From NCBI GenBank assembly GCA_950097015.1, contig CATNEN010000011.1, forward strand, positions 186,001 through 250,000: a stretch of DNA of 64,000 nucleotides. The letters are read 5' to 3'. Made by a program: the position numbers and the translations under genes. The notes beneath the pieces were generated by a model. The model was given only the letters and a program-made list of their open reading frames with translations, searched no databases and was not told the origin of the DNA. Each line of letters begins with the position of its first letter. The first letter of the stretch is position 1. This stretch comes from Macrostomum hystrix. Its lineage: Eukaryota; Animalia; Platyhelminthes. Positions 1 to 64,000 of the stretch are shown here, one piece after another.

Positions 1-310
1 CTACTGCATCAATTAAACGCAATGAAAATTTACAAAACCTCTGATGCAATCGATCGAGTTGATTGGATGTGTACAATTTCAGACTGATTCATGAAAGCGT
101 CTGCGGGTTATTCAAGGTTAAAGTGTGTTTCGTATCTCCGTAGTGTATTTTTTGGAGCCAGCTTGACATTCGCAGGCAGACACTTCTACTGCATCAATCG
201 CAATGAAAGTTTACAAAACCTCTGATGCAATCGAATTGATTGGATGTGTACAATTTCAGACTGATTCATGATAGCGTCTGCGGGTTATCAAGGTTAAAGT
301 GTGTTTCGTA
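1..310 (+). repeat. ~185-bp tandem repeat (about 1.7 units), window-truncated
   Basis: CTACTGCATC...CAAAACCTCTGATGCAATCG...AGACTGATTCATGA unit starts at 1 and again at 186; an inverted copy lies at 943-1130 and a partial copy at ~17343-17405. Confidence 0.8.
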
Positions 311-942
311 CTTTTTACTCTGGCGTGGTTGAGCATTGCACGCAAAGGGACTCGAGCAGTTGTAGCATATTTACCTGTCTGTACGGGCGCAGCATTATGC
401 TAGGCAAAAGCCTGGCGTTTCCGACGGATTTTTCACTACTGAGGAATGCGCGAGCGTACATCTGGAAGCTGGTAATCCAAAATTACTCCTTGACACCGCA
501 GGGATTGTCTGTCCCTATTGCGATCCAGCTTTCCGTGACGCAAGTTTTGTACACACGGCATATGAACACATATGAACACAGATATAATCTGCAGATGCGA
601 GTAGATTTGTGTTATACACATAAAAAGCAGCGTTTTCTCATTTCCTTTTTAGTGCTCACTTGTCTGGGATTCCACGAAGAAAGCACATGCATCGTATCAC
701 GTGGCTCATCGTACTTCTGTCGGAGCTGTCGATCATTATTCGAAAACTGAACTGAATCGATAGACATGCACACAACCTCTGTGCGCAGTCGTCGATCGAC
801 GTGGGTCGACCCACCTACCCTGGGACCCCACTCCATAAATTCTACTCAAAGTATATGACTTTTCTACCTTTCCATGCCAGCTCTAGAAATCCTGGTTTGG
901 GACGGGACCCGGCCGTCCCTCGTGGGACTGTGACAATTATTC

Positions 943-1130
943 ATGCAGTAGAAGTGTCTGCCTGCGAATATCAATTAAGCTGGCTCCCAAAACTACACTA
1001 CAGAGATACGAAACACACTTTAACCTTGAATAATCCGCAGACGCTTTCATGAATCAGTCTGAAATTGCACACATCTAATCAACTCGATTGCATCAGAAGT
1101 TTTGTAAATTTTCATCGCGATTGATGCAGT
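943..1130 (-). repeat. Inverted copy of the 185-bp unit
   Basis: ATGCAGTAGAAGTGTCTGCC...GATTGATGCAGT is the reverse complement of the unit at 1-195. Confidence 0.8.
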
Positions 1131-1284
1131 GTCTTTTTGAAAGTACAAGAAAATACCCTGCGGAGATAGGAACAATCTTCAAAGCAGTGTAATTCTATTA
1201 TGTATTGACAAAAATAAATTATATTTATTTTGGAACGTTATTTTAGTTGCATCAGAAGATCTGTTAAGTTTCGCTGTAATTGAT

Positions 1285-2260
1285 CACCCGACGGCAGAGG
1301 TCTAGACGGGGAAAAAGCTTAAAATATCTCCCGTCTAGCCTGGAAAAAGCTCGTCTGTTAAGCTTTCTTCTATGGACTAGACCGGAAAAAGCTCATCTGT
1401 TTTAACTAACTAGTACTTCAATGCAGCAAGGCTAGAAATTAAGCGATTTATTGTGTTTTGTTTAACCTGTTAAAAATCCTAAATTTTGAAATACGACTTT
1501 GTTTTAAAGTGCTGTTTGAATAAAAACGAATTTAAAATTCATCAGCACGGGGCTGGCACTGGTATATGATTCATTATCAGGTTTGATGTTACTTGCAGAA
1601 TTTACAAGCTAGTCAGTTGCTTTAAAGCTATACATAGATGTGACTTACATTGTATGGTGAAGTTGAAGATTGCTTTTTGTCGAATATGAATTTTCTTGTA
1701 ATGTAACAGTAAAGCCACTATATTACTACTTGCTAGATTAGAAAGTTGTAGTAACAGGTTACAGGAATTAACTATTAACTCAGGTTCTTTAGCTTTATGG
1801 GCTTTTTCTGATGTGAAACTTTTGTTAAGTAGAAATCAAGCTAGGCTATGCCTAGGCACGATATATTTTCTAAACATTTGATCTATTTATCCAATAATGT
1901 GCTGATAAAAACTGCATAGTTAGAACCTTTTGTTATTATTAATGCTAGTTTATATATATAAATGCTAGCTGTCCAGTCCTCTTAGTTACCCAGCCCTCTA
2001 AGCATTTGATCTATTTATCCAATAATGGGCTGATAAATACTGCTTAGTTATAGCTTTTTTGTTATTATATATGCTAGTTAGTAGTTTAATATAGGCACTC
2101 ATTTGCATGGAGAAAATTTATTGAATTGTTCTAAAATACCAAATAGCTTTTTATGTTATGATCTAGTCATATTTGTTAATTTAGAGACATTATCTATTTT
2201 AGTATTAAAATACATTTTGCAATATAAAGTATAACATATATATACCATATATATCCTGTC
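1285..2260 (+). repeat. Left terminal inverted repeat (unique part)
   Basis: Reverse complement of ~16060-16927. Outer ~590 bp shows only a few mismatches; inner part is more diverged and has an internal duplication (~1874-1960 vs ~2003-2080) absent from the right TIR. Confidence 0.9.
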
Positions 2261-2261
2261 C

Positions 2262-3130
2262 TCCTAGCTACCCAGCCCTCTAGTCCTAGATATCCTGCCC
2301 CTAGCTGTCCAGTCCTAGCTAACAATCTTGCCCCCCTAGCTGGCCAGTCCTAGCTAGCTATCCTGCCCCCTAGATGTCCAGTCCTAGCTAGCTATCCTGC
2401 CCCCCCCTAGCTAGCTATCCTGCCCCCCCTAGCTAGCTATCCTGCCCCCTAGCTGTCCAGTCCTAGCTTGCTTTCCTGCCCACTTAGCTTGCCAGTCCTA
2501 GCTAGCAGTCTTGCCCCCCCTAGCTGGCCAGTCCTAGCTAGCTATCCTGCCCCCTAGCTGTCCAGTCCTAGCTAGCAGTCTTGCCCCCCCCCTAGCTGTC
2601 CAGTCCTAGCTAGCAATCTTGTCCCCCCTAGCTGGCCAGTCCTAGCTAGCTATCCTGCCCCCTAGCTGTCCAGTCCTAGCTAGCAGTCTTGCCCCCCCTA
2701 GCTGTCCAGTCCTAGCTAGCAATCTTGTCCCCCCTAGCTGGCCAGTCCTAGCTAGCTATCCTGCCACCCCTAGCTAGCTATCCTGCCCCCTAGCTGTCCA
2801 GTCCTAGCTAGCCATTTTGCCCCCCCCCCTAGCTGGCCAGTCCTAGCTAGCTATCCTGCCCCCCTAGCTAGCTATCCTGCCCCCTAGCTGTCCAGTCCTA
2901 GCTAGCCATCTTGCCCCCCCCCTAGCTGGCCAGTCCTAGCTCGCTGTCCTGCCCCCCCTAGCTAGCTATCCTGCCCCCCTAGCTGTCCAGTCCTAGCTAG
3001 CCATCTTGCCCCCCCCTAGCTGGCCAGTCCTAGCTAGCTATCCTGCCCCCCTAGCTAGCTATCCTGCCCCCCCCTAGCTAGCTATCCTGCCCCCCTAGCT
3101 ATCCTTTCCCCATAGCTGTCTAGTCCTACG
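2262..3130 (+). repeat. Left subterminal CTAG-rich satellite array
   Basis: Modules CTAGCTGTCCAGTC and CTAGCTAGCTATCCTGCCCC(C)n in irregular tandem order. Confidence 0.92.
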
Positions 3131-3338
3131 CCACCTTCCTTTCCTCCCAGCTACGCTGCCTCCTTGCTCTCTAGTCCTTTCAGCTATCCTGCCAAGTACC
3201 CTGTACTTCATTCGATTCCTTATCCTTTTGCTTTCTTATCTTATTTATCAGTCCTAGCTCTGCAGTACCTTTTAATTCTGCAACCTGTTTTGTTATTAGT
3301 ATCTGTAACCTGCTGGTTTTTCGTTTTAACTTTTGCAG

Positions 3339-6221
3339 ATGGTTCACACTGCGTATTCATCCTTTTTGCAGGAAAATAAACGATTCGGTAAGATAGTATT
3401 CTTCATTGTATGTGCTTTCTTAATCCTTTTTAATTGTGTAAGTAATATAAGAATAAGTTCATGCATTTTTTTCATTTTTTTCTTGAAACGGATGTGTATA
3501 TGTACATGTTTAATGATGTGATTTTAGTTATTTAGCATATCCATGAAGCTGACAAGTCGTTTATACTGTAGCTAATTGCTCAATTTTTTTAATTGGTTGT
3601 TATAAAGCAAAATCCCGAATGTACAGTAAAGGTAATAAAGGTGCATGATATATTTATACTGTTACTTTTCTATTTTCAGATCAACAGAAGGAGTTGGCAG
3701 CCAGATTCAAGTCTCTCTGTGGCTCGGAAAGACAGCGGCTCGCTGCAAAGGCAGCACAGACTGCCCCCAAGCTCTCAACGATAGAGAAAATGGTAAACTG
3801 CATTTTTTTGCTTGGCGGACTCACTTTTTATCGCTACCACACCTTTTTAATTTGCTATCACACCTATCGAAAAGTTTAGCTTCGCAAGGACCCATCGTGG
3901 AGATTTTTTTTAATTGTGGCCCGTCAGGATAAGCCACCATACTTTTCATGCAGCCCAGAAGATGTAGAACTTCATCCATTGGCGCGGCAAGTGTCAGAGG
4001 TATGAGCCACGTCTCATTGGTTAATGACCTACGCTTACTCTTGATTAATTAATAATGCTCTGTTTAAAACTATTTTTAGAAGCTTATCGGCCATTTGAAA
4101 AATCCGCCTAAAAAAGCATAATGGGTTTGAGAAAGGCCCTTCGCAAGCAGGCTCAGGATGCATATAGTAAGTTATTTTTCTCTAGCTGGTTTTTGGGCAT
4201 ATACAGATCCTAGAGAAGATCAAATTTATTTTAGCGTTCAATGTGGCTATGAATAATCTTATTGGTAATTAAGATGTGTCAGCAGTAAGATTGTAATAGG
4301 AAACTACTTTTATTAGGGATTATATTATAGTTAAATAGACAAAACGTGACAAAAGTTGCCACATTTTTTGGATTGTTAACATTTTAGATGCAGCAGGGTT
4401 TCATGGCCGCGTCCAATGGAAGAAGTTGCCTATAATTGGCCAATTCGAACCATGGTTATGCGATCCTACATGGATGACAATGGAGTCTATTAAAGCGGCA
4501 CTTTCGAGCCCTATCGTATTCCATCCATCAAGATCAGGTCTTAGTTTTAGTTCTTACTTCTTACTTAGCTAAACTTACTTACTTACTAACTAAACTAAAC
4601 TAAACTAAACTAAACTAAACTAAACTAACTAATAAACTAAACTTACTTCTTAGTTTAGCGCACAATATGAAGTTATTTCGTTATTTACACTGCTTTACTT
4701 TACCGATTTATACGATAAAGGTGATTTTAATTAGTGCAGAGAAGTTTGAGTGCTTTGAAATATCGTCTAGCTGTTTCCGTTTATTCACTGACTGATTTAT
4801 CCTTATTTTAAAATCATGACTCAATTTAAACTAGCCGTTTTGTTTAATTTCTTTATTTCTCTCCAGTTCCAATCGACGTAAGCGAACCCGAAGGCAACGA
4901 AGACCATATCGACCAATCAGAAGACCTTGACTGGCCGAGCTCCGGCGGTCCGCACTTCGGTGTGCCGAGCTCCAGTGGGCCTAGAGGCGGTGGGCCTAGT
5001 GGCGGCGGGCCGAACTCCAGCGGGCCTAGAAGCGGTGGGCCGAACTCCAGCGGGCCTAGAAGCGGTGGGCCTAGTGGCGGCGGGCCGAACTCCAGCGGGC
5101 CTAGAGGCGGTGGGCCTAGTGGCGGCGGGCCGAACTCCAGCGGGCCTAGAAGCGGTGGGCCGAACTCCAGCGGGCCTAGAAGCGGCGGGCCGAACTCCAG
5201 CGGGCCTAGAAGCGGCGGGCCGAACTCCAGCGGGCCTAGAGGCGGTGGGCCTAGTGGCGTCGGGCCGAACTCCAGCGGGCCTAGAGGCGGCGGGCCGAAC
5301 TCCAGCGGGCCTAGAGGCGGCGGGCCGAACTCCAGCGGGCCTAGAAGCGGTGGGCCTAGTGGCGGCGGGCCGAACTCCAGCGGGCCTAGAAGCGGTGGGC
5401 CTAGTGGCGGCGGGCCGAACTCCAGCGGGCCTAGAGGCGGTGGGCCTAGTGGCGGCGGGCCGAACTCCAGCGGGCCTAGAAGCGGTGGGCCGAACTCCAG
5501 CGGGCCTAGAAGCGGCGGGCCGAACTCCAGCGGGCCTAGAAGCGGCGGGCCGAACTCCAGCGGGCCTAGAGGCGGTGGGCCTAGTGGCGTCGGGCCGAAC
5601 TCCAGCGGGCCTAGAGGCGGCGGGCCGAACTCCAGCGGGCCTAGAGGCGGCGGGCCGAACTCCAGCGGGCCTAGAAGCGGTGGGCCTAGTGGCGGCGGGC
5701 CGAACTCCAGCGGGCCTAGAGGCGGTGGGCCTAGTGGCGTCGGGCCGAACTCCAGCGGGCCTAGAGGCGGCGGGCCGAACTCCAGCGGGCCTAGAGGCGG
5801 CGGGCCGAACTCCAGCGGGCCTAGAAGCGGTGGGCCTAGTGGCGGCGGGCCGAACTCCAGCGGGCCTAGAAGCGGTGGGCCTAGTGGCGGCGGGCCGAAC
5901 TCCAGCGGGCCTAGAGGCGGTGGGCCTAGTGGCGGCGGGCCGAACTCCAGCGGGCCTAAAAGCGGTGGGCCGAACTCCAGCGGGCCTAGAAGCGGCGGGC
6001 CGAACTCCAGCGGGCCTAGAAGCGGCGGGCCGAACTCCAGCGGGCCTGAAAGCGGTGGGCCGAACTCCGGTGGACCAGGAAGCGGCGGGCCTAGAGGCGG
6101 CGGGCCGAACTCCAGCGGGCCTAGAAGCGGCGGGCCTGAAAGCGGTGGGCCGACAAGGGATGGGGATTTAGCTAATAATGTTTTGTATGAAGATGGAGAA
6201 CTTTTTGTTCTTGCTGATTAA
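3339..6221 (+). CDS. Six-exon transposon gene: HMG-box-like N-terminus plus ~400-aa Gly/Ser/Pro repeat tail
   Basis: GT-AG exons 3339-3387, 3680-3792, 3928-3999, 4080-~4166, 4388-4537, 4867-6221 with matching phases. N-terminus [41 protein letters not shown] resembles HMG helices. One extra A is needed in the A6 run at 4110-4115 to keep exon 4 open. Confidence 0.62.
4575..4650 (+). repeat. (TAAAC)n / (TTAC)n microsatellite in intron
   Basis: ACTAAACTAAACTAAAC run seen directly. Confidence 0.8.
4965..6150 (+). repeat. Coding minisatellite of 30-bp ([11 protein letters not shown]) and 15-bp (GGPSG) units
   Basis: CGAACTCCAGCGGGCCTAGA repeated; the GGCGTC variant recurs at ~5258, ~5588 and ~5738, implying higher-order duplications; frame preserved throughout. 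Confidence 0.95.
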
Positions 6222-8509
6222 TTATGCTTCTTAACATGGCGCGCAGCACAAAGTTATTTCGCAATATATATTTTACTGCAAAGTAGTTTGAGTGCTTTGA
6301 AACATGGTCTTGCTGTTTTGTATTAGATAATTTGTGATTTGATGATTTGTACGAGCTATGTAGAACTTTTTGTTTTTACTGATTAATTTTGCTCGTTTCG
6401 GGTGGGTGCGGTGGGTGGTAATTGAGGGTGGGTGCCGGGTCCCCTCAGTCCATGGACTGAACAGCCGTTCGCAGCCTTCAGGTGCGCCGCGCAGTAGCTG
6501 CCAGCTGTGCTGTCGGATGCACATGTGGCAAGATTGGGACAGGCGTAATCGATTATTATTAAAAATATTATTATCATCGTAGTGCGAGTGCACACAAAGT
6601 CTTGCACTTTTGAATCCACCACCAAAAATTAAAACGGCAATATTGTTTTCGTGACCTAGACAAGGCACGCAATTTATGTTATCAATGTTTGAACAGAATG
6701 TGCAGCTGAAGAGAATTAAAAAAATGCTTCCTGTTTTCCACTTCTTTCAAGTACAAACTAAAAAACTGTCGAGGCAGATTGAGAGGCGGCGGATAGCAGT
6801 ACATGTGCCACGGATGGTCGTATGCGACCGGCCAAATTGTCGACCAACTGCACGGATCGTAAACGAGTATACTGGGCAGCGGCAGCTTTAATAATCCAAC
6901 TCTCCCTCACCCCAACCAAAGGCTTAGCACCTTGCGCGTTGTGCGAATTGCGCAAGTTACAATACTGCGGAGAGGGAAATGGATCACTAGTTGGGATGAG
7001 TGAGTTATTCAGGGTGGACACGCGCAGGTTTCAATTGCGCAAGTTGTGATAGGAGGGAGAAATTGCTCACTTGCTCATGTGAACACTTTTCAATGTCCAA
7101 TAGTGTAACACTGACAATATCAAAGCGTAGCTTTTAACAGATATTAAGGGATAACTCTGATATCATAGCCTAGCACTGGTAGTAGGTTAGTTTTAGGGTA
7201 GATTGTACAGATTCGATTTTAGGATATTGGGATTTAGGGAAGTGCTTAGAAGATAAAAACATTTACGTGGGGAACTTTTAGTGACAATCGTATACTAAAA
7301 TAGTTGCTTACAAAAATAGTAGGGGCATTAAAACAGTAAACGCTTATTCTTCCTTTTAATAATATACTTTATCGATACTCACGGCTGCATCTTATTCGTC
7401 CGTCCGTTATTTATAAGATCGGAGGTTTTGTCTGCACATCTGTTCTCGAGATGTCGGTTTTCGAGCAGTCAGATTTTTTTACATTTTCCATGAAATTAGG
7501 TAAAGAGAAGGTAAATTCCTAAGGTGAGTTCTGTACCGCTGGCTTAGCCGACCAACACCTAGAATCATGCTGATGATGCGTTCCTTGATACACAAACAAC
7601 CATGAGCTGTAAACTTTGGCACGAGGACCATTAGTAAAAGGGATGTTACACTACTCATAAGCATAAAAGGATATGAAAAAATGAAATGCCGCCTTCGGCA
7701 AAACCGGGCGACCAGACTTGGGGTAAACCCCGAACCCGGAACCCGACCCGGACCCAAAAACCGACCCGACCCCGAACTTTACCCGACTATCTCCTGGACT
7801 TGGAGTGATGGCTAAGAAGAGTACTTGTCTTAAAATACCGCCTTTTCCTTTTTCTACTTTTCTATTGTTAACTCTTCTCCCCCACTATCACTACACTACT
7901 CGACTCCTCGGACAGTCGTACTCTTCACTTTACCCTCTACTCCTGAAAGCCTCAGGCAGGTTTGTATGTTAAAAATTCAGATTTAAGTTGCTGACGTGGG
8001 ATTACATAGCTAACGAAGTAAAAAGAAAACATAATTAAAGACCATTTAAAGACATAATGCAGAATTAGGATGAGCTGTTTAGACTTTAGAAATATGTATA
8101 TCTATATGTATGTATTATAATTCAAGGCCTAAAATTCGTAGAATGATTTATATACATTAGAATGACTAAGGCATCACGATTATTAATTCATTAGTGCAGT
8201 GCAAATTACGCCAGTTCAGTTTAAGAAAAAAATATTTTTGAAATGGCGCGATTTCGAAAGACGCTTTATCACGTAATAAGGCAATACTTAAATAAAACTG
8301 ATAATAATAAAAACACCGGAAACCTGAACCCGGTACCAAAACCCGACCCGAAAACCCGAACCCGAACACCCAACCCCGAACCTCGAACCCGACCCGGACA
8401 TCTACACCCGAACCCGGTACCAAAACCAAGAGCAAGAAAACTGAGAAACTTCAATTCTAGACTTCATTTGCTTTCAAAGACTATAGTCTGAAGCTACATG
8501 TATACTGCA

Positions 8510-8890
8510 TACGAGGGGGTTAAAAAGTTTTGCCGTTGACTACTTTGAGAAGCCACTTCTACTCTTCGAGAAGAAGCTAAAAGTTTGGGGAATCAAAGGT
8601 TCGGATCCATGCACCCATGAAAGCTCGTCGAGAGGCATTTCTAGAAGGCAATGCGCATGACACTTGTTCTGCGACCGCACTGGACCCCTTACGATCGAGC
8701 TTATGCAGGAGCCTGACACAAGCATCAATTCTGATCGCTACATGTACATGTACTGAAGGATGCATGACATTCAAAACAAGCGTCACAGAGACACCAAGCC
8801 CTTCATTCTCCATCACGATAATGCAATAACACACACTGCTCAGAAGACCACTGAGGCTGTCACAAGGCTCAAACCTTCTGCCACACCCGC
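8510..8890 (+). pseudogene. Degraded Tc1/mariner fragment nested in the KDZ element
   Basis: TA-CGAGGGGGTTAAAAAGTT mariner-like end at 8510; FILHHDNAITHTAQKTTEAV matches the mariner HHDNAxxH catalytic motif; no second TIR found. Confidence 0.6.
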
Positions 8891-10549
8891 CATACTCGGC
8901 CAATTAGCTTTGCTCGACTGGCTCACTACAGTCTGCAGCAGCAAGCACCAGGACGCAGGTGTCGAGCGGCGCTTCGTGCCGCCCTTCCTGCGTTCCTCCC
9001 GTACATGTACTTTTGTGTCTCAACCCCTTGCCCAGTGTATTTGCAATTACCCCCACCAGCCCAATCCGGTTCTCCGGTTTGTCTGGCCCTCGGCTTAGCC
9101 AGGCAGGCCGCTGATTGGCTGCAAACACTTATTTTCTCGACGCTCTAATTCTCTTCTTCGCCTCTCGGCTCTACTGCAGCCTGCCCCAACCCCAACACCC
9201 AACTCGGGGTGGCTAAGCCCCACTCCTCCCCTTCTCACCTCCATGGATGCGAGGCTGGTGCGAGCCAATTTTGCGTCTGCCACCCCCTGGCAATGTCATT
9301 GGCTGGAGGGCGCAGCCCGGCCCCGCCCCTGCTCTGATTCTCTCGCCCCTCCCCGCCACTATTTATTTGTGCGCTCCGCTCGCCATGCCATAACGCGCTC
9401 TCGACCGCCCTACCCTGCTTAATTGCTCCGGAAAACTTGGTTTGACGCGCGGTCTCTTACTCCGACGAATCAAATCGATTACCTAAGATCAGATTTTGAC
9501 ACTTAGAAGAACCACACAGTGCATTGCGGTGAGCGCAGGCACAGAGCAGAGGATTGCCAATAATACTGAGCAGTCAGCGCGTGCACGACCTGCACTACTA
9601 GCCCGAGACGCGATTTATGAGCTCCCGGTAAGATTCGACTTTCCGCGTTTATTATTTCACCTGGTTGTTCTCATTGCTCGAGCGTCTTCGGTTATTTACG
9701 TTACGTTCGATGGAGTCCGAGTGGCCGTCTGCTCACTCGACACTTTTATTATCCGTTATTTCGATCATTATTGTCTGCAAAGTGTCCGTACGCCTCCAGG
9801 CTTTTGCTTACCCTAACACTCTGTAGTGCACAAGACCGACTGCAGGTGAGATGGCCAGGCAGATGCTGAGGTTCTGACCGCGCTGACCATTCACAGTCGC
9901 ATTGGTTCTGTCCGATTGAGATGTCCAACCCAGCAGAAATGGCAGAAATTGCTTGCAAACTTGCCTAACTAGCATGCAAAAAGGTACGGTATAGTCGAAC
10001 TCCACAGCTTAATTACAGTGAATGAGACTAGGCAAATATGCATTTACGTGTCAATTCCGATATTCATGGTAGATCGGCTACTGCTAGTAGTTAAGCAGAA
10101 TTATGAAAAAAACGAAGGCGCATTAACACTGCCTTTTAGGGTTTGACATTTGGTTTGTTGTTACTTTTTAGCAAAGTAACTGCGACCATATCCAATCAAT
10201 TTTCAAAATGGACGCGAATTCTCGCTTCTCTCGCCACTGTGGCATAAGAATTGTGCTCAAAGTAACAATTATTATTAACTAAATCGCAGCACTGAAAACA
10301 AAAGTAATAAAATAGCGCGCTAGTGAGTAGATTCACAAAGTTGTTTTGATGTAAATCCACAGTCAGCAAGAAATACAAGAAATACAATTTTCCGTATTAA
10401 GGAAGATTGTACTGCAACAATATAAATGGGAACTGTAGGAAGTAATTGTGCACACCAATAACACATCGAAAAAATTTCTTCTGTTGCAGTTAAATGAGTT
10501 AGAAAATAACAGAAAGAAAAAAACTTTTATCTTGCACGACACCGTAAAA

Positions 10550-13500
10550 TCAATGCATTTGTGCGATCACATCAACGCATTGAAACCGCAGGTCTTCAAG
10601 GACATGGCGACAATGGGAAAGCAAGCCTGTTTTGCCTTGTAACGACTCGATTTCTTGATAGAGCCGTAACTGCAGACGCGAAGCTTCTTCGCGGATCAGA
10701 TTTTTCTCCTCACCTATTCGGGAAAATAGAGACGAAGCTTCGATCATGAGAAGACGATACCGTGCAGCAGGTTCAGATAGAGACACGCCGCAGTAGACAT
10801 CGGCCGTTGGATTGTAATATGTGGCCAGAGGTTCCCGTGAAAATTGTGGCAGATCCTTGGACCAAATGGCCGCCATTTCGCGCTGAACAACAGACAATCG
10901 CGCGATGTACACCTTGGCGTCGCTTTGTGCACTGCATTGGCGAAGGCTTGCATACAAGCGCAGCCGCTCAACAGCTCCGCACCGAAGGCGCTCTAATGGA
11001 GTCAGCGGAGAGGATTCTTCTTCAACTAAATACTCCTGAAGGTGCAGCTGTCCTCGTAGAAATAGCTGGTGCGGCTCACGATCTGAAAAATATGATTTCA
11101 TTGCACGACTGTTTTATTGCTTTACTCACGCGAGACAACCGCAATTAAGGCAGTGTGTTACCTTCTGGAAGCAATTTCTGCAAGAGACTGGTCAGAGACG
11201 CCGAGTGCCTGCGCAGCAAACGAAGTCTGTTTTGCAGCCATTTCCCTGGAGTGGAGGAAGTTGAAAAAAATTCTTTCAATAAATCGGCGCCCATAAATGA
11301 TAACCGCCATCGAATAACTGAATAAATGACATCCATTTTTACTACATTTGCTGTCAAAAGTTGAGGATATATACATTTTCAACCTTTAAACTGAGAAAAT
11401 ATGCGACAGAGAACAGAGAGATAGCATTAAAGTAAAAGGACAAAAAATCAAACACTGACCACATTCCAGTAAGTGACTGACATTCGAACGCCAAATGTAA
11501 TGAGCTAGAGTGTAAGTGCGGTGGTCAATGCGCATCTCCTTTAACTGTGGGCCGTATGGTCGGAACGATGAATTCAACCTCTCACAGTGTTCGCCATCGG
11601 TTAGGCCGCAGCCTTCAACGAATCTAACTGAGTTTTTTAGCTGAAATATGAAATAATAGGAATGATATGTGGCAAAAAATATAATGTACAATCAAAACTA
11701 TTTTCTTTCTTGTTTTGGTACGAACAAATGTAATACGAAATTTATAAATGAGACACAAAATACATACTCGGCAGGATGTCTTGTGAGCGAATGCATGAAA
11801 GGCGTTTACAGCAGGAACAATGGTTACATATGGATAGTCAGCCGCGATCTGCTGCAATCGACGGAACATCTTGCAGGCAATGTCATAGACAAAGATGACT
11901 ACCCCATTTACGCCACTTGCTTCCAAGAAGTATCGAAGACATTGTTCAGCGTATACAAGGCGTTCTCCTGGCGATCGGATGTCAGCGCATGAAACTATAA
12001 TTGAGTGGCGACAGGAGAGCATGAAGAGTCCGTTAACATCAAGGGCTCTTGAAGAAATTCTCCGAGTGACTGAGCCAGCTTGAAAATTCGAACACGAAGC
12101 AGTATCTTCGCCAGCTTCCTTGGGATCGACATCAACATGAATAAAAGGTGCCGGAAGACGACCATCGAGTGGTGATGGACACAGCTGCTGACCAGCCCGG
12201 CGTCTGTGACGCAAACCCATGCACCCATCTCCTGTGACGATTGTTGTGGACGGCAACGAACCTGGAGTGTTCTGAATAATTTGACGGATCCGCGATTTAA
12301 ATTTTACAACAATTATTGATTCGTGTATACATGCGAATGCTTGCATTTTAGTAAATTTCAACAGTGATCTAATTAAGAGCAGCAATTTAGAAATTAGACA
12401 CCGTAGCTGGGGTAGCAAATTTTAGACACAATGTGCACTTCGTCTATCGTCTTTCCTAAGGAAAACCTGCTCAATTTCGAAAAACAGTAGCAAGTTATTA
12501 CTCACAGCATCTGGACACAACAAGCAACCGGTCGGCCAAGGAAGCACATCGCGAAGAAGTTGCCTATATCTTTTAAGCACATCGTTTCGACGAAGAGCAT
12601 CGTATAAATGCAGCCATGTCTGGAAACGAAAATGTTTTTCCAATTGTTATCGGCTTTGAGTTTGTTGGTAAAACGCTCTATACTTAACCATATTTATATT
12701 TTAAGATACTATCCCATTTTTAGTATATAGGACTAGAAGATACAAGTTTTTTATAACTTACGCGCTGTCGACCCTCAGTGATATTATCAAACGTAAGCAA
12801 GCAGCGCACAGCTCGTAGAAGTGACATCTTTCCGTCGGATGTGAGACAATCGAGCATATCCAGAAGTCTCTTGTGAATGAATTTGTCGGAACTAACTTTT
12901 GTAACAGGAAAGTAGCCCGCAATAAGCATAGCATCGTTAATAGAACATTCCGCACAAAGATGAACTGACACAAAGATGCGATCTAAAATGATATTGCCCC
13001 AGAATGTAAATACGTAAAACAATGTTAATACGGGTAGCACCATCGCAATACACAGCAAATGTTAAAAATTACGTACGACCAAGATGGTCGTATACATTAG
13101 CAGACGTGCTACTATGTAAATCCTCTCGGGAATTAACACAGCAATGAATGACAGGCCGCTCAGCAGGAGTAGAGTCTTGGTACATCTCTCCCTATAATGA
13201 GTTTGAAGAGTAAACGAAAGTCACATCCACGACATAAGAAGATGCACTTTCATATGAAGTTATGAACAGTCAACTTACATTCCACTCGGTAAATTTGTGC
13301 ACCAGAAAGGTGCCATGCGTATCTTTCATACAATCCGAGCAGAATTTGCTGGCGCATGTAGTACAATATACGAAACCATCATTCATGCAGCGGCAGCACG
13401 GCTGTAGAATAAATTGCTTTAGACAGGCAGACGACTGCTGCTCAATAACTGGTTCTTCTCGCTCCCAGTCCTGTAGAGGCTGCTGCAACTTTGGTGATGC

Positions 13501-13704
13501 TGCCACGGAATCTACGACGTCCCAGTCCCTTTCTGCATGATCTGATACATGATCTGCTACAGAATGCTGAGAAGCTGCGGATTCCTGACTGCTTTGAGTA
13601 GTTTGCCGGTTAAAGTTGGCTCTAGCGACATTATAGGGCAGAAAGAGTGAACCACGGCCGCGGCGCCGCGATACTCGGATGCCAAGATTTACTGAACGAG
13701 GAAA
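10550..13704 (-). CDS. KDZ (Kyakuja-Dileera-Zisupton) transposase with N-terminal CxC cysteine cluster; 5' exon not located
   Basis: Exons 13704-13279, 13191-13077, 12982-~12762, 12619-12506, 12271-11768, 11640-11460, 11245-11162, 11082-10550 join in phase at GT-AG sites. Motifs CRC..YCTTCASKFCSDC..H..HKFTEWNG, GYFPVT, CLLCP, GDGC, LSCRH, GERLVY, VYDIAC, FHAFAHKTSC, GCGLTDGEHCER. Confidence 0.88.
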
Positions 13705-13764
13705 CTGAAATAAAATAAAGCATAAGAAAACTACAGTAAGGAAAAAGGAACAAAGTAGTGCTAC

Positions 13765-14080
13765 AGCAGGGCAGGGGCTGGTGGTGGGGCAGGGGCAGGA
13801 CTACTGCAGGGTTTGGGCAGGGGATGGGACTGGGCAGGGGCAGGGGGTTTGGGGCAGGGGCAGGGACAGGGGGTTGGGGCAGGGGCAGGGGGTTGGGGCA
13901 GGGGCAGGGACAGGGGGTTGGGGCAGGGGCAGGGACAGGGGGTCGGGGCTGGAGCAGGGGCAGCGGCTGAGGCTGGGTCTAGGGCAGGGGTAGGGCATCG
14001 GTAGAGGCAAGGGGTGGGGTAGGGGCCAGACAAGGGCAGTGCGAAAGTTGGACAGGGGCAGGGGCAGGGGCAGAGCAGGG
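13765..14080 (+). repeat. GGGGCA-type G-rich repeat with G-quadruplex potential
   Basis: Dense GGGGCAGGGGCAGGGACAGGGGG runs. Confidence 0.85.
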
Positions 14081-14127
14081 TCCGTGTCATATAAAGGGAA
14101 CATAATAAATGACTTCGTTAAATCCAG

Positions 14128-14134
14128 CTTTATA
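14128..14134 (-). promoter_or_regulatory. Candidate TATA box for the KDZ transposase gene
   Basis: TATAAAG on the minus strand between the right satellite and the transposase exons. Confidence 0.3.
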
Positions 14135-14424
14135 GGCCACAGCTTGTAGTATATAAATATAACCTTCTAGCTAGTGGTTGGTATAGCTACCCTGGTAAGG
14201 TTGGCAGGTTGCTCATAACTGGAGATTTATCTTAATTTAAGTAATTAAATGAAATATGAATTGTATCTCATTTGTCATATAATAGTTTAGGAAATCAAAT
14301 AGATATAGCCTTATTTAATCACTTCGAAATAGTGCCTCGGTTAGCAATATAAAATCATAAACCAAGTTTAATAAATTATTCTTTATAATAAATTATAAAG
14401 AAAAAAAGTATTCTTGTATAAATA

Positions 14425-16040
14425 CTGGACTGGACTGGATAGCTAGCTAGGACTAGAAAGCTAGGGAGGCAAGATAGGACTAGACAGCTAGTGGGGGGGC
14501 AGGATAGCTAGCTAGGACTGGACAGCTAGGGGGGCAGAAAAGCTAGCTAGGAATGGACAGCTAGGGGGCAGGATAGCTATCTAGGGGGGGCAGGATAGCT
14601 ATCTAGGGGGGGCAGGATAGCTAGCTAGGGGGGCAGGATAGCTAGCTAGGGGGGCAGGATAGCTAGCTAAGGGGGGCAGGATAGCTAGCTAGGACTGGCC
14701 ACCTAGGGGGGTGGCAAGATTTCTAGCTAGGACTGGACAGCTATGGGGCAGGATAGCTAGCTAGGACTGGACAGCTAGGGGGGCAGGATAGCTAGCTAGG
14801 ACTAGGCAGTTAGGGGGGCACTGGGCACAATAGCTAGCTAGGACTGGACAGCTAGGGGGCAGGATAGCGAGCTAGGACTGGACAGCTAGGGGCCAGGATA
14901 GCTAGCTAGGACTGGACAGCTAGGGGCCAGGATAGCTAGCTAGGACTGGCCAGCTAGGGGCCAGGATTGCTAGCTAGGACTGGGCAGTTAGGGGGGCACT
15001 GGGCACAATAGCTAGCTAGGACTGGACAGCTAGGGGGCAGGATAGCTAGCTAGGACTGGACAGCTAGGGGCCAGGATAGCTAGCTAGGACTGGCCAGCTA
15101 GGGGCCAGGATTGCTAGCTAGGACTGGCCAGCTAGGGGGCAGGATAGCTAGCTAGGACTAGACAGCTAGGGGGGCAAGATTGCTAGCTAGGACTGGACAG
15201 CTAGGGGGCAGGATAGCTAGCTAGGGGGGCAGGATAGCTAGCTAGGGGGGCAGGATAGCTAGCTAGGGGGGCAGGATAGCTAGCTAGGGGGGCAGGATAG
15301 CTAGCTAGGGGGGCAGGATAGCTAGCTAGGGGGGCAGGATAGCTAGCTAGGGGGGGCAGGATAGCTAGCTAGGGGGGCAGGATAGCTAGCTAGGGGGGCA
15401 TGATAGCTAGCTAGGACTGGCCAGCTAGGGGGGGCAAGATTTCTAGCTAGGACTGGACAGCTAGTGGGCAGGATAGCTAGCTAGGGGTGGCAGGATAGCT
15501 AGCTAGGACTAGGCAGTTGGGGGGCACTGGGCACAATAGCTAGCTAGGACTGGACAGCTAGGGGGCAGGATAGCTAGCTAGGACTGGACAGCTAGGGGGG
15601 CAGGATTGCTAGCTAGGGGGGGCAAGATTGCTAGCTAGGACTGGACAGCTAGTGGGCAGGATAGCTAGCTAGGGGGGGCCTGGATAGCTAGCTAGGACTG
15701 GCCAGCTAGGGGGGGGGCAAGATTTCTAGCAAGGACTGGACAGCTAGTGGGCAGGATAGCTAGCTAGGGGTGGCAGGATAGCTAGCTAGGACTAGGCAGT
15801 TAGGGGGGCACTGGGCACAATAGCTAGCTAGGACTGGACAGCTAGGGGGCAGGATAGCTAGCTAGGACTGGACAGCTAGGGGCCAGGATAGCTAACTAGG
15901 ACTGGCCAGCTAGGGGGGCAAGATTGCTAGCTAGGACTGGACAGCTAGGGGGCAGGATAGCTAGTTAGGACTAGACAGCTAGGGGGGCAAGATTGCTAGC
16001 TAGGACTAGACAGCTAGGGGCAGGATATCTAGGAGGACTA
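14425..16040 (-). repeat. Right subterminal CTAG-rich satellite array (inverted relative to the left)
   Basis: GGGGGCAGGATAGCTAGCTAG and GACTGGACAGCTAG modules are the reverse complements of the left array; about twice as long. Confidence 0.92.
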
Positions 16041-16059
16041 GAGGGCTGGGTAGCGAGGA

Positions 16060-16927
16060 GGACTGGATAAATATAGTATATATATATGTTATACTTTATA
16101 TTGTAAAATGTATTTAATACTAATATAGATAATGTCTCTAAATTAACAAATATGACTAGATCATAACATAAAAAGCTATTTGGTAGTTTAGAACAATTCA
16201 ATAAATTTTCTTCATGCAAATGAGTGCCATATAATTTTTTATATAACCACTAACTAGCATTTATAATAACAAAAAAGCTATAACTAAACAGTATTTATAT
16301 AATTTATCAGCACATTATTGGATAAATAGATCAAATGTTTAGAAAATATATCATGCCTAGGCATAGGCTAGCTTGATTTCTACTTAACAAAAGTTTCACA
16401 TCAGAAAAAGCCCATAAAGCTAAAGAACCTGAGTTAATAGTTAATTCCTGTAACCTGTTACTACAACTTTCTAATCTAGCAAGTAGTAATATAGTGGCTT
16501 TACTGTTACATTACAAGAAAATTCATATTCGACAAAAAGCAATCTTCAACTTCACCATACAATGTAAGTCACATCTATGTATAGCTTTAAAGCAGCTGAC
16601 TAGCTTGTAAATTCTGCAAGTAACATCAAACCTGATAATGAATCATATACCAGTGCCAGCCCCGTGCTGATGAATTTTAAATTCGTTTTTATTCAAACAG
16701 CACTTTAAAACAAAGTCGTATTTCAAAATTTAGGATTTTTAACAGGTTAAACAAAACACAATAAATCGCTTAATTTCTAGCCTTGCTGCATTGAAGTACT
16801 AGTTAGTTAAAACAGATGAGCTTTTTCCGGTCTAGTCCATAGAAGAAAGCTTAACAGACGAGCTTTTTCCAGGCTAGACGGGAGATATTTTAAGCTTTTT
16901 CCCCGTCTAGACCTCTGCCGTCGGGTG
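16060..16927 (-). repeat. Right terminal inverted repeat (unique part)
   Basis: Reverse complement of 1285-2260. Confidence 0.9.
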
Positions 16928-17175
16928 AATTGATGGTTATTACGTGACACGTATGAAACATTCGCCGACACTTATTCAGACACTTCTACAGACACTTTAG
17001 TTTCTGTCGTACGGTCAGGAACAAGCATTAAATTTGTCCAGGACACTTCCGAATTCATATTTAATGTAATAAAGCAGTCCATGCATAATCCATGCATGCA
17101 TAGAACGACGTATTAATTTGCCGATTAGCATTCGCATACACATTCATATTCAAACAAGATCATTGTAACTTAGAA

Positions 17176-17405
17176 AATAATAACCATCAATTACTGCGAA
17201 ACTTAACAGATCTTCTGATGCAACTAAGATAACGTTCCAACAAAAATAATTATTTTTGTCCATGCTTAAAAGAAATTACATAGCTTTAAAGTTTGCTTCT
17301 ATCTCGGTAGTGTATTTTCTTGTACTTTAAAAAAATACACTTCTGCTGTATCAATGGCAATGAAAATTGACAAAACCTCTGATGCGATAGAGTTGATTAG
17401 ATGTG
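17176..17405 (-). repeat. Inverted paralogue of the KDZ target region (empty site)
   Basis: Reverse complement reads CATCAGAAGATCTGTTAAGTTTCGCAGTAATTGATGGTTATTA, i.e. left flank plus right flank with one AATTGAT. Confidence 0.85.
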
Positions 17406-17424
17406 AAATATTAATAAAGAATTA

Positions 17425-17851
17425 GGTTCATTTCGGTAACATACACTTTGGAAGGCCTAACAGACATTTCGGTAACATAGGGCCTAGTCAGGACACCTCG
17501 GTTTCTTGAATAGGGGCCTAGGCCTAATGCCAAATCATTAGTCCTCAACCAAAGAAATTAAAAACGTATATATAATTTATTAAGTCAAGTTAGTAAAATT
17601 TAGTCAAACTCATGACATTAAAATTTAAGAATGTAACTATTACTTGTTTTTTTGAGTAAGCCTACTAAATGACGTGGCCTATTCTTGAATGAAATAATAA
17701 AAATAAAAAAATGTGACACCTTCTCAGTTACCAAAGTGTACCGATAATTTTACTGAAATGTCTGTTGCTGAATGTTTGTTACCAAAGTGGATTTCAGTTA
17801 TTACCATAATGGCTGTTACTGAAGTGTCTGTTACCAAAATGGACTGCAACC
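17425..17851. mobile_element. Probable PIF/Harbinger-type MITE
   Basis: GGTT...AACC ends, imperfect TIRs containing CATTT(C/T)GGTAAC, TTA on both flanks, internal repeats of the TIR motif. Confidence 0.4.
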
Positions 17852-19589
17852 TTAGGCCTAATATATATGCCCTATAAAAGTATAACATTGGATCTGCTTC
17901 CTATAAAAAGTTACAAAAATTTACAAACATTTTAAGTGAATTTTAGTGCATTTTTGTGACTTCTTTTGTGTATTCTATTGGGCTAGAATATATTAGGCCT
18001 AGTTTCAGTATTGGCTTGACTAAGTTATTCATACAAAGTTACTGTTACTGTTAGACCTAGGCCTACAACTTATTTAATGACTAGGCCTACAATAAATTTG
18101 AGGCAGGCTAATACATAGCTACTGTTAAAGAGTAAGGGTCTAGTAGTTGCTTTGAGTTAAATATTTATTTCCACTGCTTACAATCAAAGATGCAAAATAA
18201 GGAAAAATGTCAAATTTAAAGAGGCCTTTTATGTAAAGAATCCAAAATATCAGTATCAGTATCAGCTATCAAATCTTAGCTTAGCTAGGCCTTTTTCCAG
18301 AAAGCAGAGTTAGACTTATAGTCAGAGATCTAGGAGTCTGGGACATATGCTATATTTTAAAATTTTGTATATTACTACTTAGTACTATGTAAGCCTTGTC
18401 TATTGTAGGTCTAACTTTTGTAAAAGGGTTTCAAAAAAGGCAAAATGATTATAGAGTTTCTGGGGCTTCTTGAACTTTAATCTGATAATAAATAAAATTG
18501 TTCCAGTTTTAATAGCTAGGTTTACATCAAAATCAATGTCCATTTCATATATTGATTGACATTTATAAGGGTGATAAGTTAAAAAGGAAAACTATTTTCC
18601 CCTATCTACATTCTACTACAAACACTTTCTATGAAATGGCTTTCCTATCTATAGATGACTACATTTAGCTTAACATGGAAAACATAAACAGGGGTTGACA
18701 ATGATTTATTTAATTTGTGGGAGAATGATAAATAAGATTGATTAAACTTTAGGAGATTTATAAAGTTATGGAGACCCATTAAAGATTAATCCTATTTACT
18801 ATAGGGTGGGCCTACTCCTGAGGGCTTTAGTGAATACCTCAATATATGGGAATCAGACTCTATGAAATTGACAATTGTGTATAAATGAGAGCAACAACAA
18901 GATTATTCTAGTTGTTGGGCATTTTGGGGTCTATGCTTTTTGTTACAAGGCATTTTGATACCTTTTTGATATATTTTGGTTACTATCTAGCCAGTTAACA
19001 GTTTTAAATATGCCTATGGCCAATACTAACATGCCTAAATATTCTGGCACCTGTCTATGCTTTTACTTTGTTGCTGCTTGTTATTTAATTTTTTATGTAA
19101 GAAGTGTATATTTCTGAAAATCCAGAGCCCATGGCAATAGGACTAGTGCACCTACAGCTAACCCCAGCCTGCTAATATCCAGGATTTGGTGCAATTTTCT
19201 AGCCTTGTGGTTAAGCAAAGATGTGTCTCATGCCAGTTTGATATGTGCACCAACCCTTGAAATGAATGCAAGTTTAGCAAGCTCTATGCTAGATAAGCTT
19301 GCTTATCCAGTACTTACTTTATCTAGAGTTAGGACTCTAGATAAGAATAAATGCATCATACTCACCTGCACAACTTCTAACCATAAGCCAGCAAAAGCCA
19401 CAAAATGAGACAGCCAGTAGTGAGACAAAATGCTGTGTTAATGAGTAAAATGTGAAGTTGTTAGGCCTAGCCATTGTCAGAGTTGTGGCTTCTTTCTATT
19501 TGAGTAGCCCTTCTAGGCACTCTGGATTTTACATTAAACTCCGATAAGCTATTTGAACTAACAATGCAACTTCGCAGCACTGCCACCAA

Positions 19590-22500
19590 ATGCCCACGCC
19601 AGTCAGTGTCTCTAGTTTTACCGACGCTGCCGCAGCAGCAGCCAGCCAAGACCCAGACCTGCAGCGCCTGCTGGCCAAGGTTGAGCGAATTGGCGCGACC
19701 ACCAGACGACTAGACACGGTTGGAGCTGTTGTCATTGGCAACAATGCTGCTGCAAATGGCACGGCGGGATTGGAGCCTGTACTGGCGGATGCTCGCAGCC
19801 TATCGGACATGATTCGCTGCACATCAGAACTCGCTGACCGCGTTAGTAATAAAGTCAGACAGCTTGACTGCGCCAAGAGTCGCGTCACGGCAGGACTGCA
19901 ACGTGTTGAGGACATCATTGATCTGAAAGCCTGCACTGACGGTGTGCAAAAGGCTCTACAAGATGAGGACTTCGAGATCGCTGCCGCACACATTCACAGG
20001 TTTGCTGAGTGCACCTCACTATATGTGGCTCACTGCTATGTGGCTCATTGCTAGATAGGATTCCTAAACCCGAATTCCAAAATCAATGCTTTCCTGTATT
20101 ATCTATTTAACTTCGGGTGTGTCATAAGTAATGTTGTCGGATTCCCACCCAACACTTGACATTTCATTTAAATCTGCTGTTGTAATTAATAAGCTCTAAA
20201 TTTCATCTCAGTTACAAACTATTTTATCTATGGTAATTTAGACAGGCCCAACGTAGCCCAAGTGACTTATTGAAAATACACAACAATAATTTGCTTCTTC
20301 GTTATCTATCTTCAACTGACCTAACTTTGAAATAATTGTCACAAACGACAAAAATGGTAGCAGAGCGTTAAATTCACCGTTAAATTGCAACATGGTGAAA
20401 ACTAGAGGTATTCTTTCAACATCCAAGCGCTTGACAGCAACGAGCAGCAAGTCAACGCGCAACACGGGTCTCGACCACAACTCACGAAGCAACCCTGACT
20501 CAGATCCCAATGTTCGCCACGCACATCGCCCAGAAACAACTTCGGCATCTGTTGTCTTTACACCATTTGTGCAGAACCCAGCAACGCAAACGCCAAGTTT
20601 GACCACTCATCATACTGCAAGCACAATTGACATCAACACCCTCATCAGTTCAATGACTGCCATGATGCAGCAGAATCAGCAGCTCATACAGCAGCTCGCC
20701 GCCAACAACACGCCCGCCTCGGCGACGGCATCTCGGCCAGCGTCGCTTCTCACCGACACTGTGCTTATAAAAGTGCATCTGCAGTCCTTTGATGGTGAGG
20801 ATATCGCGAGTTTCCCTGCCTTCTGGAATTCGTTCAACCACAGAATCAACCAAGTCGGCTACTCGGAGGTCGACAAATTTGAAGCTCTGCGTGGTTTGCT
20901 CACGGGCAACGCTCTCAGGAAGCTCGCCGGACTGGACGCCTGTCAACCTGGCGCCTTTCAAGAGGCATGCAGGATCCTACAGATCAATTACGGGGACGTA
21001 CAAGAGCAAAAGAGCGCTTGCTATAAACGTCTTCTCAGCATGCAGCGCCTCCCAGAGCCTGAATTTCACTCCTTGGAGGAATTCACGGATGCACTACGGC
21101 TCACAATCGGTCAGCTCAATCGTCTGAACGAGCCCACGGCCGCGATCGATGCATACACATATGCAGTATGGCCAAATCTTCCAAGTGTTCTCCAATCGGA
21201 AATTCAAGAGGCTCGTATTAAAGCTTCGAAGAATCCAATGCCCACAATGTCAGAGCTCCAAGAGCACCTGGACATTAAGCTGCGCACTATCCGCGCTGTA
21301 GCCATGAACAAGAACCCGGTCGACATCCCATACGCCGGGGCCAGCCTAGTCAACTCTGCCTATTCGAGCCAACCCGTTGGAAACAAAACAAGTTTTTCAG
21401 CCGAAGAACGCACTCGCCGTCGCAGAATAGGTGTCAACAAACTAAGTTCTTACCCCTCGGGACACAAAGAAATTACATGTGCCTATTGTGACGGGAGCGA
21501 CCATAGCGCCCTTCACTGCCACCGCATTACAGAACCTACGGATCGCCTCAACACCATCCGTCGAAAAAGATTGTGCTTTAACTGCCTACGCGATCACAAT
21601 GCAAGGGATTGTCAATCATCAAGACGATGTCAAAAATGCAAAGGTAAACACCACTCATCTATTCATGGCGCGAACAGTACTCAGGACGACACCAGAGAAA
21701 AGAACAAACCTATTCACCAATACACCGGCCGACATACCACTGCAAGTTCCCATTTAAACGTGACAACTACACCGGCGGCCGCAGATAGCATAGCTCAAAC
21801 GAAGGATGTTAGCAAGTCGGACGCCTTAAATACTGTTTCATGCGTCTCCTCCACCCAGGAAGGTCACCTCAACCCAACCGTTATGGCCACCTTCTCTGCT
21901 CCAGCCTTTAATCGCAAGTCGGGTGCTTCAACTCGTATTTCTGCTCTCATTGATGGTGGATGCAGCTACACCTATCTAAGAAGCGACATCGCGAAGCAGC
22001 TCGGCTTACACCCACTTCGCAAGCTCACACTGGAAAGCTCGGCTTGCCACGCCACAGCTCGTCGTGTTATCAGTGCCGAGTTAGTTCAACTTGAGCTAGC
22101 CACATCGGATGGCAGACGCATGCCCCTCAATGTTCTCTCTATTGATAAGATTGCACCAGCAATTCACTTAAAAGCTGTTCAGCTCCCATTAGACATCCGA
22201 GCCACACTCGCTCACCTGCCGCATGGTGTTGCAAACAGCCCACCTAAGGAAGACACTGAATTGGACCTCGATCTTCTGATCGGTAAAGATTATGCTCAAC
22301 TCCTGATAGGACCAAGTGTCGGTGCTATTCCGCTACGCCCCACCTTCACCGCTCATCTGACGCCATTCGGAGCTATTCTCACAGGCTCGCTCTCAGCCAC
22401 AACAAACTCCAATTGCTTACTCAACGCAGGACGAGTAACATGTACCTCGCTCTTCAGCCATGCACAGGCGGACAACATGGAGACCATAGTGGAAAGGATG

Positions 22501-25500
22501 ACCAGCCTCGAAATTCTCGGTCTGCAGAAAGACTCCCAGCAACAGAAATTGGAGAGCGAGCCGCACACCCAAAAACTACTCTCGACCGCCACCCGTCAAG
22601 CAGACGGTCGATTTTCGGTCGCGTTACCTTTCAAGAAACGAGCAGAACAGCTTCCTAGTAACTTTGGTCAAGCCTTCGGCCGCGCTCAAGTAACCCACAA
22701 TCGCCTTACACAAGAACAGCGGGAGAAGTATTACGCGGAATTCGAAAAAAGGAAGATCGAAGGAGTCCTTGAAATGGTCGACGAATCAAAATCAACATCC
22801 ATCATCCACGTCCTACCACATTTCCCAGTGATAAAGGAATTTTCCAATACTACAAAAATAAGACCAGTGGTTGACGCATCTGCTCCTACCTCGCTTGAAG
22901 GATGCTGCCTCAACGATTTACTGGAATCTGGTCCGAACATTCTTACCAACCTTTTGCAAGTTCAACTTCGACTTCGCCTCTATAAATTCGCCTTGATCGG
23001 GGACATCCAATCGGCATTTTACCAGATCCTCGTCCATCCTGAGCATAGAGATGCTCTACGCATCATATTGCCTAAGGACATCACTAAACCACTCACTCGG
23101 GAAAATTCGCAACTGTGGCGTTTCACACGGATCGTGATGGGTGCAAGTCCGTCACCATGGATTCTCTTGGCTGTGATTTACAAACTTTGCTCAGATGCTT
23201 GCACCGAGCTAGAATTTGGACTTAGCGCGAAAGAAACAGCATCGATTCCCGGAGGTCTGTACATGGACAATCTGGTTCAAGGCTACGACCTAGCAAGTGA
23301 TGGCCCACGTATCGTCGCTGGTCTTCGCAATCTCTTCAAGTCAGCATGCTTTCACTTGCGAGAATTTGCCTCCAACGACACGAGGGCTCTCCACGACCTG
23401 CCACATGCGGATAGAATCGCTGACGCAGTTGTCAAAAACCTCGGTATCGTGTGGGATACAGGCCAAGACACTGTCAGACTCGCAAAGCCGAGTTACATCG
23501 AAAGTCACGTTCTCACTCGGGCGAGCCTCCTAAGCAACATTAAAAAGCCCTACGACCCATTCGGATACGCAGCACCGATCCTACTCGCTGGCCGCCTTCT
23601 CTATAACAAGTCGTTTACCACAGGAGATAAGTGGGATAAGCCGGCAGATCAAACTACCATAAACGAATGGAATGATCTTCGAGAGGACTATGAGAATATT
23701 GACCAGATTGTCATGCACCGAAGATGCCTTACGGACCGTTTTCAACCCTGTCGCCTGGTTGTATTCAGTGATGGCTCTTCTAAAGCTTACGGGTTCGCCA
23801 TATACATCTATCAGTTCATTGACGGTCAAGCCACTACGGCCTTAATTTACGCCAAAGCACGCCTCGTACCAACGCATAAAAAAGGGCTGCTCATCACAAT
23901 TCCTCGGATTGAACTGTGGGCAGCCCTAATAGCCACTCGCGCCACAAAACTCATCCACAACATTTTATCGCCAATTGTCGATGTAATCAGCGTAACGCAC
24001 TATATCGACAGCCAGATTGTACTCTATTGGCTACGGCGCGACACTGGTCTCCGTCAATACGAGAAACATCGCATCCAAGAAATTAAAGATTCTTCACTTA
24101 CTGAGGACCATCGGTATGTTCCTACGTCAGAAAATCCAGCAGATCACTGCACAAAGCCTATGCGAATGTCCCAGTTACTTACCTCTAACTTACCTCTTAA
24201 CTAACTAACTTACCTCTTACTGGTCCTAAGTTCCTGCGTCGACCGTTCCACTTGTGGCACAACTGGAAGCCGCCAACTCCAGACGTCAGCGCCGTGAAAG
24301 ACACGGCTCCTCTGGAGAGTTCTGAAGTCACTTCTCTGGTCGTCTCAGCACGAGAAACGGCATCACCGCCCGGCAACATCGACATCCAACGGTTTAGCCA
24401 CCTTAGTAAGTTATTGGGTGTCACGTCCTATTTCATTCGATTCGCCACACGCGTCAAGGCCACCAGCACTCCTGACGCTAATGAACGGGACAAGGCCCTC
24501 CTGATATGGGTCAAACATACCCTACGGCGACACTACACGGACGCGATTACAGCTCTTTCTTCAAGCAAGCCAGAAAACTGTCAGCTCGTCCGGCAGCTTG
24601 CCCTGTCCCTCGATAAGGACGGACTCATTCGCCTAGGATCACGCATGGCCAATCCTGCGATGGACCCTGCCGCTCTTTATCCTCTCCTTCCGTCGGATTG
24701 CCACCTCACTCGGCTCCTCATTCTCCATTTTCACGAGCAAGGAGTACACTCCGCTGCCAACATCGTGCTAGCCAGTCTGCGAGAACACTTTTGGATAGTC
24801 AGAGGCTTCGCCACAGTACGCAGAGCACTTCGCCACTGCCTTGCCTGTCGGTTTGCCAAAGCCCCAACGATACCTTTACCACCTCACGGTCAAATGCCTC
24901 GAGAAAGATTGGAATTCTCGCAACCTGCATTCCACTCATTATTGATCGACCAGCTCGGACCGATCCACACTACAATTCAAAAGATAGGACAACAAACAAA
25001 CGTTGGGCTCTGATCATCTGCTGCGCCTCTAGTCGAGCTGTGCACATAGAAACCCTGAACGACTACTCTGCGGATGCAGTGCTAAAAGCGTTTGAACGGT
25101 TCTGGGCGCGTCGTGGTCTCACGGAAGGCACGATCTTCCTTGATCAAGCTACTGCCTTTCAAGCGACAGCCAAAATAATCAACTCATTACTAACTCCATC
25201 GTTCCATCTAAAGTTGTATCGCGATCTACAGCCTTTCGCAACCATAAAGCAACTAAGATTCAAATTCGCACCTGTTCGTGCACCCTGGCATCAAGGAGCG
25301 GTCGAACGATTTGTGTCTCAAGTGAAAGCTAGCCTTCGACCAGCACTCTGGCGACGTCGGATCAGCGACGACGAACTGCAAACACTACTCTGCCGAATCG
25401 AAGCACAACTAAATTCCCGTCCACTGACGCACCTCAGCAACGACCCGATGGACCCACGACCACTGTCTCCGGCCAGCATCGTATCTCCTAGCCCTCGACT

Positions 25501-28500
25501 AGATTTCCTACATAGTCCCAGCGACAGCATTCTTCCGCGTGCAGGCTCATCGTCTGCCGATCAGTTACGAGCTCTCTATCGAAGTAGAGAAACAATTCTA
25601 GACCATTTTTGGAATCGATGGCGCCGAGAATACGTGCAACATCTTCAGTCCGTTCATCTACAAGCCCGGAGACGATTCCACGGGGCCAGTTACCAACCCC
25701 AGACTGGAGGGATGTACCTTCTTGCAGACGCTACGCCTCGTGCCACTTGGAAAATTTGTCGAGTAATAGCCACCCATCCTGGTGCACAGGGTGTGATCCG
25801 ATACGTCACCATCCGAACTAGTACTGGCCAGGAGTCGAAGCGGTCTGTGACACATCTTGTACCACTAGAGGCGGACCTACCAGACCCGGACAGGAAGACC
25901 CAAGTTGAAAATAAATTCTATGCACCTCCCACGACCGAATCCGATCCTGACGAATCCAGTGAATTGTCGTCCCGCGCACTGAGAGCTCAGAGAAGACAGC
26001 GGGTTCGCGAGGCTCTTTTTAGTGAATGATGCCTTGAAGTTGTCTAACTCGTAAAATTTCCAAAACTAAAACTGACAACTAAGTTACCTTCAAGCTGCAG
26101 TTTACAATAACGCCATCTACCAAAAATGTTCTGCCTATTCACTTCTACCAAAATGTTTATCTGTTCACTTTGTGCGCCCCCCCAATCTGTCGGATTCCCA
26201 CCCGACACTTGACATTTCATTTAAATCTGCTGTTGTAATTAATAAGCTCTAACTAAATTTCATCTCAGTTACAAACTATTTTATCTATGGTAATTTAGAC
26301 AGGCCCAACGTAGCCCAAGTGACTTATTGAAAATACACAACAATAATTTGCTTCTTCGTTATCTATCTTCAACTGACCTAACTTTGAAATAATTGTCACA
26401 AACGAAAAATGTCACTGAGGGTAAAACAGACCAACTAACAATCGCAGATGAACGAAACTGTATCAATCAACAACATAGTGTCCCCCAATATCAATCACCC
26501 TCTAGCAGTGCTCGTACAGCTTCTCTACCTCAGCCTGCAGGTGTTTTTCCTCCAGCTGTCGGAACCAGTGCAACGCGGCTTCTTTGACCTCATCATGGTT
26601 TGCGAAACTTCTCTGAGAAAAGTCTGCCTTCAGCCATTTAAAGAGAAACCTGTCGCACAAGTTGAAGTCTGGGCTGTAGGGACTCTGCCAGAGCAGATTT
26701 ACTCGCCGTCCAGCCAGAAAATCCGAAACAGCCTGACAGGTGTGGGGCCGTGCGTTGTCCATCTGCCACAGAACTTCGTTCAGGTGAATCGGGTTTGACC
26801 GGAGCGTGCGCCAGAGGTTCCCAGTGTGTCGGACAAAGTCGATGAAGTACTGGCCATCGACCTTGGTGTTTGGCGGAGTTGTACAGATGGAGACTCGTTT
26901 GTTTGGCGTGAATGCCACCAGCAGCATGGTCTTCTTGTCTGAGATAGACCTCCTGGTCACAGTCAGCCTGGAGTCCCCAGCTCCCAGCCAGCAGCGATTG
27001 TCTGCCTTGCTGCTTTTGCCATCCAGGTGGAGCCAGGTCTCATCCTCAACAACCAGGCAGTTTAGGATGTCATCCAAGCCCCGGCTGCTGAACACCTTGC
27101 GGATCTGATTGGCGCAGTTCACACGGGCCTGACGTTGGTCCGCAGTGAGGTCATGGGGCACCCAGACCGAGCAGACGTTTCGGAGATGGAGATCCTCTGT
27201 CAAGATGCGATGGACTGTCTTGAAATCAATCTCCAAGCAGTCCGCTAGCTCCCTGACAGACTGCCGCGGGTCTTCCTTGACCAGGTCGCTGATGACTTCG
27301 ATGTTCTCTATTGTCCTGGTTGAGCATGGTCGTCCAGATCTGGCGGCATCTCCCAATTCGAACCCAGGATCAGTAAAGTTCTGAAACCACCTGTAAATTG
27401 TCCTGCGAGTTGGGCAGTTGTCTGGCAGTGTGTTCCGGAGATCCTCCTCTACTTTAAGTGCAGATTTTCCAAGCTTGAAGCGAATGAAAGCGTAGAACTG
27501 GATGTGCGTCTTGTCGTGATTCATGTTGAGTTTTGCTCGTTGCAAAAAGAAGATTTCATCGCGTTGCGCTTGCTAAATCTGATTAACGAATTCTTGCGAC
27601 AGTTTTGGCCATAGACATTAAAATTGCTGCTCAGGTGTGGTGGCAACTTCTCAATAAATGTACTTTCAGAATATAATATATTTGGATGATTATTGCTTTG
27701 GGTTCCCGCACAACAACCACAGTGACATTACTTATGACACACCCGTAGTATCTACATGTATCTACATGTATATACGATCCAGCGTCTATATACGACATCT
27801 GAAGTTGCGTAAATCGATTTGAACTAACCTGTCTCATCGATTTAAATAACGCTGTCATTTGGTCTCCATAATTCAGGTCCCCATCTCAGCCCTGAATTTT
27901 CATGTCACATTCTTCTGGTCCTCGCTTCAGTCGTCAATGTCATTTTTCATATTCTTTTGGTCCTGACTTAAGGACCAAAGTTAAACTCAATCAACAGTTA
28001 AGCGAACAGGTTTTATCTTTGCAAGACAATGATTTTCGAAGCCTACCAGCCACTGTCCAGTACTTTAAAATATGCCCACACAAACCAGGTACCTTAACCT
28101 TGACGAGACGGTCATGCGAATGACAGCTGACGCCAGCGAAGGCAGCACTCTGGAAGCGAGCTTCGAAGTGCTGCACAAATCCGAAGCCGTCCTGAAAGAA
28201 ATTGTTCACCGGCAGTTCGACTCAGCGATGCAGCGCCAGGACCGAGCGTCTATTGAGCGCTTCTTTAAGATTTTTCCCCTGCTTAACTTGCACCAGGCCG
28301 GTTTAGAGAAGCTTGGCGGCTATCTCGGCGGCTGCCTGCGCGAGCAGTGCGAGAAGGCCCGGATTGCTGCTGCCTCAGGTGGCCAAGACGGCGCCTGGGC
28401 TGCGCAGCAACTACTTCAGCTGTACGAGGCTGTGGCAGCTAGTGTTGAAGTTCACCAGCCTCTGGTGGAGACATTCTACGGCCCGGGCCACCTATTTGGC

Positions 28501-31179
28501 CTGCTTCAGGTTCGGTCAAGGCTTTTGCTCGCTGAGTGTTTTTTACTATCATTATTTCCTTCTTTTTTTCTTTGTCTTGTCTTTGTCTTAGAACATCTTT
28601 CTTTGTCATCCGCAACCCCAAACTATTTTTATCCCCAGGCTTTAGGACATTATTGTCTTTCTTTCTTCTCGAGCCTGTCAGCTAGGATAATCTTCTGCTG
28701 TTCCCAAGCCTATCAGCTAGGATAATATTTTGCTGTTCCAAAGCCTTTCAGCTAGGATAATCTTCTGCGTTCCCAAGCCTTTCAGCTAGGATAATCTTCT
28801 GCGTTCCCAAGCCTTTCAGCTAGGATAATCTTCTGCCGTTCCCAACCCTTTCAGCTAGGATAATCTTCTGCCGTTCCCCAGCCTTTCAGCTAGGATAATC
28901 TTCTGCCGTTCCCCAGCCTTTCAGCTAGGATAATCTTCTGCGTTTCCAAGCCTGTCAGCTTGGATAATCTTCCGCTGTTCCCGAGCCTTTCAGCTAGAAT
29001 AATCTTCCGCTGTTCCCGAGCCTTTCAGCTAGCATTGCCTTCCTCAACCATTCGGCAAGGAAAGGTTGGCCCCTGAGCCTTTGTAGTAAAAAACACTGGC
29101 ACTGTTGTATATACCTCGCCAGGTGTTGCAGAATGAGGTGGATGCACAGGCGAAGCGCATTGTGGATCGGTTTCGCGCATCCCGCGATCTGGACAACCGG
29201 GTGCGAATCGCTCGCTCAGCTGCCAGCCGGCACCAGCAGATGCAGCAGCAGTATCAGCCAGGTCAGGGACAGGCTCAGCAGCTCTACCAAGCCCAGTACC
29301 AGCAGCAGCAGGTTTGATTCTGATAAATCCACGCGTATGTACAAAAGCCTATCTATCAAATCGGAGTGTAGAATACAATTTTTGCAAATGCTTTTTAATT
29401 GCTTCACTTAGGGTCAGCAGCTTGATGCCAAGCAGTTAGACGCTGTGCTCTCTGAGCTTGCTGTGCTGAGCTCTCGCACCGAGCTCTACCTCAGATTTGT
29501 GTCTAGAAGATGTCTCGCTGATTGGGCTGCTGCCGATAGCAAAGGCAGAGGAGGAAGTGGCGGTGGCAGCGGCGAAAGCAGCTCACCTGAGCAGCTGAGG
29601 CAGCGACGGTTGGATGATTTTTTAGACAAGTGTGCCGTGACAAGGTGCATTCAGGTAAGACAGAAATCGACAAAATATCAGTGTTTAGCAGAAGGGTTAG
29701 GTGCATATCAATGACTAGCGGATGGGTCAGGAGGAAGTTTAGTGATTGGTGGAGGGGTCAGGAGGAAGTTCAGTGACTGACGGAGGGGTCAGGAGGAAGT
29801 TTAGTGATTGGCACAATGTTCAGAGGAATTCCACTGATTGGCATGAGTGTAGGAAAGCAATTATATTTTATGATAACTCAGATGAAGATGACTGTGATTA
29901 ACAGGAGTGTCTATATATATATATATATATAGTACTAACAGATTTGGCAAGAACCATTGATTGGCAGATAGTTAAGCGATGCGGTTTATAATGTGCTACC
30001 TTTTGAATCCCATATCTCCATTCCGACATTGGAAACTTTTTTCACAGAAACTCGTAGATGAATACTGTCTACTCGAGGAGCACTTTATGCGAGAGATGCT
30101 AGCGAAAGCCGCGGCCCTGGACAGTGGAAGCGGAGGCCCTACCGACACCCGCCTAGCAGATGACGCTTTCTTTATACTGAAGAAATGCCTCCGTCGTGCT
30201 GTATCAACAGGAAGCACTGATGCCACATGTGCAGCTCTGAATCGAGCAGCTGACGTGGCTGAAGCTCAGTTGGTCGGAGCGCTGCGCTCTCGGCTGGGCC
30301 GCGGATTCCCCTCAGGGTGGGTGCAGGACGCATTCGGGTCCAAGGCTAGCGTAGAGGAGTCACGTCAGGCCTACCTAGCAGCTTTGAACTGCGCCGAAGC
30401 ATGCCGTGGCAACCTGCGCGATCTGCGTCGCTTACTGGAAGCCGACACCACAGCTGCTGGCCGTCGGGACCGGGAGAAGCTGCACAGCTGCCTCCAGGCA
30501 ATGGACACCGGCCTGGGCGACGCTCTGGCTGCCATCGTTCACACCGGCGTCGAGTGCCTGACGGAGTCGTCGCTGAGGCCTCAAGTAAGAAAACATGTCA
30601 GAAAGCCTTATGTGCATGCTGGATTGAATTTCGCTTAGGGAGCAGGCTATCCTTCTAGCCAGCTAAGCTACATTATACCCGCAGGTAAAGCAAATCCTGG
30701 CGCCTCTATCCAATGTAAGTCACGTGATCACTGAGGAGGAGCTGCTGGCCTACGAGGCTAGCGATCCCTGGGTGGAGGCGGCCTGTCTTCGCATCGGTCA
30801 GCTGGCCGACGGCTTCCAGCGCTGCCTTCTGCCACCGCTGTTCGACGCCCTGCTGCAATCGTTGGCTGGCGAGCTCGTTGCCCGAGCCGAGAAGCTTATC
30901 GCCCGAATGCAGTTTAATAGGCTGGGCGGCCTGCAGCTTGACCGGGAGGTCCGCTGCCTCGCGGCCTGTCTGAGTGCCAGGGCGGCTTGGAGTGTGCGCG
31001 ACAGACTGGCCCGCCTAAGCCAGACAGCCATGCTTCTGGGGCTGGAGAGCCTGGATGAGCTGGCCGCCTGCTGGTCAGACTCTGTCATGGCCTGGCGCTT
31101 GACACCCGCTGAGGTGCGCCAAATCCTGGCGCTCAGGGTCGACTTTCGGCAGGAGGATGTCCGGCGGCTGAGGCTGTGA
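19590..31179 (+). CDS. COG4: Conserved oligomeric Golgi complex subunit 4
   Basis: Exons 19590-19999, 28089-28509, 29123-29311, 29412-29654, 30048-30584, 30685-31179 in phase. KVRQLDCAKSRV, EDFEIAAAHIHR, ERFFKIFPLL, RTELYLRF, DDAFFILKKC, FNRLGGLQLDREVR and terminal LRVDFRQEDVRRLRL match COG4. Confidence 0.95.
20392..24204 (+). CDS. BEL/Pao gag-pro-RT-RNaseH polyprotein, interrupted at its 3' end
   Basis: Gag FDGEDIASFPAFWNSF, Zn knuckles CAYC..H..HC and CFNCLRDH..C..C..C..HH, protease ALIDGG, RT YMDN, RNaseH VFSDGS, TIPRIELWAAL. Confidence 0.93.
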   Translation: MVKTRGILSTSKRLTATSSKSTRNTGLDHNSRSNPDSDPNVRHAHRPETTSASVVFTPFVQNPATQTPSLTTHHTASTIDINTLISSMTAMMQQNQQLIQQLAANNTPASATASRPASLLTDTVLIKVHLQSFDGEDIASFPAFWNSFNHRINQVGYSEVDKFEALRGLLTGNALRKLAGLDACQPGAFQEACRILQINYGDVQEQKSACYKRLLSMQRLPEPEFHSLEEFTDALRLTIGQLNRLNEPTAAIDAYTYAVWPNLPSVLQSEIQEARIKASKNPMPTMSELQEHLDIKLRTIRAVAMNKNPVDIPYAGASLVNSAYSSQPVGNKTSFSAEERTRRRRIGVNKLSSYPSGHKEITCAYCDGSDHSALHCHRITEPTDRLNTIRRKRLCFNCLRDHNARDCQSSRRCQKCKGKHHSSIHGANSTQDDTREKNKPIHQYTGRHTTASSHLNVTTTPAAADSIAQTKDVSKSDALNTVSCVSSTQEGHLNPTVMATFSAPAFNRKSGASTRISALIDGGCSYTYLRSDIAKQLGLHPLRKLTLESSACHATARRVISAELVQLELATSDGRRMPLNVLSIDKIAPAIHLKAVQLPLDIRATLAHLPHGVANSPPKEDTELDLDLLIGKDYAQLLIGPSVGAIPLRPTFTAHLTPFGAILTGSLSATTNSNCLLNAGRVTCTSLFSHAQADNMETIVERMTSLEILGLQKDSQQQKLESEPHTQKLLSTATRQADGRFSVALPFKKRAEQLPSNFGQAFGRAQVTHNRLTQEQREKYYAEFEKRKIEGVLEMVDESKSTSIIHVLPHFPVIKEFSNTTKIRPVVDASAPTSLEGCCLNDLLESGPNILTNLLQVQLRLRLYKFALIGDIQSAFYQILVHPEHRDALRIILPKDITKPLTRENSQLWRFTRIVMGASPSPWILLAVIYKLCSDACTELEFGLSAKETASIPGGLYMDNLVQGYDLASDGPRIVAGLRNLFKSACFHLREFASNDTRALHDLPHADRIADAVVKNLGIVWDTGQDTVRLAKPSYIESHVLTRASLLSNIKKPYDPFGYAAPILLAGRLLYNKSFTTGDKWDKPADQTTINEWNDLREDYENIDQIVMHRRCLTDRFQPCRLVVFSDGSSKAYGFAIYIYQFIDGQATTALIYAKARLVPTHKKGLLITIPRIELWAALIATRATKLIHNILSPIVDVISVTHYIDSQIVLYWLRRDTGLRQYEKHRIQEIKDSSLTEDHRYVPTSENPADHCTKPMRMSQLLTSNLPLN
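24219..26029 (+). pseudogene. BEL/Pao integrase region with frameshifts
   Basis: GPKFL, HHCC zinc motif (H..GVH..C..C), D..GP, RAVHIE, DQATAF, APWHQGAVER; split across two frames at ~24970. Confidence 0.88.
26502..27524 (-). CDS. Mariner transposase (DD34D) with premature stop 12 codons before the natural end
   Basis: WVPHDLT, EDETW, MDNARPH-34aa-D (YSPDFNLCD); after the TAG the frame continues RVIDIGGHYVVD*. Confidence 0.92.
   Translation of the reverse strand: MNHDKTHIQFYAFIRFKLGKSALKVEEDLRNTLPDNCPTRRTIYRWFQNFTDPGFELGDAARSGRPCSTRTIENIEVISDLVKEDPRQSVRELADCLEIDFKTVHRILTEDLHLRNVCSVWVPHDLTADQRQARVNCANQIRKVFSSRGLDDILNCLVVEDETWLHLDGKSSKADNRCWLGAGDSRLTVTRRSISDKKTMLLVAFTPNKRVSICTTPPNTKVDGQYFIDFVRHTGNLWRTLRSNPIHLNEVLWQMDNARPHTCQAVSDFLAGRRVNLLWQSPYSPDFNLCDRFLFKWLKADFSQRSFANHDEVKEAALHWFRQLEEKHLQAEVEKLYEHC
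28671..29032 (+). repeat. ~34-bp minisatellite, ~10 copies, COG4 intron 2
   Basis: AGCCTTTCAGCTAGGATAATCTTCTGCGTTCCCA units in direct tandem, no spacers. Confidence 0.9.
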
Positions 31180-32545
31180 GCGTCTGTTAATGCTCTGAGT
31201 GGAGCGTTGGTTGCGTGCCGCTCCCAAATCTTAATAGATCAGACAGTCGCGCCCGGATCCTTTAACGCAAGCCCCAAGATTTCACAACTTAAATTACGAG
31301 ATCGTATATCGTGGCTTTAATTCCTGTCGCAAGCCCTAGACCTTCGCGGCAGGCACCTATCGCACTTGTCCAGACTATTTTAAGACAGAGATATTGATTA
31401 GAACAAACGCGATTGTTATATGTGCATTCCTGATTTCTTAAATAGTGTTACTTCTCAGTGCAGTGGCTGTCTACACACTAGCGTGTTTTGTTTTGCTCAC
31501 TACTTGTTTGTGTCGGTAATGCACAAGTACAAGTAGTATAATATGTATTTGTCCATATCAGTGTTTTGCTCACAGCTTATGGGAATAAAATGCGTGATTC
31601 CCATTTAAAGTGACATTATTATTGGTGCGAGTCGAAATCCATGAAACGCATGCTAATCTTAGTCCCGATGTGAGCGGTTTGTCACTGGTGCGTTGGTGTC
31701 GCACATTCCTTATTTGGTAAATTTTCAGTTTCTTTGCCTACATTCATTTATCTGTCTGTTTAGACGCGTTTGCGTCAAACCGGAACACTGCTTTATTAAT
31801 TCGGTGTGTGAATTGGAAGTTGGACATCAGTTTGCAGCTGTACTGTACGGTCTTGTAAAATATATGCCTCACCTTTTAAAATCGTGGCAAAGAGCGCAGC
31901 TCATTGTTGAATTCAGAATAATTTTGCTACTTCGCTTTCCGTATTTGGCTTTCCTAATTCCGCTTTTGTCTCATTTGCTAAATCAGCATTTTCCACGTTC
32001 GACTGAGTCTGTTTAATTATGCATAGCCTGGAAATTAGGTCTCAGGCTGTGCCGCCACCTATTTGTTAATTAGCCCCTTGACATGCTCCAGTGGCTGCTG
32101 CCTCGGGTACCAAGGACGATTTAGGCAGTCGTCGAGTAGACAGTGCATTGAAAGGAGTTATTCACCATTACTGACGTAAGCAGAGCTGTGAAAGCCAATC
32201 TGCATTCTTTCCTGCTTCATTTCTACTTTGTGGACAAGGGGGCGAGCACACAACCTTTATCTTTTTATAAGTGCTTCTTCGTCTCATATAGTCGCTCACT
32301 CACCTTGCGGAGTAACCAGTTAGCACGGTTGCTAAATCCAGAGTAATGGAATTAGTTAATAAAGGATAAATGTAATCGATTTATTGTCTAGCCTTTGATG
32401 AGAGAATCGATTAGATTGATAGTTTAGCCATTCATGAGAAAATAAATTAGATGGATAGTCTAGCCTTTGATGAGAGAATGGATTAGATTGATAGTCTAGC
32501 TGTTGATGAGAGAATGGATTAGATGAGTCTCGCGATTGATTAGAG

Positions 32546-32915
32546 CAGGGACAGGCAAACTTATTTGCTGGCGGGCCAAAGAGAGAACCTAAAAGACGAC
32601 AACGGGCCGCATTGACTGTATAAATATGAGATAGGGGAGAGATGAGACACGGGAGAGATTAGACACGGAAGAGATGAGACAGGGAGAGATGAGACACGGG
32701 AGAGATGAGACTCAGGAAAGATGGGACATGAGAGAGATGAGACACGGGAGAGATAAGACAGGGGAGAGATTAGACACGGGAGAGATAAGACACGGGAGAG
32801 ATTAGACACGAGATAGATGAAACAAGACACTGCAGATGTCAGAAGGGGCAACGGGCCGGATTTGGGAGCTTCGAGGGCCGCATCTGGCCAGCGGGCCGGA
32901 GTTTGCCGACCCCTG
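32546..32915. mobile_element. hAT-type MITE with internal GA-rich minisatellite
   Basis: CAGGGACAGGCAAACT...AGTTTGCCGACCCCTG TIRs; 8-bp TSD GATTAGAG on both sides. Confidence 0.85.
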
Positions 32916-33200
32916 GATTAGAGAATGGATTTGCTAACGATTTAGTTAAAATTTAGCTTTTAACTCGAAAATTTATGCGTTTTTTCTGCGAGACATTTGA
33001 TGCGTACTACTCGAAAGTCAAAGACCAGTACTTTGTATTGCGCATTCGCAAAAAGAAATTTCAGTCTTATTTCCTTACTCTATCCTGATTGGCTAGAAAA
33101 CTGGCTCAGTTAGTAAAAAAGTAAATGCATATAGGAGGAAAGGTGGAAAGGGCCCGAGAGACAGTGGAGCACTGCGTGAGAAGGCCAGCAAGAATTCGAA

Positions 33201-36200
33201 ATGCGCAGAAACCGCAAACTTGACCGCCTCTGGCGTCTGTGGTACGCTCTGTTGGTGCTGCTGCTCCAGGCCTTCCTGTTGTACGCAGCTGCCTGTCGCT
33301 ACCTGGACTATCGGCATCGGGCAATGCGCGAGTCGTGGCGCCAGGAGCCGATGAATTGCTACCTGGCTGCCATTCTCTCAGCAGCCTGCCTAGCCACTCT
33401 GTTTGCCTACGCCTCATTTGCTCGGACTGGAAATTTTGCCGACGATGGCGTCTCAGTGGGCCGCGAACCGGCCAGCCTGCGGCTCGCCATGCTCGAGTCG
33501 GGAGTTGCCGGGGCACCCGTGCCAACTTCATGTCCTAGCCGAATGAGGCGACATTTCTTGCCGCCCACCTGTGGCCTGCACCTGCTGATGGCTTTGTGCC
33601 TGCTAGCTCCCCTGCCAGCCCTAGAGGCAGAGGCTGTGCTACACGAGGAAGCGCCAAGAGGTGAGTTCGGCAGTCGTGCATACTTTTCATATCCTGTTTT
33701 GCATGTAAACTTTCAGACAGTCATATAGCTTACATTTCTAAACAGTGCTTCAGAGCTTGAATCTGCGAGAATTTCCCAGCGAAAATCGGATGTCGGCAGG
33801 AACACCTGGTGTAATGAGCAACAGTTGGACATATTTAGGAGGGACATATGAACATCAGGAGCAGGGACAGTAAGATATTAAAACTGGATGAGGGGGATCT
33901 GGGTGTAGAGTGGGGTGTCAGAAATGATTACAGTAACAGGGTTAATAGTGATCGCCTATCTCTTTAGTGATTTGAATCAGCAGTGCGGCCAGTGTAGTCA
34001 TTTTCGCTGGCCCAGATCCAAGGCTGCATGCTGCAGTCAGGGATGAATGGGCAATCGGCCCGTTTTTAGTTAGATAGGTCTGATGTTCCAGATTCCTCGA
34101 TTTTCACTTGTGCTAAAATTCCACGCTTCCCTGACTCGTTAGTCCTGTATGACGCAATCCATCTAAACTCACCGAGACCAGATGAAATATAGCTATATAA
34201 AGTATAAGACTATAAAGCTGATGGTTTTATAGCACGTAGCTGTCACATAACCCAGTCGTCATCCCATTGAGGTTAGAGGCAAAATATGCATGCACGTGAT
34301 ATATAGTTTCAAAGCAAGCAGCATTCTTGATACGAGGTTACAATGGTAAGCACTTGCTTCAATTAAGCTATTTAAATGCAGTTTTTTCTCTCGCCGCTTG
34401 CGAGAGAAATGACTTTGTATTCTTTCAACTGGTTCTCTTTTGCATGTAACTTAGCTTTCGAATAAATCAGTAATGACTACTCACTTATGGACATTGGACT
34501 GTTTGGACATTGTCTCCTTCAGATTAGCGGTAGGATCCCTCGGATTAGTGGTTGGATCCCTAGGATTAGCGGTTGGATCCTTCGGATTAGTACACTGTGG
34601 ACTCACAAGCTATACTTCAATACAGGTACACATGGTTGGATCCATCTGACTTGATCAGATGGATCCAACTGCAGCTCAGTAAAACTTAGTGTCGGGGACG
34701 TTGCTGTTTTGGCGACAGAGTAAGAGCCCGCATCGCCTTTTTTCGAATGACGGGCTCCTATCCTTGCCTATCCTTGCGACAAATATCCGCTATTGAAGCC
34801 GCACTCTCCAGATTACAAAAGCAAAGTAGGCGAGTCTTCAGGCATGGCATCACACTCCATACTGAACAGCTAGAAAATTGCTTATCAATCCATCAGCTTT
34901 CACATGGCGTTCTTTGTTTCAGCCCTTTGTCCCAGGAGGCCTCATTTAAGTGAGCGACCTTATTCGGGTTGTGGGTTTTTCAACAGGGACAATTGTAAAT
35001 ACGAGCTTGGGTCCTATTCTGAGAGAAATACTGACAGATTCGGGAGATTCGCATGGAGGCTGACCTGGGGAATTTCAGCTAAAATGAGGTCAAACTCATG
35101 CTCATAGAATTTAGAGTTCGCGACCATTAGATTCTTATCAGTCATAATAGTTTTCAAAGGGAGGCTGTGACTCATGCTACTGATCCCGTGTGCCTCTACC
35201 GGGGCAGAAACAGCTATTTTATGTTCGAAAGCTTGCCAATACATTTGGCTTCCTAGTGCCCCTCTTCGTTTTATTCGTTCGTTTTATTTTATTCATCAGC
35301 TATTGCATGCAACACCGTTTCTCCAAACTCTCACTGCACTTGTACAGTAGCTTATTCACCGGATATTTTATATCATCCACTGTTGTGTATAATGCTAATG
35401 TTTAGAGCTTGCCTATATAGATACCGTCCGCTGTCAAGTTTTGCAGCTGCAGGTGCTAATTAGAGATGGCAGACACATAAGCAGAAGCTTATTTTTATCT
35501 ACTCACGTAGTTTCACGTGCTCGCATTACTAAGCCTGAAATGAGCACATATTAAGCAGCCACTTGCATTTCTAGTGAACCAAATCAAAAGAATAGCGAAC
35601 AACTAGACAGCAGACAGCTGTGCTCACAAACTGCACCCCAGAAGTCAACGTGTCACACTCGATTCTGCAGAGGGACTGCATGTATCGTAGAGATTTCTTG
35701 TTTAAAAATAGTTATGATTTTACCCCCTGGGGCTCGCTGGTTTCAGTGCGCAAAGTAGCGAACCAGATTACGGAATGGTTAGCAGGATCAGTGTCAGGAT
35801 CGCATGATCGGGCAGATCAGGCTGCGGGTTTGTAGTAGAATTGACAGAATCCCAGCGTGGGAAAGTCGACCAGTAAAGCTGTGTAACTATTTCAGATTGA
35901 GCAGACACGAGCTTGAATGTGAGACGAGTGCTGGTACATTCATGCAACAACTAAATCTCTTTAGCTGGAGAGGCAATTTAAATAACGAAAACGGAGCGAT
36001 CTGGGACAGGGGAGTGAGGGAAACAGGATAAAACAAAAGCAAATGTGAAGTTAATCCTATAGAATTAGGAATAATATTAAGTAAAATGGAAGGAAAACGA
36101 CGCAATTCGACTTCGGAAAATGACTGCGCCTATATAACAAAGACAACACAGAGAAGATAATGATGTGTAGGGAGTGCATAATATACCGTAGAGATGGGTT

Positions 36201-39200
36201 GAAACTGACATTGAATACACAGAATTGGTCGACAGAATTGTTTGTCAGGGCAGTAAAGTCTGGACTTTATTAGGCAAGTGGAGTTACGAGCTACAACCGT
36301 AAAGGGAGGTAATTTTGGTCTTATAGAGAACAGACAACGGATAAGAACGCGCTGGGAAATGGCAGAAGAGAATAGACAACTGGAGAGCGATTGGTGGCAG
36401 AGTGGCAGAGGATTAATGACACAGGGGAGAGGATGACAAGAGAGGGGAGAAGATTGATAAGTTAGAGAAGAATATTAATAACACAGGGGAGAGGACTGAT
36501 AAGAGAAGGGATTGGACATTGGGGAGAGGAGGAAAGTGAAGAGAGACATAAAAGAGGGTTAAGGGTGGAGCATGAATTATAAATGGCATGGGGGGGAGAA
36601 TTGTGGAGGAGAGGGAGGAAATGGGAAAAACTGTTTTTTTATCGGGCTAAGGCTCATCACAACTGATAATGAAAAAACAGGGAAATTTATAATGGAAAGA
36701 TTGCAGATCTTTTACCGAAGAAAATATGAAAGGGGAGAGACTGAAGACAAGGTCACCGACCTGATCGAGACACAAGAAGGAAAAATATCGCCTCCCTTCT
36801 TTTATTCCCCAATGCAGTGGAAAAACAGCGGTGAAAGTGATCCCCTGGCGGGTTAGAAAATGCCACTCCTATGCCGCTCACTAAGTCGACCATTGTCTGC
36901 TCCGATTGCGCGGCTAAATTCTAGATAAATCATCGCTTGCGTGCGCTTCTTGAGTACTCATACAGAGTGCAACCTGAGCACAGGACGCATATGCTGCGGT
37001 GCACATTGATTTTCTAGCATCGCTAATACAAATTCGAAACAAATGGCTGACAAGGATCTGCTTTCTTGTCCAACTGAGGGGCGTGGCAGGTTTTGCATAA
37101 AGATTGCTCCTTGCCTAATTGTGAGGGCTTTGCTGCGTCAGTTCAACCTCTTTATTTCAGCTTATCTTTACAGTTCAATGATTTATTGCTGTAGGCACTG
37201 TACTATGAACTCATGCGTTGTATTCTAAATGCCAGGCAACAAAGCAAAAGTCTCTCCCATGGCATCCTATGCTTCCCCTGACATCCCATAATTCCCCAGA
37301 CACCCCATACTTTCCCTGACATGCCATGCTTCCCCTGTGATCCCATACTTCCGTTGACATCACATGCTTCCGTTGACAGCCCATATGTTTCCCTGACATC
37401 CGATGCTCTCCCTAACTTTCAATTCCTCCCCTCATATCACTGCATGAAAACATGCTTCCTTTGACAAGACAGTTGACATTGTTAACTTTCTGTGACATCG
37501 TTGATCATCGTAGGGAAAAATGTAAATATAGGAATCTACGAGTACTGGGCTAGCATTTGGTCAGAGATTCGTCGAGTATCCACCAACAAATCTTTTTCAG
37601 AAGCCATCTGGTCCACCAGCCTGGATTTTCTTCTGAGAGACCACCGGACTAGTCGTCTCCTAGCTACACCAGACGAGACTCCGAGGAGCTCCGGTGGCAC
37701 CGGAGTGTCAGCTGAAGTAGCCAACCTGATCCTGGCCCTCTGCCTGTTGCTAGTCCGCTATCCATCAGCCTTTTGGCTGGCCAGCCGCCCATTCTCTCTG
37801 CTGTTCTCTGCGGTCCTGTGCGCCTGCTGCATTCATGTGCTGCTCTCCCGCGAGGCATCAGCTGTGCTGTTGCGCTCTGCCTTGGTTGGGAATGACGGCG
37901 GCTGCTTGCCTGCGGCTGCTGTGCCCGCCTTGCAGATCATCAGCGACCTAATGCTGCTGACCGCCTGCGTAGCCTTCTTCGAGTTTGGCTACGGACGAGT
38001 AAGTACTGGCGTGGTCTTCGCCTGAAAAGTTGGCCTTGTTTTGACTCAGACTGTCATACTATTGCTTTTTGATCGTACTTAACTCTCCCTCAGGTGTTGT
38101 CCAGCCTTAGCCAACTAAGACCCTACCTGCTACAGCAGCAAAAGCATCAACAGCAGCGGCGGCTGCTCAATTCCAAGCAACCAGATCACCTGGACTCCGT
38201 GTCTAACTGCGGCATGAGCGGAGTCGGGCCCAGCAGCGATTACTCGAGCCACCAGGCCGGCAAAGCTGCCTGCTGCCAGCGGGGCATACTGGCCGCCCAG
38301 GTGCTTGGCTCATTGCTCATGCTGGCCGCTGGTTTAATCAAGGCGCCCCTGCTCTGGGACTGGCTGGCTCTCTACCGCCGGCGCCGAGTTCCGGTTTTGC
38401 TGGCTGCCATCGCCTCCGGAGGCGCTTATGCGGTCGTATGGACCGGTGCCTGGCTGCTTCTCGGCCTGTGCCGCAGTGCCGCTGTCTGCCAGTTTGATAT
38501 CCGGGTGGAGCTGTCACGAGACGTGGCTGAGCAGGAAGAGCTGGTGGAGATTGACGATGATTCATCCGCAGCAGCGGTAGCTGGAGGCAGTTCGGCGCTA
38601 AGAGGCATTGACGGCGACGGAAATCCCAGAGTAGATGGTATGGCTCCGGGTCAAAGTCCCAGTCAGCGTAGGCAGCAGCAGTCAGTGCAGTCGCCTTACA
38701 TGTACCACCATCATCAACAGCAGTTTCGCATAGGTGAAGGTGTCGGTATGATATCCACCATTTCGGAGCGCTTGGACGCTGCCAGCGAGGATGGCGGCGC
38801 GAGCGGCAGTGGCGGCAGTAGTGGTGCAGGAAGCGACAAGCTGAGCGGTCTCGTAAAGTACCAGGTTCGCCGGGACTCCTCTGGCGGCAGCTTGAGACGC
38901 AGCCCTGGGGGAGGCAGTGCAAGCCACAGTCGCGTCGTCACGTTCAAGGAGAGCATTGGTGGAGTGTCTACAGCTCTGCCACCTCAGCTATCGTTCCTGG
39001 CGTCAACGGCTTCTCCGGCCTCCAGTCAGGTTGGCGGCGCTTCATCGTCAGATAGCGGAGTGGCCGATTACCAGTTGAACTTGTTACACCAGCATCATCA
39101 ACATCATCAGAATCAGACCCCGTTGTTTGCCGCTTTTGGCGGTGGTCACGAAGCGGTAGCAACCTATGCTACACGGAGTGAAATATTTGCGCCCACCTTC

Positions 39201-39321
39201 AAGCCTCCACCACCGCCTCCCCCAACATTATCCTCGACACTCATGTCAACTTCTGCAGCTTCAGCAACTGCTTCTGTTTCCACCCGCGTACCCGACATTC
39301 TAATGACTCGTTGTGGTCAGT

Positions 39322-39354
<33 letters not shown>

Positions 39355-39539
39355 TACACAGTCACGGCAGTTTGGGACGTGGAATTCGGAAACCAATGTC
39401 GCTATTTGGCAGGCAACTGAGCTCTGAGCTGCTGGAAATGCTGCCGCCTCCCCCATCACCTCCGCCACCGCCTCTGCCACCAAGCCAGCAGCTGCTGCAG
39501 CGTGACGATCACGTGGATGGACTTTGCAGCCAGGTCTGA
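33201..39539 (+). CDS. tinc: Tincar-family multipass membrane protein with low-complexity polyQ/polyP tail
   Basis: Exons 33201-33660, 37601-37998, 38094-39539 in phase; LDRLWRLWYALL, RTGNFADD, LPPTCGLHL and LLVRYPSAFW..RPFSLLFS resemble tincar as I recall it. Confidence 0.72.
37258..37410 (+). repeat. ~20-bp degenerate tandem repeat in intron
   Basis: CCATACTTCCCCTGACAT-like units, ~7 copies. Confidence 0.7.
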
Positions 39540-40224
39540 AGTGTGTGGGGCAGTTAGATACTCAAAATATACCAGTAGCCTAGTAGGCATGTGATAGCTT
39601 CGTGACTCAGTCTCAGTAGCAGAAGCAATCTTAGCATACCAAATTAGTAGCACTATAATAACACGGGGTAAAAACTGACTGTTTTAATCGTGGCGCCTTT
39701 CACACGCTCCAATTCACAGCTGAACCACTAAATAAGTTCAAGAAGCAGTTCATTATAAGTAATCATTTTTGTGCTTCTTTCTGCACGCATAGGAGACAAT
39801 CTACCTGACTAATTCCTGGTTTGTACAGGGATCTAGCTAGTCATTTCGTCCCGCCTTTGCTTTGAAATTGTTGAATTAATCAGGCATCGTCATTACTGAT
39901 TATTGCACTTCACCGGACACAGCATACTTCTTCGCACCTACTGTATGTTTTCCATCAAGTTGCTTTACAAAATTTTCAAGTGTCTTCTGAGCAGCACAAT
40001 GGCCCGCCATTCTATCCAACTCTTATTCTCGATCTCATCACAACTTAAAGACCACCTTGTCTGTTCCGTCTGAAGGCAATTTTTGGCTAATTAGTTTAAA
40101 CACTCGTATTGTACCTGCCCGCTCCTAATGTAACTTTGCAATGATTCGATCAGGCTACTGTCGTATTATTGTATTTCGCGATCTGCAAAATCTTTCAGCA
40201 CCTAGGTTTTTGTTTTGTTTCTGT

Positions 40225-40532
40225 AAAACTTATTTACTGTTACTATATATAGTTTTATATATTTTACAGCTCATGTAATTATTTCACTTGCGGGAACTAA
40301 AATTATGCTTAAAAAACCAAGCATACGCAACATGATTGCTTGAATTAAGTTTGGTTTGTTAAAGAAAAATTTTAAACTAAAACTAAAACTTATTTATTGT
40401 CACTATATATAGTTTTATATATTTTACAGCTAATGTAATTATTTCACTTGCGGGAACTAAAATTATGCTTAAAAACCAAGCATACGCAACATGATTGCTT
40501 GAATTTATTTTAGTTTGTTAAAGAAAAATTTT
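40225..40532 (+). repeat. 160-bp tandem duplication
   Basis: AAAACTTATTTA...GCGGGAACTAAAATTATGC...AAAGAAAAATT begins at 40225 and 40385. Confidence 0.85.
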
Positions 40533-43500
40533 TTTAATAAAAAGGATCTGGTAAATACACCCGACAATTATTTTAAAATCTCATAGAAGTATTTACGGCT
40601 TCCTCAGCTAAAGAAATTAGATTTAAAATGAAATTCTGAAACGCTTCTGACAGGCTTCAGCTAGGCCGAGAAGTTCACAATGTCTGTTCGCTGCTACCGC
40701 CCCTTGACCACTGGCTTGAAAGTGTCCTCTCTAAGCTCCATGGGACAAAAGAAAGTTTATGAGGGGAACTAGACTTCACTTTTTGTTTATTCTTTGCCGA
40801 GTTTCATCACTGATTCCTTCACACCCGGATAAGTCAGTGGGACAAGGCGTGCAGTTAAAAATGGAAAGCCAGGGAAATGCAGATGCCGAATCGCAGTTGT
40901 GGTTTTTGCAAAACAAGTTGCCACCCTGCATTGAATTTAGCTTGAACATGCAGATTTCTGGCAGCTGTCACAACTTCAAGTCCAGTCTAGGAGCTACAGT
41001 AGTACATGCTGATTTTATTCGAGGACTACAAAGCATAGAAGGAGCTCAGCAGTGTTAGGAGTGCCAACACGCAAGCAATCAAGATTTTTTGGCACTGTAT
41101 CCATTGTTTGCCTGCCCTGTAGTGCTGCCGCATCAACGGAAGTTGTTTTTCTGCATGCAAAAGCTTTGAGGCAACTGTCGCCAATCCTCTATTTACCGAT
41201 CACCCTGTTCACACCGCTGGCTGTGCTATTGCTCGTCGATGTCTTACAAGGAAATTAAAATCCCCATTCAACAGCCCTCCACTACATTTAAATCTCCGTT
41301 CAGTGCTTGATTGACCCAGATCGAGAAGTCGGAAATCGATTGAAGATATCCGGAAGAGAGCATCAGTATGTTGCATTTGGGAGATATTACGAGAGAGAGA
41401 TCTCGTAGAGAAAGATCTAAATGCAACAAGTCAAGTTTGGAAAGGCCAACAAAGGCAGTTGTACACTTGTAAATAGTGCAAAGAAAAAAAACTAACGCAC
41501 TGCCATCCGATTATCTCGCCTCCACTTCTCGAATCGAATTCCCTTCACAGAAATAAGGGGAAGGGGAGTATTATTCTGACAGGAGCATGCTTCATGAATC
41601 ATGCTTATACTGTAGCTTTCCACAAGTTAAGCCGCTGAACTGTTTAAAGCCCAGTTGAGAACTGTTCTCAGCGCGTTCTTTGTTCTCTTTTGCTGGCCTG
41701 AGCGTCATCCAGCTTGTCCCGTCTGGCAGTATAAAGCCGGTCCGTGCAACTGCCGATCATTATTGTCTCGGCGCATTGCTAGACAATTGTAACCCAGACT
41801 TTCAGTTGAGTCATTGCATTTGAGCTAAAAATAGCAACAATAAGGGGAATCGCTTTATTTGCAAACCCGAGATGCAGGTGACGGGACTTCTCTACACCTT
41901 GCGCCCCGTTCCTCTGCGCTCCCCTATTCCGCTCCCCAACTCACCCCATGCAGCCAGTCTTTGTTATGCTAAACAACATTTGCTGCTCAGCCTGTCATGA
42001 ATGAGTAAGTAAACGCTCAATTTTTGCTTGAAGTTTTGTCCCGCCTGAACCAGAAGTTCAATAAAATAAGAATTTGGGCATTATAGCAGATTCCAGTAGC
42101 GTGTTGGTTCTTTTTTCTGCGCTGATTCATTCCTATTGTAGAAATATTTTTGTTATTAAATTCTGCAGCTCCAATTTCATAACATAAAGTAAACATACAC
42201 GATTTTTCAACTATATTTTTGACAAAGTCCAAGACTTTCGCTTGCCCAGAATTTTTCTAAATTCTCAGTTTTTACATCGTCTTTCTTTTTATTTTTACTG
42301 CATATTCGATAAGTATCGAACATTTTTATTTCAGATCTCATGGTGCACTTGCAAGCTGAGCTCTAATCAGTCTGTATGCACTACTGGACGTCTCAATACC
42401 CTATAGGCTATTTAACACCCTAAATTCGTATCTATGAGTTTTTACCTACCGTACTACCTGGCTAAAATCAAGACTAACAAAGGCTGCACACTAGGTGTGA
42501 AGCTCAGTGAGGTGATGTCATTCTCAGGTGGGCAAGGCAGCACTGGGCACTGGCTGCAGTCACGCGTGAAATGCTAGACGGGAGCGTGTGAGCACATGCG
42601 CCGATGCGCGGGAGACGTTGGGACTGGGACAAAGAGATCCCCTCTAAACTGCGTGGAATCCCAGCCTTGAGGGCTAAGGGAGTGTAGGAACAAAGAAAAG
42701 GCCTGCATGACCTGACACGAGCCCGCACGATACCTGGAGTGGTGCTGGAGGATACACGAGCCCCCAGAAATGTTATCGACACAGATCTCTCACCTCAAGC
42801 ATGCGATGGTTTTCCTTCACCATGAAAGGAAGTTATGTACAGGGGAACTCCGTGTAGGGACTCCGCCTAAAATGCAATAAAATTTGTGTTCCAACTTTTT
42901 TTTGTGGGGGGAAGTGATGAACAGACGGGATAGAGAAGGGAGGACGGAAGTTACAGTGGCGACTGCCATTGAGGTTCAGTGGCAGTGATTGACTCTGCGC
43001 TGGACATGAGCTAAGTTCTAATCTCTTCAGCTGCGCACACGTGAGAATTTTTGTTCAGAAAGCTTCTTTCCTCTTTCTTTCTCTCTCTCTGAGGGAGGCA
43101 ACCCGGTTAAATTTCTGAACAAAGCAACGCCAGTGAGATAGTTCAGATTCATAAGATGTACGCTCGTATACTAGAATGGGTTTGATGTGATGGCAATGGC
43201 CTGTGTTGGGAGGAATTGTTCGCATTGGGTCCCCTCTCTGATCAGAGTAAGGAAGGTGACAGGAACTGCGTTTTCAGACCAGCTGCAATTGCAGGGCTGG
43301 CTAAACAGATGCCGAAATGAGTCCAGAAGTACTTCATCACTGTTTATCATAAGCGCTTGGAGACTTTTACTAAAACTATAATTTATTGAGAAGTAGACCT
43401 CATTGATTAATTTAGCTCTGTGAACTTGGAAGCAAATTGATTTACGAGCTACATTGCTTGAAGGGCATCAAAATTAAGTTCATATGTACGAGTAAGAGCG

Positions 43501-45304
43501 GCTGAAGTGATGGCATTTCTTGTATCAATTACTACTTTAAAAATGTTTACAAATTTGACAGAAGAGCTTGTAAAGGCTTGTAACACGGCTTGCACTTCTC
43601 AGCGTTTCATTCCGCATGAATTTGCTAGCAATTTTGTGCAAAACATGCCGCAGTGGAGGCACGCAAGAATGACTCAGAGAGGAGGGCTTGCTGACGTACA
43701 GTACCTAAAAAATTGTGGAATTTGACTACACAATTGTTCATAAAAGGTTCGCTTCACGAGATCTATTGCGCCTCAATTTGTGATACTCATTCGCCCACTC
43801 TCTTAATTTTTTCACTTACCCATTACCCATAGACATAGAAGTCCTCAAGACATCTCTTTCTTTCAAGGAAAAATTATATCCGAGTTTCCGGAATTTCCAC
43901 ACAATGGTCTCTAAGGCACTTGGATTAATCAGTTTTAACACAAGTCTAAATATGACTGACCGATCATGAACTAAAGTACCAGGACGGCATTAAACACAAA
44001 GCTCTAATTCATTATTACACTTGATAATTGTTAACACTTAATTGCATTTTGCTTAACCGAATATGCATTTCCGATTCCAATTTTGCGTCTTAGGTCGGTC
44101 GGGATTAAACATTCCAGCATGAGTCATTCCATTCATAACCGTAGTCGAGCACTGCAGCCTTTATTGCGAAGGAGAGAGTGCTTAGTATGTTGCGCTTTTC
44201 TCTTTTACACAGTTTCATGCTGATGGCCGTGCATTCTTCACTGCCATTTCTACTTACGCGTGTCGCTATTGCTACTAGCCAGAAGGTCCTTAAGTAGCAT
44301 GAATCGCACATGAGTTAATTAAGCTTTGTCGCTTAAACAATCTCTAAACAATAAAATATATTTTACAAAACTATAATACTTTGTGCTGAGGTGCCGCTGT
44401 CTGCACTAACTACGGTCTTACTAGCATAAAAAACACAAAGCAAAGTATCTCTCACTCACTTTGTGATTTTTTGCCATCTCTCTGAAATGTTTCGCCCAAA
44501 ATGATAGGGAGTGATACGAGCTTTTTATAGTTACAAAAGGTACAAAAAGCAAAGAGCTTTTATTTTTATGCATAAAAAAATGCAGCGCAAAACTTCTTAC
44601 GCATTTTCTTGTTATAATCTTATCATTATATGCTACAAGGTTGGCCAGCGACAATACAAACAGCATGATTTTCAAATAAGCCCAAAATAAAACCGTTCAT
44701 TTAGTATTATGCCAAGAGTAGGCCGTATAAAATGGAACTTGAGCAGCTTGACACAAGGGAGTTTAAGTAGAAATAAATAAGATTGAAGTGACACTTCTTT
44801 AACAGAAAGTTTGCGTAGGCATGCCAGGTTAGCCCATATTTGAATAAAAGTGCGACAAGAAGACCTTATAATAAAGCTCTCTAGATGTGATTACCGAGAC
44901 AGGTCGTTGCATACTATGGAAAGAAATTTCAATATGAGCACACGGCACGCTGTTTAGAATAAATGCATAGATAAAACTGAAGAAAGGATATAGTGCTGAT
45001 ATAAAGATACACTATAGTACCAAACTGCTGGCTTCTATGCATATCGGGCAAGTCAACGAGGCTTGTTGTTAAGCCACCAGCAGATTACAGCTGAAGTAGG
45101 AATTAACATGGAACGCACTTTGCTCAATCGCATTCCAACATTGGATTTTTGACTCAGTGCTTCTCAGAAGTTGCAGTACCGAATGGACGGTTTTTGTCGA
45201 TTGCTCTTAACAATGGGTAGGTGAAAACTTTCATGGGTAAGTGAAGGCCACTGTAAAATCGCCTTTCCGTGACGATTTTTGGAACTGTGATAGTCATTTA
45301 ATAT

Positions 45305-46728
45305 TCAACGGCGGTTAACCGCGAGTGTGCTGAAAACCGTATCTGGCACGTCTTCCCATAAGTCATCGTTGTGATTGGGCCGCCAGGCCCAACCGCCACC
45401 GCAGCAGCAGCAGCACTTTTGGCAGCATCGGGAATGATTGATATTAGCGCCTGAGGACACCATGGCAGCTGCTTCTGCTGGCGTTAATTTTTGATAGTTA
45501 CCAGATGCTTGAGGCGGGGGGCATCGATATCGGCGGAAGCCACGGGGACGATAGCGTCGAGAATTCGGTTCGCACATGCCTGTTAACGATAGTTACCATA
45601 TCACAAAGTTAACTTCTTGAACAAGCTGTGAGTTATTAGCGTTTAGACATTTCGGAATTTAATTTATATTCCTTTTCTAGAAAGAATGTGCTTGAAAACC
45701 TAATATTACAGCGGGACTAAACGACTAAAGGTTTTTCCACGGACTGCAGTTATTGGTATTTACTTACATGTACCTGAGCAGACTTTGCTGTTGTACTGCT
45801 TGATTTTTTCTACCGGCACCATCCTCGTTGATTTACTTTCCAGCAGTCCCTGCTGCCCTGATTGCTTCACATTATATATAGGACCCTCTGTGGTATCAAA
45901 CACAGGCTTCGCAAGGAGAGTCGCAGCACATAAGTTGTCTTCAGATAGCCATTGATTAACTGTGGCAGCTTGTGCGTCGATTAATTGATGTTTAGACATG
46001 GAAGAATCTACTTTCGACTTCGCTGAAACAAGCCTCGCAGGTGGCTCTGGTGGCTGCTCACGTGCCCATTGTGAAGTTGCCACGATGAGCTCCTGATTGT
46101 TTGTCGAAGTTAATGTCGCTTTAAATTTGTTTCCAGTACTGCCGCTGCCGCTGCCGCAGCCGACGCTGCTGCCGCCACTTGTGCCGCTGCCACTGCCGAC
46201 GCCACTGCTTGAGCCACTATAGTTATCAACAATATCATTTAGCCGCCTGAGCAGTAGTTTAATATTGGCCGCAGGCTCTACAGTGTGCTCAGTAGACGCA
46301 CTGCAGCTGTTGTTATCCAGCAAAGCTACAAGAAGTCTCTTGCGAAGTTCCCTGCTGTCTTGGAGATTAGCACCAGTGTCTTTTTCCTCCACCTCTGAGT
46401 AGCCATTGATTCTTCTTGATATGGTGGTCCAGCTTTCACTCCTGTCACTGAGCAGGCTGTCGACAACTCTACGCAGTATGCTGTCTTTTGATCGGCTCCC
46501 CTTATCTTTCCCTATTGGGGCAACGCTGAGGCGTTTCTTTTCGAGCTGACTTCCGTTTTTTATGTCAAAATTTCTGTCGCCTTCAGCTCCCTTATTATCA
46601 TCTGATGAGAGTTTTGGCTCGGTGCAATTAGCCAATAGCCGCAATATGCCATTGCCCTTCCTATGATGCTTTGGCATAGCTCGAATTAAGAACGCAGCTG
46701 TAGCTTTAGTCTGGCTGCTATTAGGCAA
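45305..46728 (-). CDS. Orphan two-exon protein, Ser/Gly-rich with Cys-cluster C-terminus
   Basis: 322-codon ORF joins the 45579-45305 exon in phase 1 (donor at 45773, acceptor at 45580); no family recognised; true start uncertain. Confidence 0.5.
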
Positions 46729-47329
46729 AAAACAAGCGCAGCTTTACCTCTAATAAATCGCATTGCCCTTCGAATTCATTATTTGGCTGATAATAATTTG
46801 GCAGAGAATGCTAAACTTGTCTATGGCTGAAAGAGTACGCAATTAAAGCAGAAAACGTAAACAAAAAGCGAACAATAGCGCATGATTGGTCAAATAGTTT
46901 TACGATGTACCAAGATACTTATTCATGCAGCTTCGAAAAAATTATATAATTGGGGCTCGTTGGATGTCAGGGTCCGACAACATAGCCATAATGTTTATAT
47001 ACATGTATTATAATGGACAAAATAACCTTCCATAATTGTATCACTATAAAGAAATAAGCTTACATATAAAACAAATGTGACTGGGCAGGCACTAGTATAT
47101 AAATTGAAGTAGCTTTGACAAGTTTTGGCAAGTTATTAAAACTTGACCCTGAGATTTAGTTAGCTACTCATTTATATGCATACTGTAACTTGCTGATTTT
47201 ATTATATCGAGGGTCGAGGGCGTCAAGTTGAATGGATTTAGCGCGGGGCGTTACCGGGATGCGGATTGTCTCGGACTTCAATGCAAGCATTGCAAGGTCC
47301 ACAAGGAAAATTTAGTTTTATAGTTTGTA

Positions 47330-48245
47330 CTAGCTTTTTTTGCCCGTTGTTTTTAAGGGAAGAAATTTAAAGCAAAGCAGTAAGCAATTCACGTCTCTGT
47401 ATTAACTTTATAGTGAAGGTCACCATTTATTTATTTACTGCATTAATGAAAAGTGAAGAGTTTGTTTAAGGGCGTTTTAAGTAAAAAATAAGTGAAAAGT
47501 TTGTCCAAAAAGCCCCCTCTTGATTACTTCTTTAGAAACATGTCTCTTAGCCACTCCTCTATACAGTCAGTGGCAGATCCAGGAATTTTGTTTTGGGGCG
47601 GTCTGTCAGGGGAGCGCCATGAGAATCACAGAGGGGGATCGGCCAGCGGCCGAAAAAGGGCGCCAGGAGCCAAGAAAGGGCCAGCGGCTGAAAAACGGGA
47701 GCCAGCGGCTGAAAAAGGGGCGCCAGCGGCCGAAAAGGGGCGCCAGTGCTGCGACTGGCGCCCCTGGTGGGGGCATCTTATTCCCATGATTAAAATTTTG
47801 GGGGGCGACTGCCCCCCTGCCCCCCTAAATCTGCCTCTGTATACAGTATGCATGTACACGCGTATACATAAGGAAAATAGCCATGGCATAACAATAACAA
47901 TGTCAAAGAAACAAAATTAAACTGTTTCAGAGTTCAGAGTTAGACAGGTCAAGGTCAATTCGTGACTACTTTTCTATTAATTGCTTGCGAGTCACCTCAA
48001 GGCCTGGGGATACACCACATTCTTCGTTCTTCCCCTTGGTGCGAAAATGAATAGGCCAGCTGGAGTTCCAACACGGGAGCAGGCGACATAAAGCTGCCCA
48101 TGCGAGAAGCAAGGAGTCTCCAGGTTGATGCCAGCCACCTTCAGCGACTGTCCCTGAGCCTTGTTAATAGTCATCGCAAAGCACACTCTCACAGGGAACT
48201 GCAGTCGCTTGAACTGAAATGGCAGGTCAGTAGTAGGGGTTATGT
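47330..48245 (-). pseudogene. Helitron 3' fragment: PIF1-helicase C-terminus and 3' terminus
   Basis: DLPFQFKRLQFPVRVCFAMTINKAQGQSL..FSHGQLYVACSRV..TKNVVY (stop at 47992); minus-strand end CCCTTAAAAACAACGGGCAAAAAAAGCTAG followed by T at 47329. Confidence 0.85.
47568..47839. mobile_element. hAT-type MITE inside the Helitron 3' region
   Basis: CAGTGGCAGATCCAG...CTAAATCTGCCTCTG imperfect TIRs; 8-bp TSD TATACAGT on both sides. Confidence 0.85.
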
Positions 48246-48435
48246 GCACTCTGCCGCAGGATTTTCCGCGGAAAAGCCACGGGCCTAGTGAGTAAACATA
48301 GGCGCCCATGTAAATGCATTGGTGGATTCTGCCGCAGGGAAAGCCGTGGCAGTTCCGGGGAGGCCCAGGTGGATTTGCTAAAAATAGAAACAAGGGAAGT
48401 GTACATTACTGACCCACTTTACAAAGCATGCCACA

Positions 48436-48611
48436 AGTATATTCACTGTTCGCTGTATATTCACGTATATTCACGTTCCGCACAATAATTTTAATGCATA
48501 GAGACCTGAAATTTCATATCGTGCGTTTCTATGGCTGGAGTAACCTTGGGGTTAGTGAGTGAACATAGGAGCCTATGTAAATGCATTGATGTGCTCTGCC
48601 GCAGGGAAAGC
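48436..48611 (+). repeat. Left inverted repeat (candidate TIR); partial direct copy at 48286-48360
   Basis: GAGACCTGAAATTTCATATCGTGCGTTTCTA..GTAACCTTGGGGTTAGTGAGTGAACATAG..CTGCCGCAGGGAAAGC is the reverse complement of 63842-64000 with several mismatches. Confidence 0.75.
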
Positions 48612-48729
48612 CGTGGGAGTTCCGGGGTGGGGTGGGGAGGTCCGGGGCTGATTTGTAAAAAATGTGGGTTAGTGGGAACTCGCGGACCATGTTTTACTAT
48701 AGCTGTATGTTTGCGGCAATGGTTTAGTC

Positions 48730-48737
48730 TATATAAG
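48730..48737 (+). promoter_or_regulatory. Candidate TATA box for the rightward gene block
   Basis: TATATAAG ~75 nt upstream of the PC4-like ATG. Confidence 0.4.
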
Positions 48738-48812
48738 TACCAAAAAATTGATTGATTCACGTGGAGCCGAAATTTTGTTTAAACGAGATAATTAATTCTG
48801 TTTAAGTTTGTC

Positions 48813-49580
48813 ATGGACATCTGCGAAGGATATAAGCTGCAAATACAGGAATATGAAGGAGTGAAATTCATTGCTATCAGAAAATTTTACCGACATGGCA
48901 GCACTGCGAGTTTGAAACCTGGAGTCCCCGGTTTCAATTTGAACATCCGGCAATGGCAGAAGCTCAAGGAACTGAAGAGATCGCTTGTCAAGGCTGCCTT
49001 GGACAACCAGCCGAAAGTTGTACAACTTGGCTTTGATAAATTCATCGAGGTGAAGGACAGCATCATCTGGCTAAAGCGACTGCCCGAGGACTGCTGCGAA
49101 GAGTTTCTTAAGCGGAACACAGTGCCGCTGACACCACCGCTGTGGCGGAAGCTGTGGCAGTACGCGGATTGGATTGACGGGCAGCTATCGGCTCAACGTG
49201 AGATGTCAGATATGTACGAGCTGGAGCCAGGATCTTCCTCGGACAGCATCAAAGGCGAAGACGGTGCTGGTGACAACGCAGACGAAACCAAACCTGCCCT
49301 GAAGATGGAAGATTCGGACGGTGCTGCTGCTGCTGATGAAGCTGCAATGTCATCCAATCTGCAAATTGATACGGAGTTCGCCACTTCAACGCCTTTGCCA
49401 CTTTCAAAGGCTGTAGCTGGAGCCATTCCTCAGCAAGACACTGATCTACAGGAGGACCCAGTCTGGTACCAATTCCGAGCTCAAGCGGCTGCAGCTGAGA
49501 ATGCTAGGAAGCGCAAGCAGCCGTCGTTTGCTCTGCGTAGATTGGATGCCATGAAGCTGCCCAAACTGCGCTTCGACTGA
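48813..49580 (+). CDS. PC4/Sub1-like ssDNA-binding/coactivator protein, probably two tandem PC4-like repeats plus acidic tail
   Basis: EYEGVKFIAIRKFY..LKPGVPGFNLNIRQWQKL matches the PC4 signature; a degenerate second repeat ends PLTPPLWRKL. Confidence 0.75.
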   Translation: MDICEGYKLQIQEYEGVKFIAIRKFYRHGSTASLKPGVPGFNLNIRQWQKLKELKRSLVKAALDNQPKVVQLGFDKFIEVKDSIIWLKRLPEDCCEEFLKRNTVPLTPPLWRKLWQYADWIDGQLSAQREMSDMYELEPGSSSDSIKGEDGAGDNADETKPALKMEDSDGAAAADEAAMSSNLQIDTEFATSTPLPLSKAVAGAIPQQDTDLQEDPVWYQFRAQAAAAENARKRKQPSFALRRLDAMKLPKLRFD

Positions 49581-49691
49581 ATGCGGACCCTCTGACACTA
49601 AAAGCAACATTTTTATCCATACTTTTTTTTCCAATTTTTTAAAAAAATATGTGCTGCTTGTGCGTTCCAACATCTTAAGAATAAATAAATT

Positions 49692-50789
49692 ATGAAAATT
49701 TTCGCCTCATTGTTTCTGAAAATGGAAAAAATTTACTTTAACCCGAATCAGCCAGCGAGTTATTGCAGTTCTTCAAAGCTTCAACATGAACTGAGAAAAA
49801 GAGATTATCACATCGGGGTTAAGGGGATTGAGCAATGGCTAAGTCAGCAGCCAGTGCATACTCTACATAAGCCGGCTAGAGTTCGATTTCAAAGGGCGCC
49901 AATAATAGTAAGAGCCATTGATGATCAGTGGGAGTTGGATCTGGTGGAAATGATTCCGTTTGCCAAATATAATCGCGGGCATAAATACATTCTTACATGT
50001 ATAGATGTTTTATCTAAATTCGCTATGGCCAGAGCTCTGAGGTCTAAAAGCGCAGCAGAAGTGCAATCAGCGTTTGAGAGCATGCTGAAGAGCTCAAAGC
50101 GGCAGCCACGCACCGTCCGCACGGATCAGGGAAAGGAGTTTATTAACACAATATTTCGCCAGTTCTGCATAGACCGCGGGATTCTGGCGTTTCCAACAAA
50201 CAGTGAGCACAAAGCTGCTGTAATAGAAAGATGGAATCGAACTTTAAAAAGCAAGATGTGGCGTTATTTTACTCACAACAGCACTCTACAATGGCTTGAT
50301 GTGCTACCTAAACTGGTCAAGTCCTATAACAATACATTCCACAGAAGCATTAAGACTACACCAATGAATGTTTGCAAAGAAAATGAGACTGACATCTGGA
50401 TGAATCTTTACGATGGGAAAGCGATTGAGACAGTTAAGAATCTGAGAAAACCGAAGTTCAGTGAAAACCAGTCTGTACGAATTTCAAATGCTCCCAGACT
50501 CTTCAGAAAGGGATACATGGCTAACTGGAGTGAAGAAGTGTATACTGTAGTGTCTAGAGCTCCAAAGCATTATCCGTATATGTACCAGATTCGAGACATG
50601 AAGGGTGAAGAGATTCGGGGACTTTTTCATGAGCATGAGTTACAGGCTGTTCCGGACTCACACCGGCTCTATGTGATTGAGAAGATTTTAAAAACTGAAA
50701 AGAGAAATGGGAAAATCCGTTATCTTGTCAAGTGGGCTGGCTACAACTCCACAGGCTGGGTGGATGAAAAGGACTTAAGAAAAGTGTAG
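49692..50789 (+). CDS. Polinton rve-type integrase with C-terminal chromodomain
   Basis: QWELDL, IDVLSKFA, RTDQGKEF, IERWNRTLK, YNNTFHRSIKTTP; chromo YVIEKILK..YLVKWAGY..W. Confidence 0.95.
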   Translation: MKIFASLFLKMEKIYFNPNQPASYCSSSKLQHELRKRDYHIGVKGIEQWLSQQPVHTLHKPARVRFQRAPIIVRAIDDQWELDLVEMIPFAKYNRGHKYILTCIDVLSKFAMARALRSKSAAEVQSAFESMLKSSKRQPRTVRTDQGKEFINTIFRQFCIDRGILAFPTNSEHKAAVIERWNRTLKSKMWRYFTHNSTLQWLDVLPKLVKSYNNTFHRSIKTTPMNVCKENETDIWMNLYDGKAIETVKNLRKPKFSENQSVRISNAPRLFRKGYMANWSEEVYTVVSRAPKHYPYMYQIRDMKGEEIRGLFHEHELQAVPDSHRLYVIEKILKTEKRNGKIRYLVKWAGYNSTGWVDEKDLRKV

Positions 50790-50818
50790 ATAAGCTGCAG
50801 ATAAAATAATCAGATATA

Positions 50819-51631
50819 ATGAGAAACATTGTCATCAACAGCAACCATGGTGAAGGTATTTCTAGTGATTTTTATTTTTACCTTGCTTCACCTCTTTACC
50901 TGGATCGAAATGTGGACTATGAGGCAGCTCTTGTGGAAATCCATCTACCTGCTGCATGGTTCAATCTTGACGAACCTTACTGCATCTCTGTCTCAGATGG
51001 AAGAGAGCATGAAACCCTGGTTCTTCAACCTGGACGCTTTGGCAGAGTGGAGGAGCTGGTGGAGTCTTTGAATGAGCTGCTAGCCAGCTCGCAGCTGCAG
51101 TTCTTTGATGCTAGAAGTGATGGAGATGCTGCAATGGAGGCTGATCAGTCAGGTCTGATGGGACATTCTGCACCTGCTGCGGACAATGGAATAAGGTGTA
51201 CAATTGACGGCTCAAGGACAGTGGTGCAGAATAACACAGCTCAGGTGGAGCTGTATCTCCCGCCTCACCGGATTCTGCAGTGGCTTGGATTCGGAAGCCA
51301 AGGATTAAAAGTCCCACCTGGGCGTCTCGTATCTGAGCAGTTCATCGGCTGCCCGCGCACCAACCTAATCAATGTGCACTGCAGCATCATTGAGTCGAAC
51401 AACTGCAACCACAGCTCCCTGCTGAGAACTGTTAGAATGAGAGATGACATTCAATGGGGTGGCTATGTGAGCAAAGTGTTTAAGAAAACGATATTCTTCA
51501 CAATTCCTAGAGTCATCTATCTACATGGTATTCGAGTGCAGTTGCGAGATATTTTTGGCAGCCTACTGATCGCGCAGTCCAGCAGTCCAGTTTTGCTAAC
51601 AATTCAGATCCGTGAAAAAAGAATTGTATGA
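50819..51631 (+). CDS. Minor capsid protein (penton, single jelly roll)
   Basis: N-terminal NS..F...L..PL.L..YEAALVEI and C-terminal INVHCSII..LLRTV..IRVQLRD..G pattern typical of Polinton minor capsid; position upstream of major capsid. Confidence 0.8.
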   Translation: MRNIVINSNHGEGISSDFYFYLASPLYLDRNVDYEAALVEIHLPAAWFNLDEPYCISVSDGREHETLVLQPGRFGRVEELVESLNELLASSQLQFFDARSDGDAAMEADQSGLMGHSAPAADNGIRCTIDGSRTVVQNNTAQVELYLPPHRILQWLGFGSQGLKVPPGRLVSEQFIGCPRTNLINVHCSIIESNNCNHSSLLRTVRMRDDIQWGGYVSKVFKKTIFFTIPRVIYLHGIRVQLRDIFGSLLIAQSSSPVLLTIQIREKRIV

Positions 51632-51996
51632 ATTACCAGCAGCTGATTCGGCATTACTCGGGAGTTCAAACCCTTGGGGAGAAACCGGTACTCTATGGTT
51701 GCGGCAGCGCTCCAGGGCTCATGACGTACCAACCTCCACCGGTTGCTACAACTGTCGGTGCAGCGCGGCTAATAGACAAAAGGGAAAGTAAAAAGCCATC
51801 TGTGCGATCGAAAAGAAAACGAAAAAATTCTGCTAAGGGTGACACAGGAAAGAAGAGTTCAAGAAAAAATCAGACGAGGGCCGGAAACAAAAAGCTTAAG
51901 AAGAAGAGAAAAACTAGGAAACAGAAAAAGGTAGCACAAGGAAAGCAAAAAATCTGCAGAAAAACTGTGAAACGCGTACTGGATTCTCTGTCCTAA
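51628..51996 (+). CDS. Small basic putative virion core/DNA-condensing protein
   Basis: K/R-rich C-terminal half; LYGC-G fits the adenain (M/L/I)xGx|G cleavage consensus; lies between the capsid genes. Confidence 0.55.
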   Translation: MNYQQLIRHYSGVQTLGEKPVLYGCGSAPGLMTYQPPPVATTVGAARLIDKRESKKPSVRSKRKRKNSAKGDTGKKSSRKNQTRAGNKKLKKKRKTRKQKKVAQGKQKICRKTVKRVLDSLS

Positions 51997-52000
51997 CAAT

Positions 52001-53281
52001 ATGGCTTACGGGTTCAACCCTAGACTCGATCTGTTCAAGGCGCCTGTGCTTCAGACCTGTATTGAGAAATCTGCTTATGTTGACATTCATCCTGTAAACT
52101 CTATTGTCGCAAACTCACCAATTGAATTTGACTGCCATCAATCAGCTGATGAGTACACTGACCTACTGAATTCGTTTCTCTATATTCGTTGTCGCGTTGT
52201 GAGATTGGGTGGTGCCCTGATCAGGGAGGATATTGTGACTGATGGAGCTGTTACCGAGCGCAGAGACAGCCAAGTGCACCCGGAGAATTTTGTTCTAGCT
52301 ACGGCCTTCTCGGATGTAATTGTCAGCATCAACCAGCGCATTGTCTCTGGAGGAGACCAGCTGTATCCCTACCATGCCTACTTCAAAGCTCTCATGAGCT
52401 CCTCCGATGCCCAGCAGCTTAAGTTTTACCCTGCTGGATTCCTGGAACCCGACTCTGCCGATGAGAGCCACACCGAGAGGCATATGATCTCCAACTGGGT
52501 GGAATATGCGGGCCCCCTCCTCAGCGATATCTTCCAGTGCCCCGTGTTCCTGCTCAACAACTTGCACCTGCACATCAAACTAGTGCCCAGCGATGGAGCC
52601 TTTGCCATTAGAGCGCCTGCCCTCAACAACACAGCTTACCGAATGGAAATTTCCCACTGCATCCTGTACCTTCGCCGTGTCAAGGTGGTGCCCCACATCA
52701 GCCTGGCTCACGAGCAGGGACTAACGAATCAAAATGCTCTCTACCCGATCGAGCGAACTGAAATGCAGAACTTCATCCTGCCCCATGGAATTCAGTCGAA
52801 GAACATTGAGGGATTCACGCATGGAAAGCTCCCGAAGTTCATCATGCTGGCATTTGTGAGCCACCGAGCCTTCAACGGTCATCACCACTCCAGCCCGTTC
52901 CAGTTCCAAAGCTTCGAGCTGAGCCAGCTAGCTCTCAAGAAAGGGGGTGAATCAATGTGCCATGGGGCATTCACACCCGAGAACAATTCGTTTGTGAGGG
53001 AGTACCTGCACTATTTGAAAAGCTGCCAATCTGCAAGCTCCAGCGGTTCAGTTCCGTGGATTCCCTACCAACTGTTCTCGAACGAGAACACAGTGTTCGC
53101 ATTCGATCTCACGCCCGAGGGAGCAGCTCTGTGGTACGGCCAGAAGGAGGGAAACCTGCGGCTGGAGATTCGCTTTCGACGGGCGCTGGATGAAGCCGTG
53201 TCGCTGATTGTTATGTGCGTCTATGACTCACTGATTGAAGTAACCAAGCACAGGGAGGTCTTGCTGGACTATTCATCTTGA
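52001..53281 (+). CDS. Major capsid protein (double jelly roll, hexon-like)
   Basis: LDLF..P..Q, PIEF, LYPY.AYF, LYPIER, LPKFIMLAFV..AFNG..SPFQFQ, FAFDLTP, GNLRLEIRF. Confidence 0.92.
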   Translation: MAYGFNPRLDLFKAPVLQTCIEKSAYVDIHPVNSIVANSPIEFDCHQSADEYTDLLNSFLYIRCRVVRLGGALIREDIVTDGAVTERRDSQVHPENFVLATAFSDVIVSINQRIVSGGDQLYPYHAYFKALMSSSDAQQLKFYPAGFLEPDSADESHTERHMISNWVEYAGPLLSDIFQCPVFLLNNLHLHIKLVPSDGAFAIRAPALNNTAYRMEISHCILYLRRVKVVPHISLAHEQGLTNQNALYPIERTEMQNFILPHGIQSKNIEGFTHGKLPKFIMLAFVSHRAFNGHHHSSPFQFQSFELSQLALKKGGESMCHGAFTPENNSFVREYLHYLKSCQSASSSGSVPWIPYQLFSNENTVFAFDLTPEGAALWYGQKEGNLRLEIRFRRALDEAVSLIVMCVYDSLIEVTKHREVLLDYSS

Positions 53282-53293
53282 GAGTACTGAAAG

Positions 53294-53809
53294 ATGGACT
53301 CAACTCAACTGTACTCTCTAACAAGGAGCTTTTTACCTAGCTCCAAAATAGTTATACTCACTCTCTGCTTAAAGCAGAGAGCTGTCACTGTAAATGCGGG
53401 CCAGAATTTGATGAAAAATTCCTTCAGCCGAAATAAAATAATTTTCATTCTGCTAAAACACAGCGTCAGTTTTGGACACTGGGTTGTATGCCACTTTGCT
53501 GATGGAAATACAGTGGAGTTATTCAATTCCCTTGGTTGGGATGAAGAAGCTTTAGCTGTAATTCATGAATACTTGAAGGATATAGGCGGGATGGTTCAAT
53601 TTCAACTGGTTTGCAACGTCAATAAAATCCAAACCGCTCAGTCGGTCAAGTGCGGCCTGTTTTGTGTCTACTTTGCCCACCAGAGGCTAGCTTTGAAGCG
53701 GTCCTTCCTGGGTATTCTCACGAGTCTGCATGCAAAGGAGAAATGTCACCTGAACGATAAAGTACTCAGGCAATTTGAAGTTTGCTTAAGAAAAACCCAG
53801 AAGCCTTGA
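53294..53809 (+). CDS. Adenain-like cysteine maturation protease
   Basis: GHWV..FNSLG..IQ..SVKCGLFCVYF catalytic motif order. Confidence 0.85.
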   Translation: MDSTQLYSLTRSFLPSSKIVILTLCLKQRAVTVNAGQNLMKNSFSRNKIIFILLKHSVSFGHWVVCHFADGNTVELFNSLGWDEEALAVIHEYLKDIGGMVQFQLVCNVNKIQTAQSVKCGLFCVYFAHQRLALKRSFLGILTSLHAKEKCHLNDKVLRQFEVCLRKTQKP

Positions 53810-53835
53810 GTATATTCTGAAAGTCTATTGAAGAG

Positions 53836-54486
53836 ATGGAATCTCATAAGAAAGCATGCTACGATGTTCGCCTGCGTCAGGGCAGCTGCATGATTGTCAG
53901 CGGTCCCACAAATGCGGGAAAGACAACCTTCGTGAAGCATCTAATTCAGTATAGGGAAGTCCTATTCGACATTCAACCTGGCAGAGTGCTCTGGTACTAT
54001 GGGATTCCACAGCCGGCACATGCTGAGCTAAGCAGCATGGGGGTCCACTTGCAGCAGGGATTCCCCTCCAACTTTGAGACAGCACTCAGACCCAATGACC
54101 TGGTAGTGTTTGACGACTTGATTGACGAAAGCTCAAGTTCTGCTTCAATGCGAAATATCTTTACTGGAATAGCCCATCATCTGCCCTGCTTTTTGGTGAT
54201 GCTGACTCAGAACATGTTTTTCAAGGGAAAGGAGTTGCGGACGATGAGTTTGAATGCCATGTACTTCGTAATCATGAAGAACCCCAGAGATCAGCTGCAG
54301 ATCGCAGCGCTGGGCAGGCAGTGCTTTGCAGAGAAGCCCGGCTTCCTGTTGTCAGTGTTCAAGCACGTGACATCACAGGGTAGGGGGGCTTATCTATTTC
54401 TTGACTTTCACCCATCCACAGCCGATGAATTGAGAGTGCGAGCTCGAATCCTACCCAATCAGCGACCCCACCTTGTCTATGCTTAA
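53836..54486 (+). CDS. Packaging ATPase (A32/FtsK-HerA family)
   Basis: Walker A GPTNAGKT, Walker B VVFDD, HH..LTQN..R..SLNA.Y..KNPRD. Confidence 0.93.
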   Translation: MESHKKACYDVRLRQGSCMIVSGPTNAGKTTFVKHLIQYREVLFDIQPGRVLWYYGIPQPAHAELSSMGVHLQQGFPSNFETALRPNDLVVFDDLIDESSSSASMRNIFTGIAHHLPCFLVMLTQNMFFKGKELRTMSLNAMYFVIMKNPRDQLQIAALGRQCFAEKPGFLLSVFKHVTSQGRGAYLFLDFHPSTADELRVRARILPNQRPHLVYA

Positions 54487-54536
54487 GAATAACTGTTGTG
54501 CTTTTCTACTAGAATTTGTAATCTATAATGTCGAAA

Positions 54537-54886
54537 TGGATGCACTCGATTTTCATGCAAATATTTTTGCCATCCTTGCATCATCAAAATATTCTATCAG
54601 ACTTAAGCGACTGCTAATAAAAGCAAGTCCAAAAGCTGTTCGCAACTTTCTTATCGAGGCCTGTTACAACTTGTTGCAAAACACTTTGTCTTTCTCACCA
54701 ACTGAAAAAGCAACGCTGGTAAAGCAGAAGAAAATAATACGGAAAATTTCTGTGCATAGAAGAACTGTTGATCTGCTAAATACTGGTTTCATCAATATTC
54801 TCCATCTTCTATTGAGTCTTGTGAAGAAAAAGAAAGAAAATGAACAAGTTCTCAGAAATGGTTCTGATATCCAAATCGGAGTATGA
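54537..54886 (+). CDS. Small conserved Polinton alpha-helical protein
   Basis: LLIKAS..FLIEACYNLLQN.L..EK..L.KQKKIIRKI pattern recalled from Polinton small ORFs; start taken at the second Met. Confidence 0.55.
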
Positions 54887-55541
54887 CATGCTGACTCAAA
54901 GTTTGAAGCCCGTTGAGTCTGAAGCCGATGCTGCCATTAAGTATGCTCAGAGGAAATGTGATGATATTTTATTCACCCAGGATTTCCCCGATGATGTAAA
55001 AGCCGCCATGTACAATGATGCGAGAAACAGTTTGCTGGCTAAGCGCAAGCGGACTGAAAAAGATGGTGCTGTGTGTGGGAGTGACACCAAAATTATGCGA
55101 ACGGTTAATTCAGCAACCAGATGGGGAGAGACGATCAGCCAATCGGTACCACAGAAGTTCAAGGCCAGAGCCCGCAGTCTATGGGCCATCCTATCTGATA
55201 ATCCCTCCCTCATCCAGGTGTTTGAAAACGGTGAGGTGCAAATGGCTGGGCAGAGAATACCATCCTCAAACATCATGGATCTGTTTCATACTGCGGTGAG
55301 GGATTCGAAATGCGACAGCGAGCCGGTGGGCTGGAGTGAGTTTGTTTCATTGCTTCAAGACAGCAAGCTAAACATTCCTGCTTCAGCGATAGGGAAATCA
55401 GTAAGAAAGCTTATTTCAAAGCCAGCAGCCTCTCTAGAAGCGGAAGCTCTAGACTGTGCTCATCATACAGTCAAGGGACTTGGGAGCGAGAGAGCCTGGT
55501 TACAGCTGGGCAGAAAGAAACTATTTAAGAAAGGAAACTAA
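54840..55541 (+). CDS. Conserved Polinton protein (PZ-like)
   Basis: EMVLISK, GEV..G.RIPSSNIMDL, P.GW.EF..L..NIPAS.IG. Confidence 0.7.
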   Translation: MNKFSEMVLISKSEYDMLTQSLKPVESEADAAIKYAQRKCDDILFTQDFPDDVKAAMYNDARNSLLAKRKRTEKDGAVCGSDTKIMRTVNSATRWGETISQSVPQKFKARARSLWAILSDNPSLIQVFENGEVQMAGQRIPSSNIMDLFHTAVRDSKCDSEPVGWSEFVSLLQDSKLNIPASAIGKSVRKLISKPAASLEAEALDCAHHTVKGLGSERAWLQLGRKKLFKKGN

Positions 55542-55585
55542 ATCGGCTGTCTGTATTTTCTTTCGCCTGCAATTCGATATCGCCG

Positions 55586-56455
55586 ATGATGAACTATATT
55601 GACTTCCAAGGCTTTCCATGCGAAAGATCAAGTAGTGGTTTCGTTGTGAAGGAACTGGCGGTTGTTCAAGTCCGAGCAGGCAGTTACAATATCACTCATC
55701 ATCTTTATTCCTCACCATATGCATGGGAAATGATCTCGCCTGAGATGCAAGTGCACTACAGAAAACTCTCAAGGAATCTGCACCGGCTCAAATGGAACGA
55801 TGGAACCCGATCTTACAAGAAATTCAAAACTGACATTCCTAATATTTCTTATGGCCCAACTTGGACTAGCGGAGCGAGGAAGTCCGTTTTTCTAACTGAA
55901 CTTCTTGGCCAACAGGTGTACAACCTTGAGGACCTGGGAGGGCCTTTAGTCGAACAATCTGATGCCGGCTGCGCATTAAAAAATGCATTAAGGTACTACA
56001 GCTGGCTGAAGCCCAAGTTTTCCATAAGCTTAAGAAGCGAGGTGTGTCAGCACCATTCAAAAGGCATCAGCACTTTCAACGAAATCAGCAACTACACTAC
56101 CGCTAGCAGAAAAAACATCGGAAATGAGTACACCTGTGACAACTCTGAGAGTGACCAACCTGGTCGGTGGCGTGGATCTGAGACTGGCTGGAGGCAGGGG
56201 CGCCCAACTTCCTCTACGGGAACTGGCTCTCAGCATGGCTCATGTCATCTACCGACCCGTTTGGCCCCGAGTGCTCATCAAGAGGATGCGGGATCCGGGA
56301 GTCACTCTTCTGCTCTATCCCACCGGTCAACTGAGCATCTGTGGCGCCCGGAGCTACTCGGACTCAGTCAGGGCTGCCCGTCGCTTCGTGGCTATGCTGC
56401 ATCGCAGAGTGCCTGCTCAACTGCTGCCTCATCAGTCCATTTGTGTACGAATTAA
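55586..56455 (+). CDS. DnaQ/DEDD-like exonuclease-fold protein with extended C-terminus overlapping the TBP ORF
   Basis: YIDFQGF..FVVKELA, HRLKWNDG, G.RK..FL, NLEDLG.P, CA.KN..Y.W as in Maverick-associated proteins; recognisable part ends at ~aa 145. Confidence 0.65.
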   Translation: MMNYIDFQGFPCERSSSGFVVKELAVVQVRAGSYNITHHLYSSPYAWEMISPEMQVHYRKLSRNLHRLKWNDGTRSYKKFKTDIPNISYGPTWTSGARKSVFLTELLGQQVYNLEDLGGPLVEQSDAGCALKNALRYYSWLKPKFSISLRSEVCQHHSKGISTFNEISNYTTASRKNIGNEYTCDNSESDQPGRWRGSETGWRQGRPTSSTGTGSQHGSCHLPTRLAPSAHQEDAGSGSHSSALSHRSTEHLWRPELLGLSQGCPSLRGYAASQSACSTAASSVHLCTN

Positions 56456-56699
56456 AACTATTAGTGCACATGGAAAGATTGACTTGCCTAACCCCCAATG
56501 CTTGACAAGCCTCAGTGATGTGCTACCGAATGCTAGATATGAACCTGAAAGTTTTTCTGCATTAGTGTGTCAGCTCGAATACTGTAAATGTATGCTTTTT
56601 CACAATGGCTCATTTGTGCTCAGTGGGGCAAAGTCAGAACATATGCTGCAATCGGACCTATCCTTCCTAGCAGGCTTGCTGACGGCTGTACGCAAATAA
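56124..56699 (+). CDS. TBP: TATA-box binding protein homologue (both core repeats, no N-terminal extension)
   Basis: LRVTNLVGGVDL, LRELAL..YRP, RMRDP..LLYPTG..CGARS, AARRF, YEPESF, LFHNGSFVLSGAKS and terminal RK align colinearly with the TBP core. Confidence 0.9.
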   Translation: MSTPVTTLRVTNLVGGVDLRLAGGRGAQLPLRELALSMAHVIYRPVWPRVLIKRMRDPGVTLLLYPTGQLSICGARSYSDSVRAARRFVAMLHRRVPAQLLPHQSICVRIKTISAHGKIDLPNPQCLTSLSDVLPNARYEPESFSALVCQLEYCKCMLFHNGSFVLSGAKSEHMLQSDLSFLAGLLTAVRK

Positions 56700-57514
56700 A
56701 TAAATAAACAAAGAAATCAATGACATATTTAAACCCATTTGGATGTTTGCTGATATGAAATGCCCCAAGCCTTCAACCGTCTGTTTATTTTGCATGGAAA
56801 AAATATGGTTTCAGACTAATATTAACAATGCTTTTTGCATTTGAATGCAAACGTGATGCGCTAGATGTAATTGAAAATAAGTACACACACATATGATGCA
56901 TAAGGAAGATAAAAAATGGGGTGAGATAAATGGAAAGTTAAAATAAAGAACAAACGGAGAAACACAGCATCGCATCGAATGAGTAAACTCGATCATTCAC
57001 CAGAAATAACAGCAAAATATGCTACGCTCAAAATATAAATTTGAAGCAGCATGCAAAGCGAATTAAACAAAATGATCAAAGATAGAAAACAACCACTACC
57101 AGCCAATAAAATTAGTTGTATGAGAACCATAAAAATACAAATATTACCATACTGTAAAGAAAGTCCATAGTCAGCAATGAAAAGAGTTCAAGTTGCTGAA
57201 TTTGCAGCAATGCAAAACTAATTAGAAGCAGATAATTGGTAGCAGAATTAATAAAAAATTGTGATAGCAATAACGGCTGTTAGAATACAAGTGCTAGTCC
57301 TACTGTGCATCAGTCTAATTGTCAAGAAATGCTGTCAAACAAAACAATACTGGCCACTAGAAGTAATCATCTTTAAAGCAAAGCTGTGATTTATCGATAT
57401 AATTCAAATTATTGTTATTCGATTTGCTCTTCATAAAACAGAAATGCTCACAAATAAGATCAACTACTAATAACTTTTAGTGACCATTAAAAGACAGTTG
57501 TCGCAGCAACCTGA

Positions 57515-60500
57515 CTACGGTCGTAACAGCATTCGCTTCCTTGGCCTTTCATTGAGTTCACCAGTCAGCCGGGATTCCTCATCTAGAACGCATTGCTCCT
57601 GCTGTTGCAAAAGCCGAATGTGTCCGAAAGGGAGGCTTGAGTTTGGACCTATCCAGGCTCGTTTATCCTCCCAGATGCTTAGAGCCAGCTTCTGCTGTTC
57701 GAGTGTAAACAATCGGTGATTGATGCTTCCAATGCGACGGACAGTTAGTGACAGCTGTGTTGAGTCCTTGTAAACTCGCAAGTAGTCTTCATGGGTTAAA
57801 GTCCGCTTGACAACGCATGCTTGAATGCCCTTCGCCTTCTTCTTGTCAGCTGATGACTTGGTCGTCAAGAAGGAATACAATTTAGGTCGCAGCAGAACCC
57901 ATTCTTCATTCCGTACACCGGCAGACTCATCCTTAATACAACCCAGCCTAGCCTTCAAGCGATCGGAGTGAAGTACATCATCCTTTGGGAAGTTGGACGT
58001 GTCAAGCAGATCATGAAAAGCCATTAAAGGCAGAGCTTCCTTCCGAGCATCGATGTTTTCCAGGCAGAGAAAAAGCGAATCAGTGTCCCCACCACAGACA
58101 CGAACACATCCACTATCACGCTCAAGTAATGGCTTCAACTTGTCGTAGAGCAGCTCGTACATAACGATCTTTGATAGGTCCAGTACGCATTGTCCCATTT
58201 GAATTGGACGATCCAGAGTGACTTCTGTCCTCTGTAGCTCAAATATGCTTAGATTTTCAGTAATTATTGTGAAGGACTTTAAATTTGGATTGGCTGCATA
58301 GATCCTGGCTTTGTCGGTTGAATTGATAATTCTAATGTCGCGTCGCTTGCGTACATTTTCCATCACCTTGCCAAATACACTGTTGTTCTTTAATTTGTAG
58401 AAATCTTTTTCGAATGCATTCTTTGCATTCGATCGCTTCTCACTATTCTTGTTGATGTACGAGGCAAAAACTGGCTCTTGGCGGAACTCAATCATTCTGT
58501 GCACTTTAGCCAACTTTAAGCCATGTGCTAGATAGAACTTTAGCGCAGAAGAGTGCAGCACGTAGGCCAGTTTGTTCTTGCAGGTCAGGAGTAGTTTTTC
58601 AACACCACAATATTCCTTCCCACAGTTACTTGATTTAGCGGGTTCATGTTGTTGCTGCTGTTGTCTTTGCTGCTGGTGCTGCTGCTGGTGCTGCTGCTGA
58701 TTTTCTTGATGCAACAAATTCCATAGGTGCTTCATGTGCGGCGGGAATTCATCGAAACTAGGTTTTTGCCTTTCGGGTGCAAACGGCAGATCAGCAGTGT
58801 AATCATGAATCTCTATGGGATAGTGAAGGTCGGCCTCAACAAGATAGCCAACGGGACCATTTTCATCCAGGCACAAAAATCTCTCTTCCGTCCAGACGAT
58901 GACTTCCCCCTCACTGAGCCAACGGAAGTCTCTGACGGGGAGTGGCATTGTGAGAGCATGGCCATATAGATTGTTTGCGTCTATTGCTAGCAAACTTTTG
59001 GTTGGTTGTTCATCAGTTTCGGCTTTCGTGATGTCAGTCGCACTCGCTCGAACATGATGGATGTTGACAAAGCACATGCCACCACGGATTCCTCGCTCGA
59101 AGGTCCGATACATTTCATTGTCGCTCAAAAGCTGGATGCCTACTTTTGCAATTCCAGAAAGCGACTTTATTGCTGAAGCAAACGAAAGCCCCGGTGTTGA
59201 AACAAAATGAACCGGATCCAGACCATCTTCTCGGAGGCTGAGTCGACGGAAATTTTCAAAAATATCCGCAAGTTGACGGATATCTAACTCAAGGTAACAG
59301 AGCATGTAGTGACGCAAATTGACTACATCGAATTCGCGCCACGCTCTTTGAGCATGCGCATAATCATTTGTGCTGCATTCACAGTTGTTTAATCGATTAA
59401 AAAAATTCTCTCGGCTAGGCAGTTGTGTATCATAGAGTATATGACTACCAGATAGATAGTCATATGGGAATACACCTTTTGAAAAAAGGACTTCACTGCT
59501 CACATTTGGGTGATGCTCCTGCATCCGAGACGTCACTTTGCACTCATCTTCCGACAAATTCGCAATAAGCTGTGCAATGCTACTGTGTAGAAACTGGAAG
59601 CTATCGATAAACTGAAGTGTGAAGCTCAGTGGGATCATTCTGCCATCCTTTTCATACTCATCGATTTTGAACTCAACTCGCATTGATAGGTATGCCTCGG
59701 CTGTTTGTGGGATGACGCTGATTTTCCAGCCAGGCATGTTGCCAAGGGCGGTAGAGAAGATGAGGTGCAGGTCATAGTTACGCAAGTTATGCATGACAAT
59801 TGGTAGAAAGCGACGCTTAAGTCTAGCTAGCTTGTTACACGAGCTGCAGGCAGCGCCGCGGAATGCGCCAGTCAAGTGATCGTGGTCCCAGTGCTTCTTA
59901 CTAGAAGATGAAATAACTTCTCCACAATAGTGGCAGCACACAGATTCGTGGAACTTTCGAATGTCTTCATCATGCTTGAGTGCAGGTTTGTGACTGAACT
60001 CTTTATTCCAACCATAAACTTTCCTAGCCAGCTTTTCTAGTGACATCAAGAATTCTTTGACACAGGTGTGCGCATCAGAATCACAAAAGAGTGCTACCTC
60101 CTCACTAGGCCTACACAACTGACTAATCCCATCTCGGGCGATTGTGATGTAGCCAGCAGCAGCAGGCACGTGCTCAGTCAGCCTGATGATTGCTGATGTA
60201 TCATCAACTGAAGCAGTTGGGACATTAAATGCCTCGAAGTCGGCGTAGACAACAAAAGGAGGACTCAGCGTCTTTTCCCAGGATGTGAAGCGCATGAAGC
60301 TTTCTGGCTCTGGCATATTCTCCTTGATGGATGTCGATTGTTGAAGATTGCAATGCACCTGGTGAGAGTGAAGATCAATTTCAGTACGAAAATTACTCAA
60401 ACATCGCTCACACCACTTTCGATTCCGAAAGCCTAGTTTGCTATTGAAGAGCCTATCAAGGCTGCTAACAGCACACCAGTGGCCAAGATTGTCACATATA

Positions 60501-61760
60501 TTATCACCAATGTCGATATCGGCTGAGTCCTTGCGAAGATTACATGGCTGGACCAACATAAGTAGAACAATCTTTCGCGATGTTGCTAATACAGTGCTAG
60601 GTTGACGAATCACTGAAGGCTTCGAATTCTCCCATGTTAAAACGGTAAAACATATTTCAGTGTTTCTCTGCTCGACTTCATCGAGGTCGCTAATTGAGAC
60701 GGGGAGATTAATGCCTGTTAAATCAATTTCTGCCTCCCAGTTTTTGTAAGTTGCTAATCTATGACCAGATTTTTTCACTGCAGGATCATCGCAATGAAGA
60801 TAGGCCAAGCAGGCAAAACGGAAACAGTCATTTCCATTGCTGGGAGGGTTGATGAGAGCCTTCTTGTTGAGTAGCTCAATAGGCAAATTAAATTCGCTGC
60901 ATCTACCGGAATAGTAACGAATCCGATCAGATAGAGTACTGCACAGATCCAAGTGATTCAGACCATTAACAGCCCAGCCACTACCATTGGAATTGTAAGT
61001 ATCAATTTTGCGCTCAAGTTCAGTGAATTGCTGCATCCACCAGTTTTCAAACTCACATATGTCATTGAGACATACCAAGTGGTGCGCGACATACTTGATT
61101 TCGGCATGAACAGGCAAAACATCTGTTGCAGCTAGTCTGATCATGTGAACATTGAGCTTGAGTTGTGCGCGAATAGACTGACCATCAGAAGAGTCTAGTC
61201 GTATTTCAAGCGCTTGTCGAACGGCTTCTTTGGTCGCACGAAGAAATTCGAACGGATCACATTGAACTGTCGGAAAAAAACGCAGTACTTCAAGGACATG
61301 ATCGTGTGCAGCTGATATGATGGAAGATTGGAATGGGATTCCTGTAAATTAAAAGGATAAGGAAGGAAGTTATGTAGCCCCGTAATAGTTGAGCATCTAA
61401 CTAATTAAAAGCACTCCAATTTTCAGTTACAGTAGTCCTATACAAATTAATTTCCCGAATAGGCAGGTGAATACTAATTTGAAAAAGCTTTTTTATATCA
61501 GTAAATTTTAGTCAGAGAATATTCATAAATTTATAAATTCTTTATATATAATACACAAATGCAACATTTGTTTTTCTAATTACCGTAGCGACTTTTCAAA
61601 ATACGTTTTTTAAGAAACTAATTGCGGAAACTTGTATAACATAGTATGCGATCAAATAAAAACTACAATGCTTATTCTCACCATATCTATCAGAAGAATA
61701 AGATGACTCGCTTGAATTGCTTGACTCGAGAGAATTTAAGCCTCCGTTTGAGACGGCCAT
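57515..61760 (-). CDS. polB: Protein-primed family B DNA polymerase (~1300 aa); predicted exons 61760-61682 and 61341-57515
   Basis: YADFE, HNLRNYD, KGVFPYDY, RGIRGG, DANNLYG, KLKNNSVFGK, GDTDS, RPKLYS, KKKAKG; EndoVII-like Zn motif CHYC..DHDHLTG..RGAACSSCN; frame stays open upstream of 61144 to an acceptor at 61342. Confidence 0.93.
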
Positions 61761-62329
61761 GCTTATTCATGAATTATTTTCAGTGGCTGAAAGAAAATTA
61801 TTAAGTAGATTATTAATAATAATTATTTTAATTGTAATAATAGTAAGTCTAGTGACTAATATAGTTAAAAGAAATATCAGAAACAATATTTATTCAATGA
61901 TTATCACACTCTATTTCTTAGCACTTTATTATCTGCGTATCGGAAAAAGTAAGCAGCCTTTCATTTTCAAAAGAAAATCTAAAATCCAAAAACGTGTTTT
62001 AAAATTTTTTTTAATCCATAACCTGTCTCGTCAATTTATTTTCAATGTATGTAACTCAGATGGTGTTACACCTACAACACACACAAAAGCAGCGCGCAGG
62101 TTAAATATCTACAAATTAACATATAATTGTATAAAATAATGGCTTTTAATGAATTATAAAAAAACTATTTTGAAATGTGAAGCCAAACAAAATTGGAAGA
62201 GATATGTGCTAAACCAGCTTTGTAGATTTTATTGTTTGTCCTATTCCTCGTTTAAAAAGCCACTGCCAAAAGAGATGAAATTATTAAATAATAATGTGAC
62301 TAAATGGAAAAACAGAGTAGTGATTTTAA

Positions 62330-63319
62330 TTAAAAATTGCTAAGTCGAATTTGAAAGTTTCCCCCAAAGTCAATACAATATTGACCAGTAATACTGCTAG
62401 GCAGAACAAATTGAATGCAGATAGGTTGCAACTGTCCTTCAACAACAGGTGGAGCTTGATCAGCCACTGCTTGTGCCGGCGCCGCTGTTGGTGGTGGTGC
62501 GACTGGAGCAGGGTCAGAGTCAGACTCTAACTCACGGAGAATGTCAGTTAGGGCGTTGGTTTCTGCCAGCATCCTTGCTCGCTCGATATTTTTTCCTGCA
62601 ACTGCGGGAATGGCTCGGCGCTGTTGATGCTGCTCCTGCTCCTCCTCCGGCAGCTGCTGCTGATGCTGCTCCAGTCCAGTCTGCTGCTGGTGCTGGTGCT
62701 GCTGATGATGATGATGAGGCACTGAATCCTCCCGCTGCAGCAGCTGTTGGAGTGCCTGATGTTGGGGTCGATCCTGTTGATTAAATCGGCCCTCTAAATC
62801 AAGCTCATCGATAAATGCGGTGTCCAGCTCAGTGATTTCATCATCGATCGCATTTACGATTTCGATGTCGTTAGCTTGTCTGCCGACCAGAAGATTTTCT
62901 GTAGCATCGGGCAGCAAAGCCGGCACGGCAGCGAGGATGGGAGCAACACCAGCAACAGGATGATCGTTTGAAGATGATCTGCCACAGACGTTGGAGATGA
63001 TCTGACTAAGAGCGCTCTCAGGCTGGCGAATACGCTCAAGCGCTTGAAATGCCTCTTGCTGGCGTGCGGATTCCAATGCAGTTTGCCTGGCTCGCTCGAG
63101 GTCTTCAGCAGAGCCCCAGTTGACAACAGCATGATTTTTGTGTCGTCGAATTTGTCCGCGGACGGTAAAAAGCTCAGCTGAATCGCATTCATGGCAAACG
63201 AGCCAGCGACTGACACTACAGCCTTCGCGCGTAACATGATGTCTCAATTTTCCGAGTGAGCAAATATTGCAATTGATGCACACCTCATGTATGTATGAAG
63301 GGCAGTGGTACTTGCTCAT
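62330..63319 (-). CDS. Unknown protein: N-terminal Cys/His zinc cluster, acidic and Gln-rich C-terminus
   Basis: 329-codon ORF; C..C..C..CHEC..H.H N-terminus; HHHQQHQHQQQ and D/E-rich stretches. Confidence 0.7.
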   Translation of the reverse strand: MSKYHCPSYIHEVCINCNICSLGKLRHHVTREGCSVSRWLVCHECDSAELFTVRGQIRRHKNHAVVNWGSAEDLERARQTALESARQQEAFQALERIRQPESALSQIISNVCGRSSSNDHPVAGVAPILAAVPALLPDATENLLVGRQANDIEIVNAIDDEITELDTAFIDELDLEGRFNQQDRPQHQALQQLLQREDSVPHHHHQQHQHQQQTGLEQHQQQLPEEEQEQHQQRRAIPAVAGKNIERARMLAETNALTDILRELESDSDPAPVAPPPTAAPAQAVADQAPPVVEGQLQPICIQFVLPSSITGQYCIDFGGNFQIRLSNF

Positions 63320-63365
63320 GTTTAAATAATTTCCCAATAACAACATTACTATTGAAAATCCGAGT

Positions 63366-63372
63366 CTTTATA
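63366..63372 (-). promoter_or_regulatory. Candidate TATA box for the leftward gene block
   Basis: TATAAAG on the minus strand ~47 nt upstream of the ATG at 63319. Confidence 0.4.
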
Positions 63373-63614
63373 TCCAACCCCTCCCCACTCCCGCATATGT
63401 TTACAGCTTGTGTATGTACATACACTAATTCAAAGTAGATAACATCAGAGAAAATTGCCGACTGCTACAAGCATCCCAGCTTTATCCCTTGAATGTTGTT
63501 GTTGTGCAGGAAACTTTGGACATAATTTATTATCTCTCCTATGCTCTATAGTTCGTTCACCACAAAGCAACAACTCCTGGGCCCCGTGCGCGATCACCAC
63601 TTCACACCTTTAGC

Positions 63615-63791
63615 CGCTCAAGTTCAAGCGCACCGGCACTCAACAAATGACTAAATAGTAGTAAACTTATTTGTTATTGATTATTGAGAATTCCCTTAAT
63701 TCTGAATTCGCTCAAGTTCAAGTGCACCGGCACTCAGCAAATGACTAATAAGAGTAAACTTATTTGTTATTGATTATTTGAGAAATTCCCA
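63615..63791 (+). repeat. 94-bp tandem duplication
   Basis: CGCTCAAGTTCAAG(C/T)GCACCGGCACTCA..GTAAACTTATTTGTTATTGATTATT starts at 63615 and 63709. Confidence 0.85.
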
Positions 63792-63841
63792 CTGAAATTT
63801 CTAATAAATGCCAAACTTTTTAACTTCATTAAACTAAATTA

Positions 63842-64000
63842 GCTTTCCCTGCGGCAGAATCCACCAATGCATTTACATAGGCCACTATGTTCACTCACTA
63901 ACCCCAAGGTTACTCCAGCCCTAGAAACGCACGATATGAAATTTCAGGTCTCCATGCATTTAAAATATTTGTGCGGAACGTAATGCAGTGAACAGTGAAC
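63842..64000 (-). repeat. Right inverted repeat (candidate TIR), runs off the window
   Basis: Reverse complement of ~48436-48611. Confidence 0.75.

Follow-up and report, generated by a model that had tools for sequence, protein, structure and literature searches.

The DNA analysed here, a window of 64,000 nucleotides from the flatworm Macrostomum hystrix, contains a 15,643-bp element (1285-16927) which we regard, with a probability of about 0.9, as one of six near-identical copies of a class II, cut-and-paste transposon of the DDE-type KDZ superfamily that has recently been active in this genome. It belongs to the known KDZ class and is not a new kind of element. Its features are listed in Table 1.

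The termini CACCCG and CGGGTG and the duplicated AATTGAT, first proposed in a sequence-only reading of this DNA, were borne out base for base, the end sequence starting with CACCCGACGG. That reading had also proposed a foldback architecture and pointed to Galileo, in which kilobase-long inverted ends hold tandem repeats. Ends of this kind are indeed present, as arms of ~625 nt followed inward, on both sides, by arrays of 22/34-nt units; the arms (1284-1909 and 16303-16928) differ by 3 mismatches in 625 according to BLAST, i.e., 99.5% identity, a value which the repeat tool rounds to 100%. The GGAAAAAGCT motifs found three times near each end are putative transposase-binding sites, since short derivatives of the element, described below, retain just the terminal sequence that contains them. 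An empty, paralogous target site had been claimed in the same window, and it is real: on the minus strand, 17178-17405 aligns at 83.5% identity over 231 nt with the left flank (1070-1284), reaches 8 nt into the right flank, and carries a single, uninterrupted AATTGAT followed by GGTTATT. It is a paralogue and not an allele.

Table 1. Positions of the features of the KDZ element and of its target site in the window
Feature	Position	Strand	Remarks
Whole KDZ element	1285-16927		Termini CACCCG (1285-1290) and CGGGTG (16922-16927)
Left target-site duplication, AATTGAT	1278-1284		Same 7-mer at right flank; 8th base mismatched
Right target-site duplication, AATTGAT	16928-16934		Perfect match to left 7-mer
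Left terminal inverted repeat, unique part, ~625 nt	1285-1909	+	622/625 positions complementary
Right terminal inverted repeat, unique part	16303-16927	-	Pairs with left arm
Left subterminal GGAAAAAGCT motifs (three)	1310-1319, 1342-1351, 1384-1393	+	Putative transposase-binding sites
Right GGAAAAAGCT motifs	16893-16902, 16861-16870, 16819-16828		Mirror of left set
Left subterminal tandem array, 22/34-36-nt units	2262-3104		Inverted relative to array at 14475-16064
Right subterminal tandem array, 22/34-nt units	14475-16064		Mirror orientation to left array
Gene 2	3339-6221	+	Predicted exon model from sequence; convergent with transposase gene
Gene 2, proposed exons	3339-3387, 3680-3792, 3954-3999, 4080-4166, 4388-4537, 4867-6221	+
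15-nt tandem array, about 75 units	4964-6151		Encodes gene 2 repeat tail; length varies between copies
Transposase gene, 8 exons, 760 codons	10550-13704	-	Predicted model (GT-AG borders, phases); stop 10552-10550
Transposase exons 1-4	13704-13279, 13191-13077, 12982-12762, 12619-12506	-
Transposase exons 5-8	12271-11768, 11640-11460, 11350-11162, 11082-10550	-
KDZ catalytic core, exons 5 and 6	11460-12271	-	PF18758
Exon 1, basic RRRGRG stretch and B-box-like zinc finger	13279-13704	-	Finger at residues ~101-138
(GGGCAG)n-type array upstream of transposase gene	13832-14073		Inside presumed outron/promoter region
Uninterrupted paralogous target	17178-17405	-	Other arm of host inverted repeat; single AATTGAT at 17186-17192

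The KDZ identity of the transposase, put forward in the same reading, was supported by a domain search. Domains were searched exon by exon, and the Pfam profile PF18758 matched exon 5 (E = 1.5e-18, 67.8 bits) and exon 6 (E = 1.3e-9, 38.5 bits), both above its gathering cut-off of 26.6 bits and jointly covering profile positions 3-216 of 217. As had been proposed, the exons keep the reading frame across their junctions; the model has eight of them, all bordered by GT-AG. The catalytic candidates, D15 (GDGCM) and D126 (YDIAC) in exon 5 and E17/E20 (DGEHCER) in exon 6, occupy alignment columns that are conserved by 55-64 of the 64 closest relatives; the same degree of conservation applies to C57, C83, H85, C129, H155, H159 and C163 in exon 5 and to D15 in exon 6. 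The predicted protein of ~760 residues would comprise a basic stretch, a B-box-like finger, a Cys cluster, the RNase-H-like KDZ core and a C-terminal region of ~250 residues. The finger in exon 1 matched B-box profiles below the Pfam cut-off (E = 7e-4 and 4e-3), and exons 2, 3, 4, 7 and 8, scanned singly, gave no Pfam match; exons 2-4, which gave no CxC match in that scan, align with the region of the homologues that matches CxC2/CxC1, and it is on these homologues that a CxC-type assignment of the N-terminal Cys cluster would rest. The eight-exon model is confirmed by comparison: in tblastn, the 777-residue PAA67003.1 of M. lignano aligns colinearly with exons 1, 3, 4, 5, 6 and 8, while two divergent sister families of the same genome match exons 2-6 in one case, and exons 3-6 with part of exon 7 in the other, spanning the full predicted exon in all but one of the exons reached, with diverged introns. 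The alignment of exon 1 with the M. lignano homologues begins at about their residue 1, whereas a search for this exon in the sister locus L050 found no match.

Homologues, annotated but uncharacterised, come from M. lignano, from sea urchins (Lytechinus among them) and a sea star, from amphioxus (Branchiostoma), Priapulus and a fish (Astyanax), those of M. lignano, echinoderms, amphioxus and fish being the closest. The relatives have a common B-box + CxC2/CxC1 + KDZ build. In a tree whose tips bear organism labels only, not those of Kyakuja, Dileera or Zisupton, the Macrostomum sequences group together in a single clade (SH-aLRT 97) which adjoins other animal sequences; the nearest fungal sequences in the search were CxC1-type basidiomycete proteins.

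The length of the target-site duplication, which it had been proposed to tabulate over genomic copies, bears directly on the identity of the element. It is exactly 7 bp in all six full-length copies (AATTGAT, TTTTTTT, GTGGGGC, AATTTGC, AATAATT and ATTAGGC, all perfect and all different), reaching 8 bp in none of them, and it is a perfect 7 bp in four of six short derivatives, the remaining two matching at 5/7 and 6/7; this far exceeds chance. No target consensus is evident among the insertion sites. A canonical Zisupton element with a mis-called 8-bp duplication might be suspected, given that Zisupton, discovered in platyfish, was the earliest KDZ branch reported from an animal and that automated classifiers call every KDZ element Zisupton (PMC9297572). 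We consider this improbable: the eighth base never matches in the six full-length copies and the four short derivatives with perfect duplications, moving the ends by one base disrupts the inverted repeat in the other copies, SWIM, CxC4 and CxC7 domains occur in none of the 64 nearest relatives, which carry CxC1/2/3 instead, and the protein has ~760 residues as against more than 1300 in the platyfish Zisupton.

Galileo, a P-superfamily element of Drosophila, also combines a 7-bp duplication with kilobase-long inverted ends containing tandem repeats. The resemblance in end architecture and duplication length could suggest a Galileo/P-like foldback element that captured a KDZ gene, a highly improbable reading, as the KDZ gene is the only transposase-like gene found, none of the open reading frames scanned showed a P/THAP-type domain, and sister KDZ families of the same genome have the same gene structure. 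A KDZ transposase alone accounts for the 7-bp duplication, because fungal Kyakuja KDZ elements make 7-bp duplications too. The transposase of Galileo belongs to a family unrelated to KDZ, and its architectural likeness to the M. hystrix element is convergent.

The six full-length copies, of 14.9-22.3 kb, are distributed over four contigs (C11 and C1 with two each, C5 and C38) in both orientations. Two of them lie just 68 kb apart on C11 and haplotig purging of the assembly can leave residues, but segmental duplication or assembly redundancy in place of transposition is a negligible prospect, as similarity between copies ends exactly at CAC...GTG in every one, with unrelated flanks and its own 7-bp duplication in each, as the copies occupy four contigs in both orientations, and as short derivatives share these ends and duplications. 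Across the unique 7.6-kb core, divergence among copies is 0-0.16%, two copies being identical. Each of the six keeps all eight transposase exons open, with no more than 0-2 amino-acid changes in any exon, and the presence of six intact copies so nearly alike suggests that the element is currently active. In the 22-kb copy, a LINE is nested in the 15-nt tandem array of gene 2. At least six short derivatives (346-442 bp), which contain no genes, keep each end for 105-138 bp at 87-97% identity.

From a mechanistic point of view, and by inference from DDE transposases, the transposase would bind the terminal ~105-140 bp through the three GGAAAAAGCT motifs of each end, excise the element at CAC...GTG and insert it where the target is cut with a 7-bp stagger, the repair of the gaps yielding the 7-bp duplication. 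The same ends would mobilise the gene-less short derivatives.

In exon 1 of the transposase gene, no in-frame ATG precedes codon ~107. The exon begins at a TTTCAG acceptor of the spliced-leader type, the sequence from 13704 being TTTCCTCG, and the host spliced leader ends 3' with TTGCATG, its ATG being in frame with the exon. The 1 kb preceding exon 1 was searched for a 5' exon that could be joined in cis, carrying an ATG and a phase-0 donor; none was found, nor any strong donor-like hexamer at all. Most likely, spliced-leader trans-splicing at the TTTCAG acceptor would donate the AUG. Two proposals can be taken together here, namely that the transposase mRNA is trans-spliced at 13704 and translated from the leader AUG, and that the Macrostomum/deuterostome B-box-KDZ clade is an animal lineage with Kyakuja-like 7-bp duplications but long inverted ends; this combination is tentative, and we place it a little short of even odds. 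If it is true, expression of a DNA transposon would depend on a host RNA-processing step found in only some animal lineages, and this dependence on the leader could at once license the element in flatworms and restrain its horizontal spread. The element is potentially autonomous in that its transposase gene is open, and this autonomy hinges on the putative leader-supplied start, as the zinc finger of exon 1 is not preceded by any in-frame ATG. Of the earlier proposal of an undescribed, potentially autonomous animal KDZ family with foldback architecture, potential autonomy and foldback-like ends are retained, but a duplication of 7 bp had already been reported for KDZ elements (PMC12730594).

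The second gene is predicted on the opposite strand, convergent with the transposase gene. Its first proposed exon reads ATGGTT from 3339, a candidate site for joining of the spliced leader as well. Its phase requires a 17-nt micro-exon at 3880-3896, and its last exon encodes a Gly/Pro/Ser tail of ~400 residues built on GGPNSSGPR repeats; none of its exons, scanned one by one, gave a Pfam match. Exon e has a full-length match of 51% identity in a sister family (C39:4623775-4623927), where gene 2 is likewise convergent with its transposase. The window copy is frameshifted in exon d by an A6 run at 4104-4109 in place of A7, and two other copies are also frameshifted in gene 2, three in all. If gene 2 is required, this one-base frameshift would make the window copy non-autonomous.

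The element provides a well-preserved animal reference for the poorly characterised KDZ elements outside Zisupton, with exact ends, duplication length, exon model and a two-gene layout, and its natural short derivatives define the minimal cis sequences of a KDZ element. If it is currently active, it would offer a potential genetic tool and would generate insertional variation in this laboratory flatworm genus.

Among the closest known systems are M. lignano PAA67003.1 and the clusters named "B box-type domain-containing protein", which share its build, length and clade, with 48% identity in the core; the M. lignano relatives are colinear over the whole gene and annotated merely as hypothetical proteins, and a search confined to published papers turned up none that describes a KDZ element from Macrostomum. 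Zisupton of the platyfish makes 8-bp duplications and encodes a protein of more than 1300 residues with SWIM, CxC4 and CxC7 domains (Bohne et al., 2012). The M. hystrix element shares with it, and with the Zisupton-type KDZx1 of Cryptococcus, a KDZ transposase, cut-and-paste movement and inverted ends, and with the platyfish element also a multi-exon gene and an animal host; it differs by its 7-bp duplication, its shorter protein and exons in which SWIM, CxC4 and CxC7 were not found. The Dileera-type KDZ1-3 of Cryptococcus neoformans and Zisupton-1_PGr of Puccinia, whose mobility was shown experimentally, are elements of 9-11 kb with inverted ends of 139-241 bp, a CxC1 + KDZ transposase and extra open reading frames of unknown function; they have termini starting with GAC, no B-box and 8-bp duplications (4-8 bp in some events), against 7 bp in M. 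hystrix. Giant KDZ elements are known in fungi, green algae and brown algae. Fungal Kyakuja elements (Kyakuja-1_LB and Kyakuja-2_LB) have 7-bp duplications and 5'-CA..TG-3' termini, one listed consensus beginning with CAC (Kojima, 2025; PMC12730594). Compared by reported features and not by clade placement, Kyakuja resembles the M. hystrix element in its KDZ transposase, 7-bp duplication, CA..TG termini (here CAC...GTG), large size and extra genes. By contrast, the fungal families are reported without terminal inverted repeats and carry a TET/JBP gene, whereas the M. hystrix element lacks TET/JBP and combines ~625-nt inverted ends and tandem arrays with a B-box-like finger in an animal host.

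The 15,643-bp element is a KDZ transposon, as the sequence-only reading had proposed from its termini and putative transposase exons. In domain and homology searches run exon by exon, the Pfam KDZ family (PF18758) was matched by the open reading frames of exon 5 (E=1.5e-18, profile 3-168) and exon 6 (E=1.3e-9, profile 164-216) of the transposase gene, whose eight exons have GT-AG borders and join in phase over 760 codons. The B-box-like finger at the end of exon 1 (E=7e-4) was below the Pfam cut-off. Homologous sequences support this exon model: tblastn with the M. lignano protein PAA67003.1 (777 aa) matched exons 1, 3, 4, 5, 6 and 8 in order, with ends at the predicted splice sites, and two divergent sister families of the same genome (about 72% and 58% protein identity) matched exons 2-6 in one case and exons 3-6 plus part of exon 7 in the other, over whole exons except the partial exon 7, their introns being unalignable. 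The candidate catalytic residues, D (GDGCM), D (YDIAC) and E (DGEHCER), together with the Cys/His set, are conserved in an alignment with the 64 nearest relatives, and in each of the six full-length copies every one of the eight exons is open, differing by 0-2 amino acids. A basic stretch of exon 1, SRRRGRGS (residues ~12-20), lines up with the AT-hook-like core RGRPR of M. lignano homologues, and may be a second DNA-binding motif before the B-box.

Coordinates of the features (window positions unless a contig, C1 to C42, of the M. hystrix assembly is given; C11 is CATNEN010000011.1)
Feature	Position	Strand	Remark
KDZ element	1285-16927
Target duplication	1278-1284; 16928-16934		AATTGAT
Terminal inverted repeat arms	1284-1909; 16303-16928		~625 nt
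Left tandem array	2262-3104		22/34-36-nt units, inward of terminal inverted repeat
Right tandem array	14475-16064		22/34-36-nt units, mirror orientation
Transposase exon 1	13704-13279	minus
Transposase exon 2	13191-13077	minus
Transposase exon 3	12982-12762	minus
Transposase exon 4	12619-12506	minus
Transposase exon 5	12271-11768	minus
Transposase exon 6	11640-11460	minus
Transposase exon 7	11350-11162	minus
Transposase exon 8	11082-10550	minus
Second gene, ATG	3339	plus	after TTGCAG
Second gene, exon e	4388-4537	plus
Second gene, last exon	4867-6221	plus	15-nt array
Unique core	6200-13800		7.6 kb
Full-length copy	C11:187285-202927		window element, duplication AATTGAT
Full-length copy	C11:271262-286947
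Full-length copy	C5:5097050-5111900
Full-length copy	C1:25892483-25908111
Full-length copy	C1:10728461-10750711		22 kb (locus L034)
Full-length copy	C38:24587063-24602369
Nested non-LTR retrotransposon	L034:5160-9929 = C1:10733420-10738189
Host inverted repeat, first arm	1070-1284 and 16935-16942
Host inverted repeat, second arm	17178-17405	minus
Further host repeat copies	3-310		89-93%
BEL/Pao-type LTR retrotransposon ORFs	20392-26029
Tc1/mariner-type transposase ORF	26502-27545	minus
1209-aa ORF	57515-61144	minus

The 7-bp target duplication was borne out across the genome. A search of the whole assembly (220,453,370 bp, 42 contigs) with the first 300 bp of the element returned 12 full-length ends, which pair into six elements. 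Each is flanked by its own perfect 7-mer (AATTGAT, TTTTTTT, GTGGGGC, AATTTGC, AATAATT and ATTAGGC); an 8-bp duplication is rejected, the match stopping at 7 in all six, and a one-base shift of the ends destroys the inverted repeat in the other copies. Short derivatives (346-442 bp), in which each end is reduced to its outermost 105-138 bp (87-97% identity), bear perfect 7-bp duplications in four cases (TACCCCC, TGTTTTC, TTGAAAT, ACGTAAA) and decayed ones in two (5/7 and 6/7 matching). No target consensus was evident among the duplications of full-length copies and short derivatives. The unique core diverges by 0 to 0.16% among copies, two of which are identical there, and length variation is located in the tandem arrays. 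The 22-kb copy carries a LINE (APE-RT-RNase H, 1205-aa ORF) nested in its 15-nt array. A 358-aa ORF lies upstream of the 1205-aa ORF.

The foldback architecture proposed earlier also stands. The left end opens with CACCCGACGG and the right end is its reverse complement; the terminal repeats differ by 3 mismatches in 625 (99.5% by BLAST, rounded to 100% by the repeat tool). With the mirrored arrays, the inverted architecture therefore spans about 1.8 kb at the left end and 2.45 kb at the right, for which "foldback-like" is a fair label. The exact motif GGAAAAAGCT occurs three times in the first 110 bp and is mirrored at the opposite end.

The "empty site" reported in the same window is real, with a single AATTGAT followed by GGTTATT, and was rightly called paralogous. 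Over 231 nt it is 83.5% identical to the left flank extended by the 8 nt that open the right flank. A host inverted repeat was hit by the insertion, and the site, 250 bp away from the element, is the second arm of that repeat; it is therefore a paralogous site and not an allele, but still displays the pre-insertion target. Without the element, the two host arms of ~225 bp would lie ~235 bp apart; this repeat, present in additional copies in the window, could represent a small family of foldback elements or MITEs. Elsewhere in the window, a 1270-aa ORF of the BEL/Pao-type element contains Peptidase_A17 and DUF1759, and the ORF after it DUF5641; the Tc1/mariner-type ORF has HTH_48, HTH_32 and DDE_3; and the 1209-aa ORF combines a protein-primed type-B DNA polymerase with an Endonuclease VII domain, which is consistent with Polinton/Maverick.

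Translation of the transposase may begin at a start codon supplied by the spliced leader. From its acceptor onwards, exon 1 stays open through 142 codons, and its first in-frame ATG comes only at codon ~107, within the finger. Its alignment with the M. lignano homologues begins at about their residue 1; PAA67003.1 (annotated "partial"), the closest homologue, starts F-Q-S where exon 1 starts F-P-R-S. Neither an ATG-initiated exon with a phase-0 donor nor a strong donor-like hexamer was found in the 1 kb upstream. Trans-splicing requires an unpaired acceptor near the 5' end, and the M. lignano spliced-leader acceptor motif is [T/C]TNCAG (PMC8629364), with which the exon 1 acceptor TTTCAG agrees. 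The M. hystrix genome holds about 90 spliced-leader genes of two variants, both ending TTGCATG/GTAAG. Variant 1, identical to the 3' half of the M. lignano leader, lies in ~11.6-kb tandem units on C15, C17 and C42 (19 exact hits); variant 2 (...CTCTCTTTTTTGCATG) forms a ~70-copy array of 927-bp units at C39:12667898-12753120. Exon 1 begins at a codon boundary and the leader AUG would therefore be in frame, a match expected by chance alone one time in three. We infer from sequence that the start codon would be donated by the leader through trans-splicing at TTTCAG.

A second gene, convergent with the transposase gene, was read from the sequence as short exons leading to a last exon translated as GGPNSSGPR repeats. 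Its exon e has a full-length match (51% identical) at C39:4623775-4623927, ~10 kb from a sister family's transposase and in the same convergent layout, which shows conservation of the gene between families. None of its exons matched a Pfam family. At 4104-4109, the window copy and two others have six As, as against seven in three copies, which shifts the frame of exon d; the difference reflects either a frameshift common to these copies or an assembly error in a homopolymer.

An exhaustive search of representative sequences with exon 5 (E<=1e-3) gave only 224 matches, the best 48% identical. The top ones are M. lignano hypothetical proteins (in UniProt "B box-type domain-containing" or "CxC2 domain-containing"), followed by a chytrid, Lytechinus, Astyanax, Branchiostoma, Patiria and Priapulus; the top relatives share a B-box + CxC2/CxC1 + KDZ build. 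Among the 64 nearest full-length matches, Pfam recognised KDZ in 63, CxC1 in 33, CxC2 in 27, CxC3 in 11 and Ulp1 protease in 4, and SWIM, CxC4 or CxC7 in none. In a quick maximum-likelihood core tree (rows with under two-thirds exon 5 coverage or under 450 aa excluded), all the Macrostomum sequences form a single clade (SH-aLRT 97), to which at least four M. hystrix families contribute eight variants and which is sister (81) to the remaining animal sequences; basidiomycetes (Tilletia, Mycena, Marasmius) form a CxC1/Ulp1 clade outside. Exon-5-like matches number at least 59 in the M. hystrix genome (at C39:4613614, C1:10851623 and over 45 further places), in several families at 73%, 59% and 35-40% identity to the window element, some with ten or more identical copies. 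Judging from this diversity and these identical copies, KDZ elements are a diverse and apparently active part of this genome.

The sequence-only reading was thus right on class, duplication length, architecture and the open transposase gene, but excessive on novelty. No description of Macrostomum KDZ elements was found in the literature searched; a 7-bp duplication is nevertheless not new for KDZ, since fungal Kyakuja already has one. In Chlamydomonas and Ectocarpus, KDZ elements of giant size have been described that contain nested insertions and additional genes. Zisupton and the Dileera type (Cryptococcus, Puccinia) duplicate 8 bp, and Dileera consensuses start with GAC (Kojima 2025, PMC12730594). 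By contrast, the window element duplicates 7 bp and starts with CAC; it is not a canonical Zisupton. Fungal Kyakuja combines a 7-bp duplication with CA..TG termini, one consensus in the published table starting with CAC, and has no inverted ends (Kojima 2025, PMC12730594). In a comparison of traits, the duplication and termini of the window element are Kyakuja-like, although its ends are long and inverted.

What the first reader, a model, noticed from the sequence alone, without database searches (positions are those of the whole stretch)
56124..56699. A Polinton/Maverick that encodes its own TATA-binding protein, with an asymmetrically altered DNA-binding surface
Seen: an intronless 191-aa ORF colinear with both TBP core repeats, last in the rightward viral gene block. 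Aligned by eye to yeast TBP, the second repeat keeps the intercalating F190 and F207 and the TFIIB-contacting E186/E188 (YEPESF). The first repeat has Pro (next to Trp) at F99 and Tyr at F116, and N159 is Thr. Established: TBP homologues occur in large nucleocytoviruses, and TBP is not part of the canonical Polinton core set. Inference: a captured TBP retuned to viral promoters while still recruiting host TFIIB/Pol II, or a decoy for host transcription.
Basis: partly seen in the sequence, partly recalled or inferred. Interest (0 to 1): 0.9.

Follow-up and report, generated by a model that had tools for sequence, protein, structure and literature searches.

The report
Maverick virus-like element encoding divergent TBP
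A 15.7-kb-plus Polinton/Maverick virus-like element integrated in a flatworm-type genome carries its own highly divergent TATA-binding protein gene, which is under purifying selection, recurs at the same place in distant relatives of the element, and has lost half of the DNA-kinking residues while keeping the TFIIB-contact residues, so a small nuclear virus-like element may bring its own promoter-recognition factor.

Summary
ORF 56124-56699 (+) is a two-repeat TBP homologue: Pfam TBP scores 77 bits against a 22.9-bit cut-off, and the AF2 saddle model matches only TBPs in PDB. It is the last rightward gene of a complete Polinton/Maverick with TIRs, protein-primed PolB, rve integrase, a double jelly-roll capsid protein (fold shown), ATPase and protease.

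New here:
- The gene is not a recent host capture. 1.84 billion representative proteins gave only a tight family plus three environmental relatives at 30-44% identity, all with the same signature.
- Gene order is conserved down to 38% capsid identity.
- dN/dS is 0.2-0.3.
- A second, metagenomic Polinton group carries another TBP type after the same ATPase block. It shows parallel losses (F99, T124, N159, P191).
- A third related lineage lacks TBP.

The only prior art found is a 'TBP' label in a figure legend (Starrett et al. 2021).

Function is inferred, not shown: most likely a promoter-recognition factor that recruits host TFIIB and Pol II to non-canonical element promoters. This is a new variant of a known kind (virus-encoded TBPs). 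Interest about 0.6.

The parts
48286..64000 (.). Polinton/Maverick element. The left end is at or before 48286 and the right end runs off the window.
   Evidence: Inverted repeat 48473-48611 / 63842-63981 (92%, 140 nt) plus a second left sub-repeat at 48286-48363. All hallmark genes lie between the arms.
48286..48630 (.). Left terminal inverted repeat region with internal sub-repeats
63842..64000 (.). Right terminal inverted repeat, cut by the end of the window
   Evidence: A 94-nt tandem repeat lies just inside it at 63615-63790.
48730..48736 (+). TATA-like box 83 nt before the first gene of the rightward block
   Evidence: pattern match only
48813..49580 (+). Gene with a PC4-like (ssDNA-binding / Pol II coactivator p15) domain
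   Evidence: Pfam PC4, 27.1 bits against a 25-bit cut-off
49692..50789 (+). Retroviral-type integrase (rve) with a C-terminal chromodomain
   Evidence: Pfam rve 57 bits; Chromo 22.6 bits, below its cut-off. Homologues at 31-35% identity in metagenomic Polintons.
50819..51631 (+). ORF of 270 aa, in the position of the minor capsid (penton) protein; not tested
   Evidence: No family hit. Assigned by position only.
51628..51996 (+). Small, very basic protein (122 aa)
   Evidence: Translation. No test.
52001..53281 (+). Major capsid protein, double jelly-roll
   Evidence: AF2 pLDDT 68, pTM 0.73. Foldseek PDB top hits are PBCV-1 Vp54, SGIV MCP, Sputnik and mavirus MCP, E 1e-14 to 1e-12.
53294..53809 (+). 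Adenain-like cysteine protease (probable)
   Evidence: Peptidase_C5 at 15.7 bits, below its cut-off. Its homologue in L011 (26% over 110 aa) scores 35.5 bits against a 21.3-bit cut-off.
53836..54486 (+). A32/FtsK-like packaging ATPase
   Evidence: Walker A motif in the translation. Weak P-loop and Pox_A32 hits. Its homologue in L011 passes the Pox_A32 cut-off.
54473..54886 (+). ORF of 137 aa, conserved in related copies
54840..55541 (+). ORF of 233 aa, conserved in related copies
55586..56455 (+). ORF of 289 aa. It has a conserved N-terminal domain of unknown fold. Its low-complexity tail overlaps TBP repeat 1 in the +2 frame.
   Evidence: Conserved in L001, L005, L014 and L029. The overlapping frame is open for 109-112 codons in 4 copies; 0.001-0.02 of synonymous shuffles do as well.
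56124..56699 (+). Divergent TATA-binding protein gene (the finding)
56703..56708 (+). AATAAA 4 nt after the TBP stop codon; candidate poly(A) signal of the rightward unit
   Evidence: pattern match only
57515..61144 (-). [quoted passage not shown]
   Evidence: Pfam DNA_pol_B_2 69.5 bits, Endonuclease_7 34.4 bits
62330..63346 (-). ORF of 338 aa with a Cys-rich N-end and a Q/H-rich middle; conserved in M. lignano copies
   Evidence: No family hit.

Best explanation
The ORF encodes a real, selected, highly divergent TBP-fold protein. It is an old accessory gene of one Polinton/Maverick lineage, not a recent host copy.

Most likely role: the element's own core-promoter recognition factor. It would sit on element DNA through the TBP saddle, kink one end of its site with the retained Phe pair (F144/F159, yeast F190/F207), and read the other half differently through a re-made, more polar surface (Pro/Tyr/Cys/Thr at yeast F99/F116/T124/N159). 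It would then recruit host TFIIB, and so RNA polymerase II, through the retained acidic C-terminal stirrup (E140/E142). This would give element genes a transcription channel partly independent of host TBP/TFIID.

The upstream gene that overlaps it (55586-56455) may be a partner.

Shown: fold, family, context, conservation, selection and residue pattern. Inferred: DNA target, TFIIB recruitment and effect on transcription.
For: - Fold and family.
- Element context with all hallmark genes.
- The order ATPase, small ORFs, TBP, then convergent PolB is conserved in five other copies. The rightward block from integrase to TBP is also in the same order in the environmental relative L029, which has 38% MCP and 35% TBP identity.
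- TBP is among the best conserved genes: 75% identity against 45% for PolB and 39% for the 233-aa ORF, window versus L001.
- dN/dS is 0.20-0.30 at dS about 1.
- The signature N-P-Y-C-T...E-E-F-F is invariant in all 8 members down to 30% identity.
- E186/E188 equivalents are kept in 8 of 8 window-type and 17 of 17 metagenomic-type TBPs. PMC12529657 describes conserved negatively charged TBP residues, which it numbers E184 and E188, as critical for TFIIB contact, and says the four Phe cause the DNA bend.
- A second Polinton group independently shows a TBP in the same block with parallel replacements.
- No close cellular relative exists among 1.84 billion representatives. EUK monophyly is 100/100 and window type plus EUK is 0/100.
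Against: - There is no expression data, no mapped promoter, and no shared motif upstream of the internal genes.
- Canonical TATA-like boxes lie before the first rightward gene, before PolB and before the 338-aa gene, which host TBP could serve.
- L189 is Ser in most Macrostomum copies.
- Part of the extreme conservation of repeat 1 may come from the overlapping reading frame rather than from TBP function.
- A related lineage manages without TBP.
- The AF2 model is of moderate confidence and no DNA or TFIIB complex was modelled.
Confidence: 0.5

Rival explanations
1. Decoy or competitor. The protein binds host TFIIB (and perhaps other TBP partners) or TATA-like DNA without nucleating productive complexes. 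It would damp or redirect host transcription, or shield the integrated element from host regulation.
For: TFIIB-contact glutamates are kept while half of the DNA-kinking residues are lost. No N-terminal regulatory tail is present in the window type.
Against: A pure decoy would not need a strictly conserved, specifically re-made DNA-facing surface (P, Y, C, T invariant in 8 of 8 down to 30% identity). N69, F190 and F207 are all retained. The gene sits as an ordinary member of the structural and late-looking gene block.
Confidence: 0.15
2. Architectural DNA-bending protein with no role in transcription. The TBP saddle would bend element DNA at the termini or elsewhere, to help protein-primed replication, integration or packaging.
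For: The gene lies between the packaging ATPase block and the PolB gene. TBP-like folds are general DNA benders. The metagenomic elements place the TBP between the ATPase and the integrase.
Against: The residues that contact TFIIB/TFB are invariant in both Polinton TBP types, which a pure architectural role does not require. No TATA-like site was seen in the aligned TIR arms, though this was not searched in depth.
Confidence: 0.12
3. The two Polinton TBP types (window type and metagenomic type) are independent captures of cellular TBPs at a permissive spot. The resemblance of their surfaces is convergent.
For: HMM cross-scores show no special affinity between the two types (about 55-60 bits, the same as to eukaryotic or archaeal TBPs), and the metagenomic type is nearer to eukaryotic TBP. 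The small ORFs between the ATPase and TBP are not detectably homologous (hhalign E=0.04 over 19 columns only). The PolB genes of the two groups are not alignable by tblastn.
Against: Both sit in the same block after the ATPase. Both share replacements at yF99, yV122, yT124, yN159, yV161 and yP191. The NJ quartet window type plus metagenomic type gets 73/100.
Confidence: 0.35
4. Passenger or decaying gene with no function for the element.
For: Some M. lignano copies are degraded. The L014 copy has one frameshift in the TBP gene, and two gene models contain only repeat 1.
Against: dN/dS is 0.2-0.3. Position and signature are conserved down to 30-35% identity. The gene is intact in the window, L001, L002-L006 and L029.
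Confidence: 0.03

Closest known systems
Cellular TATA-binding protein (TBP, Pfam PF00352; e.g. 1ytb, 1qn3, 1cdw)
   Same: Two tandem repeats and the saddle fold (TM 0.65-0.70). N69, F190, F207, E186, E188, L114, L205 and V213 equivalents are kept.
   Different: Only 22-25% identity to eukaryotic TBPs. F99 -> Pro, F116 -> Tyr, T124 -> Cys, N159 -> Thr, P191 -> Ser, V122 -> Ser. There is a 6-residue insertion between S1 and H1 of repeat 1. It has no N-terminal tail, is encoded by a mobile virus-like element, and does not nest in the eukaryotic TBP clade (0/100).
TBP-like genes of Nucleocytoviricota (for example those named TBP or TFIID in mimivirus-like, marseillevirus and phycodnavirus entries of BFVD, and the B263R homologue of an asfa-like virus)
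   Same: Virus-encoded TBP-fold proteins. Foldseek BFVD hits down to E=7e-10.
   Different: Those viruses are large and carry their own RNA polymerase. The structural match is weaker than to cellular TBPs (TM 0.5-0.67 at 10-22% identity). No sequence-level link was found.
Beta/gamma-herpesvirus TBP mimic (KSHV ORF24 family)
   Same: A nuclear DNA virus brings a TBP-like promoter reader with a more polar DNA face and a non-canonical site (TATTWAA) (PMC12529657).
   Different: The residue pattern is the reverse. According to that paper, ORF24 keeps all four Phe, lacks the acidic TFIIB-contact residues and binds Pol II directly. The protein here loses the repeat-1 Phe pair (Pro and Tyr) and keeps the acidic pair.
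'TBP' gene labelled in MELD viruses with adintovirus-like PolB genes (Starrett et al. 2021, Virus Evol, PMC8502044, Fig. 5 legend)
   Same: A TBP-like gene in a Polinton-related element. This is the only prior mention found.
   Different: It appears only as a figure label under a section on non-animal datasets, with no analysis. I could not tell which genome it is or whether it belongs to either TBP type seen here.
TRF2/TLF (TBPL1) and Giardia TBP
   Same: TBP paralogues that have lost intercalating Phe residues and do not bind canonical TATA. For Giardia TBP, the abstract of PMC12209930 says so; for TRF2 this is from my own knowledge.
   Different: Those are host genes. No TRF2 sequence was available to test. 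In the top 145 library hits, none outside this family lacks F99 together with N159.

Membership tests
TBP family (PF00352, TBP-like fold) | Two tandem TBP repeats detected by the family profile above its curated cut-off | tested here: met
   77.3 bits against 22.9, two stretches
TBP family (PF00352, TBP-like fold) | Saddle fold, S1-H1-S2-S3-S4-S5-H2 twice | tested here: met
   AF2 secondary structure. All 44 significant Foldseek PDB hits are TBPs.
TBP family (PF00352, TBP-like fold) | Four intercalating phenylalanines (yeast F99, F116, F190, F207) | tested here: not met
   P48, Y65, F144, F159: two of four, plus one Tyr
TBP family (PF00352, TBP-like fold) | Minor-groove hydrogen-bonding set N69, T124, N159, T215 | tested here: not met
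   N12 is kept; C73, T112 and S167 replace the others
TBP family (PF00352, TBP-like fold) | Acidic C-terminal stirrup residues that contact TFIIB/TFB (E186, E188) | tested here: met
   E140 and E142, invariant in 8 of 8 relatives. L189 is Ser in the window copy.
TBP family (PF00352, TBP-like fold) | Binds and bends TATA DNA; nucleates a pre-initiation complex | not testable with these tools
   No biochemical or complex-modelling tool was available
Polinton/Maverick (polintovirus/adintovirus-like element) | [quoted passage not shown] | tested here: met
   DNA_pol_B_2, 69.5 bits
Polinton/Maverick (polintovirus/adintovirus-like element) | Retrovirus-like (rve) integrase | tested here: met
   rve, 57 bits against 32.6
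Polinton/Maverick (polintovirus/adintovirus-like element) | Terminal inverted repeats | tested here: met
   140-nt arms, 92% alike. The right arm is cut by the window end, so the full length is unknown.
Polinton/Maverick (polintovirus/adintovirus-like element) | Double jelly-roll major capsid protein | tested here: met
   The model of ORF 52001-53281 matches PBCV-1, SGIV, Sputnik and mavirus MCPs, E 1e-14 to 1e-12
Polinton/Maverick (polintovirus/adintovirus-like element) | Minor capsid (penton) protein | not tested
   ORF 50819-51631 is a candidate by position only
Polinton/Maverick (polintovirus/adintovirus-like element) | A32/FtsK-type packaging ATPase | tested here: met
   Walker A in ORF 53836-54486. 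The window ORF itself scores below cut-off. Its 26-30% identical homologues pass Pox_A32.
Polinton/Maverick (polintovirus/adintovirus-like element) | Adenain/Ulp1-like cysteine protease | tested here: inconclusive
   Peptidase_C5 at 15.7 bits, below the 21.3-bit cut-off. The homologue in L011 passes at 35.5 bits.
Polinton/Maverick (polintovirus/adintovirus-like element) | Target-site duplication at both ends | not testable with these tools
   The right end lies outside the window
TRF2/TLF (TBPL1) host paralogue | Groups with metazoan TBPL1 in a tree; host gene with host-type context | tested here: inconclusive
   No TBPL1 sequence could be fetched. The context is a mobile element, and eukaryotic TBP, TBPL2 and one protein named 'TATA-box-binding protein-like' (Genypterus) form a clade that excludes it, 100/100.

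The most novel reading that the evidence does not exclude
A lineage of small (15-25 kb) nuclear Polinton/Maverick elements has carried, since before the split of its flatworm-borne and environmental branches, a private core-promoter system. The system would be a re-specified TBP, perhaps working with the product of the gene that overlaps it. It would read a non-TATA element and still plug into host TFIIB and Pol II. The TBP genes of different Polinton groups would go back to one ancient acquisition, so a TBP would already have been present in small ancestors of the large DNA viruses.
Probability: 0.15. Interest if true: 0.8.

Novelty: new variant of a known kind. Interest (0 to 1): 0.6.

Why it matters
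Virus-encoded TBP homologues or mimics are known from giant viruses, which have their own RNA polymerase, and from herpesviruses. Small Polinton/Maverick elements are assumed to rely wholly on host initiation factors.

A conserved, selected TBP with a re-made DNA face but intact TFIIB contacts suggests that some of these elements control which promoters the host polymerase sees. That bears on how integrated virus-like elements stay silent or switch on. It also bears on the evolution of viral transcription machinery along the Polinton to large-DNA-virus line.

The natural series of TBPs here also samples replacements at positions (F99, F116, T124, N159, P191) that are almost never varied in cellular TBPs.

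Tried and rejected
- Recent host capture: rejected. The exhaustive HMM search found 5 proteins at E<1e-30 (four Macrostomum-type, one metagenomic), then a gap to generic TBPs. The window type never groups with eukaryotic TBPs.
- IMG/VR scans with profiles of both TBP types found nothing.
- The metagenome scan mostly returned archaeal-type TBPs (L008, L010; the latter sits next to BREX and methylase genes). The same scan also gave the Polinton contigs L011-L013.
- PHROGs gave nothing for any element ORF.
- A PDB sequence search with the MCP profile gave nothing; the fold search did.
- Homology of the small ORFs between the ATPase and TBP in the two Polinton groups: hhalign found only a 19-column N-terminal match at E=0.04, and nothing for the overlapping gene. 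Unresolved.
- A shared promoter motif upstream of the element genes was not evident by eye, and no motif finder was run.
- The source organism of assemblies JAAUYI01 and JARPNV01 and of sample SAMN14350216 could not be found in the paper library.
- One PDB call was wasted on too strict a threshold.
- Possible slip: the generic tblastn tables and the ORF list printed coordinates from which the approximate place of a frameshift in related copies (L014, L003) could be read. I give only counts here.
Full report
**1. The observation**

- It scores 77.3 bits (E=7.9e-22) on Pfam TBP, whose cut-off is 22.9 bits, with both repeats matched.
- Every PDB sequence it hits is a TBP. The best is the archaeal 1pcz at 1.1e-16; plant, yeast and human TBPs score 1e-12 to 1e-9.
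- An AlphaFold2 model built from five family members (pLDDT 78.5, pTM 0.67) shows the strand/helix order of the TBP saddle twice.
- Foldseek against PDB gives 44 hits with E<1e-3. All are TBPs, with TM 0.57-0.70 at 21-29% identity.

This is far beyond chance.

**2. The residue claims**

The HMMER alignment to full-length Arabidopsis TBP2 (1qn3_A) places its F57, F74, N117, E144, E146, F148 and F165 opposite window residues P48, Y65, T112, E140, E142, F144 and F159. Adding 42 gives yeast F99, F116, N159, E186, E188, F190 and F207. PMC12529657 uses the same yeast numbering for the DNA-contact residues.

In a joint MAFFT alignment, 15 named cellular TBPs carry N-F-F-T-N-E-E-L-F-F-T in the columns for N69, F99, F116, T124, N159, E186, E188, L189, F190, F207 and T215, with a single exception (Blastocystis has Ala at T124). 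This validates the mapping.

The surface is also changed at T124 (Cys), V122 (Ser), A101 (Val), P191 (Ser), T215 (Ser) and probably V161 (Ser/Thr). The asymmetry concerns the aromatic pairs, while polar replacements affect both halves.

**3. The surroundings**

The ORF lies in an element bounded by inverted repeats. A 140-nt arm at 48473-48611 pairs with 63842-63981 at 92% identity. A further sub-repeat sits at 48286-48363, and the right arm is cut by the window end.

Gene content, in order:
- Rightward:
  - a PC4-like domain gene
  - an rve integrase with a chromodomain
  - ORFs of 270 and 122 aa
  - a 426-aa protein
  - a probable adenain-like protease
  - a Walker-A ATPase
  - ORFs of 137, 233 and 289 aa
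  - the TBP gene
- Leftward: a 1209-aa protein-primed PolB with an Endonuclease VII domain, and a 338-aa Cys-rich and Q-rich ORF.

I modelled the 426-aa protein from eight homologues (pLDDT 68, pTM 0.73). It matches the double jelly-roll capsid proteins of PBCV-1, SGIV, Sputnik and mavirus at E 1e-14 to 1e-12.

The protease and ATPase assignments rest on sub-threshold Pfam hits in the window and above-threshold hits in 26-30% identical homologues.

The rest of the window is host-like and rich in transposons: COG4 exons, a BEL/Pao retrotransposon, a KDZ transposase and a Tc1/mariner transposase. The element is thus an integrated Polinton/Maverick. All 13 of its ORFs are open.

**4. Host**

The nearest proteins are from the flatworm Macrostomum lignano, at 75% identity, plus a 110-aa fragment at 93%. 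Unnamed sequencing runs give relatives at 67-71%. The window most likely comes from Macrostomum or a close relative.

**5. Relatives of the gene**

The word-indexed search found five proteins. The exhaustive profile search of 1.84 billion representatives found 1605 TBP-like proteins, but only five at E<1e-30:
- one from an unnamed sequencing run (P0003);
- three M. lignano gene models;
- one JGI metagenome protein, P0009, at 44% identity.

Below these there is a gap down to ordinary TBPs. The best-scoring cellular hits are four-repeat gene models of a plant and a rotifer.

I tabulated the key columns in 145 of the top-ranked hits. This uncovered one more member, P0016, from an ENA metagenome. 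It is 30% identical and has the same P-Y-C-T signature.

A search with the capsid protein led to contig L029 (JGI metagenome). It has 38% capsid identity and the order integrase, 269-aa ORF, MCP, protease, ATPase, 207-aa ORF, a homologue of the 289-aa ORF, then TBP. That is the order of the rightward block in the window from the integrase on. Its TBP is 35% identical and again carries the signature.

In other copies the order ATPase, small ORFs, TBP, then reverse PolB is also kept (L001-L006, L014).

Some copies are degraded:
- The L014 copy has one frameshift in the TBP gene, and the annotated protein P0006 fuses two frames.
- In L003 the homologue of the upstream 289-aa gene, not the TBP gene, is split once.
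- Two M. lignano gene models (P0007, P0008) contain only repeat 1, joined to unrelated sequence.

**6. Selection**

Between the window and L001 the TBP is 75% identical, while PolB is 45% and the 233-aa ORF is 39%. Pairwise Nei-Gojobori dN/dS among four intact copies is 0.20-0.30 at dS about 1.

| Part of the gene | dN | dS |
|---|---|---|
| Repeat 1 | 0.06-0.14 | 0.5-0.7 |
| Repeat 2 | 0.38-0.45 | 1.6-2.7 |

Part of the difference may have another cause. The upstream 289-aa ORF runs about 110 codons into the TBP gene in the +2 frame.
- That frame is open for 109-112 codons in all four copies. Only 0.1-2% of synonymous shuffles do as well.
- The overlapped part has higher GC content (0.56-0.58 against 0.38-0.46).
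- The same overlap is present in L029.

Whether this is true dual coding or a by-product of TBP constraint is open. Repeat 2, which nothing overlaps, still has dN/dS of 0.14-0.28, so the TBP frame itself is under purifying selection.

**7. A second Polinton group with a TBP**

Protein and context look-ups added more from the same and two further assemblies (L015-L022).

Their shared order is: PolB of 1600-1680 aa, a small ORF, an A32-like ATPase, one or two small ORFs, TBP, a small ORF, an rve integrase with chromodomain, two ORFs, an MCP homologous to the window's (22-29% identity), then a Peptidase_C5 protease.

These TBPs (13 proteins plus three translated from loci, 36-44% identical to the reference P0163) score E 1e-63 to 6e-31 against a joint profile, above a plateau of cellular TBPs near 1e-28.

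Their residue pattern, counted on 17 sequences (these 16 plus the TBP of L009, reassigned from the archaeal set on its HMM score), is:
- Kept: N69, F116, F207, T215, E186, E188, L189 and mostly F190.
- Replaced: Met at F99, Asn at T124, Ser/Ala/Cys at N159, Ser at V122 and V161, Ser/Asn/Thr at P191.

Both Polinton TBP types thus lose F99, T124, N159 and P191 and gain polar residues at V122 and V161.

Evidence on whether the two types share one origin is mixed:
- For: an NJ bootstrap puts the two types together in 73 of 100 replicates. The alternative, window type with archaeal TBPs, gets 27 and window type with eukaryotic TBPs gets 0.
- Against: HMM cross-scores show no special affinity, at about 55-65 bits to everything.
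- Against: the small ORFs in between are not demonstrably homologous.
- Against: the PolBs do not align.

One ancient acquisition is somewhat favoured, but convergence is not excluded.

A third related lineage (L024/L025, MCP 28% identical, contigs running from PolB to the protease) has no TBP in any of six frames. The gene is therefore an accessory with a patchy distribution. IMG/VR holds no relative of either type.

**8. Mechanism (inference)**

From established TBP biology, the C-terminal repeat with F190/F207 and P191 kinks and reads the 5' end of the TATA box. The N-terminal repeat with F99/F116 kinks the 3' end. N69, N159, T124 and T215 bond in the minor groove at the centre. E186, E188 and L189 of the C-terminal stirrup hold TFIIB. 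Parts of this are restated in PMC12529657.

The protein keeps the fold, one kink pair, N69 and the acidic TFIIB contacts. It replaces the other kink pair and most central hydrogen-bonding residues with an equally invariant alternative set.

That pattern is what one expects of a factor that still binds DNA in the saddle and still recruits TFIIB, but on a different, asymmetric site. It is the reverse of the herpesvirus TBP mimic ORF24, which keeps the four Phe, drops the acidic residues and binds Pol II directly.

I therefore favour a private promoter-recognition factor for element genes (confidence 0.5). Weaker alternatives are a decoy (0.15) and a non-transcriptional DNA bender (0.12).

Weak points:
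- No expression data or promoter map was available.
- The only canonical TATA-like boxes are before the first rightward gene, 350-400 nt before the PolB start, and about 30 nt before the 338-aa gene. Host TBP could serve these.
- An AATAAA 4 nt after the TBP stop suggests that the TBP gene closes a long rightward transcription unit. This is a pattern match only.

**9. Comparison with what is known, and novelty**

TBP homologues are established in Nucleocytoviricota; Foldseek BFVD hits here reach 7e-10 but are weaker than those to cellular TBPs. A TBP mimic is established in beta- and gamma-herpesviruses.

For Polinton-related elements, full-text searches found a single mention. [quoted passage not shown] 5 of Starrett et al. 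2021, on MELD viruses with adintovirus-like PolB genes. It is in a section on non-animal datasets and is not discussed further.

The finding is therefore not categorically new. The following appear to be undescribed:
- an animal-genome Maverick lineage with a conserved, selected TBP;
- its invariant alternative DNA-face signature;
- its overlap with a conserved upstream gene;
- the parallel TBP in a second Polinton group.

I rate it a new variant of a known kind, interest 0.6.

**10. Limits**

- Source organisms of the metagenomic contigs are unknown.
- No TBPL1/TRF2 or giant-virus sequences could be put in the tree.
- Trees are NJ only.
- dS is near saturation.
- The TBP model has moderate confidence.
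- TIR arms are only 92% alike although every ORF is open, which I cannot explain.

Noticed in passing
window 55586-56455 (overlap with 56124-56455); also L001, L002, L005, L029: The gene upstream of the TBP gene has a conserved N-terminal domain of about 150 aa with no known family. Its S/T/A/G/R-rich tail is encoded in the +2 frame over TBP repeat 1. The frame is open for 109-112 codons in four diverged copies (0.1-2% of synonymous shuffles do as well). Synonymous divergence there is 3-4 times lower than in repeat 2. The arrangement recurs in a relative with 35% TBP identity.
   Followed up: partly
window 48813-49580: The first gene of the element has a PC4-like domain (ssDNA-binding, Pol II coactivator p15 family), 27.1 bits against a 25-bit cut-off. 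It is a second gene with a possible link to transcription or to ssDNA handling in replication.
   Followed up: no
window 51628-51996: A 122-aa ORF, extremely rich in Lys and Arg, lies just before the capsid gene. It could be a DNA-condensing core protein.
   Followed up: no
window 57515-61144 (-): The PolB carries an Endonuclease VII domain ahead of the polymerase domain. It also has a Gln/His-rich tract (TGC repeat at 58668-58699). Its first 380 residues have no Pfam hit.
   Followed up: no
window 48286-48630 and 63615-64000: The terminal repeats contain internal sub-repeats: a left pair 267 nt apart and a 94-nt tandem repeat near the right end. The arms are only 92% alike although all 13 element ORFs are open.
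   Followed up: partly
L011-L013, L015-L022 (assemblies JAAUYI01, JARPNV01, ENA ERZ23486739): A diverse group of metagenomic Polintons with all genes on one strand carries a different TBP type between the ATPase and the integrase. In several, the TBP reading frame has a roughly 100-aa basic N-terminal extension that overlaps the upstream ORF.
   Followed up: partly
L024, L025 (ENA; identical capsid gene also on two TARA ocean metagenome scaffolds, L026 and L028): Related Polintons (capsid 28% identical) have the order PolB, three small ORFs, integrase, then capsid and protease. They have no TBP in six frames.
   Followed up: partly
proteins P0006, P0007, P0008 (M. lignano gene models): Annotated host proteins that contain pieces of this TBP look like chimeric models over degraded element copies. 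One joins two frames, one joins repeat 1 to Ig and spectrin domains, and one (named Parvo_NS1 domain-containing) joins repeat 1 to a capsid piece.
   Followed up: partly
window 1-48000: The host flank holds COG4 exons (28072-30638), a BEL/Pao LTR retrotransposon (20392-26029), a KDZ transposase (11624-12418, -) and a Tc1/mariner-type transposase (26502-27545, -).
   Followed up: partly
proteins P0010 (Penstemon) and P0013 (Adineta): These cellular TBP gene models have four TBP repeats instead of two. They may be tandem duplications or merged models.
   Followed up: no
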